Shown here piece by piece: positions 1 to 64,000 of a stretch of 64,000 nucleotides of DNA. Below the pieces are notes generated by a model, which saw nothing but the letters and a program-made list of their open reading frames with translations, did no database searches and was not told the DNA's origin. Location of the stretch: NCBI GenBank assembly GCA_003344405.1, contig NOWV01000146.1:124001-188000 (forward strand), read 5' to 3'. Origin of the DNA: Trichoplax sp. H2 (lineage: Eukaryota). The position numbers were made by a program, and so were the translations under genes. Numbering within the stretch: the stretch's first letter is position 1; the number at the start of each line of letters is the position of its first letter.

Positions 1-2761
1 TTTGGTAACAAGTAAAGGAAGAGAGGTAGAAAACTATATTATTTATTTGTCATGCTTGCGTTTTAAAGCTAAAGATATTTTTGTTTTTCCAAGATTTTAA
101 CTAAAGCTAAAGAATTGGTGGAAAATGTAAGATATAATAGTCAAACATATTAAATAATGAATATTTCCTTCGTCATATAAAATTACTTAAATCATGTTTC
201 TTTGAATTACAGCAAATGTTATTGGAAGTTATTTATGGTGATACCGATTCAATCATGATAAATACCAATTCAACTAACTTAGACGAAGCTTATAACCTTG
301 GTCATAAAGTGAAAGCAGAAATTAACAAATCCCATAGACTTTTAGAAATAGACATTGACGGTGTCTTCAAATCTATGCTTTTGCTAAAGAAAAAGAAGTA
401 CGATATTTACTACAATATTTATACGAAAAGCTAGATATAACGAAACGATATATTAACTTAATATAATTTCATTTTACAAGGTACGCAGCTCTTGCAATCC
501 AAAAGAATGAAGACGGTAGGAAGTTGTTTTTCGATATCAAAATTTTTCTCTAATAGGCTATTTGATGTCATTTGATCGTTACTTTTTATCTATAGGAACT
601 CTTTCCGAAGTTAAGGAACTGAAAGGCTTAGACATAGTCAGAAGAGATTGGTGTCAATTAGCAAAGGACGTTGGAAAGTAAACACTATGGATACATAAAA
701 TTTATAAATTTAAATCATTTGCTATAACAAGTTTAAAACTTTTCCAGCTACGCCCTATCACAAATTTTATCTTCGGATTCTCGTGAGAATATTGTCGATA
801 AAATTCATTCCTATCTCACTGAAGGTAATTTATTACTATCTTCCTGAAATAATAATTAAGTTAAAACGTTTGTTTATCTTGGAAGTTCTACTTTATTAGC
901 CAGTAAAAACTAAATATTGATGAAAATTTTAAAATTTCGTTTTTGTTTTATAATTAGTTGGAGACGACGTCCGTTCCGGTCGCATCGACATAGATAAATA
1001 CATTATTTTAAAAGTATGTCTTCATATTATACTGGAAGTTAGATATTCTGACTATGGTAAATGTCTATTTGCTTTAAAATTTTAATTCCCCTACTGCCAA
1101 TACAGACTTTGTCGAAGTCGCCTAACGATTACCCTGATAAAAAGAGCTTACCTCATATTCATGTGGCGTTATGGATGCAAACTGAAAATCGTAGAGTGCA
1201 AATTGGTGATGCTGTTCCTTATGTAATTTGTGATGTAAGTGCTGCTACCAAATTATGCACATATATATCCATGGAAAATAATTACTGGATGACAACAGTT
1301 AACTCCTATTGCAACTTAGGATGGATCGCAGTTGAATGTCGCCCAACGAGCCTTCCATCCTGACCAATTTCGCAGATCTGATTCCCTTAAGATTGGTATG
1401 TGCTAAGAATTTTATTCTTGAAATTAAGCTATTATCAATAGTTATTCCGAATTCGAATAGATTCTATCCCTGCGATTTGTGAAATTATAGTAACTTCATT
1501 TTTAATTTACACTTGTTGTATTTGTACCTTTCATGCAGATTTTAAGTATTATCTGGCATATCAAATACACCCCGTTGTTTCACGCCTATGTGATCCTATA
1601 GAGGGTACAGATTCCGCTCGGATAGCTGACTGCTTAGGTATTATATTACGAATTTAAAAAAGTCTGTAGTAGCTGTTGCAAATGATTCTTTGTACTGAAC
1701 AGTTTCTTATGTTTCGCTAGGTTTGGATGGCTCACAATACAAACATAAGAGCTATTCAGCAGAACAAAATGAATCTGATGCCATGCTTGGTGATATGCAT
1801 ATGAGCTTGGAAGAACAGTTTAAGGTTAATTTACAATATTAAGATTAATTGGGAATTCTTATTAATGATTAATATCAATTCTACTATGACACAGAACGTG
1901 GAACCTCTAAAAATTAGTTGTCCGAAATGTAAGGTAACAGAAGATTTTGCCGGTGCATATAATAAGGTAAGGACCAAATACAATTTGTTATTTGCTGCTA
2001 CGTTGTTATATCAATGATATTATCATCAAAAATAATTTACAGACTACGAAGCAATCGGGACTAGTATGTCCTCATTGCAACAGCAACTATAATGTTGTTA
2101 CGATACAGAATAAAGTTGTCTCAGAAATCCGAAAATTTATTAAAACATATTACCAGGTTTGATTGTAATTATCAACCTATTATAATTCGATATATGTAAG
2201 AAGGCAGTATTAAACTGATGTGTATGCTATTAAATATTTTAGAATTGGATGCAATGTGATGATCCATCTTGTGATTATAAAATGCGGCAAGCTCCGTATT
2301 TTATCTCTGGTCGTACTATTCGTTGTCCTGCATGCGAAAGGGGACATCTAACTCTAACGGTAAGATGCTACTGAATAAAAATGTTATCGAAGTTTTACTC
2401 TTTTTATCTTGCCTAAATTGATCATGTTACTATTAGTACTCTGAAAAATCTTTGTACAATCAAATTCTCTACTATCAACATTTATTCGATATCGATCAGA
2501 TTGAAAAGGGGATCCGTATAGGTAATCTATAGGAATTATAGGATATTCAGAAATGAAATTAAATCTTGTGTTAATAACTTACTGTCTTGAATCGGATAAT
2601 TTACTTTTACGTCTTTTGTTATTGATATAGATCAAAATATTAAAGCCGATTTTAAGAATTTGTATGGCACCGTCAACAAGATCATATCGCGCAATGGCTA
2701 TTCAGAAATTAATCTCAGCAAGTTATTCCAACGATTATTTACTGGTCCAGCTAAGCGTTAA
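1..2761 (+). CDS. POLA1: DNA polymerase alpha catalytic subunit, 3' portion (multi-exon; 5' end outside window)
   Basis: Exons joined at GT-AG introns give [37 protein letters not shown] (PolB catalytic motif), [61 protein letters not shown], and C-terminal Cys motifs CPKC/CPHC and CDDPSC/CPAC. Ends ...[21 protein letters not shown] with TAA at 2759-2761. Confidence 0.97.
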
Positions 2762-3689
2762 AAAAGTACCGCTAAAGGCTTCAATTGAGACCAAGCTAAA
2801 TCTGATGAAAGTACTTTACTGTCTTGTCATGAATGTTGTTATTATATTATTATTACTAGTAGATCTGCCTGCATTATTGAAACGTGTTGATGTGGATGGA
2901 TATCATTTGGTATGCCGTGTAATCATTTGATTTCATACTGTAAAGTTTGAAAATTTTTATGTGTATCATCCATTTGACTTTAGGGGCAGGCTAGTACATA
3001 TTATATAGGATTATGTTTGATTTAATATGTACACTAAATATTGCAAGTCTAATGTAATTACTTACACAAAAATGTGTGATAAGTCTATATGCAATACGAT
3101 ATCAGTACGCTGGAATCCTTCAACAAGTACAGCATACATTCTATACTGTAGCTTAATAAAGGGTGCATTGCAATTTGTTAACCTAGTCTAGATTGACCAC
3201 CTATGCAATTGGAATCAGAAGAGAATTCAGTTTCATCCGATAGCAACCTCCTACAAAACGATTATACTCTTCTAACCGGACACTGTAAACAGTGCTATTT
3301 TCGGAGAGATGGAGCGCGAAAATCTGGATAGATCGAATCTACTACCTAGGATAATTTACATCATTGTCATTGACTTCTAAATTATCTATAAAAACATTAC
3401 GCAGTCATTGCCGAAATAGATAATACCATATATCCTGGTATCACACGTCTAGCATAGCTGTAGTCTACATACAGTGCTACTGTATGTAAGGCAAATTAAC
3501 ATTCCATGCTATTGCAAATAAATCATTTTAGAGAGCGAAACAGTACCAAGACCTGCATGCTGCATTAGTTCACAGAAAGGTTACTCAAGACCTCCAAGAT
3601 TTTACTCTAACTCCAGGTGTTTTGCTGAAACGGCTTAGCCTGTTAGACTCTGTATCCATTGCAGTTGGTACCAAGCTAGAGCTTCAAAG

Positions 3690-4262
3690 AACTTTGCTAC
3701 GATTGAAAGTTTTTTTCCACCTTATGCTGAAATAGCTCAGCTAGAAGCACTTGTTAGAGCATACTGTCGTTCTCAAGTCATTTAATAAACACTACGTGTT
3801 CACTTGTTTCTGAAATAGCTCAGTTATTAGGCGTATCGTAGTTATTAGAACGTACTCAGTAGCGTTTAGTACTAAAGTTACAGTAAACTTCCTTAATGCA
3901 AGATTGAAAGTTCTTCTTCATCTGTTGCTGCAACAACTTAACCGATCAACAATTTCAATTGGTGCAGAGCATCCAACTTTTAGCAAGACGGAGACAGCTC
4001 GGCTAATAGTACTGATTAATGATTTCGAACTAGAATGGACTCAGTAGCGTGCAGCACTCATTTTCAGTCAACTTTCTTCAAGATTGAAAGTTTTTTTCAT
4101 CTGCTGCTATAGCTAAACAGATAGCATCATTCTTCTTTGGTGCAGAGCATCCTCGTTGCAGTAAACTTTTAGTAAGACTGAGACAGCTCAGCAAATGGTC
4201 CTTGTAAATTATAACTAGAATCCACTCAGTAACATGTAGTACTAAAGTTTCAGTAAACTTCA
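3690..4262. repeat. ~3 diverged tandem copies of a ~180-200 bp non-coding unit
   Basis: GATTGAAAGTT recurs at 3701, 3902, 4082; ACTCAGTA(G/A)C at ~3854, 4039, 4224; GGTGCAGAGCATCC at 3961 and 4139; GAGACAGCTC at 3991 and 4180. Confidence 0.8.
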
Positions 4263-4319
4263 TCTAATTTTAAAAATGGGAAAATCGATACAGATTCTCT
4301 TCCATTTCACTGACATTTG

Positions 4320-4996
4320 TAATATACTGTACAGCGGCCGAGGAGGACCGACATGTTGCAATCAACCACGGTAGCATGACCGTAATAAGGTCAAAGCAAA
4401 GGCCGCGCGGTTGAGTGTACACAGTACAGTGTCACGTGTAAAATCCATGATATCGTATTTGCGATGGCGTGGGAGATATTCTATTTCGTGTACAACAACA
4501 TTATGCCATACAAGCCAACAATATCACCACCCCAGCGGCATTCTTCCATATTCATACACGATCAAGGACTACGAAAAGGAAAGAAATTTCTAGTTTTTAG
4601 CAGTCTATGATCAATTTGAAGTGACCACTGAATGGAATCTCAAAGCTATCCTATAACTATACAAGGATCCATTCCTGAGTAAAACGAATGTCATCATTTT
4701 GTAGTACTCTGTAGGCCAATGACAGACATAACCTACTTCATCCACTACAGACCATACAACACTGGTCAAAAGTGTGTACGACGTGTTCCGGTACGGTACC
4801 ATATAGTCAGTCGCAGTGAAAGTCTACTGGGAGTCTGTCGTCGAAGCATGACACCTCAAGACCACAGTGTGGTCTAGAGTCTGTAAGCAACCAAACTTTG
4901 GCGCCAAAGTCAACGCTTGCGTAGTACTAAAGCACTCGTCCACACTAGAAGATCCCTCATACCCCGGCAACCCAGGCTGCAGGTCGTTCTTCCAAG
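4320..4996. promoter_or_regulatory. probable promoter/5' UTR region of IPO5 (possibly bidirectional)
   Basis: Locally GC-richer sequence directly upstream of the IPO5 ATG; GTCACGTG E-box at 4431-4438; TACTGTACAG/ACAGTACAGT motifs at ~4325 and ~4421. Confidence 0.45.
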
Positions 4997-7900
4997 ATGG
5001 AGTACAACAAGTCTTTTGACGATCTCCTAAGCAATTTAATGCTAGCTGACAATGATATTAGAAATGCTGCTGAGGTTTGTCTTATTATCTAGTACGATTC
5101 TATCTTAAGATATTGAATAACTCTGTAAATTTGGACCCAAAATCAAAACCCATTTAAAGTATCTAGCTTGCCATTTCTGTCTACAATTTTGGGATCCGCT
5201 GATTGTACTCTACCTCTTACTTACCATGCAGTATAATATCCAGTATGTTGTAGTCCACCTCGCTAGGGACAGTACGGACAATCTGTACATCAAATCGTCT
5301 TGATTTAATAACGTATGATATCTAACAATGAATGATCTTGGGACATTTTTATACTATTCGATCTGTATGGAGCTTTTGGATGATTCAATCCCGCTCGATC
5401 TACTTACAACATACTAGTTGATGAAGCGTGTAAAATCTTTCTTGGTCACTGGAAAGAGTTAACGCCTGCATTGAGTCAGTCAGAATCCCCACTAGGATCC
5501 AAGCTCATGGAAGAGAATTCTGAACTTGGCGCGTTCTTTCTTCCCATTTGACTCATCGTTCCACCAAGTAGAACGGATTTCAAATTTCAATCTGTTTTTT
5601 CTATCCTCTTTTATTAGCGACCGTTACTCTCGATTACTAGGCATAAAATGGACTGCAGATTAATTTCTTCATCAATGAAGCGATATCAGAATATAGAATC
5701 CCACGCCTTAACACTCATGCTGCGGTAGTACTGCTATCCGATCGTTGTACAGTAGGATATAAATGTGGACTTAAAAGAGAGTAGGGAAAAAATAGAGAAC
5801 ATACATGGTTTTACTACTTCTTAACAACACACCGATTATCGCAATCGTCCTACTCTTCATCTGATACCACTGACTAAACTCCGTCGGATCAAGTCCGAAA
5901 TACGTCTATCGATGAAAAGTCCATACCCATACATCCTACAATGTCGACAATAATGAGCGAACTTGCCTTGACTACAGATTGTCCGGAAGTTGATATAATA
6001 TCGTACAGTATTGCAAATCTTGCATTGAATACTTTTTTCTACTCCATATTGTAATGCATACCAATTTATCCAGTCTTGGTAAAATCTGCAATATACTAAT
6101 CGCAAGGATCAATCAAGCAAAGTGTGATATCGTGCTAGAACTACTTTTCCAACTAATTTATTCTGTAAGTTCTTTACCCTTAAAATGAAATTTCGCGCGA
6201 GTTGCTTATTATTTTAATGAGAATGGAGACCCTAGCAGTACGGTAACGCTGACCCCTGTGTCTGATACATACGTGACGCATAGTCATGATGGTATCGAGC
6301 CATCAATTGACCGTTTGTTACACCCAATGTCGACGATTTCACACGCCCCTCTTGTCCACGACTAGGTAGTATTATGGTAGTACTATAGCATGGTGATAGA
6401 GTCCAGGGAGGACTTCAACGCTCTGTCCTACTCCCCAAAAAAGGATGTCAAAACTCTCATCTTCAAAATAAAGAAGAGAAAATAGTAGTAAGTGTACGAT
6501 CGGTGACTTAATATCATTTTGATGGGAAAGGAAGATTTGAGTAGCTCGTGGTAAATCATTTCATGCATCTTCACTACAGTACACTGTATCGATTGGGGAA
6601 GACTGTCTTCACCAATAGCTTGCATAGAAAAGATTGATATTTCTATTGTAAGAAATTGAGTGCTTGATAGTGTTTTTCACTATAATTTTACTTTCTCCAT
6701 ATTGTATTTACCCATCGCACTAGACCTAAATTTAGTCCATTGAAGAAAATAAGATTTAATCGACTATTAATTAATCTGAAGCATTGACAAAAGCCAATCC
6801 ATTTCTTGTCTGATTCACAAGGCATGTTAGCTACGGACATGCGGACTGAACAGAAATTCGGTACTGTACGAACTTGCAATCATTTTCCAAAATAGCCAAC
6901 TGAGACACCAGTTATATTCATGGCTAGAATAAATATACTTACTGATGCACAAAAATGGCTGCTAGATGATTGCTAGTATATCGATAACGTTATCCTATCG
7001 ACCTGTTCTATAACTTGCTATTCAAACTTGGCGATGTTTAGTTCTTACAAAATAAAAGACAGCACATCACAGTAGCCAAGACTACAGGGGAAATGGGGAT
7101 TTTTAACACTTTATACTAAAATGAATATTAAATGTTACTTGTAGAATATGGCAAAATCGAATCCCTGTAATGAAACATCTCTTGACACCAGGCAGAGATC
7201 GCTTTTTGCAACAAGTTATTCACTATTCAAAATTATATATTATTTATAGAGATGCATCCCTACTAAACAGGAAATACTCCTGTTCATACCATCGTTATTG
7301 TAACTGGCATTTTAATAATCATTAATACGAGTCACTGGAAATTTTCCGATCGTGGCCACATATTCTGTATACCCCCATTTCTAGCGATGCACAGGTTGGA
7401 TACTGTTGATCCATACATCAAAACTATAAATTAATTAACGGACCATACAGCAGGGGTACAGCGTGGATGTGCACGTAATACCTATCGATTGCAACCGCTT
7501 GATTAAAGACTAACATACTTTTTGCATGTTTTCATTTTTTAACAGCAACAATATTCCAATTTTCCATTCTCTACAAAATTGCCTATGCTAATTCAATCCA
7601 TACGAAATTCTCCAAACATCGAGGTAAAGATCTCTAGTAATATAGTATCAAAATAGAAATTCCTTAACTAAATACACGTATGGTTGAAAAGTAGTAATAG
7701 ACATTATTACTTTGTCAGCTCAACGTAGTATGACAACCAATATTTTTCAAAGCTATTATCACTTATTATATAAATCTAATTACTAATTATATTGTTATAG
7801 AATCGACAATTAGCTGCCGTCCTTTTTAGAAAAGTTTTAAATGACAAGAACGATGAATATAGAAAATTAGATGAGTCTTCTCAGCAATACTGCAAGACGG

Positions 7901-10900
7901 AATTATTAACAGCACTTCAAAGCGAAGAAAGCGATTTAGTGAGACGAAAAGTCTGTGATGCTGTCGCCGAATTAGCTCGACTTTATGTTGGTTAGTAAAT
8001 CTACGTATAGGCTATTTTTCTGTGCTTAAATGAAATTACAAATTATCCTTTTATACGTTGAATTTTATTAATTACAGATGAGTTAATATTATGACGTGCG
8101 AAATGGTAGTAATTAATTAATTACTTGATAATTTAGTCACCTTACGCGTGATGTTAAAATCTCTTAAAATAGCACTTGCACACTAACATTCCCTCTACTC
8201 AAAACCATTGGCTCTCTATATCTATTATAAAGTCATTCTACTTGTAGTATACGATAAAAAATAAAGCAGTTAACCTGTTCTACAGTATTGATACACTACA
8301 TGCAATACTCATATTGAACACACCTATTGTAGCCTAACTCATTTGAAAGAGTACGCTCTGATACCATACTAGACTATAGATCGACCTTAACTTATTGCAT
8401 GCCCACGGAAGGTTTCAATAACTAAAAAAATTGCCAAGATCACTGCTCTCACTCAAGCACAATACAACGCTCAAGCTGAAGTATTCTTGCTTGATAAAAT
8501 AATAAAAGTGATAGAGAGTAACTGTATCTCTTGGCTTGAATCTGTAGTTTTGAAGCGAGTAAATAATTACAATCAACAATCGCTCGATAGAAAATGCTTA
8601 ATTTTGAAGACGTAGACCAAAAAAAGCTAAATGTAATGATTACAACATTCATAGCTTTCTCTTAGACGGTTATTCCTCCTGATAATTTATCCCTACTGAG
8701 TATCACCGAGCGATATTTTATTACAGATATAATTATTACGCAATTTTAAATTCTAATATTTTTATATAAGCATACCGCTATGGCTTGTAAAAATTGTGCT
8801 ACTATGATACAGTTTAATACCTAATATTATGAATATTCAGAAATTTTCCATTTTGTGATAACTAGACGACGACAACCAAAACCTATGGCCTGAAATACTG
8901 CAATTTTTGTTTCAATTTGCTAACTCTCCAAATTTATCTCATAAGGAAGTTGCCTTACAAATCTTTCGGTAAATGTGATTTTATTAGTGTTTGTAATTAG
9001 TGTTTAGGTTAATATTTTTTGCTCAAAGTGTTCAGATATGGCACGCCTGGTGTATTTACTAATACTAATGATAAAAACGTAGGATAAAAGTTTGGTTTCA
9101 TATAATTTTTACACACGGCTACCATCTATTAATCAACAAGGACATGTAGACTTTATAAAATAGATTTCGATGCTGTCGCTTATATTATTTATTGATACTA
9201 AACTCTTTCCGGTATTAATGCCTGATTTTATTCTATTATCATAGTAACTTCCCAACGATATTTGGTAATCAACAAACTCACTATTTAGAAGTCATTAAAA
9301 GAATGCTATTTCAGTGTATGTCAGATACAACCAATCACAAGGTTAGTTTAATAGCTAGCGATCTTTCTCATGTGCAACATTTAAAGTTATTCACAATGAT
9401 CTCATTGCTGTTAAGTTTTTTTGGTTAATAAACTTATCCAATTCTATAGATGTACTCATAGACTAAATGTTAACCATGGTATTTATTAATAAATGCTATA
9501 CAATATCAATTGTTGTCCAATTGTTATCGCAGATTGCATATTTAGCTGTCGATGCCACTACTGCGTTTTTAATGGTAAATGATAACGATCAACTACGTAG
9601 ACATTTTCAAGATATGGTACCACCGATATTAACGGTAATTCTAGAATGGTTCTTAGATTTTACGTAATCTGCTGTATAAGTAACGTTATCATTTTGATTA
9701 CTTTCTATCACAGGTCGTTCAAATGTGTCTAGCTAAAACCGACGATGACAGTCCGTTAAAAAATTTAATCGAAATTGCTGAAGCAATACCGAAAATAATC
9801 AGGCCTCATTTGAATGACTTAGCTGTTGAATTAATAAAGGTACAGATTTTTATCTACTGATTTCATCAGAGTTGAATAACTGGAATTATGAATTCGAATT
9901 ATATAAATATTACGCTTGTTATAGAATATCAGCAATTCGCAAGCAGAAAGCAACTATAGACAATTATCTCTGGAAGTATTAGTGACTTTAGCTGAATCAG
10001 GTAGATACATCACAGCAATACTTTTTTGCTCGTACAACAGTTTGTTATCATCAGAGTACTAAATAGTTTACTTTCATTTATTGCATACATTTTTTTTTAC
10101 AGCCCCAGCTATGATGAGAAAACACGGACAAATTATTATACAATTGAGTAAGTAATTCTATTTCTTTTCTTAATTCTACAAGATGTAAAATTGCAATCGC
10201 ACGCAATAATTAACGATTTAAAATCTGCACTAAAACCTCTATACCTAATATTTTTATCTGATAGTACCCCAGTGTTTGTCAATGATGATAGATCTGGAGG
10301 ATGATCCTGAATGGAGTGCTTGGGATAATAGTGATGATCCGGAAGATTCTGACAGGTAAGCCTTATTATTGTTAAATTTCTTTATAATGTCAATAGAAAA
10401 TTTCGCTTACGTCTTGTTTACTAAAAATGGAATAGCAACCCTATCGTGGCTGAATTTGCTCTCGATCGTTTAGCTATGGCACTTGGTGGTAAAGCCATTT
10501 TACCTCATATTGTCAGTGTTGTACCACAAATGTTGCAAAATGGTGAGTAGTTACTGATGTAGCAATTATTTGGCCAACTTATACTAACGCTATAAAATAT
10601 CACTTACGTTACATAGGAGATTGGCGATATAAGTATGCTGGATTAATGGCTATATCGGCTGTTGCGGATGGATGCCAGAAACAAATGATGCAACTTTTAA
10701 CCAATGTAGTCATGACAATACTTCCGTTTTTAAAAGATGAGGTTAGCATTTGTACTGCTTTATTATCCAATATCATGTAAGATTTATAAATTGACGCAAA
10801 TCTCAAATCAAATATAATCTAGCATCCTCGTGTCCGCTACGCTGCCTGCAACGCGATTGGACAAATGTCAACTGATTTCGCAGAATACTTCCAAAAAAAA

Positions 10901-13900
10901 TTTCATGATAAGGTATCAACAAATTTGTTACATTTATCTGTTTTGATTATATTATATATATATATTTATTGTACCCGATATGAAAAATTTTTAAATACTA
11001 TTATGATATTTTAGGTCCTTCCGCAATTGCTGGATCTCATGGATGATATCGCAAATCCTCGTGTACAAGCTCACGCATGTGCTGCGCTCTATCATTTTTG
11101 TGACGACTGCCCATCCCATATCCTGAAAATTTATCTGGAGCCAATAGCTATCAAGTTAAAAGCATTATTACAATCAAAGCTTCAGGAGGTATCTGATTTA
11201 TTGATCTACGGTATATAAATGTTCTGTCAACTTAAATTTTCCCAGTACATAACGTTATACGTATCTTTAAATATGTAGCTAATGCAGCAAGGTACTAAAA
11301 ATGTCCTGGAACAAGCGATTACGGCAATATCTACCGTAGCACAGAGAGCTGAAGGGAACTTTTTACCTTACTATGATCACTTCATGCCTAGTCTAAAGTT
11401 CATAATACAAAGTGCTACTACTCCTGAATATCGTTTACTGCGTGGTAAAACTATTGAATGTGTCAGCTTTATTGGCTTAGCTGTTGGTACCGATAAGGTA
11501 CATTCTTGTTCTCAAATTTAAACAAACTAATACATCTTCTCACTACCTTTATCATTTCAAATATCAAAATTCTAAATAATTTACAAATTTTTGAATTGTT
11601 ATGTAGTTCCTGTACGATGCCAATGATGTTATGCAGTTACTTCTCAAAACACAAACTGGTGATATCGAAATGACAGATGATGATCCACAGGTTAGTAATA
11701 TAGTATTGGCCTTGCTCGGATAATCGCGTTTTTCATAAATTTTAAGTATTTTATTCAAACCCATAATTAAAATAGGTTTCATATATGATGACGGCTTGGG
11801 CTCGAATTTGCAAGATACTTGGAAAGCAATTTGTCCAGTACCTACCAGTTGTAATGCCGCCTTTAATAAAAGCTGCTTCTGCCAAGCCTGAAGTTGCAAT
11901 ATTTGATGGTTAGTTGAATATGCGTAAAACCGTTCAGTCTTAGTGATGCTTGGAATTTACAATTACTATATCAATTATTAATTACAGAAGACGATGAAAA
12001 AGCTCAAGACGACGGATGGGAATTTGTAAAAATTGGGGAGCAGGTACACAATTTAATAACTTTTAATATTACATCTGATATCAACTATTCAAAATTTTAA
12101 TTTTATTATTACCGATTAATTTAGCAAAAGTTTGGAATAAAAACCGCTGGCCTCGATGATAAGGGAACAGCCTGTCAGATGTTGGTATGCTATGCCAAAG
12201 AATTAAAAGATGGATTTGTTGATTACGTGGAAGAGGTTAGTAGCATGTAACAATGTAGATACTATGCATAAATTAGCACTATAGTAAAATAAAATTGACC
12301 GCTCTCCTTGATAGGTTACAAAGATAATGGTCCCGCTTATGAAATTTTACCTGCATGAAGATATCCTAATACTATTTCTTATAAAACTGATTTATTATTA
12401 TAATAAATGTAATCTTCTACACTAATTTGATCCTTAACAAAGGACACGTGTTAGAGGTGCAGCTATAGAATCATTACCTTACCTCATTGAAAGCGCTAAA
12501 TTTAAAGGTACTTGATTACGATTACTTAAATGATCCTTATAATTATTTTCAATGAGAGCTAGAAATAATGCTTAAACTACCACATTACAGGTGGTCTTGT
12601 AACGCAAATATGGCAGTTTGTGTTGGAAGAGATTTTTCAGGCTATTAAAATGGAACCTGAACCTGAAATGCTAGCCAATATATTAGACTCTTTTGCTAAG
12701 GTTGGTTAAATAGGAACTGTTATAGTCTAGATTATATATAATTATAAATATCGTGACGCGAGCTATCATTAATGCATCTATCTTTCACTTCGTTAGTGTA
12801 TCGAATCATTAGGAAAAGGATGTGTAAACGGCAAAGATATGGAAAAGCTGACAGAGATTATACATGAACAAATCAAGAAATTGCAGACTAATGCTCAATT
12901 GCGACAAGGTAGACTTTATTGATGATGTCTTCGAATTGCCTTCAAGTTATGCATTTTAATCTTTATTCATCACAGAATTACGCGGCGATGAAGACTATGA
13001 TGAAGAAGTTGAAGAAAATCTTCAAGAAGAGGTAGCAGATAATATTCAAAATTAGAATAAATTCAAGGCGGTACTAAATAATAATAATATTTCTAATGTT
13101 ATTTATATTTGTTATTTATATTTGATAGAATGAATGTGACTCGGAAGTACTTGGAAAGGTGAACGATTACATTACTTTTGAATTATTCCTATCAAAGGAT
13201 TAAAATTTCTTAACCAGTATTTTCTTTGCTGTACTAGGTTACAGATCTAATTCATGTACTGTTTAAAACTTACGGTCAAGAATTCTTACCAGTTTTCGAC
13301 AAGTTATTGCCGGACTTTGCTGGTTTAATTGTACGTATGCATTTGTTAGGATTTTGGCAGTTACGTTAAGATCAGCTAAATCAGACCATAAAATTGTAAA
13401 TCTAAATTCTGATTTACTTCCCTAGACGCCTGATCGAAACTGGCAGGAGAGGCAGTGGGCGATTTGCGCATTTGATGACTTGATTGAATATACTGGAAAT
13501 GTTAGAAGCCTTTTAATGTTATAATTGCGTAAATTACAGTTTAATTATTCCTATACAATAGCTTGACTGACCTTGTACTTTAATAATTATTATCAATTAG
13601 GCCTCTTTTGCTTATCACGGATATTTCTTGGAACAGTATATTAATAGTATTACTGATGTTCATTGTGAAATTCGACAGGTAAAAGCCAGTTTAGTGTATT
13701 TACATTTTTTCAGCTTTATTTTAATAAATTATTTGATATTTTATGTAGTCGGCGTCATATGGCTGCGGCATTATCGCACAATTTGGAGGGGAAGAATATT
13801 CTAAGTTTATACCAGGTCTACTTAAATTTGTATTTCATGCTGATTATTCTAATCAATTTAATTTCAAGCTACGACTAAATATATGCCGCATGGTGACTCA

Positions 13901-14564
13901 TTTTAAAGTTGTCTATAAATAAATTATTCATGTTTTTCCCTTAGAATTTGTTCCACCTTTACTTAAAGTTATTACCGATGCATCAGCTAAAGAAATAGAA
14001 AACTTGACTGCGACAGAAAATGCAATTTCGGCTATCGTTAAAATTTGTGTATATAGATCGAATTTGATAGATGTGAACTTAATCCTAGCACAGTTTCTTA
14101 ATTGGTTACCTATAACTGAAGACGAATTGGAAGCACCTCACATTTACGGTTTCCTTTGTAATTTGGTTGAAAGGTTGGTCAAATGCCTACTTTGCTGGAA
14201 CATTATTTTGTCATTCTTTGTCGTCTGACTATTTCTATATTTCTATATTATTTTTTGGGCAACAGCAATAACGAGATAATTTTGGGCAAAGACAACTGTA
14301 ACCTTCCTAGAATTTTATCAATATTTGCATCTGCTTTTATAACCGGTATTCTAGCCGATGATGTTAATACTAAAACAAGAATGGAAACCATTGTTAATCA
14401 AATTAAGGTAACGTGGCCGTCGTTGGCTTGATTAAATAATAATTTTTTGAATCGTAAACTTTCAATAAACTTTTCATCTTTATACGAAAATTTAGTCTGT
14501 CCCAGAAATGTGGAACTCTTGCCTACAACACCTTCCGGAAAGTGATAGGCAGATTTTTCAATAA
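4997..14564 (+). CDS. IPO5: importin-5 (karyopherin beta-3/RanBP5), ~32 exons
   Basis: Exon 1 4997-5074 [26 protein letters not shown], then 7546-7623, 7801-7990 ([13 protein letters not shown]), and further exons with [116 protein letters not shown]. Last exon 14496-14564 ends at TAA. Confidence 0.96.
12361..12447 (+). other. U12-type (minor spliceosome) AT-AC intron in IPO5, 87 nt
   Basis: 5' end ATATCCTA, branch site TCCTTAAC at 12431-12438, 3' end AC at 12446-12447. Removal restores [26 protein letters not shown] in frame, matching importin-5 LKFYFHDGVR. Confidence 0.93.
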
Positions 14565-17500
14565 CCATTGCCATTGTGTTGGTATAGCTAGAAGGAAGTA
14601 ATGGATGTATTTTATCATTTACCATAAGTCAATCACACCGCCTAGCTATTATCGATATAGATGCTAAGGTGTTAACTATCTATTCGTTACGACAATGAAG
14701 ACTAAAAAGCAACTCCTGTATAGTTAAAGTTGGGTTTTTCTGAGATATTTCATGTATATTATTTCATTTGGTCATCAGCGTCACTGCTCTTGTCAATTTC
14801 TATTTGCTGTATGACATTTTACTATTATATCAACAAGTAAAAATGTATTCTTTGTTGTTAAGTCTATAAACGATAGCTCTCTTGAATTGAAACAGAAATA
14901 ACTTTGTCAATGCGTTTAAAAAAAAGTAACCTTTAAATCGTTTTTACGTTTCCACACTGTAGAAGGAATGTAAAATTTTGGATAATTTTGTGAATACGAC
15001 ATTGGCAAATGTACGTTGCATCACCGTCATTGTGCAACAGTTGTAACATTTAACTATGGTTATTATGTTGTAATGAATGCTAATGTAGTATTAATAAGAC
15101 TACATGATCACGTTAAGCCACAATCAATAGTTATAGAGGAAAAAGTTTGCAGTACTGATTCAAAAATTGATGCAAGATTAAATGAAATGCTTACTATGTA
15201 ATCGTTATTTTTAGCCTTTCTAATCCTGATCACTAAAATAAAGCGAATTATGATGAATTCGCTGCATGTAGTTTGTACGATATTGCAAGTGCTTGAAAGA
15301 GGTATTTGTTAGTACTGTGACTAGCAATTTTATTCTTGGTATATTTTTTGTTGTTGTTTTATTTTTGCCTTGTTTGTAAATTTGCAGTGTCAGAGCGATT
15401 TCTACGATAGCTACAGTTTGTTGGACGTACGTATAGAATGCATTACCGTGCAGGCTCACTAGTAAGCGAATACATAAGACATTGTGTAAAGTTCTTATAC
15501 TGCTTTTTTCTTCGGTACAGTATTAATGATCACTAAATTGCATACTAAAAGAATTTAAAATAAATGCAGGAATTGTATTGCTGTACCCATAGATGTTGCT
15601 ACCTTTAATTAATTCGACTACGCGCGTTGTAGTACTTTGCTATTGTACCTCCCAACAACCATGATCGAGTTGATAACTTTATACCATAGTAGAGAGTACT
15701 AACTGTAACTGCGTGATACGTCGAATAATTCCAGTTAGAGTCAATATAGAGATATTCATGATTTGCAAAGTATGACATACTTGTACTTGTAATGTATCGT
15801 CTATTTCTACGTACACTAGATGTATAGTATATCTCGTCACTACTCCCAACGTCGGAGCAAAATCATTATAATGCATTTAAATATCAATCATGCTGGACGG
15901 TGGTTAGTCTAGACGATATTCAATGATGGGCAAGGTGAGGCAATGCAACATTTTTCGTGACAGTATTAGCACTGGTAGTTAAAGTAGTCGATCGTAGATT
16001 GGAAAGATTTTTTTTTTGGGGGGGGGGCATCTAAAATTAATACTAGAAGTTTCACTGTACGTAAAGTGATTAAAGTATGAGCCTGTACGGTATTGAAAAA
16101 TAATTGACCAAAAATGAGAGAGATGAACCCTACTGCACTGCAGTGCTCTGGTAGACTACCAGATGTGATATATGTAAGAATACATTAACCTGTTGTACTG
16201 CACCTAACGGGTTAGCATAAGATAAGGCAATGAATTACTAAGGTAAGGGTATAATACGTCATTATGGCTATACTATTTAAATGCAGTAAATCCTAAATAA
16301 AAGAGACTTTTAGTAAGCTTACCAGGAGGAGTGTATCAAAGTCTCTCGTGCTAACGTTAACGACTAAAAGAGTGGAAACACTACGCCAGTCACTACTGGT
16401 TGAGTCAAAGCACCTAATGTATCATGGCGTGATTTATTACGAATAGTTTTGCAGCAATCGTAATAATGGTAGGATACCTACAGTAGAAGTACTACTCGAT
16501 GCGATTGCTAGAGCTCTTTCAAGCCTACTCGTAACGTCTACCTTGGAAAGTGTCGAGTAGTATTGTTGATGATGAGGAATTGACTCTCGTATTACTTAAA
16601 TGACAAAGCCATTAATATCATATTTTTGATGACTGATGTTTGGCCAGTGTTGGAATAGAATCAGAATTAAATGGACTTTGATAGTTGCTACTAAGACAAA
16701 TGGTAGATCTTACAGTAAGTACTGTATTTCAGGGTAATTATTTCTTTTTATTCTTGAAGGGAATGTCGCTACGTTTCCACGACAACGTTGGCGTCAATGC
16801 ATTGTTGTGATGGCGTAATTAATTAATTTACGGTATCTCTTTGTCTAATTATTGGCCTATTTGCAAATTTAGAATCAAACTAGCAATAAAAAAATAGAGA
16901 CCCTTCCATATTGATAGCCATACCAGACTGGAATTTAATCAATACCTCGACTGACGTACAAAAATTAATTAATTATATCGACCATCGTTGATTGCCAATA
17001 CGGTATTGACGATTTGATCATCGAGTTCGCTACTCGGTATGATCACAAGCAGAATATTGGAAATTGAGTAGGCAGTGACTGATGAAAGTGAAAGAGAGTT
17101 ACCTATCATGTTTTATTTTACATAGGTAGCATATTTTCTCTTCTCTACTTTCTCGATCGTCTACCATGACGTTGACCAGTAATATTCAGTTAGGGAAAAG
17201 GAGAAAAAATGATAATTACATTTATTACTAATTGATTGATTAAAGATTCACTTCCTGTTTTTATTAACCTATATTGGCATACTGCAAGTATCTCTTTATT
17301 TTGTAAACACAGGTCGTATTTTACATTTTTTTTTTTTTCGCAGCTTGTAATGCTAACTCGGGTAGATGGACAAGAATGATAGCGATAAAGAAAAGATCTT
17401 TATTAGAGAATCAGATTTACCTAACTAGAAGAGATCAGCTTTAGCATGGAGCCATGTTAGAAATGCTACAACTGCGTCAGTTACATCTAATAGCCATATA

Positions 17501-19199
17501 CTTTGTATCTATAGTACAAGGCAGTCAGCATAGCAATGTCGTGATATATTGTGGTACGTTCTATTGTACGACAGAGCTGAGTATTATTTTTATTAAGCAT
17601 TCAAAAGCGATGTCAAATCTGCAGGCAATAATTTATGCGTATGTTGAATCACGAGCGAGTGGCAATAGAGTAAAATGTAGAATGGATTTCTTACAAGCAC
17701 TCACTCCTCTTGTCTTGCAATGAAATAGTATTGTGGTTGTCATCTGTTATTTCTGTCTACCCCTTTTGCTATTTGCTATTGATCGATTAACCTATGCTAG
17801 GCGAAAGTGCCCTGACGGAGCATTCATTTTGGTATTGAGAAATGGCGCCATGGACACGGTATAGATTAGCTATTTGTAAATTGCTAATGACTTCATGAAA
17901 CACGCTATCCAAGTTTATTCAACTATCTTGCACTATACTGATTCCAGTTCTTCTTGTAATGTACAGTATTAGGAGAGAAATGAAGTCGCTGTCATGAAAT
18001 TGAGCGAGTTGATGATGCAATGTGTATTCATTATCTCCACTTTGTGATGGAAAGTATTGGATCTGACGACTGCTGCTTGATCTCATTTGTACCATTGATT
18101 GTAATGTAATAATTAATACGCGTCAGTTGGTTGGACTGCCTACTGGTAAGCGTTAACGGAGGGATTACCGTAGTGAGTGTTGTTCAATCATTCCTAAGCT
18201 GTAGTCTGTTGCCCATCGACTCTGTCTATCCTGTAGGTTAACAAATCAGTCACAAATCATATCATTTTATGAAGCAAGACGATAGAATAGAGATGATTGG
18301 CATTGAATTTTCCGGTCGGCAAGATAGAGTGTTTATGCTCCCGCTCTGTACTTGATGTACATGTTATTCACTGACAGCATGTACTGTATGTCCACTGTTT
18401 TCAGTGGCTAATTGCCGACGACTAATTGTATGTCTATATCTCCATATGGATTATCAAGGGGTATCGCTAAAGTCGCTAACAGAGGTATAGTAGAAGTGCC
18501 AAGAAAGGTGAAAAGGACACGAGTTGGAATAAGTCTATCCACTCGTTGTCATGATATCGATCCTCGCCTGGACTGGATTAGTAAGCCATCAAGTCTATGA
18601 AGCGATTACCCCATTACTGACTGTATTAGCAAGTTCGGTCGTGTAGGCATGATGGTCATGCAAGCATGTAGAGGGAGAGAGAGAGTGGCCATCGTCGTTG
18701 TCTTGACGAATCAATTAGGGGAGGGTTAATATGTCAAGGTAGAGGAAATTTTAATGGAGTCAATGTATTTTCTTATCCAACAATGACTACCCTACTAAAT
18801 CAACAAGTCACAATGGAGTTGTTGTTATTGATGTAGGAATAAGCATCATGCAGCCATGCCTGGATGGCAAATCATCTCCTCGATACAAGCGAGATGCAAT
18901 TGTGAAAGAGTTTTGCAGTTGTTGTTGCACCCACTGTGATCGTCATCGGGTGGACTGTCCAAGTATTTCACTTGGCTATTTTTTAAAAAGGAGAGGGCAA
19001 GGCGATCTCTCCCTTGTTGGCATCGCCATCTTGGCTATCCTCGTCGTGGGTGATGATTTATTTGCCATGGTCGGATCGCATTTATTTAGCATCCGTCATC
19101 GCTGACTAAATCAACACCCTAATGTCTACAAAGACTCGCATACAATCACGTAGACGACGTGAAATTCCTCTTGCACAATCGCCATTTGTCATGACTGAT

Positions 19200-19560
19200 T
19201 GGTTCTTGTCCATACCCCCCTGTTGGTGGGTCGAAGCGCCCGTAGCCTAGGTAACCAACCCCACGTCGTCGTCCACCTTTAGACGTACAGTACCGTCGAG
19301 TAGGAGGAGGGATGACGTCGACGCTACAGTCAACCCCATCCTTCAACCGAGTTCAACGTCATCCAAGCCGACTACGGCGTGCACGCGTGGTTGATGCGTC
19401 GAGCGTCACCACCGCTCAAATCCAGCACTAGTAAAGCGCATGCGTCCTCTTGCTTTCTTCCTCCTCCCTCCCTCTTTTCAACCCTACCGTGGATACCAAG
19501 CGGGTTGTCGACTTGTCTTTGTTTACTTGTTTACAGTAGCCAATACAATTCGTCGTCTAC
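19200..19560. promoter_or_regulatory. orphan GC/CpG-rich promoter-like island
   Basis: Visibly GC-rich against an AT-rich background; TGACGTC (~19313), GCGCATGCG (~19436), two TGTTTAC (~19520, ~19528), pyrimidine tract ~19445-19479. Confidence 0.5.
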
Positions 19561-20568
19561 AGTAGAGTAGAGTCCAGGCTGGCCAAGCTTGCTGAAGGAG
19601 GAACGATCTTGAGTTGACCCAATCGTGGCCATGGTAGATGGCAAGATGACGAATTAACCATTGGTATTGATCCATCGTTGTTGGTAAAGTGTTGATCCAG
19701 CAGATTGATAGTCCGTATTCTTTATTCTTGTTGTTGACTAAACGTTGAAGAAGATCGACAAAGTGGTCGTCGATTTAAAATCCATTGGGTGGTAAGACAG
19801 GCAGAGAAAAAGCCAAAACACGCTGGCAGCAAATTCACCCAATTGACTGCCATCATCGACCCCCCAAAAAAAAAACAACAACAACAACAGGCATAGAAAA
19901 TGGGATCGTCTTGCGCCAAAGGCAATCGCAATAATCAAGCCGATAAAGTCAAAGATGAAGAATCCATGTCCTCAAGTAGGACATCGCGAGCGCCTGCAGG
20001 GTAATGTGGATAGTCTAATTAAAAAAATTGCTTGTTTTTTTTCATCATCGTTCATTCGTTCAACGATCGACCACTTCATGCTATCCTATATCCATCAATC
20101 AGTCAAGATGACACAAAACAATCGTAGCTCTTGTCGTTCATCATCTTACATCACTTGTAGGCCATGTTATCATTTCAAGCCCCCCTAGTTAGGCTATCAT
20201 CGTTCAAGACCCCATTCTCTCCATCATGATGGCTAGCATGATGAGACGGATGCGATGTGGCAACGGATTCAATCATCTGATGTCGACTTGCAATATAATC
20301 CATCCTTGTTCTTGACTACACTCATCATCCACTTATTTTTCATCAATCGATCGCTATGCTATTCATGCAAATAACTCTATCCAACGCAAAAAAAGCAACA
20401 ACATACTTCCATAGGAGAGGATAGACCAACAATACTACACCATCAGACAGGCATACACTCGGTAGTCGTTAGCTTAATATCTTCAAAGACCGGCCCCTAC
20501 TTTTTAATCGACGCCAATCTATCCCATACGCAGACAATCCTTTGTACTATATCCTATATCGATACAGG

Positions 20569-20601
20569 TGATGATGATAATGATGATGATGATGATGATG
20601 A
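20569..20601. repeat. (TGA)n microsatellite, one interruption
   Basis: tgatgatgataatgatgatgatgatgatgatga. Confidence 0.9.
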
Positions 20602-21422
20602 AAAACAATCCTAACCCTGGACAATTTGCACTCTTGATACTCAACACCAACCTCTACAACGGTAGACGAGGCTACTTCCATATCGATCCCAACTGTACGA
20701 TCGATGCGGATCTACTGCCAAATTGAACTCTTATTTTCAACCGGCAATCTTTCCTACTACAGCCATCCCTTGTGGATGCTTTTGCAAATCCCATTGACTA
20801 GAGGTTGATTCTATGCATATGATCGGTCTATTAGACGACTTTCCTAATCGCAATAGGCAATAATACGATAATGCCAATCAACAAGGCTTGAAACTCCATC
20901 GAAACACCGCAATCGCTTGATCAATTCATCACAGCGTGAATAGACGATGTCAACATCGTTTATACTAACTCGTCTTGATGGATGGCGTTTCTATCGGCCA
21001 TCGCAAATAGGCGCTCCACGTATTCTACTGACTATCCTATCGCACACCGACGTCAATCGATATCCATGCCCAAAATAAATTCAACTACATACCCATGCAA
21101 TCAATCCTGACTTGGATACAGAATATCATCATCATGTCGACAACACGAGCTGCACTGTCATGACTAGCCTAGAATGGAACATCATTGAATTTCCAACATG
21201 CCCGGAAAAGAGTTGAATTGAACAATAGTAATCGATCCTAGTAGTACGGACTTGGATTCCTATTTCAACTCATTCTAATTGGCCTAGTATACCAAATTAA
21301 AATGGATCCCAGCAAAAGCATAGGTCACAAGCAATTTGCGGATGGCAGGCGCAGAGAATCCACTCGCAATCCATCCTATAGAACTTGACTTCATCTCATG
21401 ACAACAGCACTCATGTTACTCT

Positions 21423-21764
21423 TCTCAATCATGTCATGCGAGTAGTAAGTAAAAGACGAGATTAAAAATCAAAAATTTAACGCCTTACTAACTCATTGGG
21501 GACAATACCCTGAATATCAATTTGCAATGGAGTTGTTCAACAACGATTGAACCAAAAACTCTTTGCAATCGTTGTTGAATACTGCCTTGCTACTCTCAAT
21601 CATGTCGTGCGAGTAGTAAGTAAAAGACGAGATTAAAAATCAAAAATTCAACGCCTTACGAACTCATTGGGGACAATACCCTGAATATCAATTTGCAATG
21701 GAGTTGTTCAACGACGATTGAACCAGAAACTCTTTGCAATCGTTGTTGAATACTGCCTTGCTAC
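21423..21764. repeat. recent tandem duplication, 2 x 171 bp
   Basis: Copies 21423-21593 and 21594-21764 differ at only a handful of positions; both start TCTCAATCATGTC. Confidence 0.95.
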
Positions 21765-23282
21765 ACAACACCACCTACTTCAACTGGGCTACCAACCATT
21801 CCTACAAGGATAACAAGCGGATAGTGGAAAAATCATTTGCCAATACTGTAGTCAACCCAAAGTGTCTCTCCTATCTACCGGATAGAAAGGATTATGAATT
21901 CATCCAAAATAATCATAATGGACTACGGTAGCGTCACGATTGATTTCAATATTCACATGCAAGCAATTGCCACCTTTTTAATACTGCTTGTCGGTCATAT
22001 CCGCTACCTTTATACAGTATTTTGTAATCGTAAATTGTCACTGATTAGACTTCCATTAAAGTCTCCTTCAAGTTGCCATTATTTCCAATTTTTTTTCCAT
22101 CCTCCATGAAAAAGTCATCCAATCATCTTGTTGACTCTATGCAATACTCTACTACGCAAGAAACGTCCCCACCGACCACGATACTGTACGTAGTGCCAAC
22201 TTGGAAAAATGACATTAGTTCTCTAATTGAAAAAGGAAAAAGTAAATTGTTGCAAAATCACTCATTTACACGATCTATCCTTACTGTCTTGATGACGATG
22301 ATCGAAAAGTGATTGGGCCCCCCCAAAATGTCTCCTTTTTTTTTTCCATCAAAAATGATTGTATGGCTAATACGAAGATGCTGTAGTGTGATTGCATCCT
22401 TCTCGTCATACTGACTACAGCACCCTTTTGGCTAGCTAGAAAGTTGTATCAATTTCTCCCCATTTTTGATTAATTCAATTCATTAATATTACTTTTAACA
22501 AGCCTCAATTTATTTCTTCAAACTGACTTCTATCCACTTTGACAGTATCACCACCAATATTCTAACTTTCTCAATATGCAAACTTGAAATGTTAAAGAAG
22601 GAGCGTCTGAATGGACGCGTTGCGAGGGGTAATTAATCCATTCCAATTCAACTCTACATTTATAATGAAGTCGATAATTAAATCGATCATCATCTTAATC
22701 ACAGTAAACTTTGGATGTTCAAAATTATGCCAGGCATCTTGTCTTTTTCCCGCTATGGTTACCAGGCTTTACCGTCCGATTTTAATGTCAATCCTCACTG
22801 AAAACCATCGGCTTACTCATCCCTATTGCATATGCTAATATGGCGTATTCTACTTCTTGTCATATTCATTTGCTTTTCTATGATACAATTTGCCCTCGAT
22901 CGATGCATTGATTTCCCCTCTATATCCAGACAGGAACCCAACTAGGATTGATACACTGCTGTTGAAAGCCTACTCATGACATTGCCTATCAGCGATCGTT
23001 TTTCCTCCTATGCATTAGCGTAGAAGGAATAATTTGCTTCTCTCGACACTGGCTATCAATCAGCATAGCCGGCTTGGGAGATAGGAATGTATCATCACTG
23101 TCGTCGTTCTCATCTCTGCACTTACAGTAGTTCAAATCGACTTGATTCATGCATTCTCTGACCAATTCACCATAAGCAACGTAGTATCATTCAATCAAGA
23201 TGGAAAATGCATCCTCAATTCCATTTCGATAGTATTCTATCAGTGTTAAACGACACTATACGACATGATGTCGTGTTGGCCT

Positions 23283-23710
23283 TGATCAACCTACGATGGA
23301 GTACTATTCAATTTGTTGTTGTTCAAGCAGGCGAATATTCTCAGTCCATTTCGCCGCCGTGATCAACACATGATGTAGACCTATCCTCGTATTGAATTTA
23401 GTGGTCAAGCCGGCGACTATTCTTAGTCGAATTGGCCGCCGTGATCAACATAGGATGGAGATGTCTTGAACTTGTTAGTCAAGCAGATGAATATTCTGTG
23501 TCCTGAACTTGTTAGTCAAGCAGGCGAATATTCTATGCCGGAAACTTGTTAGTTAAGCAGGCGAATATTGTATGTCCGATTGACTGCGATCAACACCAAT
23601 TTGTTAGTCAAGCAGGCGAATATTGTATGTCCGATTGACTGCGATCAACACCAATTTATTAGTCAAGCAGGCGAATTGTAGATGCCTTTGAAATTGGTTT
23701 TTCAAGCAGT
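23283..23710. repeat. minisatellite with 24-bp core TTGTTAGTCAAGCAGGCGAATATT and variable linkers
   Basis: Core or variants at ~23316, 23397, 23472, 23509, 23546, 23601, 23656, with a remnant at ~23697. Confidence 0.9.
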
Positions 23711-25987
23711 CTACGTCTGCCTAAAATACTCCTAATTTATTTTCATGGAGAAGGAATAAACTAGTCTTCAATGTCCAACACCATGACAACGAAGTGTCCA
23801 ATCGATAGGTCGAGACGGTGTCGTTTATACTTTTGAAACACTTGCCTTAATTCATGTACTCATCAGGCAAACTAGTCATGGCCGCCAGCGTTTTTTCTCC
23901 GTTTTAATGCCTATAAAAATGGCCACTACATCATTCATTGTAATGTTCACTAGAACCATCTTATCCCTTTTTTTTCCTGACTCAACCATAGCCATAAGAG
24001 TCGTCGTTGGACATTTCGCCATGGTACGCATATATCAATATGAGGATTTATTCAAGAAAGATCTTTGCGGCTGTAAAAACTCCCCATACAGCTACAAATT
24101 TTCCTTTAGCAATCTCCCTATCGTCATGATAACGGATTGACCATGATCGACTAGTGTATTCTACCTTGTTATTGGGAGGGAAATGAATTATATACTTGAA
24201 ATTCTGATACAAAATGTCGCCATAGGCTATCAAACAGAGCGATCAATGTCGTCGCGCTCGATCGTATTGGAGAGCCATGGAGTAGTAGTAGTAGTAATTT
24301 TAGATCAAGTTTGAGAAGAAATGGAGGATAGGAATACACTGTAGTATCGTCCGTTATTTGAGAGAAATTTGTCAAGTCTGGATACCAATACGATCAGTCA
24401 ATATGCCATCAGCAAGCGATATTATTTTAGGCCGGTAAATAAACAGATCCATTTCAGAATGTTTGCTACATCTTGATTTAATAAGAATCTTATCCAACTG
24501 CTAAATCTACTTGAATAATAACCATGCCAACAACTTGATCCATTTTATATTCCTGTACTACCTTTTGATTGCCCCCATAGAAATGATTCATTGACTAGGA
24601 CGTCGTGATATTCGCTGCAAATTATCCCTCGTCTCATCATCAATCTGTTACGATTATCTTGTTGATAGACGACCTCAGTAATCTGATTGCCCTCCCATCA
24701 GTTCCATTGGAATCCATTTCTTGATGATATGGACACATGCTGTCAACGTTGTAACAACGGAATCGGTGACGATAGGAGAAATGGTTTGCCTGCAGTAAAG
24801 TAAAACTCCTTGATCGCCAATTTCTTGATACTAGATTGATTAGACTAAAAACTCTCCATCACCATCCCCCTGTTGGATCCATAGACAAATGGACATGACT
24901 TCGTTTATCCAACTGGAAGTCGTCATCAATTCTTTTTACCCCTGAAGTTATGCTTGGATGTAGTTTCAATGAGATCCAATTCGATTATTCCCCAAGCATG
25001 ATCTATAGTAGATGATTGCATTCTGCCCTACTTATCGTTTCATAAAATATGAAAAATTGCAGCGAACGCCATTGCAAAATGATGACTTTAAAGACTTTGT
25101 TTTATGCTGTTGGAATTATGATCGTTATTTATTCTACTCTCATCAAAGAATCAGAAAAATGGATAGGAGAAACCCTTGATCTGCACAGTATATTCCATTC
25201 GGGAAAGGACAAACTACCCGACAATTTAAAAAGCTATACAGTATTTCCTTGAATGAGCCGAGCCGGCTTCCATACTTTTAGTATTCCTGTACTATAAAAA
25301 TTAGAATAGTCACCGTCAAGAACGTATTTTAGTAGGCAAGACGATATCGTGTCAAGTATTTGGCTGGCCTTCATAGGCGTTCACATAGAACTAATCATGA
25401 AAAATGAAGATAGAATAGCTGTAGTAATGTAGTGGTGACATAATATTGTAAGCTAGAAGAAATATGGAAACATGTCTCGTCATTATCCATCAAGAAGCTA
25501 AAAATAGTGCGATCCTATACACTGCCTACGTTCAGAATACCCCCCCCCCATCAATGCTGGTATACTTGTCAATGGAAAGACAGATATTGCAATCATGGAC
25601 GATGATCGATACCCTGTCATCATTTCATTGACTTTCTAGCTAATTTGAGGTCTTTCCACTGAAGTAGTGCCTAGCAATTGATCGATGTAAAACCACCAAT
25701 GGAATTACTTCAATAGAATGAGTCAACCATGGATTCTATCTTGCCAGATCATATTTCAATGATTGCAAGCTAACCAACGAATACTCGTATTGATTCCTTG
25801 GCCATTTCTACCCATTAGCAAATTGGAAATTTCATTACCCACGTATTCACAGTATCCACCGTTGATACGTAGGTTAACAGAATACCCGTAGAAAAGTTGG
25901 GCTAGGATGAACTAGTTGCATCGATTACTATACTTAGATTAAAAGTGAAATAATACCAATCTCCGACATCAAACCAATTTATCGATG

Positions 25988-26214
25988 ATGGACAACATCC
26001 GATGGTATAGCCTTTCAAGGTAGATGCTGCCTCGATCGACTTTGAAAAGCAATGTCAAACATCAGTCGTGATCGCAAAAACTTTGATCGACCTAGACTAG
26101 ATTATAGATCATGACAACATCCAATCGTATAGCCTTTCAAGGTAGATACTATCTCAATCTACTTTGAAAAGCAATATCAAACATCAGTCATGATCATGAA
26201 AGCTTTCATCGACC
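25988..26214. repeat. tandem duplication, period ~122 bp
   Basis: GACAACATCC..GTATAGCCTTTCAAGGTAGAT..ACTTTGAAAAGCAAT..TCAAACATCAGTC..ATCGACC at 25991 and 26113. Confidence 0.9.
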
Positions 26215-29200
26215 CGTACAAGGAGAGTTCAGAAATGGACATGATGGGAATCGTGAGTGAAATAGAGTGGTGATAGAATAGGGGATAGACTTAATAATGG
26301 TAATAACTTTAGTCTTAATGAAAATAATATACCTGTACCAACGCAATTAAATAATCACATTAGAAAACCTCGGGCTATAACGTGATGGATTATAAAGAGT
26401 CGATAGAGAAAAAGAAGATATTCTAACCCTAACCCCCCCCCCTCCATTTTTAAAAGCGGTTGTCGTTCTTATTGATATTCGTACAGTAATTTTACAGATT
26501 AGAGTAAAAATAGCGTTCAGTCAATGATAGATTGTCAATGGTCTGTACACTTTATCACCAAGACGTGAATAACATGTACTCAATATTTTGTTATGGTGAG
26601 AATTCATTTTCTAATCAAGATTGATGGATACAGTCCTTATCCTTTACCTATATCGGACTAGCCATCAAAATGGCGCCTTGAGAAAGTATCGCCAGTCAAC
26701 GATAGAAATGTCTTTTCATATTGAACTTAATTCTACTACGTCTATAGCGACTGGATTGAATTTTTTTATAACTTGATTCGTCTGCTCAATCGGTCATTAT
26801 TGCAGTAGGAGAGAAGTAGATACAGTATGATTGCTTGAATCGGTAGCAATAGTTCAACCATTTTATAACCCTTGCAATTGTATCAACAACTTCTACTTTA
26901 TTGGCTGCAATACAACCCTTGACCGCTTGAAAATGGCCATTAAATAGATATTGCTGTACCACATGCAAACTATTGATAAATGTTTTCTAATTGACCCAAA
27001 ACAATGTGACTTAATTGATCATCATCAAATAGATTGAATTCTTGACAATCCACTATAAAAATAGACTTTACTTTTTCCTAACGGACAATACTTACCCATG
27101 CATCTAATTGGATTGTATAAGTTGGAAAAAAAATGCAGCTTCTACACTTATTCATTCCTTTTTCATTTCGTCTACAATAGCAGTTATGTCATTACGGTTG
27201 ATTTCAATACCATCACTTAAAGAACGACAAAAGATGGCGATGATGAATGATTACTTTATTGAACAACTCAATGTCTATTTTAATCAGTAGAGAAAAACGT
27301 CTAGAATAGGATTGTATTGATCATCACTAGAGTGTGTTAGCTAAGCATAGAATCAATCTTTCAAAACACATCAATCTCGAAGGGTAAAAATGAACATAGT
27401 TGACATGGCATGATCGATGAAAGCTGCAACCTATTATCTGATGGTATTCCTAATGACTTCTAGCTAGTTTCCTTTATCAACTATCCTATTCCGATAGACT
27501 ATTCCATCAGCCAATTCATTAGCAATAGAAATTGAGTCAGAAATTTTGCTATAGTATTCTTTCACGGAAGAATTATTTTATACTTTGTTCATTTTGACAA
27601 ATGATTCATCATCTACCTCGCCCCAAATGAAAGTACAGCCATGATTAATAGAACACCGTAATCTTTCAACTTTTGACAAAGACTACTCCAATCTTCCTCA
27701 TTGAGTAGTCCATAACCTTGACAAGGATTTCATTGACTGTATTACAATTTTGAACAATCAATATCGGAGATGACGTTAACCTTGTCAACATGGACAATCT
27801 ATTCTCCATATCCAAATTTAATCATCATGATAGACTAGAGGAACGATGTAACCAAGTTGACAGCAGGAACAGGAGTATCAAGGTTATGGATACTTTTACA
27901 AATGGATAGGAATGACAATGATAATTTATTATCATAACGTTATTTTGGTTGAAGTATTTTTCCTTAATCATCTCTATCCATAATCTATCTATTATGACCT
28001 TGATAGAAAAAAAAATAGTACTATTGTACGTCCATACAATTTCGATCATTCTCTACTTTGGTCTACAAGTGAGTAGAATAGACTAGTTCATTATGGATCC
28101 ATTTTAAAAATGGATTCTTTTTCCCCCTACCATAGTTATCCATAGAGCAAGAATCGCTAATAATATATTCTATAGCGTTGATGATCATTGTCATTGCAAC
28201 AACTAAACTCGTCGTCCCCCCCCCCATCATATCAAATTAATTTACTATAGCGATAGGATGATATAGAAAAATTTCATGTTAGAGTGGCGAGAACCTTGGG
28301 TATACAGTATAGTAACTTAGACTTTTAAGTGAATATTAAAATATCCGGTAATACACTTGTACCTGTTATAACTTATTCGTCTTGACCAAGCTTGCTACAT
28401 GTTATTAGCAATCCGTCGTATTGATTGTCATCACTATTGACATAGACACTAAATTAATGAAAGACGGGATGGGATGGCTTGTAGAATAGTAATTCATCAA
28501 GCTACTGTACTAGCAAAAAATCGAAAATTTTTTTTTCCATACAATCGATCAGAGCAACCACTTTTATAGTCAAATTTGAAAATTTTCCCTTCGTCATCAG
28601 TAGATGATTGTGGTCAAGCTAAGCTTTATAGGATATCTATCGACAGCATAGCACTTATTTCGATTAATGTGTCCAAGCATAAATCGGTATGCAATCGATT
28701 GATTTGTAATGGAGACCCAACCCAATCTTTTCCAATCCATTTGGTAGGGATAATATAGAAATAATATCCATTGGAAAACACCCTGCCTTCATTGCACAAC
28801 CGTTGAAAACTTCTTAGGCATGTCAAATCCATTGCAATAGAATGGCTATCAGTAATACATCATCGATATACTGTAGTAGTATTCTATTTGCATAGAATAT
28901 CCACCAATAGCGTCCATGATGGACATATTAAAATATTAATGACACTATAAGTTAGTACTGGACCGAATTCCAATGATCAATAAATAGAAAGCTTAATAAC
29001 AAATAACACTTGAACAAACGTAAAATTAAGACGATTCCATTGCGCGATGACAAGGATATCATTGACAGACAACAGCTATTGTATCCGCCATTGCTGTTAT
29101 TGACTCTAGTTAAAATAGGAATCAATCAATCATTTTTTAAAGCCGATCGCTAGAGTAATTACTTTTGCAATAAATTTCAAACGTCAACATTTTGGATCTA

Positions 29201-29394
29201 TCTTGAACTACAATCAATCCTCTGACTATAGATTATAATAAATATTTTTATTCATCAAGAGAGTATCACGAATAATCGTTCTATCTTGATGCATTTAAAT
29301 GCTATTTCTACTTTTACATTCAAAGAAATGAGTCCATTATCCATCTGATTCTATTGTCTTCAAACTGACATTCATAACTATTTAAATCAATAAA

Positions 29395-30123
29395 AATGTT
29401 CAATTGACATTGACTACCTTAAAGTAGTTATAATATCTTGACTAGAATAGCAGATAGAATAGAAGCTAATTTTTTTTTTCACTTTCGATATCAAAGCTGT
29501 AACTTGTTCTATTAAACTAAATTAGTTAGGATAAGCGTGAAATAAAATTAGAAAAGCGATTTTACAAAGTAGTGGTAGTGTAATATTCTCTCCCAATATC
29601 TATACCTAGCATCGATATTGGAACATGAAGATACTTTCATCAACTTGGGTAACAAATTCATTTTACAGTACAGCGGTATTCCAATGTACTACATCGACAT
29701 GCTTACAGTCGATAGGGAGAATAAATCAACTAAATTGAATAGAAATGAACAGTTTTGTGTAGAATGTTCAATTGGCATAGGACTACCGTAAAGTAGTCAT
29801 ATCTTGACTAGAATAGCAGATAGAATAGAAGCTAATTTTTTTTTCACTTACGATATCAAAGCTAGAACTTATTCTATTAAATTAAATTAGTTAGGATAAG
29901 CGTGAAATGAGATTAGAAAACCGATTTTACAAAGTAGTGGTAGTGTAATATTCTCTCCAATATCTATACCTAGCATCGATATTGGAACATGAAGATACTT
30001 TCATCAACTTGGGTAACAAATTCATTTTACAGTACAGCAGTATTCCAATGTATTACATCGACATGCTTACAGTCGATAGGGAGAATAAATCAACTAAATT
30101 GAATAGAAATGAACAGTTTTGTG
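29395..30123. repeat. near-identical tandem duplication, period ~365 bp
   Basis: AATGTTCAATT..ATATCTTGACTAGAATAGCAGATAGAATAGAAGC..AGAAATGAACAGTTTTGTGT present twice (from ~29395 and ~29763). Confidence 0.95.
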
Positions 30124-30551
30124 TTGGTTGAGCATTTCAAAATTCAAAATGAAGTGATACTAGTACAACACATACATAACTTGTTAAGCTACGTATACCG
30201 AAAGAGTAAATTTGGCCTACTGTATTTCTTAATATACCTAGAATGAATTGGCTATGAAGGTAAAAAAACGAAATCAATTTTATTTTATTTTTTTTTTTTT
30301 GCTGTCTATTCTAAACTACCAAATTTCACCTAGTTAATACAATAGACCATAAGGTACAATTTTTTACAGATCACAAACCATACAAAGAAAGGGGTAGCCA
30401 ACGATAAATGAATTCTGGGTACCAAAAAAAATGAAATAACTCTCTAAACCAGTGCTTAATGGTAGTAGTCGGTCAAAGAACGACAATTAATAATTGAATA
30501 TCAAACTAAATATTTTGGATTTGAAGGCATCATCACTCAAATTTAAGCCAA

Positions 30552-30940
30552 CCTTGACAGTTGATAACTACCATTTTTAACCATTGACTATATATCAAAG
30601 AATGAAATAGATTAGTAACTGCGATGTATTCATTTTTAGCTTAAAACAACCCTCCTACTGTATTTAACACTTATGGACTTGACAGTGGATAACTATCATT
30701 TTATTTTTCAGCATTTATTATATTCAAGAATGAAACATTAATAGCTGTAAGCTATGCAGGCATGGATCAATTTTAACTTTAAAACAACCTCTTCTTTCTG
30801 ATTTAAACACCTATTCACTGGATCATTGATAACTATTACTTCATGCTTGAGCATCCATTCTATTGAAGAATGAAACATATTAATAACTATAAACTAAAGA
30901 AATATGTATTCATTTTTATTTTAAAATGACCCTCGTCTTT
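30552..30940. repeat. three diverged ~130-140 bp tandem copies
   Basis: GATAACTA..AAGAATGAAA..ATTTT..TTAAAA..ACC recurs three times. Confidence 0.75.
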
Positions 30941-31695
30941 GCAATTGAAATACAAGCGTACTTCTGATCAATTCAAAGATATTGTGAAGACATAGATTGA
31001 ATTTAAAATAACTATCTTACTACTGCTTAATAGAAGTCATTCTCCTATGAAGTAATTGGGGTGGAACGATAATACATAAAAAAACGCTTGACTATACAAA
31101 ATAACCCCGTCCTCAGAAATAGAAATGAGTAGTTGTATCAATAGAAGTATGATCATGTATTGATTGATTTAATTTTTAAGGCCTAGCTCTCATTATTCTC
31201 TGTTCCTTATTTACTTACAATATGTATGTATCATCAAATATAGATAAAGCGATAAACGGTAGATATTGTATGTGATAAGGTCATAAATAGAACTAGCAGA
31301 AGATTAGGGTGCGATTAATTTGCACTTAAAAATTCATCAATTGCATACACTATACATCTACCCTTAATACCTTTTGAGGACTATCAATCACCGTAGATAA
31401 GAACAAATTGAGATTATTATCAATGGAAAATATAAACTAGTAATGGACTTGATGAATTTTTTAATAAAGATGTACAGTACAGTATATTCTCCTCTAGCAT
31501 AATAATTTTATAGTTTATATTATTGTAAACGGAAAATATAAAACTAGTGATTCACTTGACAAATTTCCTCTAACCATACATCTTAGACGTTAATATAATG
31601 ATTTTATATCGTTATGTTATACTTGAAAATAACCAATTTTTTAATCATTTTACACTACACTGTTAAGCTAATATTGTTTCTATAATTAATATTAG

Positions 31696-34600
31696 ACGAA
31701 ATGGTACCCGAAGACCTACGATAATTCCATTCGAGCCTGCAGAACTATCGATACAAAATAGTGAAAAGCAGCTAAAACCATGCAATCCAGGAGTATTTAT
31801 ACTACATATGGTCAACCGACAGATATATCTTAGCTACAAGTATGTAAAAAGTGAATTATATAGTTATACAATTCTATTTCATCAGCTATAATGTTAAATT
31901 GACGTTATTAGCTATACTTTAACTCAATTAATAATTCAACCAGTATGATGTAACAATGTTGCTTATAATGTCAATATAGATCAGCTGAAAGGGAAATTAG
32001 CCATGCGCCAATATCGGTCACCGCAGAAGGTTATAACCTGAACAAGAAAAATTATACCGATATTAAAATGCTAATAGAATTTCATAGCAAACACCCTATC
32101 AATGGCACCTTACTATCGATACAGGTAAATTGAAATAACTTGAAAAGTTAACATATAAACTGTATATTTAGCCATAGCTGTTACCTCATAATTTCGTTTT
32201 TATAATGTACGATATATATGTATACTTAATTGATACGAAATATAGCAACAACCTGAATGCAACATTCCTGTTTGGAACGCTCCTGACATCAACCCTCAAG
32301 CAAAGAGTAAGCATCATCATCAATTAATGATTGGTAACGCGTTTGATGATATTCGCAAGAATGGACGCATCATTAAAATTTTAGTCAGTGCATCTCACAC
32401 TGGTTAGTAATATGAATAAATCATTTTTAGTACAATTGTAGTTTTTATCGATCATCGGTAGATGCGTTTATTTCGTTATTTTAATACTTGTTCAATCAAT
32501 CATACATACGTATATTCATTGTAGACTTCAATCAAGAGAGACAGATGTTATTAGAACGAGTCTTTCCGAAAATACGACTACATTGTTTTGAGCATGGATA
32601 TGATTTTCAAGCTATTGATGTAACCTGGGGTATTAAAAGCCTTATATTAGATGAGCACAATATTACTCGATTGACGTTAGATTTGCTACGTTACTGCCAA
32701 GAGCAATCCGTTGGGCCTAACTTTATCGTAAGTCATACAATTATGTTATAAAAGATTATTAAAAAAAATTACTGCTGTGTAAAACGTTTTGACATTTTAA
32801 AATCATAAATATGAAACGTATTCGATATTTTTAGACCTTAGTGGGTGACAGATATGGTTATCGTCCACTGCCAACTAAAATTTTCGATAAAGAATTTAAG
32901 CAGATGTTAGCAGCTATTGAAAATCAGGAGCATAGGAAATTTTTTACCGAGTGGTTTGTGTTAGATGAAAATTCTGTTCCTGCGACGCATGTATTACAGC
33001 CAATTAGTTCAGTATACCGTGATTTTAACTCAACAAGTAGCAATGCACGCAAGGCTGCCGAGGGAAATTGGCAGAAAGCATTCAATAGATTGCAAGATAT
33101 TTTATATTCAAGTCTGAAAGGAATATCTGACGAAAAAGCAAGACCGAAATATTTGCTATCTGGTCAGTATTTCAATATATATAGAGAGAGAGATAATGAC
33201 GTACGTCTTGCTCTCCTTTTACAATTATAGATTTACATAATTGGTATTATCTTACATAAATGACCATCCGTTAGGTCCATTAACAAATAATCTTTTTCTC
33301 ATTTCCACAGAAACCCATATGATCGCTCAGGAAGCCATATTGCGATCAGATAATCCTAACTTTAATTGTATCTTAATGCGTAGAAATATTACAGATATTA
33401 AAAAATTCGTTGGCAATGATTCTAAAATAAGTGATTACTTAGATGTTAACCCTGAATCTGGCGTTATCGATAGCCACGCTCAAGATTTGTTGTCAACACT
33501 TATTGATAACTACATCCCTTCTAGACTACACCATACCAACATATTGAGTTATGATGTAAAGTGGAAAGCTAATGTTGGAATCGACAAGAACAAATCAACA
33601 GATCATTCCAAGTATATGAATGGACTATGTACTGACGTTACGGAAAAGTTAACATCCTTAGTTGATCAAGCGATCCAAACGCATTCTTCGCTAAACTTTA
33701 ATGATGATGATCTCTATGAAGAAGTTAATCACCATACTGCGCTGTGTTTAACAAAATTTAATGAATTTCATGGATGCGAAGATCTCTTACAAGCTATCGA
33801 ACGTTATGTACGAAGTAATAGCAAACAACCTCTTGTATTATTAGGTCCCTCAGGATGTGGCAAAACATCATTAATATCTGCAGCTACTAGAGAATGCAAA
33901 AAATGGCTAGGATCATCTGGCTGTGTTGTTGTACGCTATTGCGGTACATCACCTGAATCTGGTAATATAAGATTACTGCTAAGAAGCGTATGTCAACAAT
34001 TTCGAAAAATTTATAACGGTGACCCAGCTACTACACCAGAGGTAAACCTATCAACATAACTCTTTTATTCTATCATAATTTACAACGTATCACTTGAGTA
34101 GTCCGTAATTATAACTTCCTTAACTATGCAGACTTATAAAGAACTAAGGGACGACCTAATGAAACGGTTAAAAATGGCTACCACCTTTTTTCCGCAAGTT
34201 CTTATAATTGATGGTTTAGATCAATTATCAGATGATGATAATGCACACGAAATACAATGGTTACCGAAGACATTACCGGAGTACGTTAAAGTTATCCTAT
34301 CAGTGAGATCAGACTCATCTAGTCCTGCTTTACGAAGTTTAAGGGTAAATTTCATTCACTGTGATTTATGTAATTATTCTTGCTCAAAATTTTTCTATTC
34401 AAAAAATTTTCCACAATCTTGATGTTTTAATAAATATACTCTTGATGTTGACCGTTTACACAGACAATATACGCAAGTGAATCAAACTTTCTAGAAGTAC
34501 CCCCTATGTCAGAATCTGAAGCCAGCATCGTTTTTGATATATGGATGAATACCAAAGCACGACGCCAAGTTGGTAGTGATCAAATAAATGCGATTATGCG

Positions 34601-37035
34601 TACTTTCTCCAAATGTCCTAAACCACTTTTTCTCAAGTTAATTTACGAAAGATCATGTAAATGGCATTCATATTCTAAAGGTGACGTAACATTTTTAGCC
34701 TCAACCTTAGAAGAAATTGTTGAACAACATTTCGAAACTTTAGAACAAAAACATGGAAAAGTTTTAGTTAGCTCTGCTTACGGATATATTACAGCCTCAC
34801 GCTATGGTTTAACAGAGTCTGAAATAGAAGATCTCTTATCATCAGATAACGACGTTATTACCGCTATCTATGATAAAAATGTCCCGACAGTTGCACGTAT
34901 TCCACCGATCACTTGGATCCGATTACGAGCTGATGCTGGTAGCTACTTAAGCTTGTATACCGCCAATCGAGGTCGTGTACTCAAATGGTTTCATCGATTT
35001 ATTGATGAATGCGCCGCAAGGCGATATCTATCCTCAGAACAACAACGTAAAAATAATTACACTGCCCTAAGTGACTATTTTCGCGGTACTTGGAGTAATA
35101 ATCGGAAAAAGCCTTGTAAGAATACAAGTGTGGACAGGTTATTACCTCCTCAACCACTAATATATAGCACCAAGGAAGGAAATAGGCCAATATACAATTT
35201 CCGTAAATTGGCTGAACTACCTTATCACTTACTTCGTGCAGGTAACAACTATCGTAAAAATGTACCATAATATAGTGTATGAAACGTTTAACAAAGAATT
35301 TTTGTTCTCTTTTTAAAAATACTACTAAAATAATATTGTTAGCATACCACTCACATGCACTACCGATTAATTATGGTATATTCTGAAAAGTAAATCATTC
35401 ATTTTATCAACTTATACTTTCCACATAGGTGAAATTGACAAAATGAAGGAAGAAACACTTTGTAATTATGAATTTATTTTGACCAAAGCTTGTGCAATGT
35501 CAGTGGCACAAGTTTTAGACGACATCAATCTTGCCCTTCAAAGTCCAGGAAGTGTCGGCGACAAAGAATTACAACTTCTACATGATGCTCTAGTAATATC
35601 TATGAATGCCCTCAAAATGGACCCTACTCAGCTTGCATCTCAATTAATTGGTCGAATTGGTCGAAGTGTTGATAAAAAATTAACACATTTAAATGCTCTC
35701 TTACAACAGGCAATGAAGCCATCAATCCCTAATTTAATTCCACGTCGAGAATGCTTAACTAGGCCTGGTAGTGAAAAACCAAACCTAGCTAGCATCGATA
35801 TGGCAAGTCTTAATATGGAAAAATTATATATGAATAATTCAAACGTCAATGTTACAACTACTTCAAAGAAACGTAAAACTTTTACAGTATGGAATGTTAA
35901 CAGTTGCCTTCCAGTCCGCTCATTTCGAAATATTACCGTTGATCAAATTGTTATCATGAAAAGCAACAAAATAGCTGTTTACTTCGATCGTCGAATTGTT
36001 ATCATTGATTTAGATTCCGGTGAAGTATTAAACAAGATCAAGGGATTTCACTATCAGCCCAAATTTCTTGATAATGAACACCTAGTAACTCTTTCTCGTG
36101 GTAGAAAATTTGTCAAGATCGTTAATGCTATATCGGGTGACTCTATTGCATCTTTAAAGGCAGATCAGAAAAATTGTATCGATCGCTTAATGGTTAGTAG
36201 TGCAGGTAGTTTAGCTTTATGTATTTACAAGACCGAGGAAAATATCATCGGATTTATTTCTTGGGACCTTAAAACAAAGCAACAATTACCTAAATTTGAT
36301 ATCAAAGATTATATCTTTAAAGAGCATATTATAAGATATTCGTCTCTAAGTGATGATGGCGAAATATTTGTTGCCGCTTCTGATGGAACACGTAAATCAG
36401 CAGAAAAGCAAGCTGCCGTAGTATTTGACGTAAAAAGCGGCAAAGTTAACTTTGGCCTATTGTATGAATCATCTCAAGCCAGAGGATTGCCAATTGGTTT
36501 TACATGTTTTACCATCTCGAAAGAGATTATATTATCTGGTTGCAAAGATAGTAGCCTTCGTTGCTGGAATAGAATTAACGGTAAAGTAATTCACTCATTA
36601 AAGGGCCATAGTAGGCCAGTTCAACAGATTCGAGTAGATGAAGATAGCTACCGTGCTATCACGGTTGCAAACCATCGTGAAGATAACAGTATCAGACTTT
36701 GGGATGTCAGACAAGGTTTACCTCTAAGTTGTTTTATACCAGATGAAATTCCTAAATGTGTTGGTATCACAAACTGTGGTTCATGGATTGTATTCTCCGT
36801 TGAAAAAGCCGAGAATTTAGGAGTACTTGGCCTCTTTTCGAATAAATCCGAGCCTGGTACTGTTAATGAAGAACGTGCTATCGATGATGCCTTCACTGAA
36901 ATCGATCTTGAATCTTGTTGTACAGCGCCACATGATCCATTTGATGGCGATGACGATGTTGATGAATATGAATTTGATGCAGTCACAATCGAAACCGACA
37001 CCTCAACAGACCCTATGACCAGTGATGACTTATAA
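31696..37035 (+). CDS. NACHT- and WD40-repeat protein (NWD1/NWD2-like; DUF4062-type N-terminus); 5' end uncertain
   Basis: Phase-consistent exons 31696-31839, 31980-32124, 32246-32402, 32525-32727, 32835-33162, 33311-34041, 34132-34344, 34464-35241, 35429-37035 (~1430 codons). Motifs: RIIKILVSASHTDFNQER..VFPKIR..FQAIDVTWGI, LVGDRYGYRPLP, Walker A GPSGCGKTS, Walker B VLIIDGLDQL, ITASRYGLTESEIEDLLS, RKLAELPYHL, WD repeats LSGCKDSSLRCWN/LKGHSRPV/DNSIRLWDV. First in-frame ATG seen at 31808; a further upstream exon is possible. Confidence 0.9.
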
Positions 37036-40000
37036 TAAAATAGCTGTTCCAACTTTTAATTATTAAAAAAATTTTTAATATTTTACAGACTTGTCTTGAA
37101 TGATAGATGTTTGTTCGTGCCATCAATTTAGACAACTGAATTTGTTCATTGATTCGAGCGTTGAATGACATGTGTAGAATGCGTTATTTGTAACGCTATT
37201 TACACTCATTCCGTTAAATACGTAATTACGATTTATCATTGAAGTTTACAGTATTTTCTTGCTATAAATTAGCTATAATGTTACGCTCGATTCTTAAAAT
37301 GATAATTTCAAATATCGTAATTGCTGCTTCTGCTTCAGTAAGGGTAACATGTTTCACAGTTCTTACATATACCATATTTTTATTCTACCCTTATAACGGA
37401 TCTGATTGAAGTAGTCAAAGCTGAAAAACGCGGTTGTCAGAAGACAACTACAATGACAGCTGCTTTATATCTATATGACATGGATTTAGGAGACGAAAAA
37501 TATGATGTAGTTTATTCTAAGAATTGAAAAATATTTTACTTTCCTACTAAAGTACTATGGCTAGATCTTTTAACGGAGATTGCCCATTATTAATATTATG
37601 GTATGCGGACTTTAGATGAAATAATCTCAATTGTAGGAAATAACAACTGATCTTTGCTTTTAACGGTAGCTGTAAAGTCTTGACTTTATTCTTTAGGTAA
37701 GTGATGGCTAAGTTCCAACACTACTCCTTCTTGATTTTCTACTAATGCGACGTTTTAAATATATTTGAATTGTATCACCTCGACTAAGATAATTACAAAA
37801 TTTTTTCAGTTTCAATCGAATATTCCAAAAAAATTTGTCCTAATTTACTAAGATCTCATTTTACTTGTACAATGATCTTCAACGTTACTAATCTGCCTAC
37901 CACAAAGAGTATGCAACGGTTTACTACCGAAATTGTTGTTGACTTAGCTGATGATCTATGTAACGTTGTAATATTTGAACTTTGTAGATAAAAATTTACT
38001 TTGCAGTTTGCACTTCCCTTTGAAAAGAAGGATAATATTAAAGTTTTTATGATAATCAATAAGGTATATGAGTATTAGAATTTCCGGTGTTACATTTCGA
38101 TCGGTGGATGATGTACTAAAATAGAAAAAATAAAAATAGTTAATGTTGTAAACTTGTAAAATAATACGTTATTACACATTTACCTATATTAAATACTACA
38201 TTATTTATAGGCAGCGCAGGGCAATAGAAGATAATGCAAAGATAAGTTTCAGCTATATGATTATTGAGATTGAAACGGATAGATAATAGGACTCTTATTG
38301 TGTTTTACAATAATATCTGTATTGCACATGCATAATTATCTATCAAATATCAGTAATACAGTAGATAAACCATCGAAACTGCTGCAACAACACATGAAAT
38401 AAAATAAATGTTTAGAAGTTCGTGTTTGCAGTATATGCACTGTACCACTCATATTCTGTAGTCAATACTGAAGACTATTATAAGATGAAACTTACTACTG
38501 TGATGTACTCCCATTTTAAAAGATCATTATGAACTAGTAGAAAGGTCCAACTTGGACCGCAACTGCTAAAAGAAAAAGTAAAACCTACTTGAACTGATTC
38601 GATTTATTGGAGAAGTTCTTGAATACTTTATTTCCACTCACTTGCTACAACCTACAACGAGATTACGCTGTCTCTCGGTTGTGGATGATTTATGAATAAA
38701 ATTTTTCTGTAACTTCTGTAAGAGTAAAGTCAAGAAAATCATAAAATTCATGCTAGGAGGACCTTCAGCAAGCCCTAACTATAGATAATTACCCAAGTTG
38801 GTTATATCCGCAATTAAAATAATAGAATTGCGAACACCAAATGCCATACTAGAAGAGAAAGAAAAACTCTGCAGAGTAGCAATCTTAGTTTGAACTGTAC
38901 GTGTATAAGAGCATCCTGTACATACTGGTATGTATCTAGTATGTATCTAGTAGTTCTGTGGATCGATTCTAAATAATAAATATATATAATAAGTACATAA
39001 GACACTATCGTGGACATATATAAACGTAGTAGAGCTCGCTTCCCTCATCATTTGAGCCTTTTTATATCTTTGCATAGCATTCTAGTACCTGGGCTTTATC
39101 GAAAGCCGAGGAAATGGCCTATGAAGCGGCTAGCTCAGTACTAGTATCTCCCATAACACTGATCGCAAATGTATCCTAGACATGAGCGAATTCTGATGTA
39201 TTCTATCGTATTGCCTCCAATATCCTATATGAATGCAACTTACGCTATCATACAGTAACTACATGAACTGATTTCATTCCTATGTACAGTTATAATAAAT
39301 ACTTGTAAGACCACCATTTACAATGCTATGAAACGTGGTGAAGAACTTAGAATCGGAATCCTGGCAGGCCTAACCATAAAAGAAACTGTTACATTGATAG
39401 TTGTCAACATCTAAATAAGAAAGTACCATTAGGAATCACAATTACAATCGCACAATATTATAATAACTACTATAGTATATCCAAGACTGTAATCGAATAC
39501 TATATCTAACAAATACCGAAGTTAATATCTATTTATTTAGAACTACATTCAACTGTATTCCGGCAAGGCTCTACTGCTAAATTTTAGTGCGCCACTGTCT
39601 GTCTCTTCCTTAATCATTTAAAATAACGTTCGGTAAATGCCAGAAGAAAACATAACAGCTACCGTCCCAAATCGGTAAGTAACAAGTAGAAGTAATCTAC
39701 CACTTAGCCACAAGATACGGTAACTGAATTCATAGCATACGTGTAATCACAGTTACTGAATAATGCCGCAGCATAGTATCTGTACACAGTGTACGGTCAT
39801 AAATTACTGGAAAAAGAAGACTTTTATTAATTTTCCAGTAGCCCTGAAATTATCATAGAAATCTACCATTTCCAGGTATGTCTACTACTGTACAACATTT
39901 CTATATCTATTATTCCTATTTCTGGGCAAATAAGCTATTTTTGTTATTAGAGCTACAATAATCAATAATCTATATCAGGTCCAAAAGAAGTGAGCGTACT

Positions 40001-40350
40001 AAGAAAATTGAAATGTTCAAGTCAGAAAATCAGCCATGATATCGGTACCGCGACTTCAGTTGTTATTTGTTAATGACAAGCTATGCGTAGATTTATTTGC
40101 AAGCGAAAATAGCCAGCATACCATGGTCTGTTCACAGTATACCGTAAACATATAAACTACTACAGGTAAGAACATCCAGTAGTATACAGTATTACACAAC
40201 ATTGAACAGCCCAATTTAATTTCAATCAATCAATTGAGCTACAAGATTAACAAGCAGCCATGTTGAACCTTGCGAGTTTTGCCTATTCCGCAGTGCTGCA
40301 AGAATGTAGAGTAGCTATAAATAGTAAAATCTCCCATCCTATCATCGGTT

Positions 40351-40424
40351 GGCGCTGTGGCTTAGTTGGTTAAAGCGCCTGTCTAGTAAACAGGAGATCC
40401 CCGGTTCGAATCCGGGCAGTGCCT
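40351..40424 (+). tRNA. tRNA-Thr (anticodon AGT)
   Basis: Acceptor stem GGCGCTG/CAGTGCC, D arm GCTT..AAGC (A box TGGCTTAGTTGG), anticodon arm CCTGT-CTAGTAA-ACAGG (AGT 40385-40387), T arm CCCGG-TTCGAAT-CCGGG. No intron, no encoded CCA. Confidence 0.98.
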
Positions 40425-40427
40425 CTC

Positions 40428-40442
40428 TTTTTGTTTTTTTTT
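40428..40442 (+). terminator. Pol III oligo-T terminator of tRNA-Thr
   Basis: T5-G-T9 starting 3 nt after the discriminator base. Confidence 0.85.
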
Positions 40443-42631
40443 CCTATTTTCATCCGTATTCTACTGTACAGTACTGACCACAGTATAGGGGATCATTCCA
40501 TAGTACTGTATACTAGGGTACCATATAGATAGAACATCCCGTAACAACAGTTTAAGGCGGTGACGTTAATGGGTTGTTTATTTGCCTTGTTTACTTCCAG
40601 TTGTTGTATATTGTTTATTTTATTTTTCATTAACTGAACCCGCTGAGCAAGGCAAAAGATCATTCCTTCCTTGCTTCATGTTCTATAACCATGTAGTCAT
40701 GGATAATTGGTATCAATTCCTCTGAAACTATCGTTAGTGAGGCATCATTAATTCTTGCATAAAAACATCTTGAAATACGAACTATATTAACCAAATTATG
40801 GACAGGCCATACGGTCGATGATGGGATATACAAGCTTGATACGAGTATAGTCAATTAGTCATGGACCACTAGATACTTTCTATAGGGTATAGTATCTAAT
40901 GGTCTAGGGTACAGTATAAAAACACGATAATAAAGTGTCCAGTAAATTAAATCTACTGTATATCAAACCCTCCCAATATTGTACAGTATTGTCGCTACAG
41001 TATTCACTATATTGATATATCATATAATGTCGACGGTGATAGCCTTGCATGCAATTCTGCCAACTGCTCTAGGACTACAATTAACAATGTCAACATAGTA
41101 TAGCAATGCTGAAATGGGTTGCATTGTAAGCTGCTAGAAGAGTTTGTTGTTGTAGTCATGAAGTTACTCAAATCACTTTAGAGTAGCCTACGATCGTTCA
41201 ACCTAGAAAACACGGCTTTAGTATACTTATATCTCTACGTGACTTAATGATGAAGATCCTTTCGAGGATTTTTTAATACATGTGCTACGCTAACAAATTT
41301 TAGCTTGCTTTTCGTATTTCATAAAATTAAAGAATGATCTTTTGTTTAAACATTTCAATTTAACGAATAGTAATATGATTCTATAATAAAACGGACAGCA
41401 TCGAGGATTGCTAAATGGAGATTGAGCTATTTTACAATAAGGAAATGCGCTATTTTATTGCAAGCACAATCTACCTTAACCATGTATGCATACAATTCCT
41501 TTTCATTTGACGGAGTGGCTACTAACAATACAATTGCGATAATCTCTCATCGCTAGAATTCAAAGTAGATTTTAATATCTGGGAAATTATCTCCGTGGTA
41601 AAATTATTACATACAGTACAGTAAAGCGTCTATAATCAATCATGCAAAAACGTCAACAACTTAGCAAATAAAATACTCATAGACACGAAGATTTTAGCTA
41701 AATTAAAAGCTTTTATGTCCATGTATAAATTTGATAAATTGCAATAATTAAATAAACAGGCAGGTAGCTCAAACGGAATATAATGATTACATTTGATTCA
41801 CTAATTTCGAAGCTGTAATAATTAATTAATTATTACTAGATTGTAATAACTATGTATTACCATTGATATGAACCTTAGTCAATTTACATTCACTAAATGT
41901 AACGAGCATATGAATAGGAATGGATCCTTAAACACATACAGCAACAAGTATATTTGTGAACGAATACTGCAATACATTGTTAATGATTCAATACGATTAT
42001 AAACTATAGTATAGATACAACTCCGCATAAATTCATATATCAGATACTGACAGTCCAAGCATAAAGATGAGAACAGTTGTAGTATATTTTGCGAAGGATA
42101 CATGAAAATATTGTATTATAAATCCAATAGGTATTATCTTTGAATAATATTAACTATATAGAAACTAGATTCATGATGTGCTTTAAAAATAGAACGAATA
42201 AATCGCTAAATAATGCAACATTATGCAATACCGTAATCGAGTGTAGACATTCCTAATAGTAACCTATTTTATAATTAGTGATTATGATCTCTCATACGTG
42301 TAACATGTAACTATGAAACCCGAAAATCATTAAAGCATGATTTCAATATTTTCCTCTTTCTAATACAATCATCGCAGTACAGAAACATATTCCTCCCTTG
42401 TAAAACATGACAATAAATCAGCACGTACACAGTATACATTAGCCATATCTCAAACATTATCTACAATTATTATAATAGCACAAAACGAAGAATTACTATC
42501 AGATCAGCAACTTTGCAATGAGTAGTAGCCTAGCTATATGTCATCCTAAACTTTAGCTAAGTTGATTATATCAGAATACAAGACAAGAAGTTACATTTGT
42601 AATTTCATCAAGGTTTTATATTAATAATTAA

Positions 42632-45600
42632 CTACGGTTTTTGCAGCTTGGTGATTTCCGTAATCAGATAGGATTTTTCATCCATAAATTGCTCGTCATC
42701 TAAAATGTCAATGGCAAAACAATTATTATTTTAGCAATACGCGTATAAAGTATATTATCAAATCAAATTTAGCCTTGATAACTATAAAAGCACCTGTTCT
42801 ATCTGTTTGAAATTTAGGCAAGAATGTTAATAGTTTCTCCTTATTCTTAAATAAAATATCTATTATGGGTTTAGCCTTATTAGGGTTCGCAACAAAAACC
42901 TATCGTAGGAATACATAAGTTGTTATTATCACTATTATAGCAATGATATAGAAATTTATCTGATATATTTTATGGTATTAGTCTGAATCATCGATAAGAA
43001 ATAGCTATAAAGTGCACCTTAAACACATGGAAGGCTTCAAATTGAATATTTCTACTCTTATCCTTGAGTAAATTCATGATAAGCTTAAGATTTTCTGTAT
43101 TACCAACGTATTTCGTCATCGAAGAAAAATTGTGATGATCCAGCAAGATTTCTCCCAATAACTGCAATCAAAAGATTCCCTTCTTTTATTAGATGTATGT
43201 TATCTATACGTGTGTGTATACGATATAAATTATATTATTGGTTCTTGTATACCTTCAAAGATTGCCTTTTGGTCACATAATTTTCTGACGTTAATAACTT
43301 GACGTAATGTTCAAAAAGCTATCACAAGAATTATGAACAATCATGATATTTTAGTTCGTATTATTCAGTAGATGAAAATGATAGTACATTTCCTAGCTGC
43401 TTTAACAATTAGTAACACTTGTATATACATCATCTACCTTGTCATAATTTTTCTCGATAAATTCGGCACATAGCGTTTTATGCTTTGTTAATAAATCCTA
43501 AAGGTAAATGGTAATCATTTTTACTACAGCTGCTATTTGACAAAGGAAATTAAAATTAGCAAGGCACGGAAATACTCGTATGCAATTACCTTAAACGTAG
43601 AGAATGCATCAGAAGCAACATCAAAAGCAGAAAGTTCGACATAAGTAAAAAATTGATAGAAGGCATCAGAACTTAGAATAAATTTCGCCAATATATCGTA
43701 TTTGACACACTCTCTTAGAATTATGCCACAATTGAGGGCAATATCTGAATTTTCGTAGCTTCAATTGTTGCATGTTGTAAGTTATATAGCAGTAAAATAA
43801 TACAAATTTTGATTATAACCTTGATAAACACCAAATAACGTATACTATTAACTGAAGTTGAGAGTAAGACGATTAATAGCATAATAATTAAAGTTACCCT
43901 TGGATTAAAGTGAAAAGGATTTCATTTTTACTGCGAACATATTCAACAGTAGGTGAGCGAGTGCCGATTTGTCTCCTAAGTAAAATATTAAAAATCTGGA
44001 CGACATCCTTTTTCGCCTAATCAAGAGTAAAAAATTAGATTTATTAGAGAAAGAAGAACAAACTCGTTTCTAATATGTTAAATTAAATACTGGATGCCAT
44101 TTTTATTCACCTCAAATTCCAATCTATGAAGATGATTAACTAGAAACAGCAATAAGTCGAAGTTATAAATTTCTTGCGCTAATTGAGCGACTTGCTCTGT
44201 TTGTGGCTCTTGATCTATAAATAAAAAAAGTAGTAGTATTTTAATATCTTGCAGATGTTCCTTCAATGTACGTGCTCTACTCTGCAAGAATAGACGACTA
44301 CATCCATGGCCTAATCATTATTTACAAAGATTAATTGAACTAGAATCTAAATTGAAAGTATTACACCGAGCTTATAACTAGACAATTCAGTGTAGAGTAC
44401 TGTACAAGTATGATGTCAACTTTTTGAACCATGACACGCAGCTTTCTTAATTATCGTATTATTTTGACCTTTCAAAGCACAATTATAATGACGGTTACAA
44501 TTAATTAATACTATCCTCTACAGCTGTACGCTATAACGAGATATTTCGATGGTGTACGATTTATCTACTATAGCATAAAAAAACAGTATCTTACTTGTCA
44601 ATAACTTGTTACTAAGTATAAGTTAACGTACTACCATGCATGCCACTTCCTCACATTGATGTGTAATCGTTCAATACAAATTAGAATTAATATATAACAT
44701 TGACGTAATGTTACCAAAATCGCCGTACTAAAGGTAAATAATTGATAGCAATTCTCTTACAACTTTACATCATTAACCAATTGTAAATTGGCCAATATTG
44801 TATCAAAATAAAAATGTATTGAACTACAGTATTAGTACCACTATCAAACTGGAACATACGTCAGTAAGTGACAGCAATTATCTTGTTTACATCACATCGT
44901 TTATATCACTAACTTAACCAATTGTAAATTGTAAACTTGCTAATACTGTATAGAGATAAAACGTCTTAAACTATAGTATCAATACCACTATCAAAGGGGA
45001 ACATAAATGTAAGTTTCAAAAATTGAGGGAAACACTGTGCTGTACACTGTACAATCAAGCCATCTTACACCTTGACATCATAAACAAATTGTAAACTTGA
45101 CAATCTGGAGATAAAACGTATTGAAACTATCAATACCATAATCAAAGTGAAAAATAAATGTACTGCTCGGTTGTCGCCTTAACTGACAAAATGCTTACCT
45201 CCAACTCCACATAATATATTCTTCATTGCTACCAATTGCTTACCAATTTCATCTGTAGCCTAATGATAAGGTGAATAGAATAGATTAGTAATTATATAGC
45301 AAGGCTTTTATACCTTTGCAATACATAACCTCCAAAATGAAATACCACTGGCATTGCATGTTACAATTTAACCACACTATTTTTGCGTGCAGTAGTAGTC
45401 AATGTAATCTGTCATCGTTGAGAGTTATCTCTATGCGTTGAACAACTCGTGTTCAACGCTATCGCATTCAGAGGTAGAGAAAAGAGGTAAAAGTCATGGC
45501 AAAAATCATACGCACGCCCCAATTTTGTAACATAGCTTGATAACAGTGCTGTTACTCCCTATGATATTAGCACTATACTGCATCATCATGCAATTCAACC

Positions 45601-46744
45601 AATGTATTGAGTCTAAATCGTTCTTCATTGATTAAAAGCAATCAATCTTGATCACGTTCCAATCAATCATTTGAGAGCTCAATGGACTTTAAAATTTTGG
45701 CTTGAAATTCTGTCGTACAAACCAACTAAGTGAACCGCTTGTATTGATAGCTTAGCAATGGCACAAGGCAACAGTTTAACTGTATTTCATCTTTGTAGCA
45801 TTTGGTCGAAGAATAAGGTTGACATATTGAATCCATCACGGCTTGTCCTAGACCGCATTCCAAGATACAATACTGTATGTTTGCCGTGACGATGACAGCG
45901 CCATTGAAGAGATAAAATGATCAGATAGTATCGAGTAAAGTATAAAGAATAAGCACGGGCATTTCTGATCTATCCAGTGTCATCAAGACAACTACAACAG
46001 TTGAAGAAAGAAAACAACTAGCCAACTCATTAGAGAACAGTTTTTGACCGTGCCTTGTTGCAGGGGATTACCCTCATCTACACAGAGTCGATTGTACTTG
46101 CCTAGTTTATGTCTACTTCTATGATACTCTGTATGCGTTATTACCCAATTGCATTGTGACAAAGAATAAGGCGAAGGAAGTTACTACAGCAAGATTGAAA
46201 AATCATGGTGTCTACAATCGATTGAGTCGTATCGTTTCCGATGGTTGAAATTGGAATTCTACAATGTCGTTGCGGTTAAAATGGATTGCACTTGGATATT
46301 GTATGTTGTCCTAAGCAAGTATAGTACTACCCATGTTTTGTAGAGTAGTCTCATTACTACTAAGGCAATAGTATGCCAAGTTGGCCTAGCCCTAGAGAGA
46401 AACCCATTCATTATCATCGATCAGACTCTAAACTTAAGTTAAGACTACAACCGAGACAATACCGTTCAAGCCCACCAATGCCATTCATTGCATTGATGAC
46501 TATGGTATAGGATAACACTTTACAATTAGAAAATGATGGCGGAGTCATGAGTTGAGATGAACACCAAGTCGGAAAGCTTCAAAGCACTATGTCGACAACA
46601 GCAGTAGTGGATGACAACGTTGTAAGTAGGGTTTACCTTCTCTGCTTTCTTGCCAGAACCTTCTTTAATGATTGTCGCTAAAGCATCGCGAGAAATCCGA
46701 ACAAGCTCATAGGGCGATTTCTGCTTGGAACCAAATAGCGGCAT
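42632..46744 (-). CDS. CAB39: MO25 / calcium-binding protein 39 (LKB1-STRAD scaffold), 10 coding exons
   Basis: Exons 46744-46637, 45259-45199, 44214-44111, 44016-43898, 43758-43590, 43497-43438, 43318-43253, 43161-43018, 42899-42794, 42699-42632. They give [119 protein letters not shown], with TAG at 42634-42632. Confidence 0.97.
44765..45162. repeat. three diverged ~150 bp copies in CAB39 intron 2
   Basis: AAC(C/A)AATTGTAAA..ATAAAA..TACCA..ATCAAA recurs at ~44776, ~44916, ~45083. Confidence 0.75.
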
Positions 46745-46899
46745 GGTCGACAAAACAAGGTTGATTACTCCTTCTAATCCTTACAAGGCAGCGATTGCTG
46801 ACGACTTTTGAAAAAGCTGCAAATCCAAAATCAAGTCCAATATTCAACTCCTGCTGCAACTTGCTCTGCTGTATCCCACAGCTGTATGGACGTATGGAC

Positions 46900-47250
46900 G
46901 TACTTACGCTTTCTTGTTGTCGAGGCGAGGAACGGCGCGCCGTACTGGTCTGTACTAGACCGTACTGGTACGCGGCGCATCGGTCTACAGTACACTGTAC
47001 TGTACTGTACAGTGTACAGTGCTGACAGCATGATCCCAGAGCAAAGGATCCTCCCTCGTCTACAGTACTACAGACTCTGCACTCTACAGTGTCAGTACAG
47101 TACTGTAGAGGTCCGCAGAACAACTCCAGTGTGTGGCACGTGACTTGCGGTGCCTTGGATGTTGTTGACTGGAAGTTGATTTGGCCGCTTCGCTGGCGCT
47201 GCCAGTCTTTTACGGCGTACTGTACACTGTACACTGTACGCTACGGCTCG
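46900..47250 (-). promoter_or_regulatory. CAB39 promoter/5' UTR exon region
   Basis: GC-rich; minus-strand donor GTAAGT near 46907; GTCACGTG E-box (minus) at 47137-47144; dense ACTGT/ACAGT motifs. Confidence 0.55.
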
Positions 47251-47289
47251 ATCAGGCTAGATGTACTGTAAAACACAAGTTGTTAACTT

Positions 47290-48455
47290 TGGCTTTGTTT
47301 CCAGTACAACAGCAAGAAATAATACGACATGTATTTTACACATTTTGGTACAGTACTGTACAGTGGACAGTAGAACACCAAGAAATACAGTACTAGCACG
47401 AAGAAAAAGCAGATTTTCCTTTCAGTACTGTAGTAAAATGTGTAAAATACTGCACATGTCCTACAGGATTACTGTACTGTACAGTATATACAACAACGCC
47501 CGCCAAAATGTCTTCAATTAGAATTATTCAACCTATTCTTATGTCCAATCTTACAGTAAAAATGAAAGCGATGATGTAAAACAGACCGGTAAAACAGATG
47601 AAATCGATGAAAAATAAATAAAATAAAATAGATGCAAAACAGATGTCGTTCCTTAGGGCTTTGCTTCCAGTATAACACCAAAAAGTGAAAACGACATCTA
47701 TTTTACACATTCTGGTACAGTACACTGTACTGTGCACTACAGTGTACAGTATTGAAAGCAAAAGATGCTTTTTCTTCGCGCTGTTAACTAGGAACCCAAG
47801 GCAAAATGTCACTAATCAGAACAAATTAATTAATTATTCAACCCATTCTTATGTCCAATCTTACAGTAAAAATGAACGTCTAATGTCGAACTACTAGTAG
47901 GACGTTGGTGAGAAGAAAAGTTTGATTTTTTCTTGGCGCTAGTACTGCACTGTGACTATGCTATACCTACCATAGCAGCAACTTCAGTAGTTAACTCAAG
48001 GCAAAGCCCCTACTGGACTCAACCAATTCTTCTGCCCAATCTTACAGTACAGTAAAAATGAACAGCATGTCCAACTACACGTTAGTGAGAAAGAAAAGCT
48101 TGGCTTTTTCTTGGCGCTAGTACTGCACTCTGACTATGCTACGCCTAGTGAGTAGTGAACAAAAAGCAAAGCCCCAATTGGACTCTACCAATTCTTTCTG
48201 TACCTGTCTGTACAGTGTACATTGCGTATGCCCAATCTTACAGTAAAAAGAAGGGACACTTAACCACGGTGGGGGTGAGAAGAAAAGCTTTTGCTTTTTC
48301 TTCGCACTAGTACTGGCACTGTGACTATGCTACGCCAACAATAGCAGGGACTAGTCAACAAAAAATTTTCCATATCCATTAGCAACCCAAGCCAAAGTCC
48401 CAATTAATTCATTATTCAACTTGACAAATTCTTATGTCCAATCTTACATTGAAAA
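47290..48455. repeat. complex diverged repeat cluster (~180-310 bp periods) with internal inverted repeat
   Basis: CCAATCTTACA five times (~47545, ~47854, ~48036, ~48232, ~48438); GTGAGAA..AAAAG..TTTTTCTT..TAGTACTG..TGACTATGCTA three times (~47908, ~48085, ~48275). Confidence 0.85.
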
Positions 48456-48842
48456 GGACAGAGAAACACCACTGTCTACTCACTGTACAGTACTGTACAA
48501 TATACAGTATGTCATATACAAGACCGGTATTACGACGCGACTTGGACAGTAAAATGCTTGCAGCGACCGGACATCAAACAGCGAATGATCGCTTGAACTC
48601 CAAACTTGAAACAAATAGAATCATTCAATACTGCAATAAAAAGGAATCACAATACCAAGAGCCAATTGCTCAAGGTTGTACTGATCTATCTGCATGGAAT
48701 TGGAGCCAAATTGAAAGTCCATTTCTTCAAAATGGAAAGACATAATGGAAGGCAATACTCTTGTAGAGTGGAACATCTTTCAACCATTTTACAGCGCTCG
48801 CCGCGCCCCTGGAAGAGTGGTCTTATACAATTGCAACCCTAG

Positions 48843-49753
48843 AGGAAGGCTATGGAAAAATCGCGGAGTTTTACCAAGGGTGGTGAGAAACAGAGGGAAA
48901 GTTGGGGGTTGACTAGTCTCTGACTTGTATCTAAGCAATGCAATTATTACAATTGACAACTTTAGCATCTTCAACTAAAGGCATCGAAGTGTAGTATAAA
49001 TACCACGGCGCCGCTCATTTTAGGAAGACTATGGAAAAATCGCGGAGTTTTACCAAGGGTGATGAGAAACAGAGGGAAAGTTGGGGGTTGACTAGTCTCT
49101 GACTTATATCTAAGCAATGCAATTATTACAATTGACAACTTTAGCATCTTAAACTAAAAGCATCGAAGTGTAGTATAAATACCATGGCGCAGCTCATTTT
49201 AGGAAGACTATAGAAAAATTGGACTTCTGGTAAGGGATGGTGAGGAACAGTTGGAAAATTGAGGGTTGACTAGTCCCTGACCTGTAACTAAGCAATGCAA
49301 TTACTGCAATTGACAACTTTTGCATCTTAAACTAAAGGCATCGAAGAGTAGTATAAATACCCCGGCCGGCGCCGCTCATTTGAAGCGAGGGTGGGTGGCA
49401 TATACTTTACACTAGTGTACACTGTACGGTGCAACCCTTTAGGAAGACTATGCAAAAATCGGAGTTTCCCCAAGGGGTGGTGAGGAACAGAGGGAAAGTT
49501 GGGGCTTGACTAGTCTCTGACCTGTATCTAAGCAATGCAATTATTACAATTGACAACTTTTGCATCTTAAACTAAAGGCATCGAAGAGTAGTATAAATAC
49601 CCCCCCCCGGCGCTGCGCATTTTAGGAAGACTATGGAAAAATCGGAATTTCGGTAAGGGGTGGTGTGCAACTGAGGGAAAATTGAGGGTTGACTAATCTA
49701 TGGCCTGTAACTAAGCAATGGAACTATTGCAATTGACAACTTTTGCATCTTAA
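48843..49753. repeat. tandem array of ~179-bp monomers (5 copies, last partial)
   Basis: Monomers start AGGAAG(G/A)CTAT at 48843, 49022, 49201, 49441, 49624. Shared GTTGACTAGTC..TAAGCAATGCAATT..CAATTGACAACTTT..GCATCTT..GCATCGAAG..TAGTATAAATACC. Confidence 0.95.
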
Positions 49754-51092
49754 GCTAGTAGGAAATCTGCTAAATCTCCTTCTCCATCATCATGACTACA
49801 GCATTTAGTACAGTACTGTACATTTAGCGTGCAATAGGTGTACAGTAACTCCAGTTATCCGCAGGGACCGCGTACACTATATGAAAGACAAATCAACAGG
49901 GCAAAGAAAAAGTATAACAGAGCTAATGTACTACTGTATATTGTGCATGAATTTATTTAAAAAGATCCATAATCATAATCTAGACAGTTGTAGCATCGTC
50001 AGACGCGTAAAAATCACACAACGCATGCATTCACATTCTAAATTTATCTCCAGATAGTAGCTAGTACATATCCGTGGGCTGTACTCCTAGTAAACAGCTT
50101 GATATATTTAAAACGCAATATTTAGGACTTTTTAAATGATCGTTTATTGGAATATTATCAGATTATAGTTTACATATTTAATAAAGGCAAGGTACAGACC
50201 GCATAAAATGAGGTATATCTTTAATTGACATCTATCTTACTTCATGACCAGCTATACCTACATTTTTTTATGGATAGGGTCACATTATTAATAGGATTGG
50301 GTAACGTTCAATGTAGATATTGCACAAGCTATAGCTTCTACTCAATACTAATCTATCTTCTTTAATTGCTAGATGATATTATATGACATCTTTTCATCAT
50401 ATGGGCTCAAGGTTAATTCTGCCAATTATTTGCAACTTTAATAAAGCCCACTTGGGTAATATAATATTCCTTCCTGTGTACACGTCCTAAAAAAGAAATA
50501 AAAAAGTTTATCAATAAATACGCTATATTAACTATATATACAATAATCCTGACCGTAGTTATTGTTATTGTTAGGCAAGTATAGCTAATAATATATTATT
50601 ATTAACGACTAGAATACTGCTGGGTCTTGTGCATTATAATATTTTTAGAACGACTAGATTAAACTGCATCTAATAGTAACTCGCGACAAGTAGAGTACGC
50701 GCGTAAACGGATGCTCGACATATGGACTGCAAGAGGACCTACCTACCATTCATTCTAATGTAGCGTAAAGTAACATTTAAAATCTATTTCAATCCATAAG
50801 CAAAAAAAGCAAAATTGTTGGGTCTACTTTAATTTCATCCTTGTTCAATCTTTAATCCCATTAGTATTCTTACTATACTGAAACATTGTATCTGGTATCA
50901 GGAACATCAAGAAAATATAAAAATAAAAGCAACCCAAATTTGATCCTAATGGTTGATATCAATTACAGTATCTATCGTGTAAACTCATACAGCAGAAAGA
51001 AAGCTAAATTCTATTTTGAGCACAAAACTAACATTTGTATTCGATCAACTACAGTAGTACAAATCTTTACCAATAATTTGGCCGGTATAGGC

Positions 51093-52110
51093 TTAGGCTT
51101 TCGATTTTAGTATGTTTGAGCTATGATGGAGTTTCTCGGTATTGAATTTTTTATTATAACCATCTCTTTTCTGCGAAACCGACAATTTATCGTTCCGCTT
51201 GGCTGATAAAATGCCTTTGAAATGAGTACTGCCCTTTAATCTTAATTGCGGGTGATAATTGGTTTTTGATAATTTCGCATTAGAACGAAATTCTCTCTTG
51301 AACAAACTCAACCCAGGAATATTTTTATCTTCCTCTTCCTCTTTATGAGAAGTAGCAGTGGGATCGTGCCTAACATTAAATTCGCTAAATAATGGATTGT
51401 GTCTTTCGTTAAACCAACTAATGAGAGGGTCTTCTGACTCTTGTCTTTCCTCAAACCAACTAATTAAGGGATCTTGCCTTCGTTTCAAATTATTGAAATC
51501 TGCGTCTGAAAAGATGTGTCTCTTCTTAAACAGACTAATACCAGTATTAGAACGAGCTTGTCTTTCATTAGATAAGCTAATACTAGCACCAGGAGGAGCT
51601 TGCCTATCGTTGAATAAGCTAATACCAGGTCCTTGTCTCTCATTAAATAAGCTAATACCAGGTTCTTGTCTCTCATTAAATAAGCTAATACCAGGTTCTT
51701 GTCTCTCATTAAATAAGCTAATACCAGGTTCTTGTCTCTCATTAAATAAGCTAATACCAGAGTCAGGAGGCGCCTGTCTTTTTTTAAACCAATTTATAAT
51801 AGGTTCTTGATTGTTCTTGTATACATGACGATCAGTTATCTCTATTACGATGCAGTTAAAAAATATTCAATACGAGTATGCAAGTAAATTATAAAGTAAT
51901 CATATCAGTTGATTTAATCTACGACTAGTTAACTTCTAAATCATCGTTTCACTTAAAAATTGCAAGGAGCTTTGTCAATGAAGTATGGAGCATCGTTAAT
52001 TTTTGTTTGCATAGTTATATACGATATATGCAATAGCGTATTGCTTTACCTTTGCATGTTGCGATAGCATTAAGGCCAATGATGGTAACAACTAATAGAC
52101 AGATCTTCAT
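51093..52110 (-). CDS. secreted neuropeptide precursor (placozoan LF-type; QEPGISLF / DPLISWF repeats), 269 aa, 2 coding exons
   Basis: Exon 52110-52050 MKICLLVVTIIGLNAIATCK (signal-peptide-like), GT-AG intron, then exon 51841-51093 open to TAA: ..QEPIINWFKKR QAPPDSGISLFNER (QEPGISLFNER)x3 QGPGISLFNDR QAPPGASISLSNER QARSNTGISLFKKR..KRR QDPLISWFEER QESEDPLISWFNER..NIPGLSLFKR.. Confidence 0.9.
51610..51760 (-). repeat. 33-bp coding tandem repeat (11-aa QEPGISLFNER unit)
   Basis: TTAAATAAGCTAATACCAGGTTCTTGTCTCTCA identical at 51643, 51676, 51709, with diverged flanking copies. Confidence 0.97.
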
Positions 52111-55100
52111 TTCGCCTAATCTTTCAATAAAAGCGTTATTAATATTGGACTATAAAAATATTTGCGAAATATGGTTCAAGTTCATACTTTGATAGTAGAG
52201 TAGTTACAGGTGAAATTATTTTTTAATCATTTGTTCAGTAAGATCTGTATAATTACACTATTTGCAGTTCTTAACTTAAAGTACAAGCAAAAGATTAAAC
52301 AAATAATACTTGATTAATAAATTTACCTTATACACATACATTACATTTTTTTGTATATTAAATACGCATAAAATACTTATTCCAAAATATTCAAACTTTC
52401 TAAGATACGCTAACTTTTTAACAGTTACCTTCTGATAAATCCCTTAATTGGTATTGCTCAACTAAACTGCAATATTTAACGAAAAAGTTGCAATTCGCCG
52501 CTATATATCTAAAAAGTGAACAAAAGAATTCATTCTTCCTAATCTATTTCTATTTAACTTTATCAGACTCCACCTACCCGTACCTAAGTATAATTATGAT
52601 AAATAGATAAAATAAAATTTTCTTAGCCACAATAGGTCATTTCATACTCTGGCCCAATCTGTCAGTAAATAAAATATTTCCCTGAAATACTCAACAGTGG
52701 CAAAATTAATAAAACCAAAGATCAATAGCAATAAATCTAATTATAACGATGATATGTATTTTATTTATTCGCTAAGGCATACTATCCATTATTGTAACAG
52801 ATAAATAGTAATACTGTGTTGCATCACTATATTTCAATCCTTAAGAAATTAAAAGCCATCTAAAATGAAATATAATTAACTTACCTCTTTTGTTATGCTA
52901 GATTAATGTATTTGTAAATATAGTTATACTAAATACTGATTATAAGTAACGGATACACTGATCATTAGATTATATCTATGGACAATAATTTAATTTAATA
53001 TAATGTTGAATTAATTGCTAAAAATGTTATATTAATTTTAAGGACGTATTTAACACCATAAAATTTTCAAAGTGAACTTTTCGTTATCAGAGAAGAGGAA
53101 TGGCAGACTTTGTGTCTGACCATTTTTGACCTAAATTCTATCAAAGTATCTTGCCTAAAGTATTCACGTTCAATAGAAACTGTTATAAATAGATTAATAA
53201 AGTTATCTATTCCACACTCACTTAATTTCATCATCACGTAAACCACAATTACAATTATTGTTGACCTTATTTTTAATTGTTTCATAATATCAACAATGGT
53301 CTGATTTACCAATATCTTATTATATATCAAACAGATTTATCTTGGATTTATTCATCTGAAAGGTACAAAAAAAACTAAGAATCAACTGAAGAATATATAG
53401 AAGCTTAGGAAATTAATATTATGATTTACTAGATGCTTAGACAACAACAAAAATGCCTAACGGTAGCTCTATTTGTCATTATTATTATTGTCTAGAATGC
53501 CTAAGCTACTGTGTGTAAATAACTTAATAGAGAGAATGCTATCTTTACAGCAAGATACACAGCTGCAACTAGACCAATTTAAGGAACGTTATTTTACGCT
53601 CTCATTGTATTAATATTATCATGCTTTATTGCGTTTAGGAAGAAACATAGTTGGTAGAAAATGAGGTTTATATCTATATCCTAAAAAATTTCATCATTTT
53701 TCTGTTTATAGGTTAAGGTATATGTAATTATGTTATTAATTTAACCTTTTACTTATACATCACATCAAATCATTTTGAACAATAACTGTATTATACATGC
53801 CTAATAAACAGATTGTGCGAAGAACGCATTTGGAATTCTAAAATCTATATTTAATTATGATGTCAAAATCTTTTTCTATAGTGCAGTAATAATATATCAT
53901 GGTTATATAATTTTTATCTGATTATTTAAGATAGAAAATTAATACAAAATGATTTGAAAGTTTAGTTGAGTTTATCATTACTTAAACCTTTGCATTATTA
54001 TTCGAAAATTGAGTTTTAACCGTCATAATTAAACGAGTAGTTATAATCAATTTCAAATTTGCTACTGGCAATGACATAACATAAGTGATTGTAAACAGAA
54101 GGAAATTTTTATTTTGATCACAAGCAAGTTCATTTTTTATTACAAAAAAAATCTTAGCGAAAGAGGTGCAGGTGGATCTATCTTTCATAATTTCAATACT
54201 TGATTAAACAAATTAATTTCTGGAATTGTAAAAAGAAAGTTTCTGAAAAATTATTTTGTTTACATCTTATTGATAATTATTATAATAGAATTATTATTAT
54301 AGACCACAAAATACATTTTTTTAGCAAGCAGATACTATTGTACTTAATTATATACATAAAGACAGTATGATTTCATATTTGCTTCCATTGTCTAAATGGG
54401 ATGAAAACCAATAAAATTTTCCATATCATATTATAAATATCTGTAAAAATCCACTGAAATAATCATAAAGTGTGCCTGCAAAGTCCTGATAATCTCTATA
54501 ATTATTACCAAGACTACTTGTATTTATTATAATGAAGAACTTAATACATATGTTACCATTCTAGTATAAAACGGAACAAGAAAGCTATAAACGCGATAAT
54601 AAGTAATGTCTGCTGCATATTAACATTTTATCGTTACCGCTAACGGTTAAGTATACAATCGAAATTTTTAGAAGTAAAATTACCTCCCCCTGGCAATAGT
54701 TATAGGATAATCATATTTGAACAGTTACCATAATTGAGCTTACAAATTGTGGAATTATCGGAGTTCTACTTGTATATCTGTATTGTTGAATCAGACAGGA
54801 TAATCATATAAGTCAACTGGTTAAGCCTTCAGAAATACCTTAATAAAGCATCTAAGAATAGATATCGAGCTAAATATCAAAGGTATTAACATACTGTAGT
54901 GCAGTCTTTCATTTAACGTTTAGCGGACACGGAAGTATTGCTATTACAAGTCATTGAAATTTCAACTAGCATCATAGCGGCATAATGCTTAAATATAGAC
55001 ACTTTTTTGTCTGTAAGGATTAAAGACTTATTGTTAATAAATCCTGTAACAAGATTCAAATATAGCTTATAGATTGAAATTAGTAATTCTCTAATGATCA

Positions 55101-58100
55101 TATGGGATAAATATCATAAATAGGTGTGATAGTCAAGCCGCACAAGTATATAATAGAATTCCATTCTGTTATAATTTGTTTCTTATTTGGGTGAAGTATA
55201 GTGATCACATACAATAAAGTATCTCCTTATTTTTAGGCACCATAATCAATAGTTTATGTTTTCGGTTGTGAACTATTAGACCACCTGCACCCTTTTCGAG
55301 CGTAATACCAATATTAACAAATGAAATACTAGAAAAATATGCATTGATTTAACCGCAAATTGCTCATTATGAGTCCTTAATAGAACCTTCAATTACTCTT
55401 GCTCGCCTGTAATTTAAATGATCTGATGGAAATAAATACAACTAAACTTTCACTACATTTATTACAATTTTACTCACCACTTAGTTTTATCAATAAACTA
55501 TTATCTACTTCGTTATATTTACTATATTTACTTTAAGCAAATTAGCAATTTACGTGTAGAACTTTCAGTACAATTGTACTATTACTTTGATCGTGATTTG
55601 GGATGTGTATATGTCCTCTACAGTACATCTCCACATTCATTTATTTTTTTACTTACCTATCTTTACAATGACAACGCCATTAAGGATTTAACGCTAACTA
55701 ATAAGACGGTAAACAGATAATATACTTTATTATTGGCGTAAGGTACTTCAGTAAAATTGATGGCTGATAATCATTTGCTCGCCTTGTTATTTTAGAGTGT
55801 AGGAATGACTTTGGAGCATAGCATGTCATGGAGAGCCTATAGTACATATAAATGGAAAGAGGCCTGTAATTATCAGTGGTTTTTAACTCCCCCACGGAAA
55901 TAATAATTGTATTCTACATCGATAGTTGAAATCTGCATTCCATTTCAATTTGCAAATTCTTTGCCCTCATGGTCTATCGTTTAGAATCATGATTCCCTAG
56001 CAGTAGAATTACTATGTCTAAAATATTATTTATAGAGTAATTGTAAATTTGGCAGGTGAAACTGATTTTATTAGACTCTTATTTACTCATAAGTAGGACT
56101 GGATAAAGCAGCTTTATTTTACAATAACGGCAAAAGCAAGTATTCCAACGGAAGTAAACCAACTTCACATTGGGAATTTCCGAGAAGTAAAAACATAAAT
56201 CTTTGTAACCAATTAACGAAATCTCCTAAAAGGATTATAGTATTGTTAGTCATCGAATGTAAGACCTTCTCTACACTTGCAGTATATTTTTTCGGACTAC
56301 TATCGTGTCTAGACGAGTCGTTTGTATTGCTATTACCTATTTTTATTTTATTACACAAATCTGATATTTAAACTAACCTTTTCATTTTGAAAAGAACGTT
56401 CATTAAATTAATTTATTTTCCGCATTGACCCTTGCCCTTATACGAAGAACTTAATGTCATCTCGTCATCCTGGCCTCTGGCCCTATAAATGGTTCCAGTT
56501 TTAATATCTAGGCTAATGGATTATAATAACCAGTAATTTATTGCCTTGTATTGCTATGTATAAAATTAAAAGTAACTAAATTTGTAATCGTTATTGCACA
56601 CTGCTCTGATCCGTAATAACCTCGTTATCGGTTTACCCTCAGCACTTATTGTACTGTATAATCTGATAAAATAATGTGGAATACTCGTATATCCATTAAA
56701 AAGTTACACCTTTAATGCCTTCTATTTTATAAGTTTCGGCTTATAACAAGGCCAATTCAATTGCTACGGAGAGCTGTAAGATGATTTAGTTAGAATCGAA
56801 AATAAAAATATTGTCTATTGCATTTCAGGTTGCTGTCGACAAGTTCTACAAGTTATCTAATCTAAATACTCAATTTCATTTCACCTGTTTAAATTCTAAG
56901 TAACCCTGTCATTGAAATATATTGCATGCTAATACCGTCACAATAAGAACTCTTATAAAACACCATATCCGATTTCCAATGATTTGCTCATTTTAATTGC
57001 TATCAGAATAAACTCAATTAAAATAAATAGTTACAGAAATAGAAGTAAGAAATCAACGAATGGTTGATGAATCTATTTAAATAATTTCAGTTCATTAATT
57101 CGTGTGATAAAGTCACGTAGGATTTACCTTAGCCATTAAAAACATATTTTGAAGTAATTTACGTTTATGAGTTGTTAAAATAATTGCAAAAGGAAATGGA
57201 ATTTTATTTTACAGGGTAAGAAATCTAGCGTAATGTTGGACCATACATATCATCAATCTTTTTGTACGGAATATATTGCTTTATACACGTATCGAGGGAA
57301 TCACAAAAGGAATCTGTGCTAAGGACCAAGTTATAATCCACAAGTATTTTAACCAATAACAACCCTCTTACGGTAATACCAAAGTTGAAAATTGATTTTA
57401 GTTAAATTTCGTTTCTTTTCTAACTAATAAGCTCATTCTGGATTATAAATACAAGCACCACTTACAATACCTACGACTTTTAATATCCTTGCAAAGCACT
57501 ATTAAATCTACTGCATCGCAGTAAACTTGGAAAATAGAGCTACTACACCGGTCTTGATCCCCTACTGTGAAAATCTATGATTGTGCTTAAAGGAAGTCAG
57601 TGTAAAACAAAATCTAAAAATCTGCAGCAATACCAAATTGTAAGCACAGTTGCAATATCAAACTATTTTCTAGAACAAATAATAAGAACTAACGACTCTA
57701 TTTTCTTTTACTTTATCACATAGATAGGCTGCGCTTAGACCTAGATGTCTATGGCTGCAAATACGATACCTCCGACTACAGTTGCGGATATCAATGTCAA
57801 ATACTACTCCATTAAACTGTCTAGATAATAAACCGGCAAGCAACCTTCTTTAAGACGATCTTTTACCTTGCCATGTTATTCAAACTGAAAATAATAAGAA
57901 ATATAGTGATCTTAACGTCGAAATCTGCAGATGCTACATCTTGACAAATCAGCGGGTAAAAAGTGTTTCCTTGAAGATATTGCATCTAATAGTCAGCTAT
58001 TCCTAATTACGTGTAGAACTCGAATTTAGGCGGCTAAGGATTAACGTATGATAGAAAACTCTGTTGCATGAGCTAAAAAATTATTACAACATGCATTTCT

Positions 58101-58335
58101 TTTTCTATGATTTTTATCTACTGTTATGGTACAAAACCTGCTATGTACTCCTACCATAATGTAAACGCTGAACGTGGGATTGCTTGAGCAATAACTGCGT
58201 AATGAGTGCTACCATCCGCGACGCTATTACTAGCTACAGAATAAACTTTTGCTCATAAACTAGTATTTTTTCTTTTAGCAGGAATGAATGCTACAATACG
58301 GTATCAATCCATCTCATTAGTTTCATGCTGTTGCA

Positions 58336-58580
58336 CAATCTTGTTCTTTATTGTTGTTATTTCTTAAATAAATTGAAAGAATCGGACTGACCGACATGCT
58401 ATCAAAATAAAAGACTTGGTGGGCAATGTTAAGCTAACGTGTAGTCTTGTTGTTGTTGTTGTTGTTTATTGCTGTTATTTCTTAAATAAATTGAAGGAAT
58501 TTGACCGATCGAAATACTACCAAAATAAATTACTTGATGGGCAATGTTAAGCTAACGTGCAATCTTGTTGTTTATCGTTG
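58336..58580. repeat. tandem duplication, period ~118 bp
   Basis: TGTTATTTCTTAAATAAATTGAA..TGGGCAATGTTAAGCTAACGTG..TCTTGTTGTT twice. Confidence 0.9.
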
Positions 58581-59612
58581 TAATTTTTAAACATATTTTA
58601 GCCAGAAAAATAAGACGTGGCATGATGATATGGTAATGTTATTAAAAAAATGTCCGTAAGTGGAAGCCTGGATCGCCCGAGTCAAATACCTTACGGCTTT
58701 GATTGAGAATGTTCGGAAATTAGTTGGATGCTAGGCTGAGCTCAGTATCACTTATTCGCAACTTGGTTTATACCGATTTTATCACAAATAATAATTAAAA
58801 TTGGCAATACCTTACCTCATAAACATTTTGCAGTAATAGTTTACTCGACGAGAAATGCACAAAGGTGAAGATCTTACTAATCAAAACTATTCTTGGGAGA
58901 ACATGGAAGGCTTTTTTTACACATGGTACCGAACTATAGTTTCCAATCATGTCAGAGCAACATCGTCTTTAAATATTGCCGACAATATCCTTGATGACAA
59001 TGATTTACTCATAAACAATTTCTTTATTTTACATTGAATATGATTGTTGTTAAAATGGCACACTGAGATTCCATAGAAGAATGCAGAAAAAATAGAATCT
59101 TTTCTGTAGGAGTCATTTGCATAGCGTAAAGGAAAAGCCTTTCACTCTATTTGTCCTAATGGTGAACTGTCCTTTCCTGGCCGAGCTAAGAAAAATGGAC
59201 ATTTCAAAAAGTAAAATTGATCACAATCAAAAAAATTTAGAAGGTTGTTAAACATTATACAATATACTAGATAGGATAAATTTTAAAAATTGAATACTGT
59301 TACCACACTATGAGCAACGAAAATGCATAACTCGTATCATTTTTAATACTAACACTAAAGGCGAATGAATTGCCAATTTGGTAAGTTTTCAACTCTCTAG
59401 TTTAAACTAAGAACGACTCATGGAGAAAATTAATCCCTGCACTCTAATTTGCTGCTTAGGGACTCCTTATCAAAAGCAATTTTCATCGATAAAATTGATA
59501 ATTTTTACAGTAGCATGGGAGTTTTCCGATGCCTCCATCATGGTTGCATCTGTTTAACTTGCACTTGGAAATAAAGGGAGTAATAACTGAGACTTTCCGG
59601 TCTCCCCATTTA

Positions 59613-59662
59613 CTCTCTCTCTCTCTCTCTCCTACTATATAATCCCCGGGGATTAGAGAGAG
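59613..59662. repeat. (CT)n tract, 16-bp perfect palindrome TAATCCCCGGGGATTA, (AG)n tract
   Basis: Palindrome at 59640-59655, flanked by complementary CT and AG runs. Confidence 0.85.
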
Positions 59663-59868
59663 AAAGTAGACGGTGGAAAAAGGATTAATACTTTACTTAA
59701 GTAGTTTCTGGTCATAAAGAGAAACCAAAATACGAAAAAATAAATTTTGCAAAAGAACCAAGAATTGAAACCCGTTTCGTTCTGAAATCAATGTTCTAGA
59801 TTTTACAAGTGCAGTATTTTGATGGTTAACTTAATTGATGATCCATAGGTCATCAATAATGATTTAAC

Positions 59869-60310
59869 AATTCACACAAATACTTCAATTTGGATTTTTT
59901 TTGAAATCTGCATACTTCCACTTATTCTTATAAAAGATATATCTAAATTTATTCCTAGCCAATTAACAAGAGAGAATTCTATAGTAGCTTTAGCGCGATA
60001 GTTGTAAACCTATTTCAACAAGGAGAACTATAGCAAACTTTCAGCTTAGAGATGTGCATCACCTTGTGATCAGGATCCCGACAGAACAGTGAATTCACAC
60101 AAATCTTTCACTTTGGGCATCGTTTTAAAATCTAAACACTTCCATTAATTCTTAAAACGTCAAGATAAAATCCAAATCTATTCCAACATGGTGAGCTGGA
60201 GAGAATTCTGTATTAGCTTTAGCACTGCATATGCAAATCGATTCAAACAAAAAGAACCGAAGCCATCTTCAGGCTACTGGATATCAGGACCATTATCATC
60301 GGGATTTCTG
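59869..60310. repeat. old tandem duplication, period ~223 bp
   Basis: AATTCACACAAAT at 59869 and 60092; GAGAGAATTCT..TAGCTTTAGC in both copies. Confidence 0.75.
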
Positions 60311-60519
60311 TAGAACAGCAAACACCACATATGTGTAGAATATCTTAAGCTAGACAACATTTCTTTTAAAAGTTGGTTTCTTCATCAAGTATGTGAGTTT
60401 ACTAGAGCTGAGATATCTACAAAGTATTCTTATTACTCAATTTAACGGATAGGCGATGATTAAATAATATTCTTTACAAGTCCAAATTGCTAACTCCTAT
60501 GTTTAAAGCTCACTCTACA

Positions 60520-61435
60520 TTATTTAATGTATAGAGACTCGCGAAAGTCTGTTGAGACCGGCTTCCTCATATGCGAGAAATTCTCCTTGATAATATATCC
60601 TATTTAGTTTTCCTCAGCTATTTTTAAATCTTTCTGTTGTTAATATACAATCAATCTCGTGTATTTAGCCATGAGGATTAGCTCTTTTGCAGAAGTCAGT
60701 TCCTTTCTCGATCTAGATTAAATCATTGTAGAGAGACTCGCAAAAGCGTGATTGAGCAAAGAACCCTGAGATAGTTGACTCTATTTCATGTACGGTCTTC
60801 TTGACCTTACTGCTGTAGTATAAATTAAGCCTTATTAATATTGGTAGTAATCCCTTCTAATAAGTAAAAATTTTAAATGTTTTGACGTTATACGAAGCCT
60901 GTATTTGATGAAATATCAATTTACTGCAATTATCCATGAGCTAACTTCGCTGTGTAAGACTACTTACAGACCAATTTCTTTCTTGATCAAAATTAATCCA
61001 TGTACAGAGACTTCCAAAAGTACAATTTGATCAAGAAATTATAAGGTACGAGAAAATGCATGACTGAGAAATTCCTCTTGGCGATATACGTATTCTATAC
61101 GGTCTTATTGATATTATTACTGTAGTAAGTCAAGATTTTTTAAACATCATGTTGTGATGCATAGACAGAGTTAAGGAAATATCAAGTTAATGTAATTGCC
61201 CACGAGCTGGCTTTTCTTTGTAAGACCCTTTGTATAAGACCAGTTGCTCTCTTAACATCTTGCTGCTAGTCATAGACAGAAATCAATGAAATATCTAGTG
61301 CAAATTAGTGCACATTATTCATGAGCTAGCTTCTCTGTAAAAATCTTTTACAGGCTCATTTCTCTCAATCCAAAGTAATCAGTATAAACAAACTTTCAAA
61401 AGTGCGATTTGACCAAAGAAACTTAAGGTACAAGG
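60520..61435. repeat. highly diverged repeat cluster (~4 partial copies)
   Basis: GAGACT..AAAG motif at ~60534, ~60734, ~61008 (variant ~61390); (C)ATGAGCT-like blocks at ~60935, ~61201, ~61320. Confidence 0.6.
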
Positions 61436-61959
61436 AATGCCTCCATGACAGTGTATAATCAGTTCCGTCTTATTGGAAAGTAACTATTTCGTTTAGTAAT
61501 GATTAATCATAATCCATTCTAGTAAGTAAAGATCGCTAACATCATGTTGTTATACGTAGATTGCATTTCACGAGCTTTGCAAAGTCTAGTAATCAAGCAG
61601 TCTAAGTAATGCCTGCTCTTTTTGTGAATTGTATCAGAAAGAACGTCCAAGGAGTACAAGTAGAATCGATTTACTTGTCGATTTCCATTAGAAAGGCACA
61701 TACTTACGGAGCACTACTCGATCTCATAAAGTGTTCAGTTGACATGTTCTAAAAGTATTATCATATAAGAAATGAACTGTGATCAACTAAACTACAGTAC
61801 AACAAGGTTATATTTGCTCCGTTTTCAATGTGCTGCCACGTTATGATTAAACAAGGTAAAGTGACTTTTCATGATATTTCTAGTCCATTTCAGTAACTAT
61901 GAGTGTAATAAAAGCATTCTTAATTAAGTATCCATTTTTTCAATGCCAACCCTAACCTT

Positions 61960-62294
61960 AACTTTTACTTATACTGTGGTTTTAGCCTTTTTTGTATGAC
62001 ATATCTCGGCTTGTAGCAGATACCCATCAAAACTGCCAATTTACTGCTCCATCTTGGCTATGCAATTCTTCACACGGAGTCAATAGAAATATGCTTTCTT
62101 GAGTTTATTGTAATTAATTACGTGTCACTATAAGTAGTAGTAAGAGTTTTAACTTTTACTTATTCTAGGCCGTTAGCGTTTTTCCGTACAACATATTGCA
62201 GCTTGTAGCTGATACCGATTAAAAAACTGTCAATTTACTGCTAAATCGTAGTTATGTAATTTTTCACATGCACTCCATCAAAACATGCTTTCTT
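61960..62294. repeat. diverged tandem duplication, period ~191 bp
   Basis: AACTTTTACTTAT..GCTTGTAGC.GATACC..CAATTTACTGCT..ATGCTTTCTT at 61960 and 62151. Confidence 0.8.
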
Positions 62295-64000
62295 AATGCT
62301 TTCATAGATTACTGGTCAAAAATCGAGTCATTCTACTATTTACTCAATTGTAATATTGCATAGCAACTCGAGAAGAAAATATTGCACAACAGGAATACGA
62401 GTAAACACTTCTTTTATTTCATTGGTAATTCTTATATGATCTTATTTCGCTAGAGAGCTAATACGTAGACGCCTAGTTCAATACATTCACATAGTTTATG
62501 GCATCAATTTGTATAACTTGATTATCGTTATTTTCTTCCACTACTATACTTATTGGCATCTGTATGGTTGCTTTCGCTTAAATAATGACTATAGATCATG
62601 ACTATATCATTTAAATTTATGTATTACGATTGATAGATTAAGGCTAAAGTATCTACGGAAGATGGATAGTTGAGAATAACGTATAAACAACATGACTACC
62701 TCAACGATAGACAACTGCAGTAGTAAAGCATGTAGCCAATACGAGATAAAGCTATAGCATTATTATCCACACTTGGTCAATCTAACTGGAGATTTTGTTA
62801 CACATTTGAATTACCATTAACCGTTCAATGGGAAAGGAGGATGTTGGATAATCCTTCGGTTGAGACTTTCAAGCCATTTTTTCCGATCGACTAGATAAAT
62901 CACCAAGGAAAATTTTCTTAAATGGGTTAGAGTTAGGTATGTAAGATAGCCTTTTCTGACCTCTTTTAAAAGGGATAAATCCTTGCTTTTCTGTATCTCT
63001 CTGCTACAGTGAGGATAAAATAAAGCCATGTTTACATTAAGTAAGCTAGGATTAGCATTTTTGTAATGAACTTAAAAATACTGAAGATTTCATCGAATAA
63101 CTTCTCTATAATATATACCATTCATCTGTAACTAGGTATCACTTATTTATTATCGACATGAGACTTACTGAAAACCAAGATACTACATTCTTTGCTTCCG
63201 ATTTCTCACTATCATCATCTTGCTATCAATAATAATGCATGAAGAAAGAAATTGGTTAACATTAATGGCAATCGATCATGATTTTGATACCTATGCTAAT
63301 TATTCTCTACTATTACAAATTTACAATTAGCAGTTTGCATTAACCATTTTTAACCAGATGTGTACGAATCGATCAAAAAATGGCAATAACAGTTAATTAC
63401 GTGATCACAACTCGGGGCTAGGGTTCCTAATTCTAGCTTGTTATTAGTCCATTTTACAAATTTTCTAGAACAAATTTAAGGTAACTAATGAATCGCTTCA
63501 ATTTGGGTCTATAAATCCTTGTTTCTACGATGGTTGATGCCAGAAAAGTACAGTAAGAGGTCTACAGAATTTGCTAATATATGAGTAAACGTAAGTACGA
63601 TATCGTCAACATTTTTATTAATGCAGATCAAATATATTTGTAATAGATGATTTTCTCTCTTATTAAATACAAGAAAGGGTTTTTTCAAAATGCGATGATA
63701 ACCTCTCCTAAATATTGAAAGTGGTAATATTCCTATCAATCAGTCTTTTTCTCCTACATAGTTACTTCTTGGAACAACTAGTATATACTATGGAGTATGC
63801 CGAATCTTTTAAATATTACTTTACGCCAGATTAATTCAATCTTTTTTAGTCTAAATTATTCCTTCAATTTCTAGTATACAAATAAGCTAAAGCACTACTG
63901 TACGTATATTCGCATAATTAATAACTCTTTATAACAGATTAAATAGGTTTTAAATTCTTTGCTCTTTCGTTAAGTACATTAATTGGTCTTTCAAAATCCG

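Follow-up and report, generated by a model that had tools for sequence, protein, structure and literature searches.

The window analyzed here, a stretch of 64,000 nucleotides from contig NOWV01000146.1 of Trichoplax sp. H2, carries on its minus strand a peptide precursor gene, with CAB39/Mo25 exons downstream and the putative last exons of another peptide precursor gene upstream [Table 1]. We are highly confident that the locus is the gene for the LFNE prepropeptide of Trichoplax, that it is transcribed into a spliced mRNA, and that its product holds one repeat in 11 copies and a further degenerate copy, which would be processed at an Arg three positions past the Phe of the core (F+3). A protein search with the spliced 269-aa product gave two matches among 5046 candidates: TRIADDRAFT_51274 of Trichoplax adhaerens (NCBI; P0001), which equals the product at 268 of 269 residues (E 4.3e-160), and P0002. 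The sole difference from the 269-aa TRIADDRAFT_51274 is K41R, inside a basic cleavage site. In the accessible parts of PMC10580291, orthogroup OG_9877 (Table S4) consists of TriadG51274, TrispH2_008149, Hhon_g10275, and PlH23_008500, and TrispH2_008149 is named LFNE_precursor (Table S5); the H13 orthologue is marked absent in Table S5, yet Table S4 places Hhon_g10275 in OG_9877. The published LFNE peptide, QEPGISLFNE, is given in the accessible part of 10.1101/360925, is linked to OG_9877 via that of PMC10580291, and occurs as three exact copies in the window product.

The gene is thus already known: its model, signal peptide, main peptide, behavioral effect, cell type, and one product detected by mass spectrometry (MS) are published. 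The original prediction had called it hidden, which does not hold, as NCBI has the same 269-aa model; its pointer to placozoan peptide precursors as relatives was right, as the match to TRIADDRAFT_51274 shows, and so was its reading of the locus as a multi-copy, nonamidated placozoan prepropeptide gene. It pointed to the LF-type precursors reported from Trichoplax; the gene is the LFNE precursor (51274), and the published LF precursor is the neighboring gene 51275. For the UTR introns, the WF copies, and the conserved basic tail, no published treatment was found in the literature searched, which did not extend to Nikitin 2015 or the precursor table of 10.1101/360925. The accessible parts of PMC11452194 and PMC5612019 provide background on peptide processing in placozoans and on LF cells but hold nothing on the LFNE gene, and the supplements of PMC12013895 and PMC9545775 gave no match to the terms sought.

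Table 1 Features of the LFNE gene and its neighbors (window coordinates)
Feature	Position	Strand	Remarks
Putative terminal exons of the LF gene (upstream neighbor)	62869..63222	-	from reading frames and adjacent gene numbers
3′ end of probable 5′-UTR exon	52429..52448	-	donor GAAG/GTAACT; X4 contig only
Signal-peptide exon	52050..52120	-	10 nt UTR, then 61 coding nt from the ATG at 52110; X4 contig covers 52050-52123
Coding intron	51842..52049	-	208 nt, phase-1, GT-AG; X4 contig joint 51841/52050, matches NCBI model P0001
Main exon	51071..51841	-	holds the basic tail and every peptide copy; stop codon at 51095-51093, 22 nt 3′ UTR
WF copy 1, PIINWF-KKR	51777..51803	-	directly after short pro-region; NWFK[KR]RQ common to P0002
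LF block, seven ISL(F/S) copies	51519..51776	-	three identical QEPGISLFNE-R; last is ISLF-KKR
WF copies 2 and 3, QDPLISWFEE-R and QESEDPLISWFNE-R	51402..51476	-	aa 143-167 equal to P0002 at 17/25
Degenerate copy, HNPLFSEFNV-R	51369..51401	-	stands where P0002 has WF copy PINWFSIR
Last LF-type copy, PGLSLF-KR	51294..51317	-	follows acidic spacer; LSLF-basic common to P0002
31-aa basic segment, aa 204-234	51201..51293	-	between two KR sites; conserved in P0002
3′-UTR intron	50487..51070	-	584 nt, GT-AG; begins 22 nt past stop codon
Last exon, noncoding	50143..50486	-	first AATAAA at 50148, 3′ limit provisional; RNA contigs over 50300-50485, 50300 being the edge of the stretch compared
CAB39/Mo25 exons (downstream neighbor)	42729..44314	-	Pfam PF08569 in 5/150 ORFs scanned

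On the minus strand, 51093-51866 is a frame of 257 open codons without a Met, and the first ATG/GTG/TTG start in the large exon is the TTG at 51488, which gives 131 aa and matches the earlier observation that the open reading frame (ORF) track displays only the last 131 aa. Joining 52110-52050 (61 nt, donor AAG/GTAAAG) to 51841-51093 (acceptor TAATAG/A) yields the open 269-aa frame. Four splice pairs in all keep the frame open, and the three others (donor 52023; acceptor 51805) were rejected, 52050/51841 being the pair used in the NCBI model as well as in an RNA contig.

Four of 21 sequencing runs were examined against the locus (X1, X4, X8, and X9), only X9 being recorded as RNA; the RNA status of X4 is a guess, though two introns are skipped in its contigs. 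The 51841/52050 joint is present in an X4 contig of depth 40.9 whose shorter arm spans 74 letters (one of the four runs), and this joint, with which the NCBI model agrees, supports the predicted splice to a signal-peptide exon. The listed pieces of X8 and X9 do not reach the coding junction, and X1 reads straight across the introns, as DNA would. The 3′-UTR intron is absent from contigs of X9, X4, and X8 (three of four runs, from three studies) and present in X1. Moreover, a single X4 contig ends at 52123 in a 17-nt loose end that matches 52432-52448 exactly, implying a 5′-UTR intron at 52428-52121 (308 nt, GT-AG). Because the coding joint, the loss of the 3′-UTR intron, and the 5′-UTR loose end are all found in contigs, the coding sequence is divided over two exons and the LFNE gene probably comprises four overall; the two-exon structure predicted earlier therefore stands for the coding part and is extended by a probable 5′-UTR exon and a 3′-UTR intron. 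The 3′-UTR intron of the LFNE gene, at 22 nt past the stop codon, lies inside the ∼50-nt distance usually held to escape nonsense-mediated decay. Within this intron, at 50496-50665, there is also a low-depth X9 contig (3.4), which may stem from DNA carry-over, from a different transcript, or from RNA not yet spliced.

Residues 3-16 of the 269-aa product are hydrophobic in a hydropathy profile, and the H2 orthologue is labeled wSP_nTM (signal peptide, no transmembrane segment) in the accessible part of PMC10580291 Table S5, the methods of which name SignalP 5.0b; both agree with the signal peptide proposed initially. The product contains six ISLF copies and one ISLS copy, one GLSLF copy, and three [IL]I[SN]WF copies, the same census as counted earlier (seven ISL(F/S), one GLSLF, three WF-type). 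A 33-nt tandem repeat runs through the LF block (51599-51760, 4.9 copies, 96% matches). In 8 of the 11 copies the Arg before the copy is followed by Gln, or in 9 if the inner Arg of QARSNTGISLF stays uncut, and there are no Gly-Lys/Arg sites in the 269 aa; on both points, that most copies start with Gln after Arg and that no Gly amide donor is present, the original prediction was accurate. No Pfam family matches the product above cut-off; the best-placed candidates, TRH (E 0.016, 15.4 bits relative to a cut-off of 27.8) and DUF1491 (E 0.013), both fall below it. No folded domain is indicated in a structure model (mean pLDDT 45.3), a weak model built from a two-sequence alignment.

Comparison with P0002 also draws attention to the basic tail. 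Over residues 204-240, 25 of 37 positions agree with P0002, compared with 13 of 44 in two spacers (Fisher p=0.0008, regions picked after the alignment was seen), and the basic segment may be released as a third product, itself conserved, or may serve in sorting. The same residues form no notably amphipathic helix and the model is disordered there; an antimicrobial role for the tail is for these reasons not proposed.

An Arg is present at F+3 in 10 of the 11 window copies, and in the last copy KR follows the core directly. The residues after the core are, in order, KKR, NER four times, NDR, NER, KKR, EER, NER, and KR. At the same positions P0002 has KRR, SER, NNR, KKR, RER, NEK, SIR, and RRE, that is, Arg or Lys at F+3 in seven of eight copies, with RR directly after the core in the eighth. 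As judged from these two sequences, what is conserved is not NE but the presence of a basic residue some three positions past the core. The "NER" processing motif put forward earlier is consequently best read as a peptide-terminal NE followed by a single-Arg cut, since NE varies in P0002 while the basic residue is kept. Moreover, the NE-R and KK-R codons (AAT GAG AGA and AAG AAG AGA, respectively) are two point changes apart, and hence the split between LF and LFNE ends needs no special motif.

In prohormone processing, a convertase cuts C-terminal to Arg and a carboxypeptidase then takes off the basic residues. Applied to the LFNE precursor as the simplest mechanism, this would mean cleavage by a prohormone convertase behind the Arg at F+3, with the C-terminal basic residues then stripped by a carboxypeptidase. 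With this cut and this trimming, copies with NE, ND, or EE at F+1 and F+2 would retain them and stay extended, giving seven extended peptides and one ISLSNE peptide, and copies with KK or KR after F would be trimmed to F (…GISLF, …GLSLF, …IINWF). The N-terminal Gln would probably be cyclized, and the peptides may undergo further trimming. For the WF copies the F+3 rule predicts …PIINWF, QDPLISWFEE, and QESEDPLISWFNE; two of the three would then end in WFEE or WFNE, and the product pQDPLISWF predicted earlier would not be expected. The proposal that one precursor releases both xxLF and xxLFNE forms fits the rule, and an NE-ended product has been detected by MS (one spectrum).

That product is listed for H2 in the accessible part of PMC10580291 Table S5 as [Q].APPGASISLSNE.[R], with one spectrum and no modification. 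It derives from the degenerate ISLS copy and lacks its Gln. The entry supports, on one spectrum, a single-Arg cut with NE retained. The accessible rows of the same table hold no MS entry for QEPGISLFNE, for bare ISLF forms, or for any WF form (SWF, INWF, QWF). Because the detected peptide is without its Gln and is unmodified, pyroglutamate in LFNE gene products is unsupported, and the pyroglutamate N-termini of the original prediction were overstated for this gene; pyro-Glu is seen on peptides of other Trichoplax precursors (PMC10580291, accessible part) and is argued for in general terms in the accessible part of PMC9545775, section 4.

According to the accessible part of PMC10580291 Table S5, expression of the LFNE precursor of H2 peaks in kappa cells, which are peptidergic, at a fold change of 108.8. 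Animals exposed to synthetic LFNE (QEPGISLFNE), bath-applied at 20 μM as a noncyclized peptide, rotate and flatten, their area reaching up to 130% (n=22 in five trials), and LF (DDSQDGYALF) has the same effect more strongly, with an area of 240% relative to the 130% for LFNE (10.1101/360925, accessible part). As the effect of LF is of the same kind and stronger, cross-activation of an LF receptor by LFNE is possible. Computed docking paired APPGASISLSNE with an adhesion-type GPCR (pDockQ 0.299; PMC10580291 Table S5), and the accessible part of that table has no docking row for QEPGISLFNE under the LFNE precursor name. For LF peptides, docking was to HG51 rhodopsin-type GPCRs. Taken as a model, the peptides would be free acids in paracrine control of ciliary and contractile behavior, most likely acting through a GPCR.

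The CAB39 gene number is adjacent to that of the LFNE gene in H2, H13, and H23, and the same adjacency is found in the window, where the Pfam scan took in 150 of 169 listed ORFs from 37100-50400; CAB39 is thus a conserved neighbor. Between LFNE and CAB39 there is a 179-bp tandem repeat (48843-49366, 2.9 copies, 90% matches), the likeness of which runs to about 49700. A large-exon gene on the plus strand at 32835-37035 encodes a P-loop, GPSGCGKT, and WD-like repeats toward the C-terminus, and appears NACHT-WD-like by eye. On the other side, a 118-bp two-copy tandem repeat (58341-58598) lies in the intergenic stretch between LF and LFNE. The LF precursor is Ta-51275, a separate gene (PMC12013895, accessible part) whose full sequence has the accession XM_002108379.1, and the orthogroup OG_4192 contains 51275 and 008150 only in the accessible table, with the LFNE gene outside it. 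In the window, the putative terminal exon of the LF gene extends from 63003 or 63000 (tandem NAGNAG acceptors) to 62869 and encodes (Q)RDTEKQGFIPF-KR…; a candidate phase-0 micro-exon of 54 nt (63222-63169, minus strand), coding for …KNVVSWFS, would run on to (Q)R and form a SWF-x-(x)-R unit. A protein search with the 42-aa terminal exon gave no match, so that the LF identity of these exons is without homology support. None of DDSQDGYALF, NPSNIGHPLF, and QPGHALF occurs in the 269-aa LFNE product.

Several readings other than the one favored here have to be weighed. That the LFNE reading frame is a tandem repeat without function, or that its model is wrongly spliced, could be argued from the 33-nt tandem within the exon and from an antisense frame of 153 codons that is also open, but this reading is ruled out, and we give it practically no weight, given the splicing seen in RNA contigs, the conserved homologue P0002, the MS peptide, the bioactivity of the synthetic peptide, and the coding variants across runs, four of five of which are synonymous (the remaining one being T120A). 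A different alternative concerns processing and not gene identity: the x-x-R may be a removable spacer, the dipeptide being trimmed after the cut, such that nearly all copies mature to F ends and LFNE is an intermediate. In keeping with this, the dipeptide is free to vary in P0002 (SE, NN, RE, NE, SI), copies flanked by KK or KR end in F already, MS peptides of the LF gene end in LF (e.g., NPSNIGHPLF), the LF peptide elicits the same behavior more strongly, and the only NE-ended peptide detected comes from a copy without F. However, that peptide does retain its NE, QEPGISLFNE is active in its own form, and removal of an acidic C-terminal dipeptide would call for an additional, so far hypothetical enzyme. 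We therefore consider the spacer model unlikely and prefer single-Arg cleavage with NE kept at the peptide end.

The two remaining questions concern the WF copies and the origin of the gene. WF and ISL(F/S) copies have 15 to 19 of 27 nt in common, relative to 7.6 ± 2.4 for random codons of the same CDS, a null that ignores amino-acid motif similarity and overstates common origin. Since register and DNA similarity are common to the WF and LF copies, they look like one repeat family, roughly P-x-I-S-[L/W]-F-x-x-R, as far as the sequences allow this to be judged. WF copies are probably released as peptides. P0002 (200 aa), only 42% identical to the window product, has retained the two classes in an unchanged order (WF, LF block, WF block, last LF), and its WF block is identical at 17 of 25 positions compared with 13 of 44 in two spacers (p=0.003, regions again picked after the alignment was seen). 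This order and conservation make a separate WF function plausible, and the change from Leu to Trp beside the terminal Phe is a large one; one cell type and one gene might then send two messages, WF having a receptor of its own. The shared register and DNA likeness speak against this, since both classes may on that account be potency variants at one receptor; WF peptides are also absent from the accessible MS table of PMC10580291, and neither behavior nor receptor data for WF were found in the literature searched. PLISWF was not found in the literature searched, outside which lies Nikitin 2015, which may list WF copies. A distinct WF signal is in our judgment a real possibility, albeit somewhat on the doubtful side. 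As to origin, LFNE and LF might be tandem paralogues of an old duplication, serving kappa and iota-like cells, respectively, through the same or sister receptors. The gene numbers are consecutive in two assemblies (51274/51275 and 008149/008150, in the accessible tables), the distance upstream from the LFNE gene to the putative last LF exon, which shares its strand, is about 10.4 kb with none of 85 intervening ORFs matching Pfam, the LF and LFNE peptides fall in the same behavioral class, and the candidate LF exon holds VVSWFS, a SWF-type unit. Yet the orthogroups differ (OG_9877 and OG_4192), the single-sequence, profile, and 1.84-billion-protein searches from LFNE all missed the LF precursor, the identity of the putative LF exon is unsupported by protein search, and the SWF-like motif is cheap: [ILVM][SNQ]WF is met about 2.5 times per shuffled window and has three further copies outside the LF and LFNE genes. 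Common descent by tandem duplication is accordingly doubtful. The most far-reaching version seems improbable to us, namely that LFNE and LF are an unrecognized tandem pair from a precursor with LF- and SWF-type repeats, that the LFNE gene releases LFNE peptides, WF peptides with their own receptor, and a 31-aa basic peptide, and that NE/KK changes switch the peptide ends.

The identification of the locus as the LFNE precursor gene leaves a modest residual value for placozoan specialists in the exon structure, the F-x-x-R rule for LF and LFNE ends, and the adjacency of LF and LFNE, and the conserved WF peptides and basic tail are the remaining interest. These points bear on the diversification of peptide signals before neurons. 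If true, the LF/LFNE tandem pair would offer a tractable example of how a peptide signal is duplicated and then shared out between two pre-neuronal cell types.

Single-sequence, profile, and 1.84-billion-protein searches found full-length relatives of the LFNE product in P0001 and P0002 only. Six of 12 other matches (P0003, P0004, P0006, P0007, P0009, and P0011) were rejected as internal simple-repeat matches without precursor architecture. The Atlas feature neighbors of the product are neuropeptide precursors (scores 0.81-0.88), which we take as a lead only. According to the accessible part of PMC9545775, section 4, placozoan peptide families have no orthologues outside Placozoa. The LFNE product resembles cnidarian and bilaterian multi-copy precursors (e.g., tachykinin-related, allatostatin, FMRFamide-like, and TRH) in its signal peptide, short repeats, basic sites, and N-terminal Gln, whereas there is no sequence homology to them and the LFNE product is without Gly amide donors. 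The amidated placozoan precursors (RWamide, SIFGamide, and FFNPamide) differ likewise in having Gly before the basic site, of which the LFNE product has none. With the Trichoplax LF precursor (Ta-51275; TrispH2_008150) it shares the LF core, nonamidated peptides, the rotation and flattening response, and an adjoining gene position; LF, however, is encoded by another gene in orthogroup OG_4192, is found in iota-like cells in contrast to kappa cells for LFNE, and gives peptides with other N-terminal parts (DDSQDGYALF, NPSNIGHPLF). The known system to which the locus corresponds is the Trichoplax LFNE precursor, TRIADDRAFT_51274, with the same coding splice, the same tested peptide QEPGISLFNE, and the same MS peptide APPGASISLSNE, the window allele being set apart by K41R.
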